Source: a virus
DNA length: 64,000 nt
Virus record (IMG/VR): IMGVR_UViG_3300009709_000020
Location: 38,787-102,786 of that record
Reading direction: 5' to 3' (one strand)
In this document: in pieces, positions 1-64,000 of the stretch
Layout: every line of letters starts with the position of its first letter
Position numbering within the stretch: position 1 is the first letter of the stretch
Notes under the pieces: generated by a model
What the model saw: the letters and a program-made list of their open reading frames with translations, nothing else
Told to the model about the DNA's origin: nothing
Databases searched by the model: none
Program-made: the position numbers and the translations under genes

Positions 1-2
1 CT

Positions 3-461
3 ACTGAACCAACAATGACGGAATTATCACAAAGTTATAGTAACGTGCAAGATTATAAAATGTTAACTGATTCTGTTATTTTAAATAGCGGTTCATTTAA
101 GCCTTTGTTTGGTTCAAAAGCTGATAGTTCATTGCAGGGAACTATCAAAGTAATCAAAAATTCTTCAACAACTGCAAGTGATAGCGAAATAATTAGTGCC
201 ATTCTTTCTGCAATGAATGCTTATTTTGATATTTCTAATTGGAATTTCGGTGATACATTCTACTTCTCTGAATTAAGTGCATACTTACATTCCGTTGTTG
301 GACAATATGTGAGTTCCGTTGTATTGGTGCCCAAAGATACATCCAAACCATTTGGCACATTGTATGAGATCGGAAGTGCTCCGTATGAAATATTTGTTAA
401 TGCTGCAACTGCGAATGATATAATGATAATTTCATCTTTATCTACTACACAGCTAGGATGA
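3..461 (+). CDS. C-terminal part of a baseplate wedge-type virion protein (runs off the window start)
   Basis: Frame is open from nt 3; FDISNWNFGDTFYFSELSAYLH resembles wedge-subunit C-termini of large myophages; precedes the giant structural gene. Confidence 0.6.
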   Translation, partial: TEPTMTELSQSYSNVQDYKMLTDSVILNSGSFKPLFGSKADSSLQGTIKVIKNSSTTASDSEIISAILSAMNAYFDISNWNFGDTFYFSELSAYLHSVVGQYVSSVVLVPKDTSKPFGTLYEIGSAPYEIFVNAATANDIMIISSLSTTQLG

Positions 462-487
462 TTTGAAAAACCGTAGTTTTTTGCACA

Positions 488-494
488 ATAAATA
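488..494 (+). promoter_or_regulatory. T4-type late promoter (ATAAATA), 5 nt before the ATG
   Basis: ATAAATA-gtctt-ATG(500); same motif recurs before many structural genes. Confidence 0.65.
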
Positions 495-499
495 GTCTT

Positions 500-3400
500 A
501 TGGCTACTATTCGTACATTATCATTTTTACCAGAAATTTATAGAACAAAGAAAAACGCAGAAATATTGTCAGGAACACTTGATAATATTGTTAGTGAACC
601 AACATATTCTAGAATACAGGGATATATTGGAAGTAAATTTGGAAACGGGATTGATGCGTCTGCTTCTTATATACCTGAGGTTAATAAAGAACGCACTGAT
701 TACCAATTGACACCGTCGGTAATCTCACTAGACGATGATACGAAAAATGTATCTGATTTTATTACTTATCCGGGTATGGTTAACGAACTTACCAATAGGG
801 GAAGTATTACTAACAACAATGCAAGTTTGTTTGAAGGCAACACTTCTTCTTGGGATTCTTTTACTGATCTAGACAAACTAGTAAATTATCATCAATATTA
901 TTGGTTGCCTGATGGATTGCCATCAGTTGATATTACTGGAAATTCTGCTACATCAGTTTTAAACTACCAAGTAACATCCGATGTATCAACATACAGCATT
1001 GAAGAAATTAATGCAACCTCTACAAATTTTAATCCCAGTATTACACTGGTGAGAGGCAAAACATATACTTTTGCAGTAAATCAAAATTCGCAATTTTGGA
1101 TTCAAACTGAACCGGGCCTATTAGGTAAATCCACTTTAAATCCAGCAATTTCAACTAGAGAAATTTACGGTGTTACGAATAATGGATCTGAATCCGGCAC
1201 CATTACATTTACAGTTCCCTATGAAAATGCACAAGAAACATTTGAATTTTCTACAAGATATCTTGTAGATATTACGTCAGACAAATTGGCAACAAGTATT
1301 ATAGGAAATCATTTGTATGATTTGGTTGACCCAGTAACTGGAAATATTATTCCGGGAGTCAACAATATCGATGGGATAACTGACCTGGACGGAAAAATAA
1401 TATTTTTCCCTGATACTGAGTTACCATCTTCAGCTGGCAGTCACACCTACACTGATGGTGTTGTTGTTTATCAAATGCCGTATTTTTCCTCAACTGATTT
1501 TGGATATTTTTACAAAATTGTATACGAAGAAGATCCTAATAATACAGGAAATCCAATTCTAACACTACAGCGACTTGAAGCAATTCCCTTCAATGCAAGC
1601 ATTGTTGCAAAATATGGTTTAACAAATATAAATGTTCCTTATTATCAGGTATCTAGTTTGGTATTTGCCAAGGTTCCTAATCTAACCGCAAGACTTACTA
1701 AATTGTACTACCAAGATTCCGAAGTTTCTACTAAAACAGGAATTTTTAATATCGTAGATGATACTGCGTCTGTAATAATTGATATAAATGATATTTTGGG
1801 TAAAAAAACTTACACATCTCCCAACAATATTGTATTCACTAATGGTCTTAAAATAAAATTTGACAGTTATGTACATCCGTCATCATATGCAAACATCGAA
1901 TATTATGTTGATGGGGTGGGATCATCCATTAATTTAATTCCGGTATTGAATCTGGTATGTCCTGAAAGTTTTTCAGAATCTGAATACAACACATTTGATA
2001 ATTTTCCTTTCGATGCTGATACATTTGATGTATCAATGTACATTCCCGTAGAACCAGATTATATTACAATTGCGAGGTCAGCAATTAATGAAAATGCTTG
2101 GTCACGCAGCAATAGGTGGTTTCACACTGATGTAATTTCCGCTGCAGGGACATACAATAATTCGGATTATTTGACAACTTACGCAACGTCCAACGCGAAA
2201 GCAAAAAGACCAATCGTTGAGTTTTATCCTAATCTAAAAATGTTCAATTCAGGCACAACTTCTGTTCCGTTTGTAGATTTCTATGATTCAACAACCACAG
2301 ATGCATTTAGCAATGTGGCAGGAAAACTTAGTTATTATGCAGACATCGATGCATATGTACCAGTATCAACGATTGCAGGAACTGTCACTTCTCCGGTTAA
2401 TTCATCTTCATTAGTTGCAGGACAAGCATACCAAATTTCATCTCTCGGTAACACAAATTGGAATTTAGTAGTAGGCACATCAAATATCATTTATTATGTC
2501 GGTGATACAATTGTATGCAAAAATGCAGTATCTGGTACTGGTACTGCCACATTTTTAGCAACCTCTACCACAGCAACATTGAATTCAAATAATGCTACTG
2601 GTACATTTTCTGCTGGGATGTTTGTAGCAACAGAAGATGCAACGTTATTGCCAGCTGGTTCATATATATTCTCTGCTACTACTGATGATTCAGGCATTAC
2701 TACACTTGTAATTCATTGGGATGATCCGCAAAATATTTTAGGTGGAAATGCCGCCTTAATCGCAACAAATAATTCAATGGATAATTACCAATTGTTTTCT
2801 GGTGCAAGAATAATTTTCTCAAATGATGTCGATGAAACTGTACGTAATAATATCTATACTGTTAATATTACGCAAGTAGAAGAAAATGAAGCACCTGTAA
2901 TTGTATTATCTTTGGCTGATCAAGGTGAACCTATATTAGGTACACAAACTGTCATCCTACGAGGAGAAAGTTTCAAAGGCAAATCAATTTATTTTGACGG
3001 TATTTCTTGGAATCTTGCCCAACAAAAAATAACAATTAATCAGCCACCGCTATTTGACGTGTTGGATAAAAACGAAAACTCATTATCAGATGCATCAATA
3101 TATGCAAGTAGTTCTTTTACAGGGACAAAACTATTCAGCTATTCTATTGGTACTGGAGCACCTGATTCTGTACTAGGATTCCCGATATCATACAGTTCAA
3201 CTAACAACATAGGTGATATCGCATTTACAGTTGATTTCAATTCTGATATTTTCAATTATGTAAATGGTGCAAATGTCGTTACTGAAAATATTAATACTGG
3301 ATATGTGTATCAATATTCTACTCCATCTAGCTTTAATAGATTATTAGGTTGGACTGCTTCTGTTGCGCCTGTTCCACAGTATCAAATTTTTAATTTTGTG

Positions 3401-6400
3401 TATGATTCGTCAACTCCTGTATTAAAATGTGACATAGAAAAAAGCACAAATACTATTTGGCCATCAATAAAAGTTTTTTATAACAATGCATATGTCAATA
3501 ATGACAAATATTCGGTTATAACCGATGCTAATTCAACTGAAGTAACATTGATTACTCCACCCAGTGACGGAACACCAGTTGAAGTACTGCTGTTAAGTGA
3601 TCAGGTATCTGCTAATGGTTATTACGATATTCCAACCAATTTAAATAACAATCCATTGAATAATTCTTTGGAAAAAGTTAATTTAGATGAAATTAGGCTA
3701 CAATTTAATGACATTTTTATTAATAATGGAACAATAACAGGTTCCATTAACGGAGCAAATTCATACCGTGACTCAGGAAATCCAATTGGTTACGGTACAA
3801 AACTAATACAAAATCAATGCCCTGTTGTCACACCTGGTCTTTTCTTGCGTGATTCTTCGTTGAATCTACAGGAAGCATTGTTGTTTAACAGTAGAGAATA
3901 TGTAAAATATAAACAATTATTGACATTTACTGTTCAAAATTCAAATTATGATGTGACATATTCTCCTGCAGATATATTGGACGATGCAATCGAGCAAATT
4001 TCACTAGCAAGGACTGAATCAAATTCTTTCTATTGGACTGATATGTTACCGTCAAGAGTCCCTTATATTTCGAAAACGTATACTTTCAGGAACAATACAA
4101 ATAATGTAGCACTTTCATTATCGAAAATTTACGATTTTTCTGTTGCAAGTTATGATTCTGTGCTAGTGTACCTAATTCGAGTTGTAAATGGTAAGAAAAA
4201 TGTAATCCAACTACAAAAAAATGTGGACTATACCGTTAGTTCAACAGCCACAAACGTAATAATTACAAAACAACTATTGCAAAATGATATTATCACTGTT
4301 AATGAATATAATCAGACCTATGCATCTTACGTTCCTCATACACCTAGCAAATTAGGTTTGTATCCGCTATTTGTGCCTGAAATCATACTGGATAACAATC
4401 TAGTAACACCTACTTATTTCATCAAAGGACATGATGGTTCATATACGAAATTATATGGATCATATGACGCCAATACCGAATCGTTGAATGACTTTAGAGA
4501 CATTGCGTTATTTGAATTTGAAAACAGAATATACAACAATACTAAATTGTCATCAACTGTTCCCGTCATTGATCTAACCGAAATTAAACCCGGTTATTTT
4601 AGAGATGTACCGACATTTAGTGATTGGTTGTCAGTATATACCGCTAATTTCATGAATTGGGCCGGACAAAATAGAATTGATTATACCTCTCATTATTTTG
4701 ACAAAAATAATCCATTCACCTTTAATTACCGAAATTCATCAGAAAAACTTACAAACACTGCAAACAACATTGGTAATTGGGCGGGATTGTATCAATATTT
4801 CTATGATACATTTACCCCACATTTAACACCATGGGAAATGCTAGGATTTTCTATTAAACCATCATGGTGGGATGCACGCTATGGTGCTGCACCATACACC
4901 AGCGGTAATACAATATTATGGAATGACTTGCAACTAGGTTTTGTATGGAATGACGGTGATTCCTACACTAAAGAAAAATATGCCAGAGATCGTTTAGCTG
5001 AAATAATTCCTGTGGATGCCGCAGGCAATCTATTGGATCCTATGACAGTTCTAGTAGGAAATTATGATGCCAATATTTTTCAAGCTGATTGGATTATAGG
5101 TGATACAGGACCAGCAGAATTATCATATCGCAGAAGTTCCTCGTATCCATTTGACATTATCAACGCATATTCTTTACTGAAACCCGCCAAGTTCTACAAT
5201 CTAGCGATAGATTTGGATGTGTACCAATATAATACAGAATTTGGTCAATGGTTAACAAATGGTAGAAATTCATTGACCCTCTCAGACATCAAAGTATATG
5301 GTTCTGGTATTGCTAAAACAAGTTATTTAAATTGGATAGTAGATTATCAAAAACAGCACGGCATTGATGCTAGTTCTTATATTTCCAATAAGCTATCCAA
5401 CGTAGATGTTAGATTGACTTACCGTTTGGCTGGATTCAGTGATCAAACATTGTTGAATTTTTCATTGGAAAAAGTTTCACCCAATGACAACAATACTGCA
5501 CTAAAAATTCCAAACGAAAACTATAACATTATTTTGTATAATAATCAACCACATGACCAATTAACAATGTCAAGTGTGATCATTCAAAAAACTGGAAATA
5601 ATTGGGCCGTATACGGAAATTCACAGTCAAGTGCATATTTTGTAATTGATTCTCCTGTAATTAATGGAAAAACAATTGCAGTTGAATATGGTTCTGCAAC
5701 AGTTAAAGTTGCACAAGATTATAGCCAAACAAAACAATATATCCCATATGGTACTATTTTTTATAGTACACAGGAAATTGCGCAATTTATTAAATCATAT
5801 TCATCGTCATTGGAAACAAAAGGTGTAATTCTAGACCAAACATTCAATGGTTCACCAATTAATTGGGACACGATGATTCAAGAATTTTTATATTGGTCAC
5901 AAACCGGATGGGAATCAGGCAGTGCAATTACGTTAAATCCTGCATCAACCACGTTAAAAATAACCCCTCCGATGGGTATTGTGCAACCATTAACAAATTC
6001 TGCTGATAATTTCATTTTAAATCAAAATTTATATCCAATCAAATCCAAAGATTTGGATGTATATCGTCAGGACAATAGTTTCACTGTATCTACATTGAAT
6101 CCCGGTGATTCAATGTCATACACTCAATTGGATTATGCGTCACTTGAACACGGAATTGTGTTTGACAATACAACTATGTTCAATGATGTTATTTACGATC
6201 TAACAACAGGTCTACGTCAATACAGGATAATGTTGTCCGGAAGAAAAACTGCAGAATGGAACGGAACATTAACTACCAATGGATTCTTCCTAAGCCAAGA
6301 TAATATTGTTGCCTGGTCAACAGGGACGAAATATTATGCAGGCAATATTGTGACATACAAAAACAAATATTGGGCCGCCCAACAAACTGTCGAGGCTGCG

Positions 6401-9400
6401 TCAAATTTTGATACTTCGGTATGGAAAATAGTAAAAACTGAATCAATTCGCTATGGCATGTTACCGAATTCAGCAAACAGGGCGTATGAAAGCACACTAT
6501 TTTATGATGTAGATAGATCAAATCTAGCATCAGATAATGACCTATTGTCAATGTCATTGATTGGTTACAGACCTAGGGATTACCTAGCCCTAGCTGATTT
6601 AACAACTGCTGCACAACTCAATGTATACAAAAATTTTATCAAAAATAAAGGTACTCCCAATTCACTTGAAGTATTCAATACGGTCAATCTTGCCCAAGGA
6701 GAACTAAAATACGACATACACGAAAATTGGGCAATAAAAACAAGCCAATTCGGTGATAAAAACTCAGGTAAATACATCGAAATGCAATTGGACGAGACAC
6801 AAATTACTGGAAATGCGTCTATTATTTCTGTAACAAATGGTGATGTTCCTGCAGGAACATCACAAATAGTACCAATTAACAAGCTGTATAATTACAATTT
6901 CAATGTACTATCACCTAATATATTGCCATTAATGGAAAGTCAAGATCAACAAACTGCAGGATATGTTTCATTTGATGATGTAAATGTTTTTTCTTATAAC
7001 TTTAGTGGATTAGATAATGCCACTGATTCTACCGGAAACCTGTTGGATATTAATAATCTATACACGGGCGATTACATTTGGGTTGCAAATTTTAATGGTT
7101 CTTGGGGAGTGTACTCTACTGTTATCCAAGGAACCATTACATCAATCACTTATGGTTCATCATACAGCACAGTAACTTTTTCTGATCCACATGAATTGTC
7201 AGTAAATGACCCAATTGCAGTCATTCAAACAACCGATGACATTAATGGTTATTATCAGGTAAATACGGTTGTTGATAGCAAAACAATTACTATTCCTTAT
7301 GCAAATGCATTAAATTCAGGAAAAACAATTGAATTATTGGGATTTGTGCTAAAACTAGAAAACAAAAGATATTCTACTATTTCATCATTACCTGATATAG
7401 TTAATGTGTTTGACAAAAATGATATTTATTGGATCGATGAAGATTCAAATGGCAGATGGGCTGTATATCAAAAAACGTCAAACAAATATTCTTTGGTGGA
7501 TACTATTTCTACTTTAAGTGGCAATAACAAAGCAATTGTTTCTGAAGAATTAGGTATACTTATTACCAATGGAAATAATGTAGATCGTTATTCAATGGTT
7601 GGTACTGACTACCTGTTAACAGAAACCATTAATGGTGGCGCTGGCTTTGGATCATCTATTGCAACCTCAGATAGAACGATTTTCATTGCTAACTCAATTA
7701 CTCAACAAATTAATGTGTATTATAACAATGATACCGTGTTGTCATCAAATTCTGTTCTAATCAATACAATTGATTTAGCGTGCGACAAAATTTGGATTTC
7801 CGAAGATGGAAATTATTTGTATGCATCTGACACCTCAACCAATTCTATCAATGTTATCAAAAAAATAAATTATGATATTTCTGCTGAATTCATGACTGCC
7901 GGAAGAGCATATATTATCCAAACTCTCGGAGATTCAGATTGGGTTTCTGTAGGTGCAATTGAAAATTCACCGAATGTGGTTTTTGTTGCCTCAGGTCCAA
8001 TAACACCGTCGACTGGCGTTGCCAAAGAAATATCGTATGAATTAGGCTTTACTATTTCAGGAAGTGAAACTGGATTTGGTACTGATTTTGCCTCGTCATC
8101 AACTGGTCATACTATTGTTGTCGGATCACCTGACAAAATTATTAATTCATTGCAAGGAGTCGGCGGCGCCTACATTTATGTACAGGATGCACAAACCACA
8201 AAAACTTCATACCAAAACAATAACAATCCTGAACAAATCGGAATAGTATTCTCGAACAATGCCGTAATAGCTAATGCTTTTACAACTGTTACAGGTTCAA
8301 ATATATATTTTAGCGTGCCTGCAGGATTAAAAATAAATGATCGTGTAGTTTTCGGTGGAGCATATATCGAAAATTATGGTTTCAACACCTCTGCGGTTTA
8401 TTACGTGCAATCAGTATCTCCTACATATATCACGGTGAAATCTACAATTTCTTCAAATACTCCTGTGTTATTTGATTCAATAACTGGTATATCAGGTCAA
8501 TGTTATATTCAAGATAACACGGTTGATGTATTTGTTAATGGAACGGTTGTTACCACTGACAATTATTTTATCAAAAATTCAACTCTGACATATATTGGAA
8601 ATTTTTCGGCAGGCGATATTATTGCAATTGTGTTCTCAAGCTACACATTGACACAAACCTTGGCTGGTAACAATACAACTAGAATTGATTCTCATTATGG
8701 ATCATCTGTTACTATTGATCGATCAGGAAATGAAATTTTTGTAAGTTCTCCGTATGAAGTTTCTACTTCTTCTGAAGGATCGGTTTATCGATACACAAAT
8801 ACTGCAGGCATTTCAGGAACTATCCTAGGATCCAATATTTGTAATGTAACGATTTCCGGTACTGTAACTATCAACGGTTATCCAATTGTAATTCCAATTG
8901 GTAATTCTGTTGTTGCTTCATCAGTAATCAATAATTCAAAAATACCAAACATAGTCGCGTCATCCGTTGACGGAAAAGTAATGATTTCTGTAATCAATGA
9001 TAGTGAAACTATTGCACTTCAAAAAATTATTATTAATGCACCGGAATCATTGTTAACTCAACTTGGAATTTTGTTGAGAACAAACACACAAGTAATCAGG
9101 TCCTCAGATACCTATGCAAAAACCGGATTCGGCTATTCATTGGCGATAACGGATAATGAATTATTCGTGTCAAGTATTAATTCTGTTTGTGAATCACAAG
9201 TTACTTTTGACACGGTGTATAAAAATGACCACACCAATACTGTGTTTGATAATCAAACTACGTTGTTCTATGATGTGTCACCTGCAACTGGATTGGTAGA
9301 AACTTTCAATCTTATTGAGGGTCCTAATTATACAAGACAATACGTATACGGTCAGTCATTGTCAGTGGATGACGATGATATTAATTTTGGAAACAACCTT

Positions 9401-12400
9401 TCAATTGCCGGCAATAATTTAGTTATTTCATCTGAAAATGCCACGTTTAACGTTAACGTTTTTTACGGAACAGAAGAGAATTGGTCTGTATTGCGACAAG
9501 AATCAGTAACGGTTGATATAAATTCAATCGACGGAATTAACTTGTACAGCAAGACAAATAGCGTTTCATTGGTAAATCTAGATTACATTGATCCGTTGAA
9601 TGGAAAAATTTTAGGAGTCGCTAGAGAAAACATTGAATTCATGTCAACTGTTGATCCAGCAAAATATAATTCAGTTTCTTCAGGAATCACTTCAGTATGG
9701 GGTGCTGAATTCGTTGGTATGTGTTGGTTTGATATGTCAAATACAAAATGGATTGATTATAATCAAACAGATATAACATACAATATTAAATATTTCGGTA
9801 AGGTATTCCCAGGATCAGATCCGGCGGTATATACCTGGATAAATAGTGCATATCCTCCGGCATTGTATTCCGGTACCGGAACAGTATATGATATTTCCAA
9901 ATATTGCTCAAAGTCAACCTTAGACAATTCCGGGAATATTATTACTACATATTATTTCTGGGTTAGAAATACAAATACCATTACACAAAATCACACTTTA
10001 GCAGATACGGTTATTGAAAATTACATTAAGAATCCTGCTGCATCTGGTGTTGCTTATTGTGCACTACTTACACCTTCATCATATGCATTGTATAATGCTG
10101 TTCCTTATATCAATGGTACAGATACTATCATGCATTTAGGATTTTCTACCGGTTCTGATTTGGAAGGAAACATCCACACTGAGTATAGTTTAATTAGGGA
10201 AAATTATGAAGATGATTTCTTGTACGGAATTCCTGAAAACACAAATACTAACTTATTGCCAAATCATGATCTATATCCAACGAGTGGAGAAAAAACTCCA
10301 TATGGATTATATCTAAAATTACTTGATAGTTTTTCAGGATCCAATACATTTGGTAATCCGGTACCGGATCCATTCTTGCCAATGCCAATACAATCAGGTA
10401 TTTCAATCCGACCAAGCCAAAGCATGTTTATGGATAGATTGTCTGCTCTAGAAAATTTTGTTACATACATTAACAATATATTGGCATCATATCCTATAAC
10501 AGAAACTAGAACAAATATAACTCTGTTACAAACAACTGGAACATATTTCAATACGAACGATTATTGGTCATATGAAAATTGGTGGGTAGAAGGTTTTGAC
10601 AATAATACAAAACCAACCAGACAAGTTTCTGTATATGCTGATTTAAATATGCTTTCAGTAAATGCAGGAACATTGGTCAAAGTAAACGATAATGGATTTG
10701 GTAAATTTGAAATTTATCAGTATACGGGCGATGCTTGGAATAGAATAGGTTTAGAAAGCGGTACCATTCAACTTTCATCAAATCTATATGACTATATTGA
10801 TTATAATATTGGGTTTGATGGAAGTTTCTTTGACACCGATAGTTTTGATTTCTGTCCTTCAGAAGAAACCAGATATGTTATCAGAGGGGTTTTTGAACAA
10901 CTGTTAGTTGATGATTTGTTGTCATATAGAAATCCTGCGTTAATCATGCTTTTTGAATATATCCAAAGTGAAGAACCTGCATACGGAACAAATATTGATT
11001 GGTTGAAGAAAACATCACTTGTTGATATTTCTCATGACGTCAGGCAATTAACACAACAAAATGTATATAAATCAGATAACGAGACTTTCTTGGAAGGATT
11101 CATTAATGAAGTAAAACCATACAGAGTGCTAATCAAAGACTATTTGTTTACCTATTCAGGAATAGACGAAGCCAATATATATGCTACTGATTTTGATCTG
11201 CCTGCATCTATTATGGGGTCTGAGTTTGTTACCCCGATGTTGACAGATACACCAAACGCATCAAATGAATTTTTGCCAAGTGACAATATCTGGAATCAAA
11301 ATATTTACACTGATTGGTTCAAATACAAAGGATTGTCATTAGCACAAGAAAACAATTACAGAATTGCTTACCTATCTTCGTATATAGATACCAGCACTAG
11401 AGAAATTGAGGTAGATAATTCCTACGTATTCCCTGAATCAGGCACAATTACTATCAATGGTGAAATTTTAGGATATTCTGGTGTCAACAGAGCATTAAAT
11501 TTGTTGACAGGAATTATTCGCGGAGTTAATAATACTACTATTTCAACACATTTTCCTGGTGCAGAAATTTTCATGGATATTCCTGAAATTATTATGCTTA
11601 ACAGTGGCAATAATTATGCATCTACTCCAAATGTTACTGCATTTATTGACACTACCATTTATCCTGAACCAGAAATTGAGATGGAACTAGAAGCAATCAT
11701 GAGTAACGGATCAGTGATCAGTATCAACGTGCTAAATCCTGGACAAGGATATTTTACTGTTCCTGAAATTATGATTGATCCGTCATATATAATATACTTT
11801 GATGATAATTCAATTGATACAGCATTGTATACACTGAATTTATATGCACCTAATCTAACGACAGGTGACATAATTCAATTCTCCGGCAACAATTCGAGTG
11901 TCCCTGAAAATATTGTCAATGGCGCATGGTATTATGTAAATGTATTGGAAACCACACCCAATACAATTATTGCATTGTATAAAACATACAGGGATTCAAT
12001 AAACGATAGAGCAAGAATAAAAATAGGAATTTCCGGAACAACCAACACTATGGCCCTGAACGCAGGTGCAAGAGCAGTTGCTGTTACTACTCCCAATCCA
12101 GTAAGAGACATCAAAATCAATTTGAAGTTTGATAGAACAACATACAGAAATAGAGTATTAGACTGGAATGAAGGTGTCTATTATGGTTCATATTTTGCCG
12201 GAACATTATATGATAGCAGCCGCATTTCAAGTTCTTCTTACACATTGCAAAATGTGTATCCAAACATCGATACTATTCTTGCGAGTAATCACGGTGCTAC
12301 GTTTGAAATAGTAAATGTAGAGAATATTGAACAAACTGAATGGTCTACTATCGTCAGAACTGTTACTAGTGTCATCAACAATGTTATCACTATTACACCT

Positions 12401-15400
12401 CCATCTGTATTACAGAATTCGTTTGATAGTACAGTTGGATTTATGGTTAATTCTCCTATTAAATTCGGTTCAAATATTTCAGGATTAATCGAAAACCAAA
12501 CATATTATGTTAATTCCGTATTGAATACATATCAATTTACGGTATCAGACACTGTTTCAGGTAATGTATTATCAATTCCTGACCAAACCGTAAACTCTAC
12601 TGCTATTCCTGGAATAGTAGCTGACCAAGGCAGAATCACGGTCAACTATAAGGGCATTGTGACAATTACTGGTACAGAAAAAACCACAAATAAATTGTTC
12701 ACTGAATTATCAGTCGCTGGCACCCAAGGAACAACAAACTTTTACAAGGGCGCACCCATCTTTTTCGTGGAAAACGTGTTTGGTAATATTGTGGAAAATC
12801 AAGTATATTATGTAAACACAATTGTTGATAATGAAACATTTACTGTAAATAAAGTCGATAATTTCATTACTACAGTGGTAACCGCAACAGATGGTTCAAA
12901 CAATACTATTATAGTAGGTGATTCGACTGATTTTATCATTAACGATCCAATCATGATTGTAGGTGATCTAGCTGGAACAAATATAGTTTCAGGAAAACTG
13001 TACTATATTAACGAAATAGTTGACATAAATCATGTAAAAATTTCATTGTTAACCAACAATGAACCTGTTGTGCTGAACACAGTAGCAGATGTATTAGCTA
13101 CTATGGATAATCAAAAAAATACTGTTCCATTAACAACAACCACAGGATCCATGATTGCTAACATGTCATTACCTGTAAGTCCCGGACAAATTGATGGACA
13201 GTTGTTCTCATTTTACAAAACTTCCGGATTTAAATCAGGTTTAACATCTAGCACCTATTCAAACTTATTAACTGGTACCATTTCTGCTACAAATGGTTCC
13301 ACTAATAGAATTTATGTAGGAAGCATTGATACTACTACATATTATGAAAATATGCCGATAGAAGTATTTGCCACTGCAAATGGTCTATCAGTCAATACAC
13401 CGTATTATATTACTAATATAGGTAAGGTATCATTGACAGTAACGTCAACTAATGGAACCATACTAACATGTAATTCCACCACCGAATTGTATTCAGGAAT
13501 GAAAATAATCTTCTCTGGCAATTCATTAGGAACGTTAATTCTAGGTCAAGAATATTATGTGGTCGATGTATTAAGTCCAACAACATTTACGATTACAAAC
13601 GTAAAAGGTTCTCCGGCAATCACATTGACTGCATCAACTGGTGCAATGCTTGGTGGAGGCGATAATTATTTCGAGTTGAGTCTATCTCCGGGTGGAAGCA
13701 ATGTTGCATTAACTACCGGTGTCACTTCAATTCAATACACACAATATATTACTTCATATCCGACAATTGATATTTCATACAGATTGGGAGGATATACTGC
13801 ATTGATTGCCAATTCTGGATCCGGATTCTCGATCAACAATACCATTGTATTTTCAGGTTCAGCAGTAGGAGGAAGTTCACCTCAAAATGATATTACATTG
13901 AAGGTAAACACAGTAGATACCTTAGGACAAATTACAAGTGTTATTGTCACTGGAACTCCTCCTGCATTATCAGAAAACTTCTACTTAAAAGTTGTTTCTG
14001 ATACGGAGTTAGATATTTTTTCTGACAAAGAATTAAAATCTTCTGTTCCTGCATCTAATTTGAACTACACTGGATATACCATGACTTCCGTATCCAGATT
14101 AACTGCTCCTTATTCGTTGACATTGGGATCGACCTCAGGCTTTTATGTTGGAGATTCGGTATATATCACTGGCGACAATACCGGAACATTCGTGGCAGGA
14201 AAAGAATATTTTGTGTATTCTATAACCTCTGACACAAACATGATTCTCTCTACCCTTCCCGGAGACAACACAACAATTGTTCCCGTAACAGACAATAATG
14301 TTACATTGACCATTGCAAAACCCGGTGATTTTATATTCCTGTCAGAACCATTCTATTTCACTCAATCAATCGTAAAATACAACAACAGACTATATGAGTG
14401 TGTTGTATCAAATCATGATACCGAATTTGTGTTAGGCAAATGGAATGAAATTAATGCAAATGATATCAGATTAAATGCTTTGGATAGGACATTTGTTTAT
14501 TATGATCCTACAGTAAATATGCCCGGAACTGATTTAACTCAATTGATTGATGGTCTAGTATATCCAAATCCAGTTTATATGGGTAACTATTTTGCACTTG
14601 ATCAACAATATGACGTTGATACTCATGTCGTAGACAATGATCCAAATGCAAGTTATACTATACAAGGAAATGATTTTTCATATAGCTATGGTCCAGAAGA
14701 ACTTATGCCCGGAAAAATTCAAGACAACATTTCTGTTATTTCTTCTACATTACCGGGAACTAACTGGGACGTAGTTACATATGGGCATACGGGTTTTGAC
14801 ATCACGAATCTCGAAATAACTCCTTCAGGATCAACCCAAACTATTTTTAGTTTCAAAAACGAATCACAAACAGTATCCGGAATTACAGTGCAGGAAATTG
14901 ATGGCACTACTGGATTGGCTACAACTATGCCTATAAGTTCATATTCGATAGATTGGGTAAACAAAGAAATTATTTTAGCTACTCCTCTACCATATTATCC
15001 AATTATTAACAGGTTACAGATTGAATTGTTTGAAACTGGCAATGGATATCAATTAGCTAAATCTGACACTGATGATGCACCAATTATTACTAATACTAAT
15101 ACTGGTTTTAATGAAATCAATCTTGCGTGTAACTATAATGAAGCATTGATTTCAGGCAATGGCGTGCTAAAATATGATAGTACATTAATTACAGAAGCAG
15201 TGACAGAAACTGTTGCAGCGACCAATAGATTAATTTGCACTGATGTTTCATTGTTTACCATCGGCAAAGCCATTACATTTGAGGGAGGATTGTTCGGTGG
15301 AATAGTAGCAAATCAACCTTATTACGTAAAAACTATTAATCCTGCATCAAATACCATTACTATTTCAGATTCATTTGATTCCTCCACTGGTACGGTTGGT

Positions 15401-17770
15401 CCAGTACTGTCCGTAACAGATGATTCGGGATCAATGATTGCAATCATTCAAAATGGAAACGGTCTTGTATGGACAGATCCTTACGTATTGCACAATGGTA
15501 CTAAATTAGTAGTAGGCGTAACAGATAAAATCTCTGCTATCAATAACAATGCATTGCAGACAATTTCCACTGAAAATATGGCGGTAGGCAATGAGATAAC
15601 ATTTGACACGTCTGCATTCGGGGGATTAATTCCTTTCAAGAATTACTACATAATTTCAATTAATAGTGCAACTTCATTTTCAATTTCCGAAACATTGGGT
15701 GGACCTACTGTAGTTTTAACAAATTCTTCAGGTGGTTCAACTTTTATCACAAATGATTATGCATTTGATGTGCAAACAGACGGAACAACTGCGAAAATTA
15801 TTTTCGCAGAAACAGGTTTAACACAAGAAAATGATTATATATCATTTACTGTATTCGGTGAATCATTGCCCGATCAATATGGTTATTCTATTCCCGAAAT
15901 TCAGAATTTTAAAGGAAATGGTTCAACTACGTACCAATTGACAAATTTCGTTGAATATGAAAACCCTGATCATGCAATAGTAGAGGTAAATGGGTTGAGA
16001 GTTATGCCAAATACATTCACAATCAATGGAGAATTGAACAATATTGTGTTTAATTCTGCAAAAACAAATGCAGATGAAATAAATGTTATGTCATTTAATG
16101 ACACCAATAGGCAATATCTAACAACATCAGATGTACTAACAGGAAAGTCAGTGGTTAATATTGTCAATGTTAACACATCTGTTTCAGATTATACTGTGCG
16201 TGGATGGGTAACCTCATCAAATAGTTCAAACAATCAATTAACTGCGGTATCTCCTGGAGGTACTACAGGAATGATTTCAGGACAATCTATTTCTTTCTAC
16301 GGAACAAGCTTCGGTGGAGTTAATACAACGGATAAAGTTTATTACGTAGGAACAGTAGTATCTTCTAGTAACTTTACTATTGTCGATAACACCGGAACAG
16401 TGGTTACGTTGACCACTGCTACTGGTTACATGGATTTTACTGTCGGAGGAATGGAAACCACTAGAATTACAACAGGAGCTCCTCACAATTTTACCACTAA
16501 TGAGAAAGTAAGAATGTATGGTATTGAAGGATCTATAGAACTAAACAATAACATATATTATGCAAGATATATTACGCCTACAGTATTTGATATATATACA
16601 GCACCATTTACACAAACATTGAGTGGTTCAAATTCTCCCGTAACTTCTGCAAGTTCATACACGGGTTCGGGCTATGCATCATCATTGGGACAATACAGAA
16701 TTATTACAACTGAATCCACTTCAATCAATTCTAACTTAATTGTATGTACTTCTGTTGACCGAATGATTCAAGGCAATCCAGTATATTTCTCTGCGGCCGG
16801 TTATCAGGATGGTGACACAATAGTCTCTGGCATTGTGCAAGGACAAAAATATTATGTTGGTACAATTGATCCAAACGCCTTTGGGTTCAGCATCAGTACA
16901 ACGCAATTTGGTCCTGATATTGTATTAACTAATTCAGTTCAGAACATGAATGTTACTTTATGGAATCAGCTAAATCCTGATAGAGTTTGGGTATATTTAA
17001 ATGGTAAACGTGTTCCTTCATCAAAAATTACAATTTCTGATGTAAATGAAATTTCTATTAATAATGTTATTATTTCGTCAGACCAAATAATCATTACTAG
17101 CATGATTCCTACTGCTACTCCGCATGAACAAAAATTCATGAATATCATTGATTCGTCCGGTACGCAAACAATTTTTAACATGAATTCTCCATTCAGAACA
17201 TGGTTGACACATGATTTGTCAGCCACTGATACTGAATTATTTGTAAATGATGTAAGTAAGTTAACTGTAACAAAAATTCAAACAAATGTAGTAACTTTTG
17301 ACACAGATGGCTATTATGTGGGATTAAATGCTGATAAGAACAAGATTACATCAATTTCTGTTTTTAACGTGACCAGTCAGCAAACAATAGATACTGAACA
17401 TTATGTATCACTTATTTCAGGTATGTCGCCCGAAATAAGAATTGAACAAGGTGCGTGGATCAAACCCGGAGATACAGTAGAAATTACTATTTTGGAAGGA
17501 AATCTAATTTACGTTGCCGGAGAACAAATAATGTTTTCTGACATAAATGCTGAAACAAATTCAATTTCGGGCTTAGTAAGAGGTGTTAATGGAACCGGAA
17601 CCGTTCCGATGATTAATGTGAACGAAACGGTTTATTGTCTTTTGGACGTAAATCAAATGAATGAAAATTACAATAATGTTATTTGGAATTCATATGAGTA
17701 TAGTGCACTAGGTGATCCACTACAGATTAGTAATACGGTTCCTGCGCAATTTCTGAACACCGAATTCTGA
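500..17770 (+). CDS. Giant virion structural protein (baseplate/tail-associated), 5,756 aa
   Basis: Uninterrupted 17.3-kb ORF, T/S/N/G-rich beta-type composition, ~13 internal G..I.F....G......YYV repeats, structural-gene context, late promoter. Confidence 0.8.
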   Translation: MATIRTLSFLPEIYRTKKNAEILSGTLDNIVSEPTYSRIQGYIGSKFGNGIDASASYIPEVNKERTDYQLTPSVISLDDDTKNVSDFITYPGMVNELTNRGSITNNNASLFEGNTSSWDSFTDLDKLVNYHQYYWLPDGLPSVDITGNSATSVLNYQVTSDVSTYSIEEINATSTNFNPSITLVRGKTYTFAVNQNSQFWIQTEPGLLGKSTLNPAISTREIYGVTNNGSESGTITFTVPYENAQETFEFSTRYLVDITSDKLATSIIGNHLYDLVDPVTGNIIPGVNNIDGITDLDGKIIFFPDTELPSSAGSHTYTDGVVVYQMPYFSSTDFGYFYKIVYEEDPNNTGNPILTLQRLEAIPFNASIVAKYGLTNINVPYYQVSSLVFAKVPNLTARLTKLYYQDSEVSTKTGIFNIVDDTASVIIDINDILGKKTYTSPNNIVFTNGLKIKFDSYVHPSSYANIEYYVDGVGSSINLIPVLNLVCPESFSESEYNTFDNFPFDADTFDVSMYIPVEPDYITIARSAINENAWSRSNRWFHTDVISAAGTYNNSDYLTTYATSNAKAKRPIVEFYPNLKMFNSGTTSVPFVDFYDSTTTDAFSNVAGKLSYYADIDAYVPVSTIAGTVTSPVNSSSLVAGQAYQISSLGNTNWNLVVGTSNIIYYVGDTIVCKNAVSGTGTATFLATSTTATLNSNNATGTFSAGMFVATEDATLLPAGSYIFSATTDDSGITTLVIHWDDPQNILGGNAALIATNNSMDNYQLFSGARIIFSNDVDETVRNNIYTVNITQVEENEAPVIVLSLADQGEPILGTQTVILRGESFKGKSIYFDGISWNLAQQKITINQPPLFDVLDKNENSLSDASIYASSSFTGTKLFSYSIGTGAPDSVLGFPISYSSTNNIGDIAFTVDFNSDIFNYVNGANVVTENINTGYVYQYSTPSSFNRLLGWTASVAPVPQYQIFNFVYDSSTPVLKCDIEKSTNTIWPSIKVFYNNAYVNNDKYSVITDANSTEVTLITPPSDGTPVEVLLLSDQVSANGYYDIPTNLNNNPLNNSLEKVNLDEIRLQFNDIFINNGTITGSINGANSYRDSGNPIGYGTKLIQNQCPVVTPGLFLRDSSLNLQEALLFNSREYVKYKQLLTFTVQNSNYDVTYSPADILDDAIEQISLARTESNSFYWTDMLPSRVPYISKTYTFRNNTNNVALSLSKIYDFSVASYDSVLVYLIRVVNGKKNVIQLQKNVDYTVSSTATNVIITKQLLQNDIITVNEYNQTYASYVPHTPSKLGLYPLFVPEIILDNNLVTPTYFIKGHDGSYTKLYGSYDANTESLNDFRDIALFEFENRIYNNTKLSSTVPVIDLTEIKPGYFRDVPTFSDWLSVYTANFMNWAGQNRIDYTSHYFDKNNPFTFNYRNSSEKLTNTANNIGNWAGLYQYFYDTFTPHLTPWEMLGFSIKPSWWDARYGAAPYTSGNTILWNDLQLGFVWNDGDSYTKEKYARDRLAEIIPVDAAGNLLDPMTVLVGNYDANIFQADWIIGDTGPAELSYRRSSSYPFDIINAYSLLKPAKFYNLAIDLDVYQYNTEFGQWLTNGRNSLTLSDIKVYGSGIAKTSYLNWIVDYQKQHGIDASSYISNKLSNVDVRLTYRLAGFSDQTLLNFSLEKVSPNDNNTALKIPNENYNIILYNNQPHDQLTMSSVIIQKTGNNWAVYGNSQSSAYFVIDSPVINGKTIAVEYGSATVKVAQDYSQTKQYIPYGTIFYSTQEIAQFIKSYSSSLETKGVILDQTFNGSPINWDTMIQEFLYWSQTGWESGSAITLNPASTTLKITPPMGIVQPLTNSADNFILNQNLYPIKSKDLDVYRQDNSFTVSTLNPGDSMSYTQLDYASLEHGIVFDNTTMFNDVIYDLTTGLRQYRIMLSGRKTAEWNGTLTTNGFFLSQDNIVAWSTGTKYYAGNIVTYKNKYWAAQQTVEAASNFDTSVWKIVKTESIRYGMLPNSANRAYESTLFYDVDRSNLASDNDLLSMSLIGYRPRDYLALADLTTAAQLNVYKNFIKNKGTPNSLEVFNTVNLAQGELKYDIHENWAIKTSQFGDKNSGKYIEMQLDETQITGNASIISVTNGDVPAGTSQIVPINKLYNYNFNVLSPNILPLMESQDQQTAGYVSFDDVNVFSYNFSGLDNATDSTGNLLDINNLYTGDYIWVANFNGSWGVYSTVIQGTITSITYGSSYSTVTFSDPHELSVNDPIAVIQTTDDINGYYQVNTVVDSKTITIPYANALNSGKTIELLGFVLKLENKRYSTISSLPDIVNVFDKNDIYWIDEDSNGRWAVYQKTSNKYSLVDTISTLSGNNKAIVSEELGILITNGNNVDRYSMVGTDYLLTETINGGAGFGSSIATSDRTIFIANSITQQINVYYNNDTVLSSNSVLINTIDLACDKIWISEDGNYLYASDTSTNSINVIKKINYDISAEFMTAGRAYIIQTLGDSDWVSVGAIENSPNVVFVASGPITPSTGVAKEISYELGFTISGSETGFGTDFASSSTGHTIVVGSPDKIINSLQGVGGAYIYVQDAQTTKTSYQNNNNPEQIGIVFSNNAVIANAFTTVTGSNIYFSVPAGLKINDRVVFGGAYIENYGFNTSAVYYVQSVSPTYITVKSTISSNTPVLFDSITGISGQCYIQDNTVDVFVNGTVVTTDNYFIKNSTLTYIGNFSAGDIIAIVFSSYTLTQTLAGNNTTRIDSHYGSSVTIDRSGNEIFVSSPYEVSTSSEGSVYRYTNTAGISGTILGSNICNVTISGTVTINGYPIVIPIGNSVVASSVINNSKIPNIVASSVDGKVMISVINDSETIALQKIIINAPESLLTQLGILLRTNTQVIRSSDTYAKTGFGYSLAITDNELFVSSINSVCESQVTFDTVYKNDHTNTVFDNQTTLFYDVSPATGLVETFNLIEGPNYTRQYVYGQSLSVDDDDINFGNNLSIAGNNLVISSENATFNVNVFYGTEENWSVLRQESVTVDINSIDGINLYSKTNSVSLVNLDYIDPLNGKILGVARENIEFMSTVDPAKYNSVSSGITSVWGAEFVGMCWFDMSNTKWIDYNQTDITYNIKYFGKVFPGSDPAVYTWINSAYPPALYSGTGTVYDISKYCSKSTLDNSGNIITTYYFWVRNTNTITQNHTLADTVIENYIKNPAASGVAYCALLTPSSYALYNAVPYINGTDTIMHLGFSTGSDLEGNIHTEYSLIRENYEDDFLYGIPENTNTNLLPNHDLYPTSGEKTPYGLYLKLLDSFSGSNTFGNPVPDPFLPMPIQSGISIRPSQSMFMDRLSALENFVTYINNILASYPITETRTNITLLQTTGTYFNTNDYWSYENWWVEGFDNNTKPTRQVSVYADLNMLSVNAGTLVKVNDNGFGKFEIYQYTGDAWNRIGLESGTIQLSSNLYDYIDYNIGFDGSFFDTDSFDFCPSEETRYVIRGVFEQLLVDDLLSYRNPALIMLFEYIQSEEPAYGTNIDWLKKTSLVDISHDVRQLTQQNVYKSDNETFLEGFINEVKPYRVLIKDYLFTYSGIDEANIYATDFDLPASIMGSEFVTPMLTDTPNASNEFLPSDNIWNQNIYTDWFKYKGLSLAQENNYRIAYLSSYIDTSTREIEVDNSYVFPESGTITINGEILGYSGVNRALNLLTGIIRGVNNTTISTHFPGAEIFMDIPEIIMLNSGNNYASTPNVTAFIDTTIYPEPEIEMELEAIMSNGSVISINVLNPGQGYFTVPEIMIDPSYIIYFDDNSIDTALYTLNLYAPNLTTGDIIQFSGNNSSVPENIVNGAWYYVNVLETTPNTIIALYKTYRDSINDRARIKIGISGTTNTMALNAGARAVAVTTPNPVRDIKINLKFDRTTYRNRVLDWNEGVYYGSYFAGTLYDSSRISSSSYTLQNVYPNIDTILASNHGATFEIVNVENIEQTEWSTIVRTVTSVINNVITITPPSVLQNSFDSTVGFMVNSPIKFGSNISGLIENQTYYVNSVLNTYQFTVSDTVSGNVLSIPDQTVNSTAIPGIVADQGRITVNYKGIVTITGTEKTTNKLFTELSVAGTQGTTNFYKGAPIFFVENVFGNIVENQVYYVNTIVDNETFTVNKVDNFITTVVTATDGSNNTIIVGDSTDFIINDPIMIVGDLAGTNIVSGKLYYINEIVDINHVKISLLTNNEPVVLNTVADVLATMDNQKNTVPLTTTTGSMIANMSLPVSPGQIDGQLFSFYKTSGFKSGLTSSTYSNLLTGTISATNGSTNRIYVGSIDTTTYYENMPIEVFATANGLSVNTPYYITNIGKVSLTVTSTNGTILTCNSTTELYSGMKIIFSGNSLGTLILGQEYYVVDVLSPTTFTITNVKGSPAITLTASTGAMLGGGDNYFELSLSPGGSNVALTTGVTSIQYTQYITSYPTIDISYRLGGYTALIANSGSGFSINNTIVFSGSAVGGSSPQNDITLKVNTVDTLGQITSVIVTGTPPALSENFYLKVVSDTELDIFSDKELKSSVPASNLNYTGYTMTSVSRLTAPYSLTLGSTSGFYVGDSVYITGDNTGTFVAGKEYFVYSITSDTNMILSTLPGDNTTIVPVTDNNVTLTIAKPGDFIFLSEPFYFTQSIVKYNNRLYECVVSNHDTEFVLGKWNEINANDIRLNALDRTFVYYDPTVNMPGTDLTQLIDGLVYPNPVYMGNYFALDQQYDVDTHVVDNDPNASYTIQGNDFSYSYGPEELMPGKIQDNISVISSTLPGTNWDVVTYGHTGFDITNLEITPSGSTQTIFSFKNESQTVSGITVQEIDGTTGLATTMPISSYSIDWVNKEIILATPLPYYPIINRLQIELFETGNGYQLAKSDTDDAPIITNTNTGFNEINLACNYNEALISGNGVLKYDSTLITEAVTETVAATNRLICTDVSLFTIGKAITFEGGLFGGIVANQPYYVKTINPASNTITISDSFDSSTGTVGPVLSVTDDSGSMIAIIQNGNGLVWTDPYVLHNGTKLVVGVTDKISAINNNALQTISTENMAVGNEITFDTSAFGGLIPFKNYYIISINSATSFSISETLGGPTVVLTNSSGGSTFITNDYAFDVQTDGTTAKIIFAETGLTQENDYISFTVFGESLPDQYGYSIPEIQNFKGNGSTTYQLTNFVEYENPDHAIVEVNGLRVMPNTFTINGELNNIVFNSAKTNADEINVMSFNDTNRQYLTTSDVLTGKSVVNIVNVNTSVSDYTVRGWVTSSNSSNNQLTAVSPGGTTGMISGQSISFYGTSFGGVNTTDKVYYVGTVVSSSNFTIVDNTGTVVTLTTATGYMDFTVGGMETTRITTGAPHNFTTNEKVRMYGIEGSIELNNNIYYARYITPTVFDIYTAPFTQTLSGSNSPVTSASSYTGSGYASSLGQYRIITTESTSINSNLIVCTSVDRMIQGNPVYFSAAGYQDGDTIVSGIVQGQKYYVGTIDPNAFGFSISTTQFGPDIVLTNSVQNMNVTLWNQLNPDRVWVYLNGKRVPSSKITISDVNEISINNVIISSDQIIITSMIPTATPHEQKFMNIIDSSGTQTIFNMNSPFRTWLTHDLSATDTELFVNDVSKLTVTKIQTNVVTFDTDGYYVGLNADKNKITSISVFNVTSQQTIDTEHYVSLISGMSPEIRIEQGAWIKPGDTVEITILEGNLIYVAGEQIMFSDINAETNSISGLVRGVNGTGTVPMINVNETVYCLLDVNQMNENYNNVIWNSYEYSALGDPLQISNTVPAQFLNTEF

Positions 17771-17786
17771 TATGATAAATAATCAG

Positions 17787-17897
17787 ATGAATAATGATAA
17801 AAAACCTAATGAAAAGCTTGGTATCACGGTCGATAGTTCTTTAAAAATTATCGATCCTGATACCAAGCAGGTATTACTACACAAAAGGGCTGATTAA
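17787..17897 (+). CDS. Small 36-aa late protein (MNNDKKPNEKLGITVDSSLKIIDPDTKQVLLHKRAD), absent from the ORF track
   Basis: ATAAATA 17775-17781 + 5 nt + ATG; TAATG coupling to next gene; LKIIDPDT mirrors LKIFDPNT at the start of the next protein. Confidence 0.7.
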   Translation: MNNDKKPNEKLGITVDSSLKIIDPDTKQVLLHKRAD

Positions 17898-18508
17898 TGA
17901 TCCAAACAAAACATACGGTTGAAGGATTTCTTAAAATTTTCGATCCAAACACGGATGAAATTGTATTGGAAAAAAATAATGCCATTAACTATGAGGCATT
18001 GTCTGAAGCAATTGCATATTCGTTGAGTAATAGAGGATACGGAGAAATATACCAAATGGCATTTGGTAGTGGTGGATCCTCTATTGACCAAACTGGTGTA
18101 ATTACATATTTGCCACCTAACACAACCGGTCAAAATACTACACTATATAACCAAACCTATCAAAAAATTGTGGATGACACGAGTGTTTACAATCTAGATC
18201 CTACCCGTAATTATATGACGGTGTTACATACCACAGGGAATTTATACACGGACATTTTAATTCAATGTTTGCTTGATTACGGTGAACCTTCCGGACAGGC
18301 AGCATTTGACAATAGCACCACACTAGATTCATCATACACGTTCGATGAAATCGGTATATTAGCAAATTACGGAACTGATTCTTCTGGTACACAACTATCC
18401 AGGTTATTAACGCATGTTATTTTCAGTCCGATTCAAAAATCATTAAACAGGCAGCTACAAATCAATTATACGATTAGAATTCATAGCCTAAGTAGCACAG
18501 CATCATAA
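17897..18508 (+). CDS. Virion structural protein (baseplate/tail-fibre associated)
   Basis: 203-aa ORF in structural operon; MAFGSGG, FDEIGI, LLTHVIFSPIQKS motifs. Confidence 0.6.
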   Translation: MIQTKHTVEGFLKIFDPNTDEIVLEKNNAINYEALSEAIAYSLSNRGYGEIYQMAFGSGGSSIDQTGVITYLPPNTTGQNTTLYNQTYQKIVDDTSVYNLDPTRNYMTVLHTTGNLYTDILIQCLLDYGEPSGQAAFDNSTTLDSSYTFDEIGILANYGTDSSGTQLSRLLTHVIFSPIQKSLNRQLQINYTIRIHSLSSTAS

Positions 18509-18520
18509 TAGGAATTTTAA

Positions 18521-19744
18521 ATGGCATATTCAATCGTTAGAAGTGATGGTCGAGTTTTAACAACTATTTCAGACGGTACCATCAACACCACTAGCACCTC
18601 TCTAGGCTTACCAGGAAAAAATTATTCCTCCTGGGGAGCAATATATGACACAAATTTTGTCAAGATTACAGAAAATTTTGCATCAAATACTCCGCCTGCT
18701 AATCCATTGCGTGGACAACTTTGGTTTAACACTAATAATAATACATTGTGTGTTTGCCCATCTGATGGTCAAGCAAATGCAGCAGCATGGATTTCATTAA
18801 CTTCAACTTCAAATGTAGGAAGCACTACGTTTGGCAATGTAACAGCGATTGGTAATATCTCTGCTAATAATGTAAGTGCAAACAATTCAATGACAGCAAA
18901 TACTATTTCATCAGGATATCTATCTGTAACTGCAAATACATCTCTAGCAAATGCAAATATTTCTTCTGCTACAATTGCAAGCATTGTTACTCCTAATATT
19001 AGTGCAGGAGGAAATACTTCTGCTGGATCATTGACAGGTGTTTGGACTATTAATGGTTCAGTCGGCGGGGCAGGTGCATCATCATTGATACTAAACACTG
19101 GCGGCATTTCCATCAGTAATTCCTCTGGTGCAAATTTGTACGGAATTAAGTGTGACAACTATATGTATGCTAATGGTCAACCAGTACCATTAGGAATTAC
19201 TTACTCTAATTCAAATGTATCTGCATATTTGCCCACATATACCGGTAGAGTAGGTAATGTTACTGCAAATGCCTCCGCGCAATTTTTCGGTAATCTTCTT
19301 TCCACTGGTTCAAATGTAAACATCGGTACAATAACAGGTAACTGGCAATTATCTGCTGGATCAACATTGCAAACAATTCATGCTGACTTAGCAGAACGTT
19401 ATGAAGCAGATGATGAATATCCAGTAGGCACTGTAGTCAAAGTCGGCGGAAACAACGAAATTACTGCGGCAACTAACAATGACACGGACAGTGTTTTGGG
19501 TGTAGTTTCTACTGGTTATGCATATCTAATGAATGCCGGCGCCGGGGATGACAAAACTCATCCTGCAATTGCTTTGGTAGGTAGAGTTCCTATTAGATGC
19601 GTAGGTCCGATATCGAAGGGTGATCAATTGATTCCTGTCGGTACAGGCTGCGCAAAAACATCGGCCGATGGCACAGGATTTGGTTGGGCCCTAGAAGATA
19701 ATACGGATTCAGGTGAAAAATTAGTTATGTCAGTTATAAAATAA
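18521..19744 (+). CDS. Tail-fibre-like protein with C-terminal ADLAERY chaperone/auto-cleavage-type domain
   Basis: N-terminal ENFAS..PPANP..GQLWF; S/N/G-rich shaft; C-terminal HADLAERY...GVVS...IALVGRVP. Confidence 0.65.
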   Translation: MAYSIVRSDGRVLTTISDGTINTTSTSLGLPGKNYSSWGAIYDTNFVKITENFASNTPPANPLRGQLWFNTNNNTLCVCPSDGQANAAAWISLTSTSNVGSTTFGNVTAIGNISANNVSANNSMTANTISSGYLSVTANTSLANANISSATIASIVTPNISAGGNTSAGSLTGVWTINGSVGGAGASSLILNTGGISISNSSGANLYGIKCDNYMYANGQPVPLGITYSNSNVSAYLPTYTGRVGNVTANASAQFFGNLLSTGSNVNIGTITGNWQLSAGSTLQTIHADLAERYEADDEYPVGTVVKVGGNNEITAATNNDTDSVLGVVSTGYAYLMNAGAGDDKTHPAIALVGRVPIRCVGPISKGDQLIPVGTGCAKTSADGTGFGWALEDNTDSGEKLVMSVIK

Positions 19745-19828
19745 CTAAATATTTGCATAACATCTGAGTTAAAAATTTTCTACAGCCTTTGAAAATTACC
19801 TTGACTCGACATACCAGAGATGTTAATG

Positions 19829-19862
19829 ATCCTGCATTGCGTTTGTGATGCAGGATTTTTTA
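19829..19862 (+). terminator. Rho-independent terminator ending the structural operon
   Basis: ATCCTGCAT (19829-37)/ATGCAGGAT (19848-56) stem followed by a T run. Confidence 0.7.
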
Positions 19863-19875
19863 TTGGAGTAATTAA

Positions 19876-20181
19876 ATGGGTATGTTTAAAATGAGCACAG
19901 GTGATAGCTGGAAACAAAATCCAACAAACCCTAACCCGAAATCATTTATAATCTTGAAAATGTATTGTTTTTCTGATATGTGGGTAGCTGAAATTAAATA
20001 TCCGAATTGTACTAATTTCGAAGGTATCAAGATTCTTGTTCTACGAGAAGATCCGTCAGGGATGTCTGAAATCGATCCTCATTTTTATGAGCAAGGGCCT
20101 ATTGTAGCTCGATTTGAACCCAATGATAATGGTTGGAATCAAGCAATGTGGTTTGCCGAAACATTCTCCAAAAAGGATTGA
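19876..20181 (+). CDS. Hypothetical protein
   Basis: 101-aa ORF with GGAG SD; TTGACT-17-TAATGA promoter at 19801-19829. Confidence 0.7.
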   Translation: MGMFKMSTGDSWKQNPTNPNPKSFIILKMYCFSDMWVAEIKYPNCTNFEGIKILVLREDPSGMSEIDPHFYEQGPIVARFEPNDNGWNQAMWFAETFSKKD

Positions 20182-20399
20182 ATTGGCATTCAATGTGAAA
20201 TAATTTTTACAGGCATTCCGGATATTATATCCTCATGCGTATTATAGAAACTATTATTTCATTATAAACTATCTCTGCTTCATTTCATTTCGCAGAAGAT
20301 CAAACTTGAGTTATTTTTTACTCACTCTCGTTCGTAAAATAACACACAGTTTATATTTTTAATTAGTTTTTCTTTTTATATAGGACTTAATTATATATA

Positions 20400-21510
20400 G
20401 GCCAATAGATACTCTTGTAGAAGGAGAGCCATGGTAGTGCTTCTTTCAAAGCACTACCAATGGTTAGTTTGCTAAAAGTAAATTTGAAATGTACTTGTAG
20501 AAAGTGTCACTCTAGTCGCAAGTCCCCGATTCAACTATCCATTCCTGATGTTGAAACGATACCGGTCACGTTGTAAATTATTATGGGAAGTAGTGGGTGT
20601 TAACCATGACGCATGTTCAGATTCGTCTTGCTGCATTTATGAATCTGACTCATTCCGGGATTGCTATACCAGTAGCCAAGAGCCCGGTCGGTATAATACC
20701 AGTCTATCTGTCAAATTTTATATTGAATGTTCCATATGGCGTTCAAACTCTTTGGCATTACTCTAGCGGGACATATTTTTAAAAATAGTTTCCATAGCAT
20801 GAAATCTTAGGCGACCGTACGTCTTAAGCAGAGAGTCACCCGGGACAGATACCATGGACAATTAATGCCAAATACCCAAACCAAAAATAAATTTTAAAAA
20901 AATATTTTATTAATGGTTTCGGGTTTTGGCATCACGCCGCACCAAAGATAGTCTTTCATACTCCTACAAGTACTAATGACCTCAGGTTTCTTCATCGATA
21001 GCACGTATACCTAACATTCTAATATACTTCACTAACAGGCCTTTGTTTTGGTTTACTCAATAACTCATCATGTCATTGAACCTTCAACGTTCTTCTTCCC
21101 CCGGGCGTTATCATATCCTTTTAAGACTGAACACACAGATATGTTTACATTATTTTTTCGGGGCGTAATTCTCGTTGCTTGCATTTCTCGGGCTTCCTCC
21201 GAGTATTTTTGTTTGTAAATTGGTAAATATGGTCGTGTGAACATATTTGTGTTAATCCAATCCCAAGCTGTTCTGTTATGATTTTTTAAAGATGTCATCA
21301 TAAAGAACGAAACCGACAGACTACTTCACATGGTTGACAGTACAATGAATTAATTCATTGTGCTGGTCTTGTCCCTAGAATCTGATCGCATTCATCAGTG
21401 GTGCAATTTCAAAGGGGATCGAGGTACCTCGATCAAGCGACGATGGCATTTTACCGCAATATGTTCAATATGAACTAGGAATCTGGATAGATGTATTGCG
21501 TCAAAATGTA
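20400..21510 (+). ncRNA. Candidate large structured non-coding RNA (family unassigned; boundaries approximate)
   Basis: Longest gene-free stretch in the window; at least 9 stems including a long-range 20491-20500/20964-20973 pairing; G-U pairs fit only the + strand. Confidence 0.55.
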
Positions 21511-21559
21511 AATTAATTATACATAATTAAAATATAAAAATCAACCATTAAATAAATTC

Positions 21560-22972
21560 ATGAACATAAAAGAAATTGCCAATTTTAAATTGTCAGATGC
21601 AGTAAAATTCCACAAAACCCTAAATCCTAAACTTTGGGAAGATAATCATTTGATTCCTGAGGTTAGAGAAAAATTATTGGTTATTGCAGAAGATTTCTTG
21701 GAAGAACTTGGTATTCATCCTTTAAAGGTTGAAGATGTTCGCATCTATGGATCAAATACATCATACACTTATACCATTCATAGTGACATAGATTTACACA
21801 TATTAGTTGATTATAATGATTTGCCGGACAACGATGTATATAAAGAGTTGTTCAATGCAAAGAAAACAATTTACAATGAAACGCACAAAGTAAAAATTCG
21901 TGGAATTCCAGTAGAGTTATATGTACAAGATACAAATGAAGAGAATAAATCCATCGGAACATACAGTATATTACATGATCATTGGATCAAATATCCACAG
22001 AAACAAGATGTTACTATTGATGAGGCATCTGTTAAAGCAAAATATGAAAAATTAGCAGATTATGCTGACCATGTGTTAAAAACCGAAAATCCATATAAGT
22101 TAGACACTTTTTTGAAATTGCTTAAGCGATATAGACAAGCGGGATTAGAAAAAGGGGGAGATTTGGGCCCCGAAAATCTTGTTTTTAAATTACTAAGAGC
22201 CAATAATTACATTGGAAAAATTAGAAAATTAAAACAAAAATTGCACGGACAACAATTATCACTTGAACATATAAATGAGGCATCCGGATATATACCTTCC
22301 GAAAAAGAAAAAAATGATCCCCGTTTTAAAACTGGGTTGACAGTTGATGTTAAACCAGACTCAATTCAAAAAAATGCAAAAGCATTTGGCTCAAAAGTTT
22401 CTCGTCCTGGTATCCCGCCCCAAGCAAAAACAAACGGAAAAATTTCAGAAAATTTTGAATTTAAGTCATTCCAGATTCACAATGAAGATAACACTGATTC
22501 GGACATGGAAAATTTTCTAAAATTGTTGCAAAACAATAATACTCCTCATAAATTACTAGAGGATGTTATGGATGCAATGGATAAGAAATCTACCCGAATA
22601 AATGAACAAAATGATCCTTCCGTAACCATTTCTCAACTAGAGCAATTTATCAATTCAAAAAAGATTGATTTGATAATAGGTAATAAATATATTCCGGTCA
22701 TGCTTGCTCTTTTCAATGGCATATTAACTGTTTGTGACATACACAAAAATTCCTCTTTAATCACTCCTGCGGAATTTGGTGTACTGACAGAAATAAATGA
22801 ATATGATGTAAATATAGAATTTTCAAGTGGATCGTATCGCTATCCACTTGGGATTTATAAAATTGCAACTGTAACAGGAACAATTTTTGTTGAAACACCT
22901 GAAAATTATGAAAAATTACGAACAGCCATCGCGTTAAAATTTGATAAAGTTTTGCCTCCCCTAAAAATTTGA
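21560..22972 (+). CDS. Polymerase-beta-superfamily nucleotidyltransferase with C-terminal extensions
   Basis: IYGSN...SDIDLHI (GS, DxD) and VELYVQD; TTAAATA-5nt-ATG late promoter. Confidence 0.7.
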   Translation: MNIKEIANFKLSDAVKFHKTLNPKLWEDNHLIPEVREKLLVIAEDFLEELGIHPLKVEDVRIYGSNTSYTYTIHSDIDLHILVDYNDLPDNDVYKELFNAKKTIYNETHKVKIRGIPVELYVQDTNEENKSIGTYSILHDHWIKYPQKQDVTIDEASVKAKYEKLADYADHVLKTENPYKLDTFLKLLKRYRQAGLEKGGDLGPENLVFKLLRANNYIGKIRKLKQKLHGQQLSLEHINEASGYIPSEKEKNDPRFKTGLTVDVKPDSIQKNAKAFGSKVSRPGIPPQAKTNGKISENFEFKSFQIHNEDNTDSDMENFLKLLQNNNTPHKLLEDVMDAMDKKSTRINEQNDPSVTISQLEQFINSKKIDLIIGNKYIPVMLALFNGILTVCDIHKNSSLITPAEFGVLTEINEYDVNIEFSSGSYRYPLGIYKIATVTGTIFVETPENYEKLRTAIALKFDKVLPPLKI

Positions 22973-23018
22973 CATAATACCAAAAATCTATAAAAGAAGT
23001 TTTTTAAGGGAGAAACCT

Positions 23019-23297
23019 ATGGAAATAACCGGTGCACTCCATGCAGCCGAAATTCAGGCACATAGATATCTAATGTTTTCCAAATTGCCTTATAAAATGC
23101 GAAATACCAACACAAAACTCAATTATTTCATGCGGTTACTTAGAGCAACGCTTGAGGAAATAAGTAAACAGGAAGTTGAAACAAAACGCGATAATCGACA
23201 GTTTCAACAAGACAAGTTGTTGGAAAACATACAACAATTCAAAGATGCATTGGATTTATTCGACAGAGAAATGACAATCGTACAACTCAAAATCTAA
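23019..23297 (+). CDS. Hypothetical helical protein
   Basis: 92-aa ORF with GGGAG SD; TTGACA at 22969. Confidence 0.65.
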   Translation: MEITGALHAAEIQAHRYLMFSKLPYKMRNTNTKLNYFMRLLRATLEEISKQEVETKRDNRQFQQDKLLENIQQFKDALDLFDREMTIVQLKI

Positions 23298-23342
23298 AAA
23301 AATCTGATTTGAAATTTTTTTCAGATTATCCGAAAAAAAAGT

Positions 23343-23371
23343 TTGACACAGGAATCAAATCACTTTAGAAC
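23343..23371 (+). promoter_or_regulatory. Host-sigma70-type early promoter
   Basis: TTGACA-17 nt-TAGAAC upstream of MoxR gene; AGGAG SD follows. Confidence 0.6.
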
Positions 23372-23429
23372 GACTTCACAGACAGCGATGAAGCAGTCTT
23401 GTAAAACAATCTTTAGGAGTTAATAAAAT

Positions 23430-24539
23430 ATGGCACAAGTTTCCGATAATGCACTAACAGTTACCCCAGTACAAGCCCGCAAGGCTATTCTGAAGGCTTT
23501 CAAAGTAAAGCGTCCTATCTTTCTTCGTGGTCCCGCAGGCATCGGCAAGTCTGATATCATGGAAGATATCGCAGTAAATGAACTGAAGGGCGCAATTGTT
23601 GATATGCGTCTATCACAATGCGATCAAACTGATCTTCGCGGTATTCCTTTCTTCAATAAGGACACTGGTCTGATGGAATGGGCTCCCCCAGTTGAGCTTC
23701 CTTCGAAGGAATTTGCAGCACAATATCCGTATGTTGTTCTGTTTCTTGACGAAATCAACTCTGCTGCCCCTGCTGTACAAGCAGCAGCATATCAGCTAAT
23801 CCTAAATCGTAAGGTTGGTACTTATACTCTCCCTGATAACGTTGTTATCGCAGCAGCAGGCAACCTTGATACTGATAAGGGTGTAGTGTACAAGATGCCT
23901 CTTCCCCTTGCAAATCGATTCCTGCATCTCACCCTTCGCTCGGACTTCCCCAGCTGGCAAGAATGGGCAGTTAATCACAATGTTCATAAGGATGTTGTTG
24001 GTTATCTGAGCTTTGCAAAACAGGATATGCATAATTACAATGCAAATTCTCCTGATCTTGCGTTTGCAACTCCCCGGACTTGGACTTTCGTGAGTGATCT
24101 TCTCCATGTAGAAGATACGGACAATGAAACTCTGTTTCATCTGATTGCAGGTGCAGTTGGTCAGGGTGTAGCTACCAAGTTCATGGCACATCGCAAGGTT
24201 GCAAGCAAGATGCCGAATCCTTCGGACATTCTGTCAGGAAAGGTCACTGATCTTAAGACCGAAGAAATCTCAGCAATGTATTCACTGACGATTTCACTGT
24301 GCTATGAACTGCGTGACGCAGTTGATAACAACAAGATTGATGCCAAGGAACTCGAAAAGATGGCAGATAATTATCTGGTCTATATGATGAAGAATTTCGA
24401 ACACGAACTGGTAGTTATGGGCGCCCGTATCGCACTTAAGACTTATTCACTTCCGATCGAATTCTCAAATCTGCCCAGCTTTGATGAGTTCTTCAAGCGC
24501 TTCGGTAAACACATTGTTGCAGCATCGGGCGCTCGATAA
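23430..24539 (+). CDS. MoxR-family AAA+ ATPase
   Basis: Walker A GPAGIGKS, Walker B LFLDE, AAGN sensor, LANRF; vWA partner downstream. Confidence 0.9.
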   Translation: MAQVSDNALTVTPVQARKAILKAFKVKRPIFLRGPAGIGKSDIMEDIAVNELKGAIVDMRLSQCDQTDLRGIPFFNKDTGLMEWAPPVELPSKEFAAQYPYVVLFLDEINSAAPAVQAAAYQLILNRKVGTYTLPDNVVIAAAGNLDTDKGVVYKMPLPLANRFLHLTLRSDFPSWQEWAVNHNVHKDVVGYLSFAKQDMHNYNANSPDLAFATPRTWTFVSDLLHVEDTDNETLFHLIAGAVGQGVATKFMAHRKVASKMPNPSDILSGKVTDLKTEEISAMYSLTISLCYELRDAVDNNKIDAKELEKMADNYLVYMMKNFEHELVVMGARIALKTYSLPIEFSNLPSFDEFFKRFGKHIVAASGAR

Positions 24540-24579
24540 ATCTAGCAAAATATAAGTTTCGAGTCGGAAACTTGAAAAA

Positions 24580-24604
24580 GCTAATGGGACATAGTCCCAT
24601 TAGC
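24580..24604. terminator. Hairpin/terminator between convergent genes
   Basis: GCTAATGGGAC-ata-GTCCCATTAGC, preceded by an A run (U tail on the - strand). Confidence 0.65.
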
Positions 24605-24671
24605 CATTTATAAAATCCGAAATTCAGATAGATAACCGGCTTCTTTGGAAATTTTTTATTGAGGCAAATGG

Positions 24672-26180
24672 TTATGTTTTGGTCCATAACCATTTGCTAT
24701 TTCCGCAATCATAAAAGACCAAATATCCTAATTGTTTCATGATTTCAGGTTCAGACATCATTGGATCATGTCCCATTTTCACTAATCTTTTTTTAGTGAA
24801 TGATGCTCTGTGATACCTAATACCATTTTTCAAATACCAATAACCCACATTATTTTCATGTGTTGTGATTTCCATGAAACCCAATGACTTGTAAAGATTC
24901 CCATTGCTCCAACATCTATCTGCATATGATACGATTTCTGTTGGGTTTAATTCTGATATAAAATGTTTGAACAATTTACTAGCACCTCCCACCACAGTGC
25001 CCGATGAACAATAGCGTACTAATTCGTATGCATTTTTTGTGAATCGTGATTTTGAAAAACTCATTGTTGCTACCAAATTATTTTCAAAAAATAAACCATA
25101 TTTGAATTTTGCATTTGCATTCCCGTACAAATGATTTTCCTCACAGAACTTTTTGTAAAGCTTCGGCGTAATTTCGGATATTGAGCATTTTCTAGCATAT
25201 AATTTATTAGAAACACCCAACACACTTTTAAGTCTTGCCTCAATGATGTCACGTGACCCATGCCATTCATTTTCAAAAATTTGAATCAAATGTATTCCTA
25301 GTTTTTTGCATTTTATGTATTTGTCAACGTGATAATTTGATTTTTTCTTTATATCCGAATGCCAATAAATTCCATTATGTTCTATTGCAATTTTTTTGCT
25401 AGGTATGTAAATATCTAACTCTAATCCATTTAAAATATCGGTATCATTCGTGACGATATCAAATCCCAGCCCACTAACAAAATCTCCTATCTCTATTTCG
25501 GGAATTGATCTGGTCTTTGGATAGCATTTTCTGCAAATAGGAACTGTTCCGTAGTCGATATGTGATTGGAACCTATGATCACACTGAATGCATTTCCAAG
25601 GATATTTGTTTAGGCGGTTTGATCCAATATATTCTTCTCTGGTAAATTCAGGGGTGACTTTTTCTTTAACGCGATTAATGACCTGTTCAAAACCGATAGA
25701 TGTTTTGTTATAGCTAGTTTGTTTGCGTTGTTCACTGTAATCGCGCTTAGACATGGTCTGTTTGCGCTTATCTTTTATACTTTGGTGTTTAGCAGGATTA
25801 TCTTCTCCGTATTTCTCTTTCCATGTTTCTTTGCGTTTTTCTAAAATATGTTCCATCATTTCAGGAGAATGTGGTTCGCGATTTTCTTTGATATATGCTT
25901 GAAAGCAAGCGCATCCCGGAACTTTATTGCAGAATCCATATCCAGAATCTGGTTTCAGGCGTTTTTTCTCGCCTGAAGGACAGAATGGATTTGGTTTTCC
26001 ATTGAGGATGTAATATACTCTTTCAGTGACAGTAGTGTTTTCAGGAAAAATAGATGTTTCGGACAAAACCCATTCATACAATCCAGGATGTGACTTGCTT
26101 TTTACAACCTGACCCAAAACACGAGGATTGGATTGTTCAACTATTGTACGTAATTTTTCGATCATGTAATAGTGTATCAT
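24672..26180 (-). mobile_element. Free-standing homing-endonuclease-like gene (Vsr/PD-(D/E)XK-like core, Hef-like)
   Basis: CxxC..CxxC ribbon, ELDIYIP..KIAIEHNGIYWHS, YARKC, VVGGASKLF; antisense insertion between MoxR and vWA genes; ATAAATA on the - strand at 26198-26204. Confidence 0.75.
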
Positions 26181-26219
26181 GTATTTAAATTTTAAGTTAT
26201 TTATTTGGTCAACATACGG

Positions 26220-26248
26220 TTGACATTAAACATGTTTTTTGATAGAAA
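26220..26248 (+). promoter_or_regulatory. Early sigma70-type promoter
   Basis: TTGACA-17-TAGAAA. Confidence 0.55.
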
Positions 26249-26283
26249 ATCTAAGTGAATAAAGTTTCGAAAGGAAGACACAA

Positions 26284-27570
26284 ATGAGTCAAGTTCTACC
26301 CAATACTAAGTCCAAGTCAAAGACACGAAATGATAAGATGGATAATCTTGTGGGTCCTACTGACCCTGCAATCGACGCGAAGGCACGTGATGCGCTCGTT
26401 ACCTCACGTATTCGCCTGATCTTCACTAATCCATTCTTCGGTCATCTTGCAATGCAACTTCGTCTAGAAAATGCAGATGAGTGGTGCGGCACTGCTGCTA
26501 CTGACGGTCGCAAGTTCTATTATAATTCAAAATTCATTATGCTTCTAAAGGAATATGAAGTTGATTTTCTAGTAGGTCATGAAATTTTGCATTGCGCATA
26601 CGATCACTTTGGTCGTCGCGAATACCGTGATCCACAAATTTTTAACATTGCATGTGACTTTGCAGTCAACGCGGATCTTAAGAAGCATCGTATTGGTGAT
26701 TTCATCACTTCTGTCCCTTGTCTGTATGATAAGAAGTATGAAGGTTGGACTTCAGAAGCAATCTATGATGATCTCATGCAAAATGCAACCAAGATGAAAC
26801 TAGATGAACTTATGGATCAACTGCTTGACGAACATATGGATGGTGGTGATGGTGACGGAGAAGACGGAGAAGGAAACACTCCGGGTAAAGGTCGCCCTAA
26901 GATGACACAAGCTGAGCGTGACGAAATCCGTCAGGAAATGAAGCAAAACCTGATCAATGCAGCGCAGCAGGCTAATGATGCAGGCGATGTTCCCGGAAAC
27001 ATTCAACGCATGATCAAGGAACTAACAAATCCTGTTATGCCGTGGCGCGAACTTCTGCAGACCAATCTGACATCAGCAATTAAGAGCGATTACACGTATA
27101 TTCGTCCTTCACGTCGCGGATGGCATATGGATGCAATTCTCCCGGGTCGTGCACCTGATGAGGAAATCGATGTAGTGGTTGCAATTGACATGTCAGGTTC
27201 AATTTCACAAAAGCAAGGAACACAATTCCTTTCTGAAGTTGCAGGAATGATGTCTCAATTTGCTGGGTATAAGATCAAGGTCATGACTTTTGACACTCGA
27301 ATTTATAATCCTAAGACTTATACATCTGAGGACATGGAAAATATTGCTGAATATGAGCTAATGGGCGGCGGCGGAACATGCTTTAATTGCATTTTCGAAC
27401 ATCTTAAGGAAGCAGAACAAGCTCCTACAAGACTGATCGTTTTTACTGATTGCTATGTTTCAAATTGGGGTGATCCTGATTTCTGTCCTACTACGTTTAT
27501 CATTTATGATAACCCGTCATGTGTTCCCCCATATGGCACTTGGGCACACGCAGATCAGCATAGTATCTAA
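26284..27570 (+). CDS. Metallopeptidase-like + vWA domain protein (MoxR partner, DUF2201-like)
   Basis: TAATDG, HEILH (HExxH), MIDAS DMSGS, GGGGT, VFTD. Confidence 0.85.
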   Translation: MSQVLPNTKSKSKTRNDKMDNLVGPTDPAIDAKARDALVTSRIRLIFTNPFFGHLAMQLRLENADEWCGTAATDGRKFYYNSKFIMLLKEYEVDFLVGHEILHCAYDHFGRREYRDPQIFNIACDFAVNADLKKHRIGDFITSVPCLYDKKYEGWTSEAIYDDLMQNATKMKLDELMDQLLDEHMDGGDGDGEDGEGNTPGKGRPKMTQAERDEIRQEMKQNLINAAQQANDAGDVPGNIQRMIKELTNPVMPWRELLQTNLTSAIKSDYTYIRPSRRGWHMDAILPGRAPDEEIDVVVAIDMSGSISQKQGTQFLSEVAGMMSQFAGYKIKVMTFDTRIYNPKTYTSEDMENIAEYELMGGGGTCFNCIFEHLKEAEQAPTRLIVFTDCYVSNWGDPDFCPTTFIIYDNPSCVPPYGTWAHADQHSI

Positions 27571-27578
27571 TCTAACAT

Positions 27579-27608
27579 GAAGAGGGGAATATTCCCCTCT
27601 TCTAATTT
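27579..27608 (+). terminator. Terminator after the vWA gene
   Basis: Perfect 24-bp palindrome GAAGAGGGGAATATTCCCCTCTTC followed by TAATTTT. Confidence 0.65.
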
Positions 27609-27612
27609 TCGG

Positions 27613-27873
27613 ATGAACGAAATGATTACATATATTCTTCCGGTAGAATTTCAAAATAAGTTGGTTAGAACAGTAAAAAGATTATCCAAATTATATGCTT
27701 CAGAAGCATTGTCACAATCTGAATATTATTCATATTGTATGAAAGAATTTGATATTGTGGGTTGTAGTATAAAAATTGAATTTGATCGTAATGCAACCAC
27801 ACATGGGTTCGTAACAACATTTGAATTTGAAACAGAACAAAAATTATTAGAATTTATGTTGAAAGAAATGTAA
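27613..27873 (+). CDS. Small hypothetical protein (start uncertain)
   Basis: The track start at 27577 overlaps the terminator, so a downstream Met is more likely; ends FETEQKLLEFMLKEM. Confidence 0.55.
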   Translation: MNEMITYILPVEFQNKLVRTVKRLSKLYASEALSQSEYYSYCMKEFDIVGCSIKIEFDRNATTHGFVTTFEFETEQKLLEFMLKEM

Positions 27874-28103
27874 TGAAATTCACTATCCATCTTCCATTGA
27901 ATACCCAAGAAAAATTCAGAACTGAACTCAACACGAATGCATATCTCGCTTATTCGGATCTTGGGTATGCTTGGGTTAAAAAATTGCTAAATGTCGACCA
28001 CGTATCATCTATGATTCATGATTATAATGTGAAACAGTTTAAGGTTTGGTGTGCAGTAGATAATGAAAAGAAAGCGGCAGAAATGTTGTTGAAATATGGC
28101 TAA
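27873..28103 (+). CDS. Small hypothetical protein
   Basis: TAATG coupling; ends AAEMLLKYG. Confidence 0.6.
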   Translation: MKFTIHLPLNTQEKFRTELNTNAYLAYSDLGYAWVKKLLNVDHVSSMIHDYNVKQFKVWCAVDNEKKAAEMLLKYG

Positions 28104-28335
28104 AAAATTATTTTCTTTACGCGCAGACCATCCATTGCTAGATGAATTTAGGACTAGTACAGGATATTTTGATGTAAGATCAGTGAAATTTTGTGAATGG
28201 ATGGATGCTAAATATCCTGGAAGTTACACAACAGTGCCACATTCAACGTGGACTTTCGATGGGTTTTATTTTCAATTCACGCTTATATTCAATGATGATA
28301 AACAGTTGGCAGAATTTATTTTACGCTATATTTGA
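28096..28335 (+). CDS. Small hypothetical protein
   Basis: Overlaps previous stop; ends FNDDKQLAEFILRYI. Confidence 0.6.
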   Translation: MAKKLFSLRADHPLLDEFRTSTGYFDVRSVKFCEWMDAKYPGSYTTVPHSTWTFDGFYFQFTLIFNDDKQLAEFILRYI

Positions 28336-28403
28336 CACCAAAATTATTTTTAACTCCTTGTATTGACGTAAATAATATTATATACAAGGAGTTAAAATTT
28401 ATA

Positions 28404-29114
28404 ATGGCATTTTTAAGACATATTGGTCGCATCGGCGATAGAAAAGTAGCAGTGATTTTTAGAGAAGTTCCGGGCGAAACGCACATGGCATTGGTAGCCT
28501 ATCCAGAACTTCTTAATCGTCATGTTCATGATCCTCTCATGCAGTGCATCGAATCTCAAGTGGGTCAACAAGCAATTGATCTTGCAGAAGCGTTGAATCG
28601 CACATACACAAAAGATGGTTCTGTGATTCTTCAAAAGCTACATGCTGAAGGACAACTCAAGAAAGTCAAAACCGAGCTAGTTGTAATGACCCCTGCTCCT
28701 GGAATTCAAATCAAACTTTCTGAACTAAATCAAATTTTAGATCAAATGGAACAAGGTGAGGCAGCCACGAAGAAATTGGCCGAAATGGATTCGCAACTTG
28801 GTCTACAGGATCCAGTAGCTATTGCAAAGCGTCTGCGTGGCGACAAGGATGCAACCTTCGCAAACCCATCAAATCTCCCCTCTGATGTTTTAGGTAATGA
28901 TTCTATTGCAAACAATCTCCGCGCACAAGCAGCTAAAATGTTGAGTGAAGCAAAGGGTCTTGTTGCAGAGGCAGAACGACTTCAAGCCGAAGCAACAGCA
29001 CTTGTTCCGGTTACATCTGATTTAAACCCAGGTGACAGGGTATCATCCAATTTGACCGATAAACCGGTACAAAAAAGCAGAGGCAGACAAAAGAAGGCTG
29101 CTGTATCAGAATAA
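28404..29114 (+). CDS. Hypothetical protein with coiled-coil and basic C-terminal tail
   Basis: Start moved to ATG 28404 (AAGGAG and GTAAATA upstream); ends KSRGRQKK. Confidence 0.7.
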   Translation: MAFLRHIGRIGDRKVAVIFREVPGETHMALVAYPELLNRHVHDPLMQCIESQVGQQAIDLAEALNRTYTKDGSVILQKLHAEGQLKKVKTELVVMTPAPGIQIKLSELNQILDQMEQGEAATKKLAEMDSQLGLQDPVAIAKRLRGDKDATFANPSNLPSDVLGNDSIANNLRAQAAKMLSEAKGLVAEAERLQAEATALVPVTSDLNPGDRVSSNLTDKPVQKSRGRQKKAAVSE

Positions 29115-29130
29115 AGGTATAAAATAAAAA

Positions 29131-29433
29131 ATGATTCCTGACTCTGAATTTTACGATAAGTGGGAACAATTATTAAATGAGGTTGATAAACTGAGAATCC
29201 CTGCTCAGTTTATCAAAAAACTTATTCTTAAACTTGACGGTAGAAAACAACACACTATTAATATTGCAAAATTGCTCAAACAGGGATTGTCAATGGATGA
29301 ACTTGAGGAAGCAGTAGCAAAAAAATTGTATGAATACGAAGAACAATTAGTCGATTTGGAATTCATTATAGATTTACAGGCAGTAGCAGATGAAATTCAA
29401 CCTGAAACAGATAAGTTATTAAGAAAATTATGA
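29131..29433 (+). CDS. Hypothetical acidic protein
   Basis: 100-aa ORF coupled to DHFR (ATGA overlap). Confidence 0.7.
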   Translation: MIPDSEFYDKWEQLLNEVDKLRIPAQFIKKLILKLDGRKQHTINIAKLLKQGLSMDELEEAVAKKLYEYEEQLVDLEFIIDLQAVADEIQPETDKLLRKL

Positions 29434-29879
29434 AATTAATTGTTGCATCTGATCCCATCGGTGGAATGGGATATAGAAATACTCTTCCTTGGACAAAAAT
29501 AAAAGGTGATTTACCCCGATTCAAGGCACTTACTGATAATCAAAAAATAATTATGGGAAGAAAAACATGGGATAGTCTTCCACTAAAACCGTTACCGGGA
29601 AGAGTATCATATGTTGTATCATCCGTTAAACAAGATGATGTAACAACAATATCAATCGCAGATTTAAAATTACCCATGTTTGATGATGCTTGGTTGATTG
29701 GAGGAGCAACATTGATCAAACATTGTTGGGATTATATAGACGAGATTCATTTATCTAGGATTTTCAACCTTTATGTTTGTGATACATACTTGGATCTTGC
29801 TACAATTCACGATAAGTTTGATCTAGAAAGTTTGGCTAAACTTTCTGATCATACATATGAAGTTTGGAAAAGAAAATGA
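29430..29879 (+). CDS. frd: Dihydrofolate reductase
   Basis: LIVA...GMG..NTLPW...DLPRFK..T....IMGRKTWDSLP.KPLPGR; WLIGG. Confidence 0.93.
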   Translation: MKLIVASDPIGGMGYRNTLPWTKIKGDLPRFKALTDNQKIIMGRKTWDSLPLKPLPGRVSYVVSSVKQDDVTTISIADLKLPMFDDAWLIGGATLIKHCWDYIDEIHLSRIFNLYVCDTYLDLATIHDKFDLESLAKLSDHTYEVWKRK

Positions 29880-30760
29880 AAAATTATCAAGAATTATTGC
29901 AAGATGTATTGGATAACGGTGAAGAAAGAGACGATAGGACAGGCACTGGCACGATTTCCGTATTCGGTAGACAAATTCGTTTCGATCTATCAAAGGGTTT
30001 TCCGGCAGTCACTACCAAAAAATTAGCCTGGCGTTCAGTTAAATCAGAATTGCTTTGGTTTATTTCAGGCAATACAAGTGAACGCAAGCTAAGACATTAT
30101 TTGCACGGAAATCCGAATGCAGAAGCATCAACTATTTGGACTGCAAATGCAGAAGCTCCTTATTGGGTCGATAAAGCAAAATTCCCTGGTGATCTAGGAC
30201 GAATTTATCAAGCACAATGGAGAGATTGGCGATCAATTAAAAAGTTTGAAGTCAATGATGATAAAGTTGATGTTCAAGTGGAAAGTGTTGATCAACTTAA
30301 AAATCTGATTGATGGATTAAAAAATGATCCATATAGTAGAAGGCATATTCTTTCTGCTTGGAATCCAGGTGAGCTAGATCAAATGGCTCTTCCTCCTTGC
30401 CACGTAATGTCACAATATTACATAAGTCAAAGCGGAAAACTAAGTTGCCATATGTATCAAAGATCGGGCGATATTTTCTTGGGTGTACCATTCAATATTG
30501 CATCGTATGCTCTATTGACTCATATGTTGGCACAAGTCACCGGTTATGCTCCCGGCGAATTGGTAATGTCATTTGGCGACCTTCATATATATAAAAATCA
30601 TGTAGAACAGGTTAAAGAACAATTGTCTAGGGCACCATTAGAATTACCTACATTACAGTTAAATAGTGAAGTAAAGAACTTATTTGATTTCACTATGCAA
30701 GATTTAAATCTAATTGATTATCAATCATATGGACCAATTAAGGCAAATATGGCAGTGTGA
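29876..30760 (+). CDS. thyA: Thymidylate synthase
   Basis: DRTGTGT, ELLWF, MALPPCH, YQRSGDIFLGVPFNIASY, DLHIY; start at the ATGA overlap with DHFR. Confidence 0.96.
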   Translation: MKNYQELLQDVLDNGEERDDRTGTGTISVFGRQIRFDLSKGFPAVTTKKLAWRSVKSELLWFISGNTSERKLRHYLHGNPNAEASTIWTANAEAPYWVDKAKFPGDLGRIYQAQWRDWRSIKKFEVNDDKVDVQVESVDQLKNLIDGLKNDPYSRRHILSAWNPGELDQMALPPCHVMSQYYISQSGKLSCHMYQRSGDIFLGVPFNIASYALLTHMLAQVTGYAPGELVMSFGDLHIYKNHVEQVKEQLSRAPLELPTLQLNSEVKNLFDFTMQDLNLIDYQSYGPIKANMAV

Positions 30761-31049
30761 TGTGAAAATTTTTCTTTGGGAGAAACCCTACTATGCAAGA
30801 TATGAAATGGGTCAAGACATTTACACGTGGATAGTAGAAGATTATTTTAAAACTCCTGCAGGACAATATGTAAAAGAACATAACATTTCATTGGAAGTTA
30901 GAATAACTGAAAATGAAGAATTTTTTGATGAAGATTCTATAGATTATTTTTATGGCGCAAGCATTAATTGTTTGCGCCATTATTATGCCAAATTGTACGG
31001 GGAATTCACTGCGCATTTATTGACAGAATTTCAACTTAGATTTTGTTAA
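30714..31049 (+). CDS. Small hypothetical protein (start uncertain)
   Basis: Fills the thyA-spanin gap; ends LLTEFQLRFC. Confidence 0.5.
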   Translation: MIINHMDQLRQIWQCDVKIFLWEKPYYARYEMGQDIYTWIVEDYFKTPAGQYVKEHNISLEVRITENEEFFDEDSIDYFYGASINCLRHYYAKLYGEFTAHLLTEFQLRFC

Positions 31050-31057
31050 ATAACATT

Positions 31058-31528
31058 ATGATTTCGATTATTATGAATTTTATATCCGACTGGATGATGC
31101 ATATTGGTATGGCAATAGGAATTATTTTGTTCCTTGTCTCAACTCTACTGTCAAACATCCCGTTCGTAAAAACATACAGTATTCCTGGCCAGTTTGCAGG
31201 AGTAATATTAATAGGTGTGTCTGCATTTTTCTTTGGCAAAGCAGATTATAAATCAGAAGTAGATAAACAAATTTCTGATTTAAAAACGCAACTTGCAAAT
31301 GCTAAAGTACAATCATCTAATGTGAATACTAACATAGAAGCAGATAATGCGGAAAAAATTCAAATAATTCATGACAAAGGCCAAACAGTAATAAAATATA
31401 TTCAAGCAAATAGTGATACAATGGACAAAGATTGTAAAGTTGATCAAAGTTTCATTGATGCATATAATAATGCAGCAACGGTGTATAATAAATTACCTGG
31501 AATTACTGGCAAGGATAGTGAACAATGA
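31058..31528 (+). CDS. Inner-membrane spanin (Rz-like)
   Basis: N-terminal hydrophobic segments, coiled-coil, C-terminal Cys; TTAAATA-5nt-ATG; followed by a lipoprotein gene. Confidence 0.7.
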   Translation: MISIIMNFISDWMMHIGMAIGIILFLVSTLLSNIPFVKTYSIPGQFAGVILIGVSAFFFGKADYKSEVDKQISDLKTQLANAKVQSSNVNTNIEADNAEKIQIIHDKGQTVIKYIQANSDTMDKDCKVDQSFIDAYNNAATVYNKLPGITGKDSEQ

Positions 31529-31797
31529 AGAAGGTCTTTGTATTGATATTTGGGTTAATTCTTCTTACTGGATGTAAAACAATTCCGGTAACATGGTCAT
31601 TTCCTGACGCACCACCATCACTAATGAAAGATTGTAGTGATTTATCAACACTTCAGAATAATGCGAAATTAAGTGACGTAGGAAATACTACTGTCAATAA
31701 TTTTGTATCATATCATGAATGCAGATTAAAAAATAAAGAATGGCGTGATTGGTATACGCAACAAAAAACAATTTATGATAAGGCAACAAAAAAATGA
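31525..31797 (+). CDS. Outer-membrane spanin lipoprotein (Rz1-like)
   Basis: Lipobox LLTG/C, Pro-rich FPDAPPSLM, two further Cys. Confidence 0.75.
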   Translation: MKKVFVLIFGLILLTGCKTIPVTWSFPDAPPSLMKDCSDLSTLQNNAKLSDVGNTTVNNFVSYHECRLKNKEWRDWYTQQKTIYDKATKK

Positions 31798-32234
31798 GTG
31801 GGCTAGAATCAATTAATACCGGGGCACATGCAAATGATGGCACTGGCGATCCAATACGTATTGCGTATCAAAAAATTAATAATAATTTTGCTACATTATC
31901 AAATTCGACCAGTAATTTAACCACAACTGTCACATCTTCTACAACAGGACAAATTGTTTATCGGTATCCGGCAAATGTTTTTACACAAGGACAATTCTAT
32001 ATTAGTGCTACTGATACGATTAACACCCAAACAATACAATTGACTGCCCAGGTATCATCAGATTTTGGTAATATAAAATATACTGCATACGGAACTACTA
32101 TTTTGGGTACACCACTATCCAATTATGCAATGAGTATTGCAGCTGGTAATGTACAAATTATTGCAACTCCGTTAAGCAATGCTACCATTACTCACTCTGT
32201 GTCGTCACAGATTTTTTGGGCAAATAGGACATAA
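31794..32234 (+). CDS. Baseplate/fibre protein with T4 gp9/gp10-type N-terminal motif
   Basis: INTGAHANDGTGDPIRIAYQKINNNF. Confidence 0.7.
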   Translation: MSGLESINTGAHANDGTGDPIRIAYQKINNNFATLSNSTSNLTTTVTSSTTGQIVYRYPANVFTQGQFYISATDTINTQTIQLTAQVSSDFGNIKYTAYGTTILGTPLSNYAMSIAAGNVQIIATPLSNATITHSVSSQIFWANRT

Positions 32235-32237
32235 TTA

Positions 32238-32627
32238 ATGCGCGCATACGAATTTATTTCTGAATCTATTAGTGATATTCCATCAGATGGGCACAAATTC
32301 TCTTCAGGTCAGATGGATGCAATAAGAAATGCTGTATCGACACCTGAATTAAGTATGAATAATTCATCAGGGAGTCAATATTTACAATGGCGTTTTGGTA
32401 TAGCAATGGCAGGCGCCCCAGATTATCCTACTCCTCCTGTTGGACCAATGGCAGGTGATCCACTATTGTGCGCCTATTCAGATGTCGAATTGGAAATTAT
32501 CAATAAGGCATCAAAAGCAGTTGGAGCAAATCATGTTAAAAAATTGTCAGATAACAGAAGTTCTGAATTATCAAACACGAATAAAACTTCCCCAATAAAA
32601 CCTTTTAAAGGTTATCCAAAAAAATAA
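32238..32627 (+). CDS. Hypothetical protein, probable head-packaged
   Basis: MRAYEFISE leader; late operon. Confidence 0.6.
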   Translation: MRAYEFISESISDIPSDGHKFSSGQMDAIRNAVSTPELSMNNSSGSQYLQWRFGIAMAGAPDYPTPPVGPMAGDPLLCAYSDVELEIINKASKAVGANHVKKLSDNRSSELSNTNKTSPIKPFKGYPKK

Positions 32628-32679
32628 CCAAAATTGAAAAAAAATATTTGTTGCCTGTTTTTAGGTTGTAAATATTTTA

Positions 32680-33375
32680 ATGATTGACATTAACAAACTT
32701 TTCGACTCTTTAAAAATTCGTATGTATTATGAATACCTAATTAACCGGCATTCTTATGCGGAAACTGAAAGTCCGTACCACAAAGATATTACTGCACAGG
32801 TAGTAGAAACATATATTGATCCGCTATCATTGCCCAAAGATGCCGTGATTATTGATGTGGGCCCGGGCCCGGGGTATTTCTTTGATGAAATGGTAGAAAA
32901 ACGCAAATATACAAACGTGCTTGGTATCACAATCAATGAAGAAGAAATAGAAGAAGCCAAGAAAAAAGGTTATGAATATCGTCAATATGATATGTCATTC
33001 CTTCCTCAAAAAGATGGATTCACTGATGAGTCAGTGGATTTTATTTTTGCTAGACATGTATTAGAGCATTCTCCTTTTCCCATGATTACATTATTTGAAT
33101 ATAATAGGCTATTGAAACAGGGATCAAAGATGTATCTTGAATTTCCTGCGCCCGATTGTGAACGAATGCATGAATACAATTTAAATCACTATAGTATTCT
33201 TGGCCACAATCAATGGGCGGCATTATTAAATAGAGCAGGATTTGAAATTGATTTTTTTAATATTCTTGATTTTGATATTAAGGATACAACAAAAACAGAT
33301 GAAGAAGGAAATATAAGTAAAGAAAAATTCTATACTGTCATGGTTACAAAAACAAGACCATTAGACATTCATTGA
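32680..33375 (+). CDS. Class I SAM-dependent methyltransferase
   Basis: IIDVGPGPG motif I; DFIFARHVLEH; RLLKQG. Confidence 0.85.
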   Translation: MIDINKLFDSLKIRMYYEYLINRHSYAETESPYHKDITAQVVETYIDPLSLPKDAVIIDVGPGPGYFFDEMVEKRKYTNVLGITINEEEIEEAKKKGYEYRQYDMSFLPQKDGFTDESVDFIFARHVLEHSPFPMITLFEYNRLLKQGSKMYLEFPAPDCERMHEYNLNHYSILGHNQWAALLNRAGFEIDFFNILDFDIKDTTKTDEEGNISKEKFYTVMVTKTRPLDIH

Positions 33376-33379
33376 TTTT

Positions 33380-33406
33380 AAAGGGGGATTTTCCCCCTTT
33401 ATTTTT
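33380..33406 (+). terminator. Rho-independent terminator
   Basis: AAAGGGGGA-ttt-TCCCCCTTT then ATTTTT. Confidence 0.65.
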
Positions 33407-33446
33407 GGATAGTCTTCTGATAAATAATCAAAAGGAAATAAAAGCC

Positions 33447-33728
33447 ATGGCCGCATGGGGCAACTCATACATTTATACCGCAACCACAGGTAGTCAATTA
33501 TCAGCACAAATGCAAACAAATAAAGTTTGCATTGCAACTTCCACTGCTATTTTAGTTAACGTAGGAAATGCTAGTGTCACTGCAAATGCAGCTTCTGGAA
33601 CAGGAATAATTATTCCGGGAAATTCAGAAGAAAGAAGTTTTTATGTCGGAATAGGAAACTATGTTGCATATACAGATGTTTCGGGAACTACTCCGCAAAA
33701 ATTTTCCATTACTGAGGTAGGAATCTAA
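33447..33728 (+). CDS. Small beta-rich virion-type protein, paralog A
   Basis: Start at 33447 after ATAAATA and AAGGA SD; shares WGNSY.YTA, QTNK and RSFYVG.GNYV with the next gene. Confidence 0.65.
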   Translation: MAAWGNSYIYTATTGSQLSAQMQTNKVCIATSTAILVNVGNASVTANAASGTGIIIPGNSEERSFYVGIGNYVAYTDVSGTTPQKFSITEVGI

Positions 33729-34087
33729 TGGTCTGGGGAAATTCATACGTTTATACAGCCAACACATCGGTTGCCACCTCAGTTGCTATTCAAACAAACA
33801 AGTTGAGAATATCATCTACTGTTCCTATCCTTGTCATAACAGGAGGGATGGAAGAAGCAACAAATATTAATACAAATGGAAGATTAATTCCTGCAGGAAA
33901 AACTAATAGAAGTTTTTATGTGGGACAAGGTAATTATGTATCATTTGTAGCACTTAGTGGCACCGGATATGTAAGTTTTACTGAACTGGGCGGCCCTGAT
34001 TTAAGTATGCCATTTAACGAACATTTATTTTCTTCTTTAACATTTAATAATCCTGGCAATAGTGGATATGTTGCACTTATACTTTAA
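33728..34087 (+). CDS. Small beta-rich virion-type protein, paralog B
   Basis: TAATG coupling; tandem paralog of the previous gene. Confidence 0.65.
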   Translation: MVWGNSYVYTANTSVATSVAIQTNKLRISSTVPILVITGGMEEATNINTNGRLIPAGKTNRSFYVGQGNYVSFVALSGTGYVSFTELGGPDLSMPFNEHLFSSLTFNNPGNSGYVALIL

Positions 34088-34097
34088 GGAATAATTA

Positions 34098-34400
34098 ATG
34101 CGAATTAGTGATATTTTGAGAAATTATGCAGATATGTTAGACGCTACAGAGTACCGAGAAGAACAGGGAATTGATGTGTCAGTTGATACAACTGTTAAAA
34201 ATGTATGTGAACCAGACGACTTGTATGTTCCTCCACTACAACAAAAATTGGAACCATTGAAAAAGGCAGTCGGAGTTGAAAATATGTATGATGATGGCAA
34301 TGATGAATGCTATGATTCAACATCAATCGATGATTTAAAAAAGAATGCAGGCATTGTAATTACTGACGAAATGAGTTCTGACGGCTCAATAGAAAGTTAA
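34098..34400 (+). CDS. Acidic hypothetical protein
   Basis: AAGGA SD; MRISDIL leader; VPPLQQKLE.LKK motif. Confidence 0.65.
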   Translation: MRISDILRNYADMLDATEYREEQGIDVSVDTTVKNVCEPDDLYVPPLQQKLEPLKKAVGVENMYDDGNDECYDSTSIDDLKKNAGIVITDEMSSDGSIES

Positions 34401-34403
34401 TAT

Positions 34404-34643
34404 ATGTCGCCGTCATTTATTCAAAAATTTAATACAACTAGAATTAATCATGATGGATCAAATGGAGATATTTCCACTTGGTTTACGGGTGATGAAGATA
34501 GGTTGTGGTATGATCATGATACAAATACTATTAGAGTTGGAACAGGACTAGCATTGACTAGATTACTGTTCGTATCTGCAAATAGCACAGCACCCACAGG
34601 AACAGTTATTACCGGATCAGTGGATTATATATCGGCGACATAA
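34404..34643 (+). CDS. Small hypothetical protein
   Basis: 79-aa ORF tightly packed before terL. Confidence 0.55.
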   Translation: MSPSFIQKFNTTRINHDGSNGDISTWFTGDEDRLWYDHDTNTIRVGTGLALTRLLFVSANSTAPTGTVITGSVDYISAT

Positions 34644-34644
34644 T

Positions 34645-36195
34645 ATGGCAGGACAATTACCAGATTTTATTAAAAAACCACATGTTTTTACAGAGTTTAA
34701 AAACAGATTAGAATTAGATGATTTTATGAAATGTGCAGACCAAAAGACAGGTTATAAACATTTTATGAATAATTTTTTCATGATTCAACATTCCACCAAA
34801 GGTTCAATTCAATTTGTTCCTAGAGAATATCAAGTTGATTACATGGATATTTGTCACAACTATAATCGTGTGATCAGCCTCCAGAGTCGTCAGATGGGCA
34901 AATCTACGGTAGCAGCTGGATATTTACTATGGTACGCAATGTTTGTTCCTGATTCTACTATTCTTGTTGCTGCTCACGTATTTAAAGGTGCTGGCGAAAT
35001 TATGCAGAGAGTAAGATTTGCATATGAAAACTGTCCGATGCATATCAAAGCAGGTGTAACCGCATATAACAAAGGTTCAATTGAATTTGATAATGGGTCA
35101 AGAATTGTATCATCTGCTACAACAGAAACGACTGGACGTGGTATGTCTATTTCATTGCTATACGCAGACGAATTTGCATTCGTGCGAAAATCAATTTCAT
35201 CCGCATTCCTATCATCAATTGCTCCTACTCTAGCGACTGGCGGCCGAGCAATTTTTACTTCTACCCCAAATTCAGATGAAGATGATTTTGCAAGATTGTG
35301 GAAGGATGCCAATAAAACCCTAGACGAATTCGGCAATACAACTGATATCGGTGTTAATGGTTATAAGGCATACAAAGCACTGTGGTTTAAAAATCCGGAA
35401 TATGATAAAACCTGGGAAGCTAAAATGTTTGCTGAATTGGGTGAAGAAAAATTCAACCGAGAAATTAAATGCGAATTTATTTCAGTGGAAGAAACGCTAA
35501 TCAACGCAAATTATTTGAAAGATTTAAAAGGAATTGAACCAGAAACAAAGCATGGACAAGTTCGTTGGTATAGGCAACCTGTAAAAGGAGGAGTATATAC
35601 CATATCATTAGATCCTGCTGTGGGAACCGGCGGAGACAACGCAGCTATTCAAATATTTGAAGCAAATACCACTACCCAAATAGGCGAATGGAGTCATAAT
35701 AAAACGACTATCCCTGATCAGGTAAAACTCATCCAGCAAATTGCACAGTATATTGCGGATATTACAAATGAACCAAACAATATTTATTATTCAGTGGAGA
35801 ACAATGGCGTGGGTGAAGCTGCATTAGTTTCATTAAATGAATTGGGTGAACATAGCATCAAGGGCATTTTTATGAGTGAAACAGGCAGAAAAAGAAAAGG
35901 ATTTACAACTGTAAACAAATCAAAAATTCAAGCCTGTACTAAATTTAAATCATTGGTTGAAAAAAATAAACTGACTATTAATAGTATTCCATTAGTAAGT
36001 GAATTGAAGAATTTCGTTGCGTCTGGAAGTGGTTATGCCGCGAAAACAGGTGAAAAAGATGATCTTGTCATGTCAACTTTATTAGCCGTGAGAATGTTTC
36101 AACAACTTGCTGATTTTGATGTTACTTTAGAAAGACAAATCAGAGATCACGCTGAAATTATCCAACCTTATCCATTTTTTGCTGTGTTTGGTTAG
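34645..36195 (+). CDS. terL: Terminase large subunit (T4 gp17-like)
   Basis: SRQMGKST Walker A, LLYADEFAF Walker B, TSTP, nuclease DPAVG.GGD, VENN, DDLVM. Confidence 0.93.
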   Translation: MAGQLPDFIKKPHVFTEFKNRLELDDFMKCADQKTGYKHFMNNFFMIQHSTKGSIQFVPREYQVDYMDICHNYNRVISLQSRQMGKSTVAAGYLLWYAMFVPDSTILVAAHVFKGAGEIMQRVRFAYENCPMHIKAGVTAYNKGSIEFDNGSRIVSSATTETTGRGMSISLLYADEFAFVRKSISSAFLSSIAPTLATGGRAIFTSTPNSDEDDFARLWKDANKTLDEFGNTTDIGVNGYKAYKALWFKNPEYDKTWEAKMFAELGEEKFNREIKCEFISVEETLINANYLKDLKGIEPETKHGQVRWYRQPVKGGVYTISLDPAVGTGGDNAAIQIFEANTTTQIGEWSHNKTTIPDQVKLIQQIAQYIADITNEPNNIYYSVENNGVGEAALVSLNELGEHSIKGIFMSETGRKRKGFTTVNKSKIQACTKFKSLVEKNKLTINSIPLVSELKNFVASGSGYAAKTGEKDDLVMSTLLAVRMFQQLADFDVTLERQIRDHAEIIQPYPFFAVFG

Positions 36196-36503
36196 CCGAA
36201 TTTAAGACGGTATTCTATATCCAATTTATCATTCGTAATAATGAGTGAAGTTTTCCATGGCCCATCCCGGTTTTCTGCTTTACTAATTTCTACGTGTTCT
36301 AAGTTTTTGACACACCAATTCCATTCGTCTATGTTATTGAAATAATGACCATCCAAAAAATATTGATATGTTGCATTGGTTGAATTTCCCCAAAACATCG
36401 CCGGCCCATCTTCTCGATGTATTAGTCCGGATTCTTTCATGTAGGTCCAATTATTATATTTTCCATTGATTTTAAGCAGTTCTTCGGTAGAAATAGATTT
36501 CAT
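36192..36503 (-). CDS. HRxDGPA-repeat small protein
   Basis: IHREDGPAM; ends EYRLKFG like the 50806 and 51105 ORFs. Confidence 0.65.
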   Translation of the reverse strand: MKSISTEELLKINGKYNNWTYMKESGLIHREDGPAMFWGNSTNATYQYFLDGHYFNNIDEWNWCVKNLEHVEISKAENRDGPWKTSLIITNDKLDIEYRLKFG

Positions 36504-36553
36504 AATTATCCAATAATGTAATTTGCTTGAATTTATAGCAGTTAAATATCTTC

Positions 36554-36994
36554 ATGTCAAACGCATTCTTGGAAGATTATTATACTCGCCTGCACCTTTG
36601 GTCAACATTAAAAGAAAATTTAAAAGGTAAATCAACTGAAGAAATATGTATAGAAGTGGACAAATTTTGGCAACAAGCACCGTTGCTGAATCATTATTTG
36701 CATCCTGCTGATGTTCAAGAGTGGCCTAATCCATGGCAATTGTTATCAGATAATGATTATTGTGAATATGCCCGCGGATTAGGAATGGTATATACTTTGT
36801 TGTTGTTGGACATTAATAACATTGACTTTGTTCAAGTTTTAGACGAAAATAACGAAGATAAAGTAATAGTTGTAGTTGATCAATATGTCATGAATTGGCA
36901 TCCGAATTCAGTAATTTCTGCCAAAAAAGAAACATTTAAAATAGGTAGTTTTCTGGATATAACAGAACTAGAAAAGAAAATAGGAAAAGAATGA
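36554..36994 (+). CDS. Hypothetical late protein
   Basis: 146 aa; TTAAATA-5nt-ATG; WPNPWQLL..NDYC. Confidence 0.7.
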   Translation: MSNAFLEDYYTRLHLWSTLKENLKGKSTEEICIEVDKFWQQAPLLNHYLHPADVQEWPNPWQLLSDNDYCEYARGLGMVYTLLLLDINNIDFVQVLDENNEDKVIVVVDQYVMNWHPNSVISAKKETFKIGSFLDITELEKKIGKE

Positions 36995-38586
36995 TTAAAA
37001 CGATTTTGAAAAGAGATGGAACCAAAGAGCCTTTTAGTTCCGAAAAGTTAAATGGTTGGGGTGAATGGGCAGCAGCAAAACTAGGCAGAGAAGTAAATTG
37101 GCCGGAAGCAGTATTGCATGTAGTGAGTACCATGCCAGAAGAATGTACTTCAGAGAATCTCCAAAATGCGCTAATTGATTTCTGTTTGGCAAAAAGTTCC
37201 TGGTCATATAATCGTATGGCAGGTAGATTATATGCAGCACTTATTAACAAGAAACTATACAATGGTGTAAAACCAACTGTAAAGAAATTGCACGAAACTC
37301 TTTTCAACAACGGAATGATGGTAAAGCTGAATTATTCTGATGCGGAATATGATCAGGTAGAAAAAATTATCAATCATAAGCTTGATTTAAATGCAACTCA
37401 TTACGAATTGCATCAGATTAGATTTAAGTATGCCTTACGCAATAAAAAAACGTCAGAAGAATTCGAAACTCAACAATTTGTATATATGCGCATGGCAATG
37501 GCACTCGCCGAAAATGAACCCACTGCTGAAAGGATGACGCATCTTAAAAAATGGTATGATCATCTATCACACAAGAGAATTAATCCTCCCACTCCCAATT
37601 TCACAAACCTGGGAACCAAGCATAATGGATATGCATCTTGTTGCTTATACACAACAAATGACACTGCTCCTAGTTTAGCTGCAGGCGATCATATTGCATA
37701 CATGATGACAGTTATGAGCGCAGGCATTGGCTCACATATCAAAACCAGAAGCTTGGGTGATGAAATTCGTTCTGGACTTATTCAACATCAAGGCAAACTT
37801 CCCTATTATCGATCTATGGTCGGTGCGATTGGTGCAAATCTTCAAAATGGTCGTGGTGGCGCCTCTACAGTTTATTATACCGCATACGATCCCGAAATTG
37901 ATGTAATTGCAAAACTAAAAAATCCAATGACTCCTTTAGCAAAACAAATTCGAGGGTGTGACTACAATTTTGGCAGTAACAAGTTTTTTGCTAGAAAAGC
38001 TGCAAAGAATGAAGAAATTGGATTGTTTAGTTTTCTGGATGCGCCTGAAGTGTATGAAGCACAATATTCAAAAGATGATAAAGAATTTGAACGTCTTTAC
38101 AATATTGCAGTGCAAGAAGGTCGAATTAACAAGTTTGTAAATGCAAGAGAAATTCTATTATCTGCTCTCAATGAAGGATATGAAACAGGTCGTCATTATC
38201 TACATTTCTCTGACACTATTAATAAGCATACACCTTTCAAAGACAAGATTTATTCTTCCAACCTCTGCTTATCAGGTGATACTGAAGTCGAAATTAAAAC
38301 GGAAAATAACCAAATCGAGCGTATAACTATGGAGGAATTAGATCAACGAATTGCACAACATCAAAATATACAGGTAAAATCTTATAATATTGATGCTGGA
38401 AATGTGGAATTTAAAAATGTCACCGCATCTGCAAAAACTGGAACAAATAGAAAAGTGATGAAAATCACAGATTCAAAGACAGGCAAATCCATTGTGTGTA
38501 CGCCAGAACACATGGTTTATACATCCAATAGAGGATATGTAGAAGCAAAAAATCTAGTAGAAACTGATATTTTAGTTATTAATTGA
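36991..38586 (+). CDS. nrdA: Class Ia ribonucleotide reductase alpha, N-terminal half fused to split-intein N-fragment (38266-38583)
   Basis: ATP-cone-like ILKRDG, PPTP, ASCC, ...SSNL then intein block A CLSGDT and block B CTPEH; stop after 106 intein residues. Confidence 0.92.
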   Translation: MIKTILKRDGTKEPFSSEKLNGWGEWAAAKLGREVNWPEAVLHVVSTMPEECTSENLQNALIDFCLAKSSWSYNRMAGRLYAALINKKLYNGVKPTVKKLHETLFNNGMMVKLNYSDAEYDQVEKIINHKLDLNATHYELHQIRFKYALRNKKTSEEFETQQFVYMRMAMALAENEPTAERMTHLKKWYDHLSHKRINPPTPNFTNLGTKHNGYASCCLYTTNDTAPSLAAGDHIAYMMTVMSAGIGSHIKTRSLGDEIRSGLIQHQGKLPYYRSMVGAIGANLQNGRGGASTVYYTAYDPEIDVIAKLKNPMTPLAKQIRGCDYNFGSNKFFARKAAKNEEIGLFSFLDAPEVYEAQYSKDDKEFERLYNIAVQEGRINKFVNAREILLSALNEGYETGRHYLHFSDTINKHTPFKDKIYSSNLCLSGDTEVEIKTENNQIERITMEELDQRIAQHQNIQVKSYNIDAGNVEFKNVTASAKTGTNRKVMKITDSKTGKSIVCTPEHMVYTSNRGYVEAKNLVETDILVIN

Positions 38587-38594
38587 ATTTCGTC

Positions 38595-38645
38595 GCAATA
38601 AATTTCTGTATTGAAGATAAATAAATCTATACAGAAATTTATTGC
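38595..38645 (+). promoter_or_regulatory. 17-bp hairpin masking the HNH translation-initiation region, with a late promoter in its loop
   Basis: GCAATAAATTTCTGTAT (38595-611)/ATACAGAAATTTATTGC (38629-645); ATAAATA at 38617-23; ATG at 38647. Confidence 0.75.
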
Positions 38646-38646
38646 A

Positions 38647-39714
38647 ATGAATTATAAAAAAATATACTATCAACTATGTGAATATGCTACTATATGTTCT
38701 CCTAGAGAACGGTTAATGAAAAGAAATAAGATGGATGTAAGATTGCAATCAAATGTGATATATACTGAGCGTCACCATGTAATACCAAGGCATAGTGGGG
38801 GTTCTGATAACCCCCACAATTTAGTTGAATTATTACCAGAAGAACATTTATTGGCACATTTATTGCGTTATAAAGCATATAACAGTAATAATGATTTCAT
38901 TGCAGCTAGATTCATTATTAATGGATATATGAATAAAGCAAATATATTGGATGTTGATATATCGGTTTTCACAAATAAATCACTATTAAAATGTATTGGA
39001 TTATACAAGAATATGATTGTTGAATATAGAAAAATACATGGATGGCAAACAGATGATGGTAGAAAAAGAATTTCTGATGCACGAAAAGGAAAATTTCCAT
39101 GTGTCGATGCAAAAACAGGAGAAAGTGTTGGCAGCCATGATAGAAATCATCCCAACATATTATCTGGAATGTGGGTGCACCATTCTAAAGGAAAAGCTTC
39201 AGTAATCGATATTCATACTGGTGAAAAATTATATTTACCCGTTTCACAAATATCCCAAAATAAAACGCAGTATATATACAGCGCAAAAACAGATCAAGCT
39301 GGAACAAAAAATAACAATTTTAAACCATTAACCACTGACATGAAAAAACGAGTATTTAATTGTGTATCACATTCAATAATGGATGAACGCTATTTCTCAG
39401 TCAATCAATTCAGTGAATTAATCAAAAAAGAGTTCACTGAATTTAAAAAAATATCAGTTGCATGGATAAAAAATAGATTTGGAAGTTTCGATGCCATGTT
39501 GAACGAATATAATAGCCAGAACAACACTGATATACAATACATCCCATATTATAGATCAACGGCACAACGAGAAAAGTTGAAGAACATCTCATCACAGCAA
39601 TGTTGGATAACAGATGGAACAGAATTACGTAGAATTCTCAAAAGTGATTTAGAAAATCAACTTAAATTAAATCCCGCCTTTAGGCGTGGTAAAACTATAA
39701 AGAAAGAAATTTAA
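38647..39714 (+). mobile_element. HNH homing endonuclease (MobE-like) between the nrdA halves
   Basis: ERHHVIPRHSGGSDNPHNLVEL..EEH..AH; stop overlaps the ATG of nrdA-C. Confidence 0.85.
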
Positions 39715-40811
39715 TGATAACAATTGAATATTTAGACGATTGTATAGATGTATATGATATCACCGTAGCTGACAATCATAATTTTTTTGCCAATGATATT
39801 TTGGTTCATAATTGCGCAGAAGTTACAATTCCTACTGCAGGTTTTAGGTCAGTTGAGGAACTATATAAACCATATGAAGAAGGTTCGGGTGAAATAGGGC
39901 TGTGTTCTCTTGCTGGTATCATTGTGGCAAACATTGAAAATGATGAACAATATGCAGAAGCCGCATATTATGCATTGAAAATGATTGATGTGTGCATTCA
40001 TAAAAGTAGCTATGTATTCAAGAGCCTAGAAGAAACTGCGAAAGCGCGAATGAGTGCTGGTGTAGGTGTATTGGGACTTGCACATTTAATGGCAAAAAAG
40101 AATGTAAAATTCTCCAGTCAATCCGGCAGAGATTTCATTCATGAAACATTTGAAACCCATTATTGGCATCTGGTTAACGCTTCGCTGAAGCTCGGCAAAG
40201 AATTAGGAAATGCTCCTTGGATGCACAAAACACTTTGGCCCGAAGGATGGTTACCGATTGATACGTATGAAACAAAAATCAATGAATTGGTAACTACACC
40301 GAACAAAAGAGATTGGGAAACTCTCCGACAACAAATTATTAATAATGGGGGAATCAGAAATTCTGTCTTAGCAGCACATATGCCAGGAGAGAGTTCAACT
40401 ATTGCCGCAGGAACAACAAATGGCGTTTATCCTATTCGAGATTTCGACCTAGTAAAAACGAATGACACTATGGTAATTAATTATGCTGTTCCTGAATCGG
40501 AGAAATTAAAAAACAAATATGAAGTAGTTTGGGACATTGATTCGCAGGATTTAATTAAATGTTATGCTATAATGCAAAAATGGACCGATCAAGCTATTAG
40601 TTTAGACTTGTATCGTAAGGTCCAAGGCGCAGAAAAAGTAGGTACGAAAGAAATGATTGATATTTATTTGAGTCTTGTAAAATATGGTTGCAAGACACGT
40701 TATTATATCAACAGTTTGACTGCCAAGGGAGTTGTTAATGAGCAACCTGAAGCAATTGAAGAAGATATTCTACTTGAGGTAGATGCATACTGTGAGAGTT
40801 GCGCACTTTAA
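39714..40811 (+). CDS. nrdA: Split-intein C-fragment (39714-39812) fused to the RNR alpha C-terminal half
   Basis: VYDITV..NHNFFAN.ILVHN/C (intein blocks F, G), then CAEV, CSLA, DQAIS, KTRYY and C-terminal CESC. Confidence 0.92.
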   Translation: MITIEYLDDCIDVYDITVADNHNFFANDILVHNCAEVTIPTAGFRSVEELYKPYEEGSGEIGLCSLAGIIVANIENDEQYAEAAYYALKMIDVCIHKSSYVFKSLEETAKARMSAGVGVLGLAHLMAKKNVKFSSQSGRDFIHETFETHYWHLVNASLKLGKELGNAPWMHKTLWPEGWLPIDTYETKINELVTTPNKRDWETLRQQIINNGGIRNSVLAAHMPGESSTIAAGTTNGVYPIRDFDLVKTNDTMVINYAVPESEKLKNKYEVVWDIDSQDLIKCYAIMQKWTDQAISLDLYRKVQGAEKVGTKEMIDIYLSLVKYGCKTRYYINSLTAKGVVNEQPEAIEEDILLEVDAYCESCAL

Positions 40812-40821
40812 GGAAATACAT

Positions 40822-40983
40822 ATGAAAGAAAAAATTTTCAATACAGGAAAATCGGATTATAATAATACCGAGCTATTGCTCGGTAGTGATCCCGGTTTAT
40901 TCGATACAATACACAAAAAATATCCTAAAATTTGGTCTTTATATAAAGAAATGAAGTCATTGGATTGGTTCGAAAATAGATAA
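40822..40983 (+). pseudogene. Truncated duplicate of the nrdB 5' end (53 codons)
   Basis: 40822-40968 matches 42704-42850 except two synonymous changes; ends FENR*. Confidence 0.8.
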
Positions 40984-40990
40984 ATAGGAT

Positions 40991-42682
40991 ATGACTAAAA
41001 ATTTAAAAACATGTCCTTTAACTAAAACAGAGTTGTCAAATGCGTACAATGAATGCAAATATTCAACATCTGCATTACCCAAGTACATAAAAGAGCATTT
41101 TGATTTGGACTTGTCGAGAACACAAGTGGAACGTTTTTTAAAAAATTATAACTTGAATAAATCTTTCCACGAAAAAAAAATGATTGACTGTAATTATGAC
41201 AGGGCAGGATTAGAACAAGCCCTGAGGGAGTGTGATTTTAATGTTGTAAAATTTGTTCAGCGAGAAAATTCACCGTCGGTTACCTGGGCAAAAGTCATGA
41301 CTTGGATCAATGTTTTTAAATTGGATAAATCAAGTGTGGTTAAACGAACACTTAGGCGCCCATGTCCCATGTCTAAAAACGATTTTGTTTCATTGGTGTA
41401 TGAATGTGGTTTCAATAAATTTGAAATTACTAGAAGATTTTTAAAATATTATGATTATAGACCATGCATTGTTAGGTTTTTTCATTCTTTTGAATTGGAA
41501 TTTTATAAATTAAAAAAAGAATTTTTGGACATCATTGAAAATGCAGACAAAGAATTTATTGTAAAAACTCTGGAAAGTGTTGATTATGATTTATCGGAAG
41601 CAGCAAATTTATTGAATTTTCCTTCAACTGGAGTAATAAGAAATATTTTCAATGATAACAAAATCAATAGTTTTTCTTTATTGCATGAAAATAGAAAATT
41701 GTTTGATGAAATGACTTTAGGTAAAATATCAGATATTTTAGAAATTCCAGTTTGTCACGTAAAAGAATATAGAATTCTAAGTGGTATTGAACTAAATGAA
41801 AACGTATACTTGAATAGTACTGGCGAAATAGAAGTACTAGATTTTATTCGCAGTCTAGGATTTCCATCTGCATCCAAAAAAAGATATTTGGATGAAAATG
41901 ATAAAAAATTTGAAATTGATATAGTAATAGAAGAAAAAGGTTGCGGATTTGAATTTAACGGGGATTATTGGCATTCTACGTTCAAACAGTTAGATAAAAA
42001 TTATCACTCAGCGAAGATCAAAAATGCAAAATATCACGGAATAGAATTATTTCATATTTTTGAGCATGAATGGAATTTAAAGAAAGATATCGTAAAATCA
42101 AATATTAAACACAAATTGGGAAAAACTGGAAATAAAGTATTTGCAAGGAAATTGACTATATGTCATAATATTTCATCTTCTGAGGAAAAGGAATTCTTGA
42201 CGAAAAATCATATTCAAGGATATGTAAATTCTTCGGTAAAAATTGGGTTAAGAGACAATGATAATAAATTAATGATGTTGTTAACCCTCGGGAAGCCTAG
42301 ATTTGATCGAAATGTTGATTGGGAAATATACAGAGTATCGACACAGTTGAATACTGTAGTAATAGGTGGACTAAGTAAACTATTAGATGAATTTAAACGA
42401 AAATTTAATCCAAAAACCATAATGACTTATGTGGATTTGCGCTATGGATCTGGTAATAGTTATGAACTCTGCGGTTTTGTTTTAGATAAAATAACCAAAC
42501 CTAGCTATTTCTATGTAAAAGGAGACGTTATATTATCTCGCTATCAAGCACAAAAACATAAAATATTAAAAATGTTTCCTGATACCGATAAAACACTGAC
42601 CGAAACTGAAATAATGGCGACCAATCGCTACAATAAAATATATGATGCAGGAAATGCAAAATTAATATTTTTGAAAAATTGA
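40991..42682 (+). mobile_element. Second free-standing Vsr/PD-(D/E)XK-like (Hef-like) endonuclease gene
   Basis: FEIDIVI....GFEFNGDYWHS, FARK, VIGGLSKLL, IYDAGN; C-terminal half homologous to 24672-26180; ATAAATA at 40980-86. Confidence 0.75.
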
Positions 42683-42703
42683 TTAATACGAAAGAATTTA
42701 TTA

Positions 42704-43798
42704 ATGAAAGAAAAAATTTTCAATACAGGAAAATCGGATTATAATAATACCGAGCTATTGCTCGGTAGTGATCCCGGTTTATTCGATACTATACACAAAA
42801 AATACCCTAAAATTTGGTCTTTATATAAAGAAATGAAGTCATTGGATTGGAGCGAAGATGAATTCAAATTTGGCCAATGTAATGCTGATTTCAAAACATG
42901 TCCAAAAGAAGTGGCAGATATGATGATTCGTACTCTTGTGTGGCAATGGGAAGCAGATTCGGTTGCAAGTAGATCAATTATTACTGTTCTGGCACCATTC
43001 ATCTCATCTAGTGAACTATGGGCTTGTTGGCAAAGAATTTCAGATAATGAAGTCGTTCATGCAGCAACTTATTCCGAAATTGTAAGAATGTCATTTGATA
43101 ATCCAAATGAAGTGCTAGGTGAAGTGCTAGAAATGAAAGAAACACTAGAACGGTTAGATTCTGTATCTACAGTTTTTGGCAATACGTATGAACTTGCACA
43201 TAAATATGCACTAGGTCAAGTAGAAAATGATCAAGAACTATATAACCAAGTATATTTGATGATTTGTACTCTTTTGATGCTTGAACGAATTCAATTCATG
43301 GCATCATTTGCAGTTACATTTACTATTTGTGGTTCTGGACTTTTTCAAGCAATTGGTAAGGCAGTACAAAAGATTGCGCAAGATGAATTGGAAGTTCACT
43401 GTGAACTAGACAAAGAAGTTATTAGAACAGAACGTAAAACCTCTAGAGGAAAAATGGCACATGATCAATTGCTTCCTCAACTTAATTTGATTTTTGAAGA
43501 AATTGTTAATTCTGAATGCACTTGGGTCGACCATCTATTTTCAGATGGTAGAACATTAGTAGGCGCCAATGCAGATTTGATTAAACAATGGGTTCTATAT
43601 AATGCAAAGAATGTTTCTGATTTCTTGGGATTAGAAACTCAATATAAATTTCCAAGACATAATCCAATGCCTACTATGGAAAAATGGTTAAATCTGAATA
43701 AACAGCAAGCAGCACCACAGGAAGAAACACTCGTGCAATACAAAGCAAATATTATTGTTGATGATGCAGGTGATTCTGAATTTGAAGTAGATTTCTAA
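42704..43798 (+). CDS. nrdB: Class Ia ribonucleotide reductase beta subunit
   Basis: ADSV, EVVH..TY, LERIQF..SF, QDE.EVH di-metal ligands; APQE C-terminus. Confidence 0.93.
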   Translation: MKEKIFNTGKSDYNNTELLLGSDPGLFDTIHKKYPKIWSLYKEMKSLDWSEDEFKFGQCNADFKTCPKEVADMMIRTLVWQWEADSVASRSIITVLAPFISSSELWACWQRISDNEVVHAATYSEIVRMSFDNPNEVLGEVLEMKETLERLDSVSTVFGNTYELAHKYALGQVENDQELYNQVYLMICTLLMLERIQFMASFAVTFTICGSGLFQAIGKAVQKIAQDELEVHCELDKEVIRTERKTSRGKMAHDQLLPQLNLIFEEIVNSECTWVDHLFSDGRTLVGANADLIKQWVLYNAKNVSDFLGLETQYKFPRHNPMPTMEKWLNLNKQQAAPQEETLVQYKANIIVDDAGDSEFEVDF

Positions 43799-43810
43799 AA
43801 GGATATAAAA

Positions 43811-44185
43811 ATGGAAGAAGAAAGAGCAGAATTCTCTATAGAGAAGACAAAAAACATTATTAAACAAGTAGAAGAAGATACATTCAAACAACAAATTGGT
43901 CTTGTTCGAAATATTGCGCAAAAGTTGGGATCAATTGAAGAAAAGAATAACTGTATGAAAGTTAGGTTTTTGGATTGGTTGTCATCAAAACTTAAGGCAT
44001 GGGCAGAAAAATTAGATGATTATTCATATTCTATCACCACACCATGTGCAGTAAAATTACCCGAAAAGAAAGCCGACACCAAATGGTATTCGGGTTTCAC
44101 CAGAGCCAATAGAAAAGGTACCACAACCGAATCAGGTGAACAAATGCAATCAATTGTTGAACGTTTATCCAAGATGGAAAAATAA
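43811..44185 (+). CDS. Hypothetical protein
   Basis: 124-aa ORF with AAGGA SD. Confidence 0.6.
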   Translation: MEEERAEFSIEKTKNIIKQVEEDTFKQQIGLVRNIAQKLGSIEEKNNCMKVRFLDWLSSKLKAWAEKLDDYSYSITTPCAVKLPEKKADTKWYSGFTRANRKGTTTESGEQMQSIVERLSKMEK

Positions 44186-44194
44186 GTATCGACA

Positions 44195-44812
44195 ATGAGA
44201 ATCGACGAAATTGAAATAATTCCTAATCAAAATTTTAGTCAAACGACATTGCAAAATTATTTGAATTTGACATCGTGTGTGCACACAGGTGATATGTTTT
44301 CGTATGATAATAGGTTGCATGTCAATTACATTAATAATGGAAAAGAATTTTTATTGATTTTGTCTGATGAATATGAAAAAGCTGTCGCATATGCAGGTTT
44401 TGAAATTATTTCTGATAAAATTTTACAAGCAAAAAATGTTGCAGTATTTTCCCCGTATACTGGAGAGAATTTAGCAGCAAAAATGTACAAATTTGTAAAA
44501 GAACAAATGCATAAAAGTATTCAGAGCGATAATAGGCAAACAATTTCTGGCAAAAAACTTTGGTTAGATGGATTAGAAAAAGAAGGATTAAATCCTTGTG
44601 TATATGATACGATGACACATGATATTATAGATCGCAATGTATATCCTGAAAAATTCAATGAATTGATAAATGTGATGTATGATTCATCAGATGAACGTTC
44701 ACGGAATTATATTTGGGTAATGGAAAAAAATGATAATTATCCTTCGCAAAATATATTGACGGAAACAAAATTATTGTTATCGATCAAAACATGGTGGCGT
44801 TGTGAATTTTAA
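44195..44812 (+). CDS. Possible GNAT-fold protein, probable head-packaged
   Basis: MRIDEI leader; V..PYTGENLA..MY and SD..QT..G..LW resemble GNAT motifs; ATAAGTA 6 nt before the ATG. Confidence 0.45.
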   Translation: MRIDEIEIIPNQNFSQTTLQNYLNLTSCVHTGDMFSYDNRLHVNYINNGKEFLLILSDEYEKAVAYAGFEIISDKILQAKNVAVFSPYTGENLAAKMYKFVKEQMHKSIQSDNRQTISGKKLWLDGLEKEGLNPCVYDTMTHDIIDRNVYPEKFNELINVMYDSSDERSRNYIWVMEKNDNYPSQNILTETKLLLSIKTWWRCEF

Positions 44813-44826
44813 ATGGAGAAAAATTA

Positions 44827-45045
44827 ATGAAAGTAGAAGTATGGTCACGCGATAATTGTGCATTTTGTGTATATGCCAAGAAATTACTAGAATCAAAAAA
44901 CATTGAATACACTGAAAAAAAGATTGGCGACGGATATTCAAGAGAAGACTTGCTTGAGATTCTTCCGGAAGCAAAAACATTGCCACAAATTTTTATCGAC
45001 GGAGAAGCTATTGGTGGTTATGACCAATTAGTGAAAAGAGTATGA
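44827..45045 (+). CDS. Glutaredoxin
   Basis: CAFC, TLPQIFI, IGGYD. Confidence 0.92.
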   Translation: MKVEVWSRDNCAFCVYAKKLLESKNIEYTEKKIGDGYSREDLLEILPEAKTLPQIFIDGEAIGGYDQLVKRV

Positions 45046-45072
45046 TACATAAAAAATCTAAACCAGACATGA

Positions 45073-45330
45073 ATGCAAAAAAACAAACATCTTGGACTCT
45101 TAATCCGATGTTTAATATTAAATTTGTTACACGGTATGACTACACACTCGAAGAATTCAAAGAATATGAAAGATTGTGGAAAGAAGAAAATGGCACATCC
45201 AAACAAGGTTAGGGTAGAAAAAATTCCTTCACGCAGAAAAGTATTTTTTTGTGATATTGAAGATATGTCACCTAAAAAGGCCCTCTTAGAATTAAAGCGA
45301 ATTATGAAAGAAAAAAGGAAATACAATTGA
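45073..45330 (+). CDS. Small basic hypothetical protein (true start probably internal)
   Basis: Fills the gap and overlaps the next start; N-terminal part doubtful. Confidence 0.35.
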   Translation: MQKNKHLGLLIRCLILNLLHGMTTHSKNSKNMKDCGKKKMAHPNKVRVEKIPSRRKVFFCDIEDMSPKKALLELKRIMKEKRKYN

Positions 45331-45623
45331 GTTATAATATAGGAACAATTTATTCGATCAAGATCAATTCAGGTGAAGAATTGATTGCAAGAGTTGCAGA
45401 CGAATCAGAAACTACACTAACAATCACCAATCCAGTATCAGTTGCACCTGGCCCCCAAGGACTAGGATTAATTCCGACTTTTTTCACAAGTGAAGCAAAG
45501 TCAGTAACTTTGTACAAAACATCTATCGCTCTGGTAGCAGAATCTGAGGATTCAGTGCAAGCTAAATATATTGAAGCAACAGGTGGAATTATTGTACCAT
45601 CAAAGAAACTAATCCTAGGGTAA
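45327..45623 (+). CDS. Conserved T4-like small protein, possible Sm-like fold
   Basis: IKINSGEELIARV...ITNP...Y...TGGIIVP. Confidence 0.55.
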   Translation: MSYNIGTIYSIKINSGEELIARVADESETTLTITNPVSVAPGPQGLGLIPTFFTSEAKSVTLYKTSIALVAESEDSVQAKYIEATGGIIVPSKKLILG

Positions 45624-45627
45624 TTAA

Positions 45628-45900
45628 ATGTCAAATAAATTGAGTAGAAAAGGGGATGCAACTGCTGCTCAAGGTAAAATTTTAAAAGGGTCTTCTACTG
45701 TTTTTGCAAACAACAAGGCAGTCGGTGTTCATAAAAGTGATATTACTCCGCATCCCGGAGGTGGCCCACACAACAAATCCAAAACAACTGAAGGTAGTCC
45801 TACTGTTTTTGCAGATGGACTACCTGTTTTGCGTGTGGGATCAGGAACAACATGCGGACACAAAATAGTTGAAGGAAGTGATGACATACAAGTTGATTAA
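45628..45900 (+). CDS. PAAR-type baseplate spike-tip protein (T4 gp5.4-like)
   Basis: SRKGD, GSSTVFAN, PH...PH, GSPTVFADG.PVLRVG..TTCGH. Confidence 0.85.
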   Translation: MSNKLSRKGDATAAQGKILKGSSTVFANNKAVGVHKSDITPHPGGGPHNKSKTTEGSPTVFADGLPVLRVGSGTTCGHKIVEGSDDIQVD

Positions 45901-45902
45901 TT

Positions 45903-48671
45903 ATGGCAGATAGTGTAATTCAAACGCCGCTGGGAATAAATTCATTGGGATACCTGCTCGCCAATTCAGGTTTTCAAATAAATTCAACTACTCAACAAAA
46001 AATTGGTACAAGTAAGAACAATAGTTCATATATTCCAGGAACATTAATAACCTCTACTGCATTGAATGCGTTGACATTTGCAATCAATGACGGATATGTT
46101 AGAGGAATCTTGAATTCTAATGCAACTTTATCAAATACAACATACAATGCGTTGATTTCTATTGGTGCAAATTCTATTCCGGCTTTAGGAAATTCAATGT
46201 CACCGGGATACATTTTTTCAGACCCAATCGGTGATTGGAGTGCGTTTGGATATCCTGCAACAACGGGATATAGTATTACTGGATCAACAGGCCAAGGACA
46301 AAATGCGGCTTGGAATCCATACAATTTGACAAATGCTGACCCAAGTATTACACAATGGGGATATTTAAGATTGCATGCCTTGCAAGGATGGAATGAATTT
46401 AATTGGAATGGATCTTCGGTGGCACAACTATCGCCTCAATACAAAGAGTTTTGTGGATCATTCTCAACTGTAGATAGTTTTATCAATGCTACAAATGCAT
46501 CGATCTTAACCGCTACAAATGCGCAAACTTATATGACGGGTACATTTAGTAATATGAATGATTTAGTAACGTCTGACATAACAGGTGTTAGTTTATCAAC
46601 ATATGAATTCGGAACAGACTTAATAAATTCAGGAAAAGTAATAGACCTTTCAAGAATCGATGGATTTGGGTTACCGTCAGTTTTATTGAATACATTAGTA
46701 AAATACAGTGCAGTAAATGATGACCTTCCGATAGCGATGTTAATGTCAGGAATATCTCCGGACGATCTAACAGGAATTTTAACCACAACAAATCAATTGT
46801 ATTCATCTGTTGTTGAAATCCAGCTATACAATTCATTCAAACTGATTACGGATGACAGTCTAAATACCATTCTATCTATTTTGGGTTGTACTACAAGAGG
46901 TTTAACTTCTCTTGCTGATGTGTTAGATGTAAAGAAACTATTTCCAAATAGTTACCAAACATTAACTGTTCCGGTGTACAATTCAGAATTAGGATTAGAC
47001 ACCAATAGCAAAACATATTATCTGATTTACACAAACCAAGGATTAAATCCAGCATTAACCTCATCTGCAATCAGAGATTATGTCGGAACTTTAGTGCCAT
47101 CCGGCAATTCACCTGCTGTATCGGATTCAACTGTATATTCAGTTCCTGTAACGGGTTTTGATTCTTATTTGGTAGGAATATTACCTGCCGAACAGGCCAA
47201 TGCAGCTGGCGCCCTGTCATTTTCTTTGCAACAAATTAATAATATAAATGAAGTAAATGTTCAAAATTTTGCACAGGCTGTCAAAGGAATAGAAACAGTT
47301 TCTGGATACAATGATATAGGTTTGACTTCGACGCCTACTGACAATACAGCTATACAAAATACGATTTCTAAATTAGCCTTGGGATCAGGCCCCTATGGAA
47401 CATATACTGTGTCTGATATGTATGGGTGCATGTCTGGTCTGTCCTATGATTGGACATCATTGAACACATACTTAAACCAATTGTCTACTACAAAATTAAA
47501 AAATATTTACACTGAATTATTTCGTTCAATCGTGTGGGAACAAGCAACAGCGACAGTGCAATATACAACAAATGGGGACGGAACACATACTGTTACTGGA
47601 ATTACCGTAACAGATTCTGGAGGAGGATATGGAAGAGGATCGGCCCCAGCGCCAATAGTAACTATTGCGGGCGGATCAGGAGCCACAGCAACTGCATATA
47701 TAGGAACAGACTATTCTCAGATTGGGTCAAATTCATCCGGAACCTTTAGTAGAGTTACAAATATTGTTGTAACATCTCCTGGAACACCAAATACTACTAT
47801 ACCTACTGTAACTTTACAAGCACCTCCAATTGGAGATTTGCCTGTCAATTCTGACGGTAGTATTAATGTTTCAGGAACAAATACAGCAACAGGAACGGCA
47901 GCATGGCCGGCCCTAAATTCATCCGTCCAAGCCTATATTGTTCAGGCAAATGCAGAAATAGCAAATATATTAAATTCTAATTTGGCTATGTCTGCTGCAT
48001 TAAACAATTTATGGAATAGTTTCGGATCTCAATTAATGATAGAACAGCGTTCACGTTTTTATGCCCTGTCTCCTGTTAGTATTCCCAAGGATAATACGAT
48101 GTATCCAACAATGACAACTATTTCAAACTTTGTGAATGATTTGTCACAGTATGCAGTTGATACCAATCCTCATATGTCAGCACAGACATTAGATGCAATC
48201 GTTGATTTGTCAACTAGTGCCGGACAAAGCATCAGTGCCGTATTAAAACAATCTAGAAATAATTCAAGATTATCAGTAGCAGGTATAGGATTGTCAGACA
48301 ATATTCCGAATTCTTTGTCTGACCAGGAAAAAAATGCATTATTAGTTAATGGTACATTGCCTAGCGCAGTTAATAACACTATTGGTGGTAATACAAATCC
48401 TTCATATTTTTCAACATTGCTAAATGGAGTTGAATTGGTGCCTTCAGTTACAGGAACCTATACGTTTGATCCAAATTCATTGCTTGGTACATTAATACCA
48501 ACATCAAATACCGTAGATTCAACCACTACCTCTTCGGATGAATTGTCATCTGTTATTCCGACGACACTAAATCCTGATTATGTTTCTACGTTGCCCAATT
48601 CATCCTTGTCTATAGCGGATGCGATAAATCAAGTTACAACCTGTAACTGTGATTGTCAAATCAAAACTTAA
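45903..48671 (+). CDS. Large virion structural protein (922 aa)
   Basis: S/T/N-rich; directly after PAAR; ITVTDSGGGY..AP.VTI.GG.GATATA module. Confidence 0.6.
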   Translation: MADSVIQTPLGINSLGYLLANSGFQINSTTQQKIGTSKNNSSYIPGTLITSTALNALTFAINDGYVRGILNSNATLSNTTYNALISIGANSIPALGNSMSPGYIFSDPIGDWSAFGYPATTGYSITGSTGQGQNAAWNPYNLTNADPSITQWGYLRLHALQGWNEFNWNGSSVAQLSPQYKEFCGSFSTVDSFINATNASILTATNAQTYMTGTFSNMNDLVTSDITGVSLSTYEFGTDLINSGKVIDLSRIDGFGLPSVLLNTLVKYSAVNDDLPIAMLMSGISPDDLTGILTTTNQLYSSVVEIQLYNSFKLITDDSLNTILSILGCTTRGLTSLADVLDVKKLFPNSYQTLTVPVYNSELGLDTNSKTYYLIYTNQGLNPALTSSAIRDYVGTLVPSGNSPAVSDSTVYSVPVTGFDSYLVGILPAEQANAAGALSFSLQQINNINEVNVQNFAQAVKGIETVSGYNDIGLTSTPTDNTAIQNTISKLALGSGPYGTYTVSDMYGCMSGLSYDWTSLNTYLNQLSTTKLKNIYTELFRSIVWEQATATVQYTTNGDGTHTVTGITVTDSGGGYGRGSAPAPIVTIAGGSGATATAYIGTDYSQIGSNSSGTFSRVTNIVVTSPGTPNTTIPTVTLQAPPIGDLPVNSDGSINVSGTNTATGTAAWPALNSSVQAYIVQANAEIANILNSNLAMSAALNNLWNSFGSQLMIEQRSRFYALSPVSIPKDNTMYPTMTTISNFVNDLSQYAVDTNPHMSAQTLDAIVDLSTSAGQSISAVLKQSRNNSRLSVAGIGLSDNIPNSLSDQEKNALLVNGTLPSAVNNTIGGNTNPSYFSTLLNGVELVPSVTGTYTFDPNSLLGTLIPTSNTVDSTTTSSDELSSVIPTTLNPDYVSTLPNSSLSIADAINQVTTCNCDCQIKT

Positions 48672-48692
48672 CAGATTAGGAATAAAATTTTA

Positions 48693-48721
48693 TTGACGAA
48701 TATATCTTGTTTTGATATGAT
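48693..48721 (+). promoter_or_regulatory. Early sigma70-type promoter
   Basis: TTGACG-17-TATGAT. Confidence 0.7.
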
Positions 48722-48762
48722 GAGGCATCAATATCGCTTCAGATATAAAAGGAGATTAGACA

Positions 48763-48933
48763 ATGTTTTTTGTACAGAATACGTTCACAAAGGCATATAT
48801 CACAGATCAGGATGGTCTTGCTCTGGATAAGAAGAAGGCAAAAAAGTTTAACAATGAACACAGCGCATCAGCAGCAATTGATCGTTCACACAAAGAATTC
48901 GGAACAATGTTTCCATTTGAAATGGTTGGGTGA
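48763..48933 (+). CDS. 56-aa hypothetical protein (MFFVQNTFTKAYITD...), absent from the ORF track
   Basis: AAGGAG SD before ATG 48763; own promoter upstream and GGGG/CCCC-T-run terminator at ~48957-48983. Confidence 0.7.
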   Translation: MFFVQNTFTKAYITDQDGLALDKKKAKKFNNEHSASAAIDRSHKEFGTMFPFEMVG

Positions 48934-49049
48934 AATAAACCAATATAATACTAAAATGGGGGATTAATTTCCCCTATTTTTTTGGATAAAATTTTTTATA
49001 GAGTTTTTATGGCTTAAATACTGCTAGAAACTTAGCAGGAACTCATTAA

Positions 49050-50108
49050 ATGTCATCAAAAATTCTTTTTATTTTAAAATTGAGAGAAGATTATTCTCAC
49101 GCCCATTACGGAAATAAAAATTTATCAACTGGTTTATTCAATAGTGCAAATTTCATGAATGAAATGCTCAATGAACAAGGAATTGATTCAGTATTAGAAG
49201 TAGCGATTGATAATAATTGTATAGATAGATTAGTAAATCTTCATAAACCAACTCACGTAATCATCGAAGCACTTTGGGTGGTGCCCTCCAAATTTGATAT
49301 TTTGCAGAAACTTCATCCAAATGTTACATGGATTGTAAGACTCCACAGTGAAATGCCTTTCATGGCAGGAGAAGGCATCGCTATGAATTGGGTAGGAGAA
49401 TATTCTAGGTTTAGAAATGTGGTGGTAGCAGTTAACGCACCTAGAATGTATAGAGAAACAGGAATCTATCTGCAAACCTTGCATCAATGGGCCGATCATG
49501 AACTTCGTCAAAAATTAATCTATCTTCCAAATTTTTATCCAAAGGGATACAAAACTAAAAAGATTGATTACACCAAAGATGTAGTTGATGTAGGTTGTTT
49601 CGGGGCAGTTCGGCCACTAAAAAATCATTTGTTACAGGCAATTGCAGCAGTTGATTTTGCAAATAAAATTGGCAAAAAGCTCAGATTTCATATTAACGCA
49701 GGTAGAATTGAAATGCAAGGACAACCTGTATTGAACAATCTAGTGGGATTGTTCGGAAATCTCGCCGAACAAGGACACCATCTTGTAAATCATCATTGGG
49801 TTCCTCGAATCGAATTTCTAGACGTGTGTGCTGAAATGGATATCGGCATGCAATGTAATTTTAGCGAGACGTTCAATATTGTCGGCGCCGACCTAATAAG
49901 TCAAGGTGTTCCTCTTGTAGGAACGTCTGAAATTCCTTGGCAAGCCTTAGGAAGGGCAGAATGCACATCAAGCAAAGATATAACAAATAAGCTGTTGTGT
50001 GCATACAAATATCCTAGATTAAACACCACAGTGAACCAATGGTTCCTAAATAAATATTGCAATACTACTTCTCGGATTTGGGAAGATTATTTTAACGGAG
50101 ATTATTAA
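49050..50108 (+). CDS. GT-B glycosyltransferase (GT4-like)
   Basis: GCFGAVRPLKN, SETFNIV.AD...GVP.VG; TTAAATA upstream. Confidence 0.7.
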   Translation: MSSKILFILKLREDYSHAHYGNKNLSTGLFNSANFMNEMLNEQGIDSVLEVAIDNNCIDRLVNLHKPTHVIIEALWVVPSKFDILQKLHPNVTWIVRLHSEMPFMAGEGIAMNWVGEYSRFRNVVVAVNAPRMYRETGIYLQTLHQWADHELRQKLIYLPNFYPKGYKTKKIDYTKDVVDVGCFGAVRPLKNHLLQAIAAVDFANKIGKKLRFHINAGRIEMQGQPVLNNLVGLFGNLAEQGHHLVNHHWVPRIEFLDVCAEMDIGMQCNFSETFNIVGADLISQGVPLVGTSEIPWQALGRAECTSSKDITNKLLCAYKYPRLNTTVNQWFLNKYCNTTSRIWEDYFNGDY

Positions 50109-50317
50109 TGTCAAATCAACACAAAGTAAAAATCTGGCGCTGGGACAATGAGGTTCTGGTAGTAGATGAAATTACATTTTATGAATATGATCGCGCCCAA
50201 GAATTTGCCCTAGGTCGCCATCAAAGAACAGGGGAACAAATTAAAATTTATAATTTTTGGGATGAAATCATCCTGGAAATCGCCCCAAAAACAAATTGTG
50301 GTCCAGGATACGCATAA
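50108..50317 (+). CDS. Small hypothetical protein
   Basis: TAATG coupling, GGAG SD. Confidence 0.6.
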   Translation: MSNQHKVKIWRWDNEVLVVDEITFYEYDRAQEFALGRHQRTGEQIKIYNFWDEIILEIAPKTNCGPGYA

Positions 50318-50374
50318 TATCCAATTGACACGGTGTTGTTTCTTTTGTAAGAAAATACAAAGGAGATTGATACA

Positions 50375-50809
50375 ATGTCAAAAAATGATGTTTTGTTATT
50401 AACAGCAGCAGATGAACAAAATTACCATGCATTGTGTCACGCAGTGCATGGTATCTCTTTGCACAAGCCAAATGATAGGAATCGTAAAGATAGATTGTCA
50501 ATTACTGCAAAATTTGCATTGCTTTCAAAACAAGATTATTGCTGTGCCCATTGTGGAAAAGAATTTGAAGATTCGTTTCATACTATGAACTTGAAAAAGA
50601 AATCGCATAGGGTACTTCCAGAAGATGTAACAACTGAGCATGTTATTCCGTATAGGTATGGCTCAGCAGCAAATTCACATAATGTAATTCTGGTGCATGC
50701 TCACTGCAATAGGGACCGCGACACTAATTTTTCAATTGAATTAATAGAAGATCATTACGGAAAAATTGATATGACTATGATCAAGTTCATTCTGGTAGTA
50801 GAATTTTGA
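50375..50809 (+). CDS. Small HNH nuclease
   Basis: CAHCG...TTEHVIP...N...VHAHCN; TTGACA-17-TAAGAA promoter at 50325. Confidence 0.75.
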   Translation: MSKNDVLLLTAADEQNYHALCHAVHGISLHKPNDRNRKDRLSITAKFALLSKQDYCCAHCGKEFEDSFHTMNLKKKSHRVLPEDVTTEHVIPYRYGSAANSHNVILVHAHCNRDRDTNFSIELIEDHYGKIDMTMIKFILVVEF

Positions 50810-51057
50810 TTAATTTCATTAAAAATATCCGAGACTCAACTGGTTGTCTCCATTGTGAAGATGGGCCCGCCATGATTATTGAGGAAAACGGAGACATCGA
50901 AGAATCATATTGGTTGCGAGGAAGAATTTTCAGTACAATTGAAGAATGGAAATGGTTCGTAAACAATCAACAAGCCGGCAAGGTTGAAATTAATCCATTC
51001 GAAATAACTTTTGTTGATGAAAAAGCAAAAGTAGAATACCAACTACGTTTTGGTTGA
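50806..51057 (+). CDS. HxxDGPA-repeat small protein
   Basis: LHCEDGPAM; ends EYQLRFG. Confidence 0.65.
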   Translation: MINFIKNIRDSTGCLHCEDGPAMIIEENGDIEESYWLRGRIFSTIEEWKWFVNNQQAGKVEINPFEITFVDEKAKVEYQLRFG

Positions 51058-51083
51058 CATGTCATTAAATTCTCAATAAAAGA

Positions 51084-51112
51084 AATTGATTAAGGAGATA
51101 TGGCATGGCATC
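51084..51112 (+). repeat. 29-bp direct repeat, copy 1 (SD plus first codons)
   Basis: AATTGATTAAGGAGATATGGCATGGCATC is identical to 63972-64000. Confidence 0.85.
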
Positions 51113-51413
51113 TACTAAGAAAATTCAGTCAGACGGAACCATTGAATGGCGGAATGAAGCGGGAGATTTACACCGAGAAAATGGGCCTGCAATTGAATGG
51201 GCAGATGGAGAAAAATGGTGGTGCAAACATGGAAAATTGCACAGAGAAAATGGACCTGCACGTGAATATGCAAATGGAACCAATTATTGGTATCTGAATG
51301 ACATTCGTGTATCTGAGCAAGAACACGCCTGGCGTGTTAAACATGGTTGTATGGGATCAATTGATGCCATGCCGGAAAAATTAAAAATGGAATATCTATT
51401 GGTATTTGGTTAA
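51105..51413 (+). CDS. HRENGPA-repeat protein
   Basis: Two LHRENGPA repeats; ends EYLLVFG; TTGACA-17-TAAAAG promoter at 51054. Confidence 0.75.
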   Translation: MASTKKIQSDGTIEWRNEAGDLHRENGPAIEWADGEKWWCKHGKLHRENGPAREYANGTNYWYLNDIRVSEQEHAWRVKHGCMGSIDAMPEKLKMEYLLVFG

Positions 51414-51463
51414 CATTTTTCTATAAGCATTATACAAAGATTAATAAGTTAATGGAGTTAAAA

Positions 51464-51604
51464 ATGTTTACAGTAATTTATTTGATGTTAGGTGCTGTAC
51501 TTGCGGCGCTGTTTCTTGTTGCAGGACAAATCAGCATTTCGATTGGATTGCTTATCGGAGCAGCTTTTATCATGTTGTTTTGTGCCTTTAAGGGATATTG
51601 GTGA
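51464..51604 (+). CDS. 46-aa two-helix membrane protein, absent from the ORF track
   Basis: GGAG SD; MFTVIYLMLGAVLAALFLVAGQISISIGLLIGAAFIMLFCAFKGYW; TGATG coupling to next gene. Confidence 0.6.
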   Translation: MFTVIYLMLGAVLAALFLVAGQISISIGLLIGAAFIMLFCAFKGYW

Positions 51605-51981
51605 TGGATTATAATCTTTTCCTAGATGATGAGCGACTCCCAGGACATGTAACCTGGGTTGAATTGCCTTCAACAACTTGGCAGGTTGTTCGTGATTTTG
51701 ACGAATTTGTCATGACCGTACAAGAATATGGTCTACCCGTGTATGTCACGTTTGATCACGATCTCGCGGATCAGATGTATGGGCATGGACTGAATGGAGA
51801 TGCTATTCCTTATGAAACCTATACAGAAAAAACAGGTTATGATTGTGCAAAATGGCTTGTGCAGTATTGCATAGACAACAACCTAAAGTTTCCTGAATAT
51901 CAAGTTCATTCGATGAACCCAATTGGTAAGGAAAATATCATCCAGTATATTAATTCGGCAAAAAGATCGGCAGGCATTTAA
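51604..51981 (+). CDS. Cyclic-phosphate-processing receiver-like domain protein
   Basis: LFLDDER.P, TFDHDL, TGYD.AKWL, HSMNP.G..NI. Confidence 0.75.
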   Translation: MDYNLFLDDERLPGHVTWVELPSTTWQVVRDFDEFVMTVQEYGLPVYVTFDHDLADQMYGHGLNGDAIPYETYTEKTGYDCAKWLVQYCIDNNLKFPEYQVHSMNPIGKENIIQYINSAKRSAGI

Positions 51982-52226
51982 TGAACACAGAAGAACTTAT
52001 TACTCTCTTCCTAGAAAACAAAGGAACTCTTATTACCGAAGCATTGCTTTCTCTCGGATTTGTTTCTTCAAAAGGAGAAGCAAAGAAAATGATTGAACAA
52101 AATGCAATTAAACTTGGTTCAAAAAAGTTAACAAATGTGAATGCGAGAATTTTCAACATTGATAATAAACTTGTCATGGTAGAAAAAAATTCTAATGGAA
52201 TTATTGACATTACTACAAAGTTTTGA
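51981..52226 (+). CDS. Stand-alone S4 RNA-binding domain (TyrRS C-terminal type)
   Basis: LITEALLSLGFVSSKGEAKKMIEQNAIKL fits L...L...GL..S..EAR..I.QG.V.I. Confidence 0.7.
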   Translation: MNTEELITLFLENKGTLITEALLSLGFVSSKGEAKKMIEQNAIKLGSKKLTNVNARIFNIDNKLVMVEKNSNGIIDITTKF

Positions 52227-52240
52227 TATATTGATTTATT

Positions 52241-52332
52241 GGATGAGTGGCAGAGTGGTTTATTGCTGAAATCTACTAAATTTCCGAAGGCAGTGATCCT
52301 GCTTTCCGTGGGTTCGAATCCCACCTCATCCT
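52241..52332 (+). tRNA. Class II tRNA with anticodon ACT (Ser, AGU); CCA not encoded
   Basis: Acceptor GGATGAG/CTCATCC; D-loop with GG; anticodon arm GAAAT-CTACTAA-ATTTC; long variable arm GAAGGCAG/CTGCTTTC; T-arm GTGGG-TTCGAAT-CCCAC; promoter TTGACA-17-TATATT at 52204-52232. Confidence 0.88.
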
Positions 52333-52345
52333 CCGGAGATAAAAA

Positions 52346-52747
52346 ATGAAGATTGGTGTAACAGGTACTAGGTCGGGAATGACGGATAAACAAAAACAGG
52401 AAACGACAGATGTTCTGGCTAATATTATTTCTATGGAAGGCGAGCATGAATTTCATCATGGTGATTGCGTAGGAGTTGATGTTGAACTTGCCGAAATTGC
52501 ACAGAGTCTTGGGTTTAAGGTAGTTTGTCACCCGCCAATCAAACATGAACTTCGTGCATACCACGAATCTGATGTTATATTAGAACCACTATCATATTTT
52601 GCACGTAATCGAAAAATTGTAGATAATGTTGATTTTTTGATGGTAGTTCCATATCAAATGGAATGGCAACCATCGGGAGGCACATGGTATACCAGGGATT
52701 ACGCAAAAAAGAAAGAAGTTACTTTTAACGAATTTTGGCCGGCTTAA
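52346..52747 (+). CDS. SLOG-superfamily (Smf/DprA/YspA-like) protein
   Basis: IGVTGTR, HHGDCVGVD, ARNRKIVD, GGTWYT. Confidence 0.75.
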   Translation: MKIGVTGTRSGMTDKQKQETTDVLANIISMEGEHEFHHGDCVGVDVELAEIAQSLGFKVVCHPPIKHELRAYHESDVILEPLSYFARNRKIVDNVDFLMVVPYQMEWQPSGGTWYTRDYAKKKEVTFNEFWPA

Positions 52748-53322
52748 AAAAGCCCGGCCATTCTTTTTAATTGGTCTAGTTGTCTATCGTATTTTGTTGC
52801 CCAACGAAATACCATATCTTTTAATCTCGTAAATAAAGAACTTACTTTACCAAAACTTTCAGATACTTCTCTTGGTTCTACAGTTAATGCCGGACTACGT
52901 TGAGAAGTAGTAATCATGGTTTTCTTAAGGCCCTCTTGAATCTCAATCAATTGAGGAGTCATATGTTTTTCCATTGCTGCCATAATTTCTTTGTATTTCG
53001 GCGTAATAGTTTCTTTTGGATCTTTTGTCATTGAAAAAACAAATGAAATCGTTTCCACGATTCTCGTGGATAATGCATCATCTGCATCAAATAAATCCGC
53101 AACATTTTCTTTAGTCTCTGACTTTACTTCTGCTTTTAGGGCTTTAATCTCTTTTTCCAGTTCCTCAATTTTAAGAAGTTTTTGTGCAAGTTTCGTGTAT
53201 GTTTGGCTGTTATAACTTTGCAGTCTAGCAATAACCTTTCCATTCATATCCTCATAACTTACGTCAGGATTATCACCAATTCTATCTTCAAAAATATTAA
53301 TTAATTCTCTGATACTTACCAT
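52744..53322 (-). CDS. Hypothetical coiled-coil protein, probable head-packaged
   Basis: IRELINIFE leader; ends LKRMAGLF; downstream of the kinase in a - strand late unit. Confidence 0.65.
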   Translation of the reverse strand: MVSIRELINIFEDRIGDNPDVSYEDMNGKVIARLQSYNSQTYTKLAQKLLKIEELEKEIKALKAEVKSETKENVADLFDADDALSTRIVETISFVFSMTKDPKETITPKYKEIMAAMEKHMTPQLIEIQEGLKKTMITTSQRSPALTVEPREVSESFGKVSSLFTRLKDMVFRWATKYDRQLDQLKRMAGLF

Positions 53323-53326
53323 TGTT

Positions 53327-54010
53327 TTAAATTCTTTCTAATCTTTTAGGATTTGTTTCTACCTGTGATCTAATCCATTCTTTTGCTACTGGATTTCTAG
53401 ATGGTGTGTTTAACCAATTATTAATTTTTCTTGCAGCACGTTGGACATTATTTGCGCCACCTTCATTCTGAATGAGATAAAAATTGGGAGTAAATAAATG
53501 TTCTAATTCAGTAATACCGTGTTGTGTTTTTTTCCATGCATCTTCAATAAATTCAGGGTCTACTACACGACCAAAATCAGGACCAGGCGTCGTTGCTCTT
53601 GCTTCGGCACGTTTTAAACTTGTTTCGAGTGACACGTTTACAAAAACCATTGCAGTTTCATAACCCAATGATTCTAATCTGGTTTTGGTTTCTTTGATTC
53701 TAGTAGCATCTCTTGCAGTGCCATCAATTAACAATCCCAATTTACCATCTAAGAATAAATTTTCTTGTTTTTTGTATTGGCGATGGTAATAATCATAGTC
53801 GTTGTGTGGTTGTTTCTTGTTATAGAAATACCAGAATTTATCTAAATTCAATTCCTTTAAACCCGAACCACGAAATAGTTGATGGGCAACCGTTGTTTTT
53901 CCTGCACCCGGACTTCCTGCCATGAAAACCGCTTTAAAAATATGCGGATCATGAATACCTTCTGACAGGATAGGCATTTTGGGGTAATTGATTAGATCGA
54001 TCATTTTCAT
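53327..54010 (-). CDS. P-loop kinase (zeta-toxin/AAA_33-like)
   Basis: AVFMAGSPGAGKT, LLIDGT, MVFV...LETSLKR..AR; start moved to 54010 (ATAAATA-5nt-ATG). Confidence 0.75.
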   Translation of the reverse strand: MKMIDLINYPKMPILSEGIHDPHIFKAVFMAGSPGAGKTTVAHQLFRGSGLKELNLDKFWYFYNKKQPHNDYDYYHRQYKKQENLFLDGKLGLLIDGTARDATRIKETKTRLESLGYETAMVFVNVSLETSLKRAEARATTPGPDFGRVVDPEFIEDAWKKTQHGITELEHLFTPNFYLIQNEGGANNVQRAARKINNWLNTPSRNPVAKEWIRSQVETNPKRLERI

Positions 54011-54015
54011 GAAAC

Positions 54016-54043
54016 TATTTATCGGAACCTGATACAATAAATA
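54016..54043. promoter_or_regulatory. Back-to-back divergent late promoters
   Basis: ATAAATA on - (54022-54016) and on + (54037-54043), each 5 nt from an ATG. Confidence 0.7.
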
Positions 54044-54048
54044 TCATC

Positions 54049-57000
54049 ATGACTACAACACCTGATTTTAGAAAACTCATCGATATCATTAATGAAGCCA
54101 AGGTTCAGCCGGGCGACGTAAAAAATATTCATTTTAAATTGAATAAGCTTGACAAGTTGGAAAAAGAAATACGGGCCCAACAGGTTAATTTGAGCCAAAT
54201 GGGAACCATGAAACTTCCTCCAGAAATTCAGAAACAAATGGATGAGGTAAAAAATAAACTGGCTGAAAAGATTACTGAAATCCAAACTGCTAAAGAGGCA
54301 ATGGAACAACAGTATAATTCTGATACTCGTCCAGTTAAGATGACCAATCTATTCAATGCATTGGCGAAACATTGCAAAGAAATAATCACTGTGTACAAAA
54401 ATTTAAATAAGAATTTTGAATCTTATTCTCCTGGTACCAGACCAAGATTCTTGTTCAGAGGTATTCATGCAGATTCAGATGCGGTATATGGTAAACCATT
54501 TGAAAAACGTAGACCAATGACTTCAAATAGAGGTATTGCTGATGCAGTAAACGAATTGATGACAAAATCTGGTTTTAAAGCAAATCGTGAAAATGCTATG
54601 TTTACTTCTGGTGCATACAGTCAGGCATCCAGCTACGGTAACAAAGTTTATGTTATGTTTCCTGTCGATGGATTCGATTTTTCATATAGTAGAAAGGTAA
54701 GAGACCTTGTATTGGGTTCTGATGATTTTAGAAAAATCATCGACAAAGATGCACAAGATGAATTAATCGATGCGTATGAGAATGATCCGAATTTAAATAA
54801 AGACATTCGTTCAACTTTTCTAAAATCAGACTACAATATGAAAGAAGATGTAGATAAGGTTCAACAAGACATTAATTCCGGCAAATTAGATAAAAAATAT
54901 CAAAAAGCGTTAGATAATTTTTTCTCAGTTGATAAATTAAAAGAGTTTCTAGATTTTACAGACGAAGATATATACAATGCCATCGTATTGCACCACGAAG
55001 TTAATATCAAAGGTGATTACTACGCAGTAAGACAAGATTTTATCCCGCAGTTAGTTGAATTTCTAAAAGAATTCGACTCGTCAAAGGTAAAACTACCTGA
55101 ATCATTCGGTGAAGTTCCGGATATTTTGGATGAAAATACTTGGGTAAAAATTATTGAAGGAAAGAATTCAGGCAAAATAGGTGTTATTACCGGCGAAGAT
55201 GGCGGAAAATATCAAGTATATACCAGCGGAAATGATAGCAATTATTATGTCAAACAACAACTTAACAAATTCGAATTCCCTGAAAATAAAAAACCCGCAG
55301 TATTAAAACCTAACTCGGTAGTAAAAATCATTGACAATGATAGTCCTTATTTTGGTCAAATGGGAATTATTCCTGATTATTCTACCAATCCATTTTATGC
55401 CCCTGTTAATATTTTGGGGAGCACCGAGTATCTTATTTCTACTCAGGTAGAACTTGTCGATACTACGGAAGCATTTAAGCCGGGCAAATTCGTAATTTTG
55501 AATTCAACCTACAACCTTCCTAGTAAATACAAAGGAAAATACGCAGAGATAATGTCGGATATCGGCGGAGATAATGCTGCCCGGCTGGATATTTTCGATA
55601 TTTTTGGTAAAAAACTACAAGAAGATGTTCTAGAAACAGTAAATAACTTTCTTCCTACAGATAAACCAACATTCGTCAAGAAACTTCCTGGTTTTGAAAA
55701 AGGAGACAAGGTTGTTACTACATTCGGCAGTGACATTATATTAACCATCGTAGATGTAAACGAAACGCACGGGAATTTTTATTATACTGCGAAAGCCGAT
55801 CAAGGTACAACTATCAATGATGTAGCAGAAGATCATTTAAAAGTCGCACCAGACCAAGACCACAAATCAGAGAAAATTAAAATAGGCGACAATATTAAAA
55901 TATTGTCCGGTCCTAAGAAAAATTCATTTCAGGTTGTGTCTGCTATAGTTGAAGGTGGATATGCATTTGATAATAATGAGTTTGTAGCAAAAGAAGAAGA
56001 TGTTAAAAAAGTTTTTGCTGCAAAAATGGGAGATTATATTAGAATTCCGATGGATGCTAATTTGGGTTCTGCACTGAAAGGAAAAGTCGGTAAGGTAATA
56101 TGGGCATCCAATTCATCATACGATAATGATATTCAGGTTTCTGTGGTCACGGACAATAATCCAAATTATTCCACTTACACAAACAAATATGCAGTAGAAC
56201 CTATTACAAAAGAAGAATATGATTATGAAACAACTAAACTTGGTTCAAAAGTAGAAATTACGGCTGATACTGAAAATAAAGGGAAAGTCGGAGAGGTAAT
56301 TAACAAAGAAAAAAGTAATTCTTCATCCAGTATTGTTGTTACCGTAAAATTTGATGATGGTTCGACTGAAGATTATGAAATTTCTGAAGTCACACCATAT
56401 GAATACACATTTAAAGTAGGTGACATTGTAACGCGTTCGGAAAGCGGAGATAAATTATATGTTGTTATAACAGATAAAGATGCAGAAGGTGATTATAGGA
56501 TCACTGGGACTGGTGAAACTCATGATTATATATATGCAAACAGTTCTCAAATGGTATATACCGGTGAAACACTTAAACCAGAAAAAATATCAGAAAATGA
56601 TCGGGTTGAATTAATCTTTGGTCCATACAAGGGACAAAAAGGAAAGGTGACATATGTACATGGAAAAAATGTATCGGTGAACCTAGATTCGAATAATAGT
56701 CATGATATGTGGGTAGGATGCGTAAAGAAAATAGAAGATAAACCAGTCGAATATAAAGAAGGCGATAATGTAAAAATTGTCGGTGAACCAGAAAAAGGTC
56801 AAACCGGCACTATTATTCAAGTGGATAAAGATGGTGACATCGAAGTTCAAATTACTTCTGGACCAAATGAAAATGAAAAATATTTTTATGAACCGAAAGA
56901 TTTAACATTAATAACAGATGATTCGGTTGCCATAAACGGCGATTTTAAACCCGGTGATAAAGTAAAAATTGTTGATCAAGACAGCCTGAACGTAGGTGAT

Positions 57001-59133
57001 ACAGGAACGTTCATCGAATATCAAGAAAAAGATGGTAATCCAAAAGGAACAGTTAAACTTAAACTAGACAATGGATCCACTGTAAAAACCTATACTCATT
57101 GGATTGAAAAAGTTGGTTCTGGGTCAGAAAGTATGTCAGGCGAAAAACCATCACAAGACAATGTAAAGAATGGGCAAGAAGTAAAGATTATTTCAGTTGA
57201 TGACGATGATAAGTCCAATGGCATTAAAGTTGGAATGGTTGGTAAAATTGTTAATGCTGGTCATTCATCGACGTTTTGCAATATAAAATTTAATGATCCT
57301 GATGTCAAACCAAATCACACTGGATATAACACCTTGTATTATAGCCAAATAGAATTTGTGGATCCTTCAGAAGAAAATTCATCTGAAAGTACATTAACCC
57401 CAGTAACAAGTTCCAATGCGCAAATAGGGGACATAGTTAAAGTTATTAAATTGGATGATATGGACGATACCAATAATATTAAAATTGGTGATACTGTAAA
57501 ATTAACGAAATATGATCCTCCTATACATGCAGGAAAAGCTGTCTGGGAAACAATCGTAGTTGATGGCAATTGGCAGGACAACGATTGGCAATTTTATCCA
57601 GAGCAATTATCATTGATTTCAGAAGATGAAATTCCTGAACCCGATGATAAAGAGTTTGATTCACCTTTTGATTCCACTGAAGAATCTAATAGCAAATTTG
57701 AAGTAGGTCAACAAGTAGAAGTCATTGAAGTGGACGGGACAGATAAGGCTCAAGGTATTAAAGTAGGAATGACTGGTACCGTTGCAGAAGTAGATGATGA
57801 ATTAATACACGTCAAATTCGATGACTCTTCAGTAAAAACTGGTTCGGCAGGAACCAATTCTATGTATGACTATCAGGTTAAGTTAATTGACCCTAAACAC
57901 ACGGAAGAATCTGGTACCGATTTTAAAGTTGGACAAAAAGTAGAAGTTACTTCAGTTGATTATACTGATACAAAAGCCGGAATTAAAGTGGGTATGATTG
58001 GTACAATTACTGAAATTGACGGAAACTTGTTTAGTATTAAGTTTGATGATCCGTCAGTTAAGAAAAACCCTGACGGAACAAATTATTTGTCTGATGACCA
58101 AGTCAAGTTAGTAACTTCTGCATCACCAACTAACCAACCAGTAACGGAGGTTACTGCTAAAACTGCAAAAATTGGTCAAACAGTTGAAGTGACGGACGTA
58201 GTTGAAGATGATATTGAAGTGGGCATAAGTTTAGGCATGATTGGACAAATATCAGAACTATATTCTGACACAGCATGTTATGTCGATTTTCCGAAAATTG
58301 GCAAACAACTTGTTTTGTATACACAAATAGAATATCCCGAACAACCTAATCAAGATTCACCTGAGGAACTAAAATTCAAGGAAGGTGACAAAGCTGTGAT
58401 TGTTACAGGAATCGGAAAAGGTAAAACTGGAATCATTGGGAAATATATTGCAACCACGGACAAATATGAATTTACCAAAGATGATTCCGGTTTGAAATAT
58501 GAGTTACCTCCTGAAAAATTAGAAAAAGTATCTGATACATCAACAGAACCAAGCGATACTAATTTAAATCCTAATAATGTTGCCCACGGAAACAAAGTGA
58601 CTGCAATTACAGGTGAACATGCAGGAAAGTTGGGAGTAGTTATTGCAGCTTTTGATACAGGGTCGGCAATTGTTAAATTTGATGATGAAAATCATGATAC
58701 AATGATGAAACTTAATAATCTTGAGAAAGTTAACAAAACTGCATCCTCATCAGAAAAACTTGAAAAAGGTGACTATGTAGAAATTCTAATTGGCGACTAT
58801 AAGGGTCGCACAGGTATGGTGTTAAAGAAAGTAGGTACAGGACCATATTATAAAATTGTACTAGATGACGGAAAAACCTCACAATATTCAAAAAATGAGT
58901 TGAAACTCACATCAAAATTTAAGAATCCAAATTCGTTAGATGAGGATCAGGAAAATTCTGAATTAGATTCAATTATTAGTTCATTAGAACAAAAAGGCAA
59001 GCAACTAGGATATTTGACATACGCAATGATTGATCAAGCATTGGGTGAATATGCTGATACTATGTCACGAGAACAAATCAACAACCTTGTTAAACAATTA
59101 GAAAACAAAGGCATCACTCTAAAACCATTTTGA
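54049..59133 (+). CDS. 1,694-aa multidomain protein: ART-like domain + ~19 KOW/SH3-like modules + sigma70 region 1.1-like C-terminus
   Basis: FLFRG...FTS....A..YG...HHEV; repeated FK.GD.V.I..G..KG..G.V; C-terminal KGKQLGYLTY..I...L......S.EQI..L...L...GI.L. Confidence 0.7.
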   Translation: MTTTPDFRKLIDIINEAKVQPGDVKNIHFKLNKLDKLEKEIRAQQVNLSQMGTMKLPPEIQKQMDEVKNKLAEKITEIQTAKEAMEQQYNSDTRPVKMTNLFNALAKHCKEIITVYKNLNKNFESYSPGTRPRFLFRGIHADSDAVYGKPFEKRRPMTSNRGIADAVNELMTKSGFKANRENAMFTSGAYSQASSYGNKVYVMFPVDGFDFSYSRKVRDLVLGSDDFRKIIDKDAQDELIDAYENDPNLNKDIRSTFLKSDYNMKEDVDKVQQDINSGKLDKKYQKALDNFFSVDKLKEFLDFTDEDIYNAIVLHHEVNIKGDYYAVRQDFIPQLVEFLKEFDSSKVKLPESFGEVPDILDENTWVKIIEGKNSGKIGVITGEDGGKYQVYTSGNDSNYYVKQQLNKFEFPENKKPAVLKPNSVVKIIDNDSPYFGQMGIIPDYSTNPFYAPVNILGSTEYLISTQVELVDTTEAFKPGKFVILNSTYNLPSKYKGKYAEIMSDIGGDNAARLDIFDIFGKKLQEDVLETVNNFLPTDKPTFVKKLPGFEKGDKVVTTFGSDIILTIVDVNETHGNFYYTAKADQGTTINDVAEDHLKVAPDQDHKSEKIKIGDNIKILSGPKKNSFQVVSAIVEGGYAFDNNEFVAKEEDVKKVFAAKMGDYIRIPMDANLGSALKGKVGKVIWASNSSYDNDIQVSVVTDNNPNYSTYTNKYAVEPITKEEYDYETTKLGSKVEITADTENKGKVGEVINKEKSNSSSSIVVTVKFDDGSTEDYEISEVTPYEYTFKVGDIVTRSESGDKLYVVITDKDAEGDYRITGTGETHDYIYANSSQMVYTGETLKPEKISENDRVELIFGPYKGQKGKVTYVHGKNVSVNLDSNNSHDMWVGCVKKIEDKPVEYKEGDNVKIVGEPEKGQTGTIIQVDKDGDIEVQITSGPNENEKYFYEPKDLTLITDDSVAINGDFKPGDKVKIVDQDSLNVGDTGTFIEYQEKDGNPKGTVKLKLDNGSTVKTYTHWIEKVGSGSESMSGEKPSQDNVKNGQEVKIISVDDDDKSNGIKVGMVGKIVNAGHSSTFCNIKFNDPDVKPNHTGYNTLYYSQIEFVDPSEENSSESTLTPVTSSNAQIGDIVKVIKLDDMDDTNNIKIGDTVKLTKYDPPIHAGKAVWETIVVDGNWQDNDWQFYPEQLSLISEDEIPEPDDKEFDSPFDSTEESNSKFEVGQQVEVIEVDGTDKAQGIKVGMTGTVAEVDDELIHVKFDDSSVKTGSAGTNSMYDYQVKLIDPKHTEESGTDFKVGQKVEVTSVDYTDTKAGIKVGMIGTITEIDGNLFSIKFDDPSVKKNPDGTNYLSDDQVKLVTSASPTNQPVTEVTAKTAKIGQTVEVTDVVEDDIEVGISLGMIGQISELYSDTACYVDFPKIGKQLVLYTQIEYPEQPNQDSPEELKFKEGDKAVIVTGIGKGKTGIIGKYIATTDKYEFTKDDSGLKYELPPEKLEKVSDTSTEPSDTNLNPNNVAHGNKVTAITGEHAGKLGVVIAAFDTGSAIVKFDDENHDTMMKLNNLEKVNKTASSSEKLEKGDYVEILIGDYKGRTGMVLKKVGTGPYYKIVLDDGKTSQYSKNELKLTSKFKNPNSLDEDQENSELDSIISSLEQKGKQLGYLTYAMIDQALGEYADTMSREQINNLVKQLENKGITLKPF

Positions 59134-59193
59134 CCCAAAATGTTTGACAAACAAATGACATAAGTGTAATCGTCTAGAAAGGAGATCGCATTT

Positions 59194-60078
59194 ATGTCAT
59201 TTGATAAGTTGTTGGGTAGTTTTTTGGGTTTAGCGATCGGAGATGCCGTCGGAACAACACTGGAATTTAAGGTTCGTGATTCATATGTCCATCTGACAGA
59301 TATGGTTGGTGGAGGACCATTCAATCTTCCAGTCGGATATTGGACTGACGATACTAGTATGGCAATCTGTCTTGCTAAAAGTCTGATTCATGCTCCGAAA
59401 TTGAACAAATATGATCTCCTAAACAGATTTTTTGATTGGTACGCAGATGGAGTAAACTCGTCCACTGGAAAATGTTTCGATATCGGCAATGGTACTCTAA
59501 ATGCATTGTTAGATTATAACAACACACTGCAAGTAGAACACAATCACGAAAATTACGTGTCTGGTAATGGATCAATCATGCGACTTGCTCCTGCATTTAT
59601 TGCCAATTCGAATAATTTACGACAAGCAATTTACATTGCACAAGAACAAAGTAAAACTACCCATTCATCTAGAATTTGCTTAGATGCATGTGATCTCCTG
59701 ACAAGAATTTTATTCAATTGCCTGAAATTTAACGATAAGAACAAAATTCTTGATGACATTGATCGCACTCCATACACACATGAAATTCAACACATTTTTA
59801 ATAATTTGCATGTCACTAGGCATGAAGTGGAATCTTCTGGCTATGTGGTTCATACGTTGCATGCAGCAATTTGGTGTGTTTTACAAACATATTCATTTAA
59901 AGAAGCAGTATTGCTGGCAGCAAATTTGGGAGATGATGCTGATACAGTAGCAGCCGTGACAGGACAGATTGCGGGAACTTTATACGGAGCAAATAGTTTC
60001 CCTGAAGAATGGAAAGAAAAAATTCTTGACCATGATCGTTTCATCCAACTTACGGAGGCCCTAATTGAAACTAAATAA
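59194..60078 (+). CDS. ADP-ribosylglycohydrolase (DraG/ARH family)
   Basis: GLAIGDAVG, WTDDT.M, CFDIG, GNGSIMRLAP, GDDADT.AA..G; TTGACA-17-TAATCG promoter at 59144. Confidence 0.93.
   Translation: MSFDKLLGSFLGLAIGDAVGTTLEFKVRDSYVHLTDMVGGGPFNLPVGYWTDDTSMAICLAKSLIHAPKLNKYDLLNRFFDWYADGVNSSTGKCFDIGNGTLNALLDYNNTLQVEHNHENYVSGNGSIMRLAPAFIANSNNLRQAIYIAQEQSKTTHSSRICLDACDLLTRILFNCLKFNDKNKILDDIDRTPYTHEIQHIFNNLHVTRHEVESSGYVVHTLHAAIWCVLQTYSFKEAVLLAANLGDDADTVAAVTGQIAGTLYGANSFPEEWKEKILDHDRFIQLTEALIETK

Positions 60079-64000: not shown

Follow-up and report, generated by a model that had tools for sequence, protein, structure and literature searches.

What does a giant phage keep in a long stretch of DNA that appears to hold no gene? 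The question is raised by a 64-kb stretch of DNA (the window, whose numbering is used here for copy A) that forms the last 64 kb of a 102,786-bp IMG/VR record. The record is a giant-phage fragment, about 30% complete according to CheckV, which carries an ORF of 5,756 amino acids and densely packed genes. Just two long gene-less gaps occur within it: one of about 1.4 kb that holds copy A (window 20182–21559), and one that holds copy B (record 21045–22311), a shorter paralog in the same genome, 38 kb upstream of A and outside the window. The original prediction was of a large multi-branched non-coding RNA filling some 1.1 kb of the first gap and made from the plus strand, with a replication origin structured as RNA or ssDNA as the alternative. 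Whether this is an RNA, which strand makes it, how much of it is shared with other phages and what it may be for are taken up in that order.

Coding potential and known RNA classes

That the region is free of genes is borne out, the longest stop-to-stop frame being 92 amino acids under table 11. Nothing longer than 104 amino acids opens in A when TAG is read as glutamine or under table 4, and no credible ORF is found under three genetic codes. The only ORF with a coding-like skew (21068–21301, minus strand, 77 amino acids) is without a Pfam, PHROG or sequence homolog.

Among the Rfam 15 covariance models the sole match in the window at the gathering score is a tRNA at 52241–52332, and at E ≤ 10 the A region yields only miRNA-like chance matches on an AT-rich arm; the RNA is thus uncatalogued in Rfam 15, as the cmscan check proposed for it required if it were to be novel. 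The Polynucleobacter-1 RNA motif (RF01718; Weinberg et al. 2010, PMC2864571) has no covariance-model match in the 102,786-bp record at E ≤ 10, nor in 12 loci at the gathering score, nor in 7 loci at E ≤ 1–5. ARAGORN finds no tRNA or tmRNA in the A region or in six related loci. A group I intron can be set aside for want of exons: neither strand has an ORF that runs through the element in A, in B, in a close relative called copy C or in 14 other relatives. There is also no Rfam intron match, and the order of the helix strands does not fit P3–P8/P7. Copy A is a non-coding structured RNA gene.

A family of related loci

Five colinear, same-strand blocks are common to copies A and B; one of them has a 36-nt identical run, and a word taken from that run leads to one further relative, copy C, on contig IMGVR_UViG_3300009709_000026. 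Used as a pattern, the first stem of the original prediction (H1 below) matched 69 IMG/VR contigs, about 60 of which share a core of about 360 nt with A and B. Because this first retrieval had used H1, a second was made with a core motif lacking it, and this gave at least 120 IMG/VR loci, most of them new. The conservation of H1 was counted on 90 distinct motif-carrying sequences, 70 of these from newly fetched loci.

A family profile, an nhmmer HMM built from 45 family cores, matches B at E = 5e-29 and C at E = 1e-11. It matches A in two pieces, window 20426–20694 to positions 13–272 (E = 4.4e-17) and window 21373–21433 to positions 297–357. Copy A is an expanded paralog of an uncatalogued RNA of about 360 nt, here the twin-box RNA, that is widespread in uncultured giant T4-like phages. 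Because the profile matches two pieces and skips what lies between, the 1.1-kb ornate domain breaks down into a conserved core and an insertion specific to the lineage; the predicted large RNA is therefore uncatalogued and multi-branched, as had been proposed, and is not one domain of 1.1 kb. The genome fragment holds two copies of the twin-box RNA, and two diverged copies can evidently be kept by one phage.

Searches beyond IMG/VR returned little. In GenBank phages, blastn in distant mode with A and a typical family core as queries gave no match, and a hairpin-only query gave chance matches only. By the baseplate hub protein encoded at family loci, the nearest cultured relatives are phages of 350–490 kb (such as Atu_ph07, Phosso and Escherichia phages of about 350–380 kb), and the syntenic gaps of Atu_ph07 and Phosso have no profile match. 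One genome from each of 185,579 prokaryote species gave 24 matches to the H1 pattern, about the number expected by chance, none of which extends past the hairpin. A metagenome scan with a 20-nt word specific to A, B and C returned C's own contig and three chance matches in coding DNA, and so yielded no more relatives in which to test the insertion. Full-text literature searches, with hairpin words and for structured RNAs of jumbo phages, found nothing on the twin-box family, and the accessible text of an IMG/VR survey (PMC10690425) describes motifs of 29–151 nt only. Common as it is in uncultured giant phages, the family is missing from Rfam 15, from the cultured phages of GenBank and from the literature searched.

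Most relatives have the RNA as the last element of a recombination operon, in which a gp46-like gene is followed by a radical-SAM gene and then by a PDDEXK resolvase-like gene, and it faces baseplate hub genes. Copy B roughly keeps this setting, near a gp26/gp51-like baseplate hub gene and towards recombination genes; it lies inside a long block of minus-strand genes and is preceded by a SegE-like GIY-YIG gene. Copy A differs from the rest of the family in its neighbourhood, being antisense to a block of plus-strand genes and back-to-back with a Pol-beta-type nucleotidyltransferase gene, and no nuclease gene adjoins it. A search of IMG/VR with neighbouring proteins gave no match, and the roughly 30% of the genome covered by the record has no reverse transcriptase.

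Fold of the core

The strand equal to the window's minus strand is called M, and the main alignment (A3) holds 36 sequences including A, B and C. Nine helices have been named on it, two of them pseudoknots, and the core runs in the order Ma; Mb enclosing Mc; Md; the junction of Me, Mf, Mg and Mh; the pseudoknots PK1 and PK2; and H1 flanked by the boxes. Standard pairs are formed in 98.7% of cells, as against 87.7% in shuffles and 31–44% when the partners are slid, and double compensatory changes, on both sides of the pair, are seen in 28 of 47 pairs. None of 500 shuffles reached any of the covariation measures. The covariation in homologs on which the prediction hung is thus strong, in pairing analyses to which the folding of ssDNA and of RNA look the same.

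Core domain 1 (21372–21434, minus strand, HMM positions 297–357) consists of hairpin Ma, helix Mb and hairpin Mc, and in A it is 89% identical to that of the paralog B. Ma, at 21417–21434, covaries in a further alignment (A4). Mb is CCCU/AGGG in A, B and C and CUCC/GGAG in the family, and Mc is UUGCA/UGCGA with a U·G pair possible on the minus strand only; in both of these elements A differs from the main family.

Core domain 2 (20426–20694, minus strand, HMM positions 13–272) contains the four-way junction, hairpins Mi and Mj, both pseudoknots and, at 20585–20597, a conserved CACUAC word. The junction is 99–100% paired in A3, with changes on both sides in 16 of its 27 pairs, and compensatory changes across the 36 sequences are found in helices Mg (20617–26/20639–48) and Mf (20655–59/20683–87). 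Thus Mf reads CCGGG/CCCGG in A, GAGGG/CCCUC in B, CUGGG/CCCAG in C and GGAGG/CCUCC in the family, and Mf2 reads UUG/CAA in A as against UCG/CGA in the family. PK1 joins the loop of Mg to a strand about 130 nt downstream, and in the family six of its six pairs covary. In A it pairs GCAAG of the Mg loop (20626–20630) with CUUGC (20518–20522), a version that is fully compensatory, the counterparts being CUCAUAG with CUAUGAG in B and UUAUCU/AGAUAA in the family. PK2 is a pseudoknot of 3 bp.

All the stems listed from inspection of A are present at the positions first given for them, and several prove to be helices of the family: 20432–42/20449–59 is H1, 20617–26/20639–48 is Mg, 20655–59/20683–87 is Mf and the 18-bp palindrome at 21417–34 is Ma, while 21455–64/21491–500 is a leader hairpin that covaries with C. 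A long-range 10-bp pairing of 20491–500 with 20964–73, put forward with them as the closure of a larger domain, is without support from homologs; about 0.6–1 perfect 10-mer pairs are expected by chance in 1.1 kb.

Strand of the RNA

Wobble pairs had been taken to mark the plus strand as the RNA. In A alone they are mixed, with G·U on plus in the stem 21338–65 and in an extension of Mg, and on minus in Mh and Mc; in the family they fall on the opposite strand to that proposed. The covariation-supported helices of domain 2 have 30 G·U cells on M and 5 on the other strand, all five of the latter in misaligned pseudoknot rows of A and C, and three pairs of domain 1 (UG:11, UG:11 and GU:4 in alignment A4) add at least 26 further wobbles on M. 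The H1 variants UGGUGGUGC keep their partner GCACUACCA, so that the pair is G·U when read on M but C·A on the opposite strand. The more stable minimum free energy (MFE) fold is on M in 23 of 32 non-redundant family members.

Promoter-like sequence also points to M. The pattern TTGnnn-17-TAnnAT occurs on M in A, B and C, 110–120 nt upstream of hairpin Ma, with TTGCAT-17-TATAAT in B and TTGCAA-17-TACAAT in C at the same place as the site in A, promoter-like sites in the region at large being no commoner than in shuffles (10 against 8.8). On the other strand the pattern is absent from A and B and has one poor match in C. Read on M, B is preceded by a clean terminator and points the same way as all the genes of its block.

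It is unlikely that the RNA is instead the plus strand, as first proposed. A's own core pieces do fold 7–8 kcal/mol better on plus (−82.4 and −40.1 kcal/mol on plus, −74.9 and −33.1 on minus), with the insertion folding better on minus; the U·G of the stem 21338–65 exists on plus only, being C·A on minus, and all the genes flanking A are on the plus strand. Against this stand the wobbles of the family, 30 to 5 and more, and the lack of a TTGnnn-17-TAnnAT site on plus in A and B. A plus-strand RNA would moreover put B antisense to its entire gene block, and the 'invariant U-G' reported by RNAalifold on plus sits in a 1x3 internal loop, where it is A·G in A, B and C. The RNA strand is very probably the window's minus strand, a correction that matters for the design of probes, for the reading of RNA-seq and for covariance models built from A.

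Transcription unit of copy A

On the minus strand, window 20170–21544 probably makes up one transcription unit encoding an ncRNA of about 1.3 kb. Transcription of A, with its start and its end, is something we infer from a sigma-70-like promoter at 21516–21544 (−35 TTGATT at 21544–21539, a 17-nt spacer and −10 TATAAT at 21521–21516), from which a start near 21509 is predicted, and from a weak terminator-like hairpin at 20170–20194. The latter, as read from the sequence of the minus strand, reads AUUGAAU-GCC-AUUCAAU and then CCUUUUU; it overlaps the stop codon of a plus-strand gene of 101 amino acids and was missed by the scan tool because its stem has just one G-C pair.

Relative to the main family, A has gained a leader of about 75 nt with its own sigma-70-like promoter. 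Within it a 5' leader hairpin, CGCAAUACAU ... ACAUAUUGCG (21455–21500, minus strand), is confined to the A/B/C subgroup and covaries between A (CGCAATA/TATTGCG) and C (CGTAATAAA/TTTATTACG), the sequence CGUAAUAAA/UUUAUUACG at this site in C being a compensatory change. At the other end an AT-rich 3' tail (20195–20411, minus strand) carries hairpins with purine-rich CGAA or GAA loops (20316–20339 and 20273–20298) and a hairpin at 20220–20232. The A+T content is about 80% in window ~20340–20411, and loop motifs of the tail, for example GAACGAAGUGAG and GAGCGAAGC, are shared by the family.

The insertion at hairpin Md

The lineage-specific sequence of about 680 nt that the family HMM skips (20695–21372, or 20695–21371 where domain 1 is counted from 21372; minus strand) sits where the family has a short, length-variable hairpin, Md. 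The sequence at this position is about 320 nt long in B and about 315 nt in C. The insertion in A holds the hairpin 21338–21365, a long AT-rich arm (20865–20932) and the word GUACUUGUAG (20964–20973), and only the long AT-rich hairpin is common to B.

The MFE of the insertion is −176 kcal/mol on minus as against −155 on plus, 21 kcal/mol in favour of minus, and when its folding energy was compared with that of shuffled sequence, a check that the original prediction had named, it proved more stable than the shuffles whichever strand was folded, with z = −4.1 for minus and −3.7 for plus. A stem TATCTGTC/GACAGATA from the first list occurs only in the plus-strand MFE, the minus-strand fold using the same bases to close the whole insertion. 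The ends of the insertion pair with each other in both the MFE and the centroid of the minus strand, as expected for an arm that has grown out of a hairpin.

It may be that the insertion is functional or that it is merely tolerated, and in the favoured reading below it would be peripheral to the core. The core tolerates some 680 nt at one defined hairpin, so that hairpin is peripheral, and the Md site should be useful as an insertion point for engineering or tagging.

Hairpin H1 and the twin boxes

Hairpin H1 is nearly invariant. In the family it is UGGUAGUGC/GCACUACCA, and A has it as UGGUAGUGCUU / AAGCACUACCA at 20432–20459 on the minus strand. Its 3' strand, GCACUACCA, is kept in 89 of the 90 members retrieved without the use of H1, and its loop varies in length from 3 to 9 nt. 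There are two copies of the word CACUAC, one within the 3' strand of H1 and one about 130 nt upstream of it, and so the 5' strand of H1 could pair with either copy.

Two short identical words, the twin boxes, flank H1. Copy A has the 9-nt word UUCUACAAG as box 1 (20494–20502) and again as box 2 (20414–20422), both on the minus strand, and box 2 always follows H1 by about 12 nt. The word itself differs from phage to phage, being GGAAU in B, AUGACA in C and GGCAA, GGCAUGU, GGCAAUG, CGGUAAU, AGUAAU or GCAAGCAGUU in other members. Both words change together between phages, which argues that something reads both. When the two flanks of H1 are compared in 32 non-redundant members, their longest common word has a mean length of 5.6 nt, as against 4.4 nt with one flank shuffled; this margin is modest, and more weight falls on the constant placing of box 2 and on the boxes of 9–10 nt in A and in a second member, L062. 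A target-site duplication was considered as a source of the boxes and rejected, their length varying from 5 to 10 nt and the two co-varying across lineages.

No complementary word was found at a constant place in the family, and the 10-nt box GCAAGCAGTT has no third copy on its 20.7-kb contig, which has the two boxes only. The word GUACUUGUAG within A's insertion, which is the 20964–73 side of the long-range pairing listed at first, can form 10 bp with twin box 1, a match that is left unexplained because one of this length is near chance in 1.1 kb.

Possible functions

The mechanism to which we would commit, as a tentative guess that is quite possibly right, is that of a free-standing scaffold presenting H1 and the boxes. 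In this scheme the RNA of A would be made early by the host sigma-70 RNA polymerase from TTGATT-17-TATAAT, the promoter lying back-to-back with the nucleotidyltransferase gene, and would end near the weak terminator. The RNA would then act away from its gene as a folded scaffold, in which the knotted core may present H1 and the twin boxes to a partner, H1 perhaps recognised by sequence and the boxes through pairing to a complementary word that is specific to the phage and present twice. Md would have grown by about 680 nt into a self-closing peripheral arm with the core untouched. What favours the free-standing scaffold is that A is served by a host-type promoter of its own and has no nuclease gene beside it; the promoter also argues that the RNA works as a product in its own right, beyond being the tail of an mRNA for a nuclease.

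The scaffold is favoured over a replication-primer RNA, a reading that seems doubtful and is nonetheless the best of the others. Here the RNA, from its own promoter, would fold so as to stay with its 3' part on the AT-rich DNA behind the twin boxes, be cut and prime DNA synthesis in the manner of ColE1 RNA II or T4 oriF/oriG; the purine-loop hairpins would load a primosome, and several copies would mean several origins. The layout suits this well, with a promoter, a long structured RNA, a stretch of about 80% A+T and hairpins of the GCGAAGC type and with CGAA loops. So do the place of the RNA in most relatives, at the end of a recombination/replication operon, and the presence of two copies in this genome fragment, T4 having several origins of which two use R-loops. 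However, no RNase H site, Rep-bound iterons or skew switch has been shown, and pairing of the RNA with its own template leaves the mutual identity of the boxes unexplained. Nor do we know of an R-loop origin that needs a doubly knotted RNA of 360 nt with 28 covarying pairs.

It is improbable that the boxes are guide-like or decoy words that steer or sequester a nuclease or a protein of host immunity, the nuclease candidates being PDDEXK or GIY-YIG enzymes whose genes lie immediately upstream in relatives. Variable words at fixed places in a conserved scaffold are the signature of guide segments, and the RNA follows a small PDDEXK gene in relatives and a SegE-like GIY-YIG gene in the case of B. 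The latter adjacency is weak evidence, because homing genes of the GIY-YIG kind often insert next to whatever sequence is highly conserved; moreover A is without an adjoining nuclease gene, the boxes are just 5–10 nt long and no target for them was found.

That there is no functional RNA at all, the inverted repeats acting instead as DNA (protein sites, cruciforms, recombination sites or hairpins for single-strand replication), is very improbable: H1 is indeed a perfect inverted repeat kept by sequence, and mini-hairpins of the d(GCGAAGC) type are known from single-strand phage origins, but sites in double-stranded DNA cannot explain the co-change of the PK1 segments, 130 nt apart, in six of six pairs, or the wobble bias to one strand, and an H1 loop of 3 to 9 nt is unfit for an operator of fixed spacing.

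A more far-reaching reading, and a long shot, is that the twin-box RNA is programmable. The boxes would pair with two copies of one word, on the arms of a junction or on two DNAs, and, in what is just as much of a long shot, the knotted core and H1 would recruit a phage enzyme. Were this true, it would amount to a new RNA-guided DNA transaction in giant phages, either the firing of origins or the processing of junctions or concatemers. The 1.3-kb copy A would then be a second, separately regulated guide, with GUACUUGUAG as an internal partner word.

Relation to known systems

Among known RNAs the nearest in general character are GOLLD (RF01998) and ROOL (RF03087), which are likewise large, multi-branched, pseudoknotted, phage-borne and encoded by free-standing genes without known function. 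Both are often carried by phages and prophages, and both are reported to form oligomeric cages (PMC12286853). By cmscan there is no match to either in sequence or structure. Unlike them the twin-box RNA has a core of only about 360 nt, and copy A has no association with a tRNA cluster. To our knowledge twin boxes are not a feature of GOLLD or ROOL.

In layout the likeness is to ColE1 RNA II and T4 oriF/oriG, which similarly combine a promoter, a long RNA in which folding is important, a stretch rich in A+T and hairpins, and similarly lie among replication and recombination genes. The likeness is one of layout only, without homology, and unlike a ColE1-type primer RNA copy A has no identified RNase H site or antisense regulator. 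The knotted core of the twin-box RNA is, as far as we know, far more conserved than any primer RNA.

If the scaffold reading holds, the insertion at Md would resemble the expansion segments of rRNA or of RNase P RNA. Large structured RNAs with conserved pseudoknots are rare, and those of established function have often turned out to be ribozymes, the cores of RNPs or regulators.

Conserved and copy-specific elements of the twin-box RNA

In the RNA copy A, the minus-strand word CACUAC occurs twice, once in the 3' strand of the near-invariant hairpin H1 (window 20432-20459) and again ~130 nt upstream (20585-20590). Because both copies are invariant across the twin-box family, the GUAGUG of the H1 5' strand could pair with either one. 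Such a duplication may allow the RNA to switch conformation, or may provide an additional binding site. A further recurring element maps to the 3' tail of the RNA, where G-N-GAAG / ACGAA words cluster inside and between two hairpins 60-150 nt past twin box 2 (GAGCGAAGCGAAG ... GAGCGAAGCUC), as in the family loci L014 and L007 when read in the orientation of the window's minus strand. This motif is retained (GAACGAGAGUGAG, GCGAAAUGAAAUGAAGC) in A, in its paralog B from the same genome and in C, a relative on another contig.

Within the insertion in A, the minus-strand word GUACUUGUAG (20964-20973) is a perfect complement of twin box 1 over 10 nt, a length near chance expectation, and complements twin box 2 over 7 nt; an equivalent at the same place is absent from both B and C.

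Surroundings of the two copies

Paralog B lies outside the window, at 21045-22311 of the record (557-1823 of its locus, L002), and has an insertion of ~320 nt in the same hairpin as in A. It is preceded by a clean terminator on the minus strand (L002 1751-1725), and TTGCAT-17-TATAAT also precedes it on the minus strand. The upstream neighbour of B is a gene for a SegE-like GIY-YIG/NUMOD3 homing endonuclease (L002 2199-3005).

Divergent from the promoter region of the RNA at A is the gene for a 470-aa protein (21560-22972), which matches PHROG 36119 and bears a weak Pol-beta nucleotidyltransferase signature (YGS...DxD), every Pfam match being below cut-off; no such nucleotidyltransferase-like neighbour was present at the other family loci examined. 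Elsewhere the window holds a single ORF of 5,756 aa on the + strand (500-17770) and a tRNA-Ser with the unusual anticodon ACT (52241-52334), called by ARAGORN and scoring 49.5 bits as an Rfam tRNA.

Corresponding regions in cultured phages

Two of the nearest cultured relatives by baseplate hub protein were compared at the corresponding positions, and the family profile gave no match in either. In Sinorhizobium phage Phosso (PV764938.1) the interval (L079:5233-6246) is an unannotated gap of ~1 kb running from the RNase HI gene to the Holliday junction resolvase gene, in a region syntenic with the twin-box family loci. In Agrobacterium phage Atu_ph07 the interval (L078:3945-4573) is filled by three very short "hypothetical protein" calls of 123-240 nt, and this space, from the baseplate hub gene to the gp46 side, is the one that the RNA occupies in relatives.

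Follow-up and report, generated by a model that had tools for sequence, protein, structure and literature searches.

What is a phage doing with a single giant protein that carries an ADP-ribosyltransferase (ART)-like fold, some 18 KOW barrels of the NusG type and a copy of sigma-70 region 1.1, and is the ADP-ribosylglycohydrolase (ARH) encoded directly behind it there to undo its work? The protein, P0001, is the product of a late gene of an uncultured jumbo phage. Its gene lies in the window, a 64,000-nucleotide stretch of viral DNA from an IMG/VR record. A preliminary description of this DNA had proposed a writer-eraser pair aimed at RNA polymerase. The answer that we prefer, possible but short of probable, is that P0001 is a late effector of a T4-core jumbo phage that would be packed in the head and injected, with its ART-fold enzyme acting on host machinery and with ARH and a HAD phosphatase reversing the effect. 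The 1,694-aa reading frame on which the proposal was built is uninterrupted, and the positions given for its motifs are exact: FLFRG at nucleotide 54448 (residues 134-138), FTS at 54601 (F185) and HHEV at 54991 (H315). The best homologues of P0001 have E values down to 1e-98. The gene and its parts are as follows.

54049-59133, + strand: giant gene P0001, an intact reading frame of 1,694 aa
54097-54333, + strand: long helical hairpin, residues ~31-90 (helices 32-52 and 58-89 in the AF2 model)
54334-55086, + strand: ART-fold core, residues 96-346, with a helical insert at ~223-313 (AF2 and structural matches)
55126-58920, + strand: array of KOW/SH3-like barrels, 16 significant and 2-3 weak, residues 360-1624 (Pfam and a self-built repeat HMM)
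58975-59130, + strand: sigma-70 region 1.1-like domain, residues 1643-1694 (Pfam and PDB phmmer)

One enzymatic domain is recognised in P0001, and its identification depends on structure. For residues 94-346 AF2 gives a model with a pLDDT of 92.9 and a core of seven strands. [quoted passage not shown] When the model was searched against 48,161 PDB representatives, only six chains reached a Z of at least 5. Two of the six span the alpha/beta core, namely BC2332 (Z 5.4, 123 residues aligned) and the rifampin-modifying Arr (Z 5.4, 88 aligned). The other core-spanning matches were the PE-like toxin Spx (Z 4.3), AvrPphF ORF2 (4.0), exotoxin A (3.9) and AcrIF11 (3.7). Re-alignment raised BC2332 to Z 6.1 (127 aligned, rmsd 4.0), which lies in the range that permits a claim of shared arrangement only, and ranked KptA/Tpt1 (Z 3.4-3.9), OspC3, TccC3, pertussis S1 and cholera A1 below it. 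In the two VIA searches the core-spanning matches were ART-fold proteins without exception. BC2332 itself is classified as SCOP d.166.1.6, inside the ADP-ribosylation superfamily (PMC3000352).

Other comparisons gave a different picture. Foldseek returned no PDB match at E<=1e-3, ART-clan Pfam families were absent both from the 25 families listed for 119 family members at E<=1 and from individual scans, and neither a PDB profile search nor NCBIfam matched the N-domain to a named ART family. The ART call, which the preliminary description had considered its own weakest part, thus stands at the level of the fold (AF2 confidence, BC2332 and Arr) and not at that of a sequence profile. The models support a divergent ART-type fold for the N-domain. 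Because no sequence profile of a named ART family matches it, the domain is filed under none of them; it founds a large, unnamed, phage-only family. KptA (PF01885) matched neither in the contig of the window nor in a 93%-complete relative, so the N-domain is not a KptA/Tpt1 family member and resembles that family in fold only.

Does the family keep residues that an enzyme would need? N182 never varies in either wide alignment (104 and 119 sequences). R154 and E317 are invariant in the alignment of 104 and conserved to at least 90% in that of 119, and R137, G138, R180 and F185 also reach at least 90%. The conserved set of the N-domain is [FY]-R137-G, R154, R180, N182, F185, [ST]187 and E317. 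The triad sought was R/H in strand 1, S/Y after strand 2 and E/D/Q at the start of strand 5. In the AF2 model the candidate counterparts are [FY]-R137-G within the first strand, [ST]187 closing strand 184-187 and E317 opening strand 317-321. The R, S/T and E positions of the R-S-E-like triad that had been proposed are conserved across the family, but the classical [QE]xE is missing. Position 315 varies (H, K or other) and only the second Glu, E317, is kept. The second motif of the family, N-[SA]-x-F-x-[ST]-G, is unlike S-T-S. Lacking both [QE]xE and S-T-S, P0001 is not placed in the R-S-E clade, Alt/VIP2 or Mod.

What if the fold is a catalytically dead binding module and P0001, made of small barrels, has mainly a structural part to play, be it inside the head, scaffold-like or as decoration? 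The late-type motif (see below) and the helical hairpin would suit such a protein, as would weak Phage_scaffold matches in 4 of 119 members and a barrel number that ranges from 5 to 16 across relatives. In addition, P0001 and its clade have A where the wider family conserves S183. However, R137, R154, R180, N182 and E317 persist in distant paralogues, even in stand-alone forms of 250 aa that have no barrels, and this polar constellation is best read as an active-site signature. The same residues are retained in most paralogues of Atu_ph07 and of a second phage, L014, with an occasional R-to-H at 137. A mainly structural role is accordingly improbable. As for the hairpin, a search for its relatives gave generic coiled-coil matches only.

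The remaining modules may serve to target P0001. KOW domains were accepted where the score exceeded the gathering cut-off, the motif being G-x-x-K-G-x-x-G-x-V. Pfam KOW (PF00467) scores 37.6 bits on P0001 (cut-off 22.3) over five stretches and KOW4_SPT5 scores 34.4 bits (cut-off 27). A repeat HMM built from P0001 itself finds 16 significant barrels in residues 360-1624 and weaker ones at 566-587 and 785-817, which makes the earlier count of about 19 a fair one. DUF4314-like units lie within the array at residues ~1038-1420. KOW is present in 19 of the 119 family members and region 1.1 in 10. KOW-like barrels are generic modules.

The C-terminus had been said to match sigma-70 region 1.1, and it does. 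Sigma70_r1_1 (PF03979) scores 24.2 bits at residues 1643-1690 against a cut-off of 22.5, and 30.3-84.6 bits in eight other family members. In a phmmer search of the last 69 aa against the PDB almost all of the best ~20 rows are region 1.1 of RpoD/SigA, at weak E values of 0.04-0.2. Together these matches support genuine homology of the tail to region 1.1. The tail is missing from the closest ~1,000-aa relatives and is therefore not essential to the clade. Sigma70_r2, r3 and r4 have no Pfam match in P0001; with regions 2 and 4 missing it is ruled out as a sigma-70-type sigma factor.

When would P0001 be made, and where would it go? The signals around its start codon, and those of the gene behind it, are these.

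54037-54043, + strand: late-promoter-like ATAAATA of the giant gene, 5 nt ahead of its ATG, conserved in relatives
54049-54096, + strand: leader of 16 residues ending I-N-E|A, a putative capsid-targeting propeptide with a prohead-protease site (from conservation)
54016-54022, - strand: late-promoter-like ATAAATA of the kinase gene, 5 nt ahead of its ATG
53327-54010, - strand: P-loop kinase of Zeta-toxin/AAA_33 type (Pfam Zeta_toxin 7.8e-16, AAA_33 3e-9; phrog_12810 9.6e-39)

Both the late promoter and the ...IINE leader had been pointed out before, and both hold up in relatives. ATAAATA lies 4-5 nt ahead of the start codon in 9/9 relatives examined. It is rare in the window: the two strands together contain 17 copies, where an estimate from base composition gives ~49. 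The strict T4 octamer TATAAATA occurs once. A Shine-Dalgarno sequence is absent upstream of the giant gene ATG, and the mRNA is probably leaderless. In the protein, 15 close relatives all keep E16 and A17, and residues 14-17 form the only [LI]xE-A site of P0001. The leader of P0001 and its relatives is of the T4-style (L/I)xE|A type, and [LIVM]xE[AS] occurs inside the first 40 residues of 29 of 79 family members. In T4, gp21 cleaves by the rule L/I-X-E, capsid targeting sequences are ~10 residues long and Alt is packaged (PMC9026906). The contig of the window has a Peptidase_S77 gene (a gp21-type protease, 96 bits). Leader and protease fit head packaging, and P0001 probably travels in the head and is injected. 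The tandem paralogue arrays of the family resemble fast-evolving sets of internal proteins.

The divergent kinase was passed over in the preliminary description, as was its fusion to the ART-like domain elsewhere. Its start is probably the ATG at 54010, which has ATAAATA 5 nt upstream, rather than the TTG at 54037. The two genes thus have back-to-back late-type motifs. In relatives the kinase motif is ATAAATA + 4 nt (L010) or CTAAATA + 4 nt (L001, L004 and L005), and the divergent kinase is conserved in 10/10 related loci. In other phages the kinase domain is found fused, in P0071 (kinase, ART-like domain, KOW and region 1.1) and in a 778-aa protein of Atu_ph07. A complex predicted between the kinase and its partner scored 0.56 (best of 3 controls 0.00), with contact agreement of at least 89% between runs and a partner pLDDT of at least 76. 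In the benchmark 58 of 80 solved complexes attained this mark, as did 2 of 110 mismatched pairs, and scores of <=0.60 held just 7 of those 80 plus both mismatches. The prediction lends weak support to a contact between the kinase and P0001.

The next link is between P0001 and the genes downstream, for which the wider neighbourhood has to be considered too.

59143-59148, + strand: TTGACA -35 element of the sigma-70-type promoter of the ARH operon, a perfect match kept in relatives
59194-60078, + strand: ARH of DraG/Tri1 type (Pfam PF03747, E 7.8e-66)
60065-60559, + strand: HAD phosphatase of the "Swiss Army Knife" RNA-repair type (Pfam HAD_SAK_2, 4.1e-12)
51598-51981, + strand: cREC (cyclic-phosphate-processing receiver) gene (Pfam cREC_REC, 2.6e-20)
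52241-52334, + strand: tRNA-Ser (anticodon ACU), context only (ARAGORN)

That the adjacent gene encodes a DraG/ARH hydrolase is borne out by an intact, full-length ADP_ribosyl_GH match (PF03747, 223 bits, positions 1-287 of 287). Its best curated models, in NCBIfam, are the Tri1 ADP-ribosylarginine hydrolase (326 bits) and DraG (156 bits). As the Tri1 equivalog cut-off is 490 bits, it is a family member only and not a Tri1 orthologue. Its "early-type" promoter fares less evenly, with a perfect TTGACA and an AGGAG Shine-Dalgarno sequence on the one hand and, on the other, a poor -10 in the window and a site unlisted by the consensus scan. Nevertheless, TTGACA, a spacer of 16-17 nt and TATAAC or TATACT stand at the same place in 5/7 relatives examined, which supports a conserved sigma-70-type promoter belonging to ARH. 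The HAD phosphatase gene, not noticed before, overlaps the ARH stop codon here and adjoins or overlaps ARH in all 8 loci that reach that far. ARH lies directly downstream of the giant gene in 10/10 related contigs, as the synteny check proposed earlier had called for, and the gap is 35-60 nt in every locus examined. The whole order of kinase, ART-KOW gene, ARH and HAD phosphatase is kept in all ten, which are one phage lineage and not independent. Linkage, a Tri1-like ARH and a promoter of its own all count in favour of an eraser. Phage ART-ARG pairs and the coupling of an ARG to a phosphatase have been described (PMC9503650).

Alternatively, P0001 could be an effector whose neighbours ARH and HAD are not its erasers: they might belong to an RNA-repair and NAD/ADP-ribose-processing module or counter host ADP-ribosylating defences, with lineage synteny alone holding them in place. 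Serratia phage BF and jumbo phages of Erwinia and Salmonella have ARH homologues (44-48% identity), and within 7 kb of the BF gene there is no ART-like or KOW protein, while NAD-salvage genes lie ~4 kb away. Atu_ph07 has ~12 paralogues of the ART-like domain, and its complete genome is devoid of ARH; L014 has four, with neither ARH nor kinase near them. The separate ARH promoter can also be read this way, as can the company of cREC (~2-5 kb from the ART-KOW gene, on either side, in 8/10 related loci), HAD_SAK_2, the tRNA and, in L010, a T4 Rnl1-type ligase between the HAD gene and cREC. However, the tight ARH spacing holds even in the three most divergent loci (N-domain identity 31-33%), although cREC has shifted its position with respect to the cluster. 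The ARH is also of the macromolecule-type DraG/Tri1 kind, and phage ARGs have been argued to prefer macromolecular adducts (PMC9503650). On balance the separation of ARH from P0001 is unlikely, though less so than the other alternatives. The lack of ARH beside the ~12 Atu_ph07 paralogues and the RNA-repair theme of the cluster do weaken our main reading.

The RNA-repair flavour of the neighbourhood, which the preliminary description missed, invites another idea. What if the N-domain is a KptA/Tpt1 analogue in NAD+-dependent tRNA/RNA repair? In this scenario cREC would open 2',3'-cyclic ends, the kinase and HAD would heal, Rnl1 would seal and the ART fold would remove the 2'-phosphate; the ADP-ribose by-products would go to cREC, HAD and ARH for processing, with RNA bound by the KOW barrels. 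The parts are at hand, since the cluster has cREC, HAD_SAK_2, a tRNA and a P-loop kinase with a polynucleotide-kinase PHROG match, and a canonical KptA was not found in the contig or in the near-complete relative. KptA/Tpt1 is among the fold matches, the three conserved arginines could bind phosphate, and phage repair clusters centred on KptA or a sirtuin, with cREC, kinase and SAK-HAD, are known (PMC9503650). An observation that does not fit is the late motif and cleavable capsid-type leader, odd in a repair enzyme. Arrays of 4-12 paralogues in tandem suggest an arms-race effector and not housekeeping, RNA repair offers no obvious reason for the fusion to sigma-70 region 1.1, and Rnl1 is in the cluster in only 1/10 loci. 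Moreover, the invariant Glu opening the fifth strand is typical of macromolecule transferases, whereas the KptA clade is H-H-h (PMC9503650). This makes a repair enzyme rather unlikely.

Alternatively, the domain might not modify macromolecules. It could be an NADase or NAD+ phosphorylase, or act on small ADP-ribose-derived immune signals, delivered early against NAD-based defence, with kinase, ARH, HAD and cREC processing the products. Both NADases and NAD+ phosphorylases are known among ART-fold families, packaging of ADPr-targeting enzymes is frequent in phages (PMC9503650), and the neighbourhood is rich in enzymes for small phosphorylated ribose compounds. Nevertheless, long KOW arrays and region 1.1 fit docking on a macromolecule best and the ARH is of the protein-arginine type, which leaves a small-molecule enzyme a poor prospect.

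Returning to the injected effector, the following sequence of events can be envisaged. Late in infection a near-leaderless transcript would be made divergently with that of the kinase gene. The 16-residue leader would send P0001 to the prohead, where the gp21-type protease would cut at I-N-E|A, and in the next infection P0001 would enter the cell alongside the DNA. There the N-domain enzyme would modify a host macromolecule, most likely with NAD+. The KOW array and the region 1.1-like end might bias the choice of target to RNA polymerase or the coupled transcription-translation machinery, and the Zeta-like kinase may act as a functional partner. Expressed from a host-type promoter, the DraG/Tri1-type ARH and the HAD phosphatase would then limit or reverse the modification.

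How does this compare with known systems? The best structural matches, BC2332 (PDB 2aua) and Arr, share 8-9% identity with the core and have no profile match to it; both are small stand-alone cellular proteins with neither the insert nor accessory modules, and Arr acts on an antibiotic. Tre1-Tri1 and DraT-DraG likewise set a writer-like gene beside an eraser-like one. However, the match of ARH to the Tri1 profile starts at position 66, so the Tri1 N-terminal extension is missing, and here writer and eraser have different promoter types and the writer chemistry is putative. With sigma-70 region 1.1 the P0001 tail shares the GYLTY and GI-x-[VL] blocks, but family members carry the domain at the C-terminus or internally in a non-sigma protein, with no regions 2-4. 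Sigma-70's own region 1.1 is acidic, whereas the P0001 core, with a pI of 6.3, is not.

Like polyvalent and MuF-anchored toxins, P0001 is large, late, probably packaged and built on an ART-type enzyme that would be delivered with DNA (PMC5512222). Those proteins carry H-Y-D (HYD2) ARTs, and the words "KOW" and "sigma" are absent from that account of polyvalent proteins (Iyer et al., 2017; PMC5512222). A MuF or portal anchor was found neither in P0001 nor among the Pfam families listed for the 119 members; with no such anchor and a single recognised enzymatic domain, P0001 does not qualify as a polyvalent or MuF-anchored head protein. The KptA- and sirtuin-centred phage RNA-repair clusters (Iyer et al., 2022; PMC9503650) are similar in placing an NAD+-type enzyme beside cREC, a nucleotide kinase, SAK-HAD and, in one relative here, a T4-like RNA ligase. 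P0001 differs in being neither KptA nor sirtuin, in its capsid-type leader, late motif, KOW barrels and region 1.1, and in having an ARG in its cluster.

The closest parallel is T4 Alt, an ADP-ribosyltransferase that is packaged in the head and injected. Both have a late-type gene in a genome with a gp21-type protease and a short N-terminal propeptide, putative in P0001, ending (L/I)xE (PMC9026906). Alt, of the Alt/VIP2 family in the R-S-E clade, also has an ART-type fold, and a role for P0001 in taking over host transcription is plausible (PMC9503650). The two have no detectable sequence relation, and P0001 has no [QE]xE. Beyond Alt, P0001 has a large helical insert, a helical hairpin, ~18 KOW barrels and a sigma region 1.1 module; it is paired with a kinase, ARH and a HAD phosphatase, and in other jumbo phages its family is found as tandem paralogue arrays. 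P0001 would be a new, predicted variation on the theme of T4 Alt.

The window is the final 64 kb of a 102,786-bp contig that is judged to be about 30% complete, which identifies the source as a jumbo phage. The large terminase of the contig has 47-48% identity with PA5oct-type jumbo phage terminases, and a T4 gp21-type prohead protease is encoded on the same contig (Peptidase_S77, 96 bits). The following genes are the focus of the analysis.

51598-51981 (+): cyclic-phosphate-processing receiver (cREC)
53327-54010 (-): Zeta-like P-loop kinase, divergent from the giant gene
54049-59133 (+): P0001, the giant protein, with an N-domain (ADP-ribosyltransferase (ART)-like core, ~94-346), a KOW array and a C-terminal sigma-70 region 1.1
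59194-60078 (+): ADP-ribosylglycohydrolase (ARH)
60065-60559 (+): HAD phosphatase

The claimed reading frame is open from 54049 to 59133 and encodes 1,694 residues. That the gene is real is clear from its relatives: some 25 metagenomic proteins, 930-1,330 aa long, align with P0001 at E values of 1e-83 to 1e-98 across its initial ~440 residues and a second time across the repeats. Megablast of the locus against GenBank phages gave no match, and tblastn matched only Agrobacterium phage Atu_ph07. One of the related IMG/VR loci, L007, carries an ART-KOW homologue (9920-12859) that is broken by one in-frame stop, with ORFs 9920-12199 and 12203-12859 in a shared frame, unlike the uninterrupted homologue in L004. 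The stop may reflect a pseudogene, a sequencing error or read-through.

The N-domain belongs to a large family. When 1.84 billion representatives were scanned in full with HMMER, 1,228 clusters emerged at E<=1e-3, many of which are stand-alone proteins of 200-350 aa. There is no named family for it in Pfam, PHROGs or NCBIfam, where the sole match is phrog_11975 (function unknown), and sequence and profile searches of the PDB gave no match. Pfam found no additional domain in ten further multi-copy or longer family members. An ESM Atlas search returned unnamed viral clusters only; DUF2441, the named cluster that came closest (0.83), is no more than a lead. All BFVD matches are uncharacterised jumbo-phage proteins. 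No related loci were retrieved when the N-terminal segment of P0001 itself, or the single protein P0074 or P0066, served as query. Within the family, N182 never varies in either of two wide alignments (104 and 119 sequences). R154 and E317 show no variation in the 104-sequence alignment and are kept in at least 90% of the 119, and R137, G138, R180 and F185 each have a conservation of at least 90%. The FLFRG and HHEV residues singled out in the preliminary description fall among these family-conserved positions.

Is this domain an ADP-ribosyltransferase, as was proposed? One clue comes from its predicted structure. AlphaFold2 models it confidently, with pLDDT values of 90.9 (residues 1-360) and 92.9 (residues 94-346); a short leader is followed by a long hairpin of helices (31-90) and then by a seven-stranded alpha/beta core, which is split by a helical insert (~223-313). 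Foldseek searches of the PDB with the full N-terminal model and the core-only model gave nothing at E<=1e-3. The core was folded alone because the hairpin swamped a VIA search of the full model, and an exhaustive VIA-align search of the core against 48,161 representatives then gave only six chains with Z of at least 5. Four of these lack the ART fold and align to the helical insert only. The remaining two, BC2332 and Arr (a rifampin ADP-ribosyltransferase), align across the core, as do some lower rows: a PE-like toxin, AvrPphF ORF2, exotoxin A and AcrIF11. On re-alignment of the Foldseek list, BC2332 reached Z 6.1 over 127 residues, followed by KptA/Tpt1, OspC3, TccC3, pertussis S1 and cholera A1. 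BC2332 is SCOP d.166.1.6, inside the ADP-ribosylation superfamily (PMC3000352). In the model, R137 lies in the first strand, [ST]187 at the end of strand 184-187 and E317 at the start of strand 317-321, a topological order that resembles the R-S-E/H-Y-E pattern. In one paralogue position 137 is H. The ART proposal therefore stands at the level of fold, where the modelled core is ART-like with low scores. No sequence profile links the domain to any ART family (PDB profile search; Pfam on 119 members) and the [QE]xE signature is absent from it. The assignment is to a fold only and to no named family.

In the remainder of P0001, KOW is matched at 37.6 bits in Pfam, together with KOW4_SPT5 and, weakly, DUF4314. 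A self-iterated HMM detected 16 significant barrels plus two or three weak ones at residues 360-1624, which bears out the estimate of about 19 modules. Five barrels at residues 1038-1420 (window ~57160-58308) are not classical KOW but a distinct DUF4314/phrog_5785 type marked by a GI-x-VGM-x-G motif; they look like recent internal duplications. Some source annotations make the protein a NusG or RNase P p29 homologue, a reading that is rejected here since the names derive from the KOW repeats alone. The C-terminal region 1.1 was likewise recovered (Sigma70_r1_1, residues 1643-1690, 24.2 bits against a cut-off of 22.5). When the last 69 residues were compared with the PDB, nearly all top rows were region 1.1 chains of RpoD/SigA, which have a GYLTY block in common with P0001. 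Sigma70_r1_1 also scores 30-85 bits in eight further proteins of the N-domain family, where it lies either at the C-terminus or directly behind the N-domain, and a Pfam scan of 119 members found KOW in 19 and region 1.1 in 10. The PDB matches, the eight relatives and the family count together make the region 1.1 call secure. P0001 is not a sigma factor, as regions 2-4 are absent. Its nearest relatives of ~1,000 aa end in a KOW barrel and lack region 1.1.

When is the giant protein made? Its gene has ATAAATA 5 nt ahead of the ATG and no Shine-Dalgarno sequence, and the same motif is found 4-5 nt ahead of the start codon in 9/9 relatives examined. Both strands of the window together have just 17 copies of this motif, fewer than the ~49 estimated from base composition, and the strict T4 octamer TATAAATA occurs once. 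ATAAATA stands 4-6 nt before an ATG, again with no Shine-Dalgarno sequence, at 488-500, 17775-17790, 40980-40993 and 54037-54051 (+) and at 54010-54022 (-). The last of these belongs to the kinase (motif at 54016-54022, ATG at 54010). For the giant gene and the kinase, the arrangement recurs ahead of the homologous genes in relatives (among L001-L010). A mechanical ORF call (53327-54037, -) starts the kinase at TTG 54037, but the conserved late motif and the N-termini of relatives point to ATG 54010. The same ATAAATA-N5-ATG arrangement precedes a 5,756-aa ORF (500-17770, +), which is possibly another giant late or virion protein. The position of the motif at these three genes points to late, near-leaderless transcripts and suggests that leaderless late mRNAs are used in this jumbo-phage group.

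The claimed I-N-E leader was also upheld. I-N-E/A is the sole [LI]xE-A site in P0001, its E16 and A17 do not vary among 15 relatives, and [LIVM]xE[AS] is present in 29 of 79 N-termini of the wider family. T4 gp21 cleaves behind L/I-X-E, often Glu-Ala, and propeptides of about ten residues direct internal proteins to the prohead, Alt losing a short one (PMC9026906). By analogy, it is reasonable to infer that P0001 is packaged in the head. An L-S-E site at kinase residues 15-17 raises the possibility that the kinase is packaged too.

Another view of the family comes from its paralogue arrays. In Atu_ph07, about 12 paralogues of the ART-like domain, all annotated as hypothetical, stand in tandem (MF403008.1, ~39.5-53.1 kb). 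Behind them comes a 778-aa protein labelled 'Zeta toxin domain' in which the ART-like domain is present as well. Four tandem copies are found on another IMG/VR contig (L014). The whole conserved constellation is kept in most of these paralogues, which argues for an enzyme and not a scaffold. Such tandem arrays are a common mark of effectors that evolve fast and are directed at the host.

The gene order is constant in 10/10 related IMG/VR loci: a divergent kinase (44-50% identity) upstream of the ART-KOW gene and an ARH (51-56% identity) directly downstream. A SAK-type HAD phosphatase adjoins or overlaps the ARH in all 8 loci that extend that far. The best curated matches of the ARH are the arginine-specific hydrolases Tri1 and DraG. 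A separate promoter had been proposed for it, and in 5/7 relatives examined the gene is preceded by TTGACA, a 16-17 nt spacer, TATAAC or TATACT and a Shine-Dalgarno sequence; the other two retain only the -10 element. The window keeps the -35, although its -10 is weak. Promoter conservation in the relatives thus supports the suggested timing split, with a late writer and an eraser on a host-type promoter. The ten syntenic loci are one lineage, there is no ADP-ribosylglycohydrolase anywhere in the complete 490-kb Atu_ph07 genome and no ARH near the L014 array, and Serratia phage BF and related phages have ARH homologues with no ART-KOW protein nearby. Together these observations argue against a simple writer-eraser pair.

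Could the N-domain instead have a KptA-like role in NAD+-dependent RNA repair? The cluster does resemble the NAD+-dependent RNA-repair clusters of Iyer et al. (PMC9503650), and canonical KptA is absent from the window's contig and from a 93%-complete relative. The cREC lies within a few kilobases in 8/10 loci and is placed differently in the most distant one, L010. There, on a 330-kb contig (G001, the 93%-complete relative), a T4 Rnl1-type RNA ligase (15012-16181; PF09511, 96.9 bits) sits between the HAD_SAK gene and the cREC in a cluster that also holds the ART-KOW gene, ARH and kinase; the flanks of the nine remaining loci and the window's contig yielded no such ligase. Just upstream of the window's cluster, 51598-52334 holds the cREC, a small ORF resembling S4 and a tRNA-Ser (anticodon ACU, confirmed by ARAGORN), which adds to the RNA-repair flavour. 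However, the late motif, cleavable leader, paralogue arrays and region 1.1 fusions count against a KptA-like role, and for these reasons it is ranked below a host-directed effector.

The kinase link is stronger than adjacency suggests, because the two domains can be fused. In P0071 a single chain contains kinase, ART-like domain, KOW and region 1.1, and Atu_ph07 also has a kinase-domain fusion. Complex prediction with domain and kinase scored 0.56 versus 0.00 for the best of 3 controls, with runs agreeing in at least 89% of contacts and a partner pLDDT of at least 76. The 0.56 mark is reached by 58/80 solved complexes and 2/110 mismatches; of those, only 7 of the 80 solved complexes, and both mismatches, score 0.60 or less. 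The prediction lends weak support to a domain-kinase complex.

The original observation is confirmed and its interpretation partly supported: the fold, region 1.1, leader and timing split have support, a sequence link to an ART family is missing and the ARH is not universal. The likeliest reading of P0001 is an ART-fold effector that is made late and probably packaged and injected. Its KOW and region 1.1 modules, of transcription-machinery type, would serve for docking, the kinase would be its partner, and the separately timed ARH-HAD pair would limit or reverse its action. What if writing and erasing each took two steps? The ART-like enzyme and the Zeta-like sugar-nucleotide-type kinase could together mark host RNA polymerase or the coupled ribosome with a phosphorylated ADP-ribose, and the KOW array and region 1.1 would hold the protein there. 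Ordinary host hydrolases would be unable to remove this mark. After takeover, the early, translationally coupled DraG/Tri1-type ARH and HAD phosphatase would take off phosphate and ADP-ribose. We judge this idea to be improbable. If true, it would account for the frequent phosphatase in host ARG-centred anti-phage systems (PMC9503650).

Packaged ARTs are well known, including T4 Alt and polyvalent and MuF proteins (PMC9503650, PMC5512222), and phages with ART-ARG pairs and hosts that couple an ARG with a phosphatase have already been described (PMC9503650). In the phage literature searched, no description was found of an ART-fold domain with KOW arrays and sigma region 1.1, and 'KOW', 'sigma' and 'region 1.1' appear nowhere in two Aravind-lab surveys (PMC9503650, PMC5512222). 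If confirmed, the effector would represent a new ART family, the first case in which region 1.1 serves for targeting in a protein other than a sigma factor, and a natural pulse system, 'modify at entry, erase early', open to ordinary biochemistry. T4 Alt is the textbook case of a head-carried, injected phage enzyme that reprograms host RNA polymerase. The locus suggests that a second enzyme family acts similarly in jumbo phages; it would be an Alt-type strategy newly seen on an undescribed enzyme family. Unlike Alt, the N-domain belongs to an unrelated and much larger family of ~1,200 unnamed clusters, the enzyme is joined to transcription-machinery modules (NusG-type KOW barrels and sigma-70 region 1.1), and it comes with a probable kinase partner and a putative eraser pair under separate timing.
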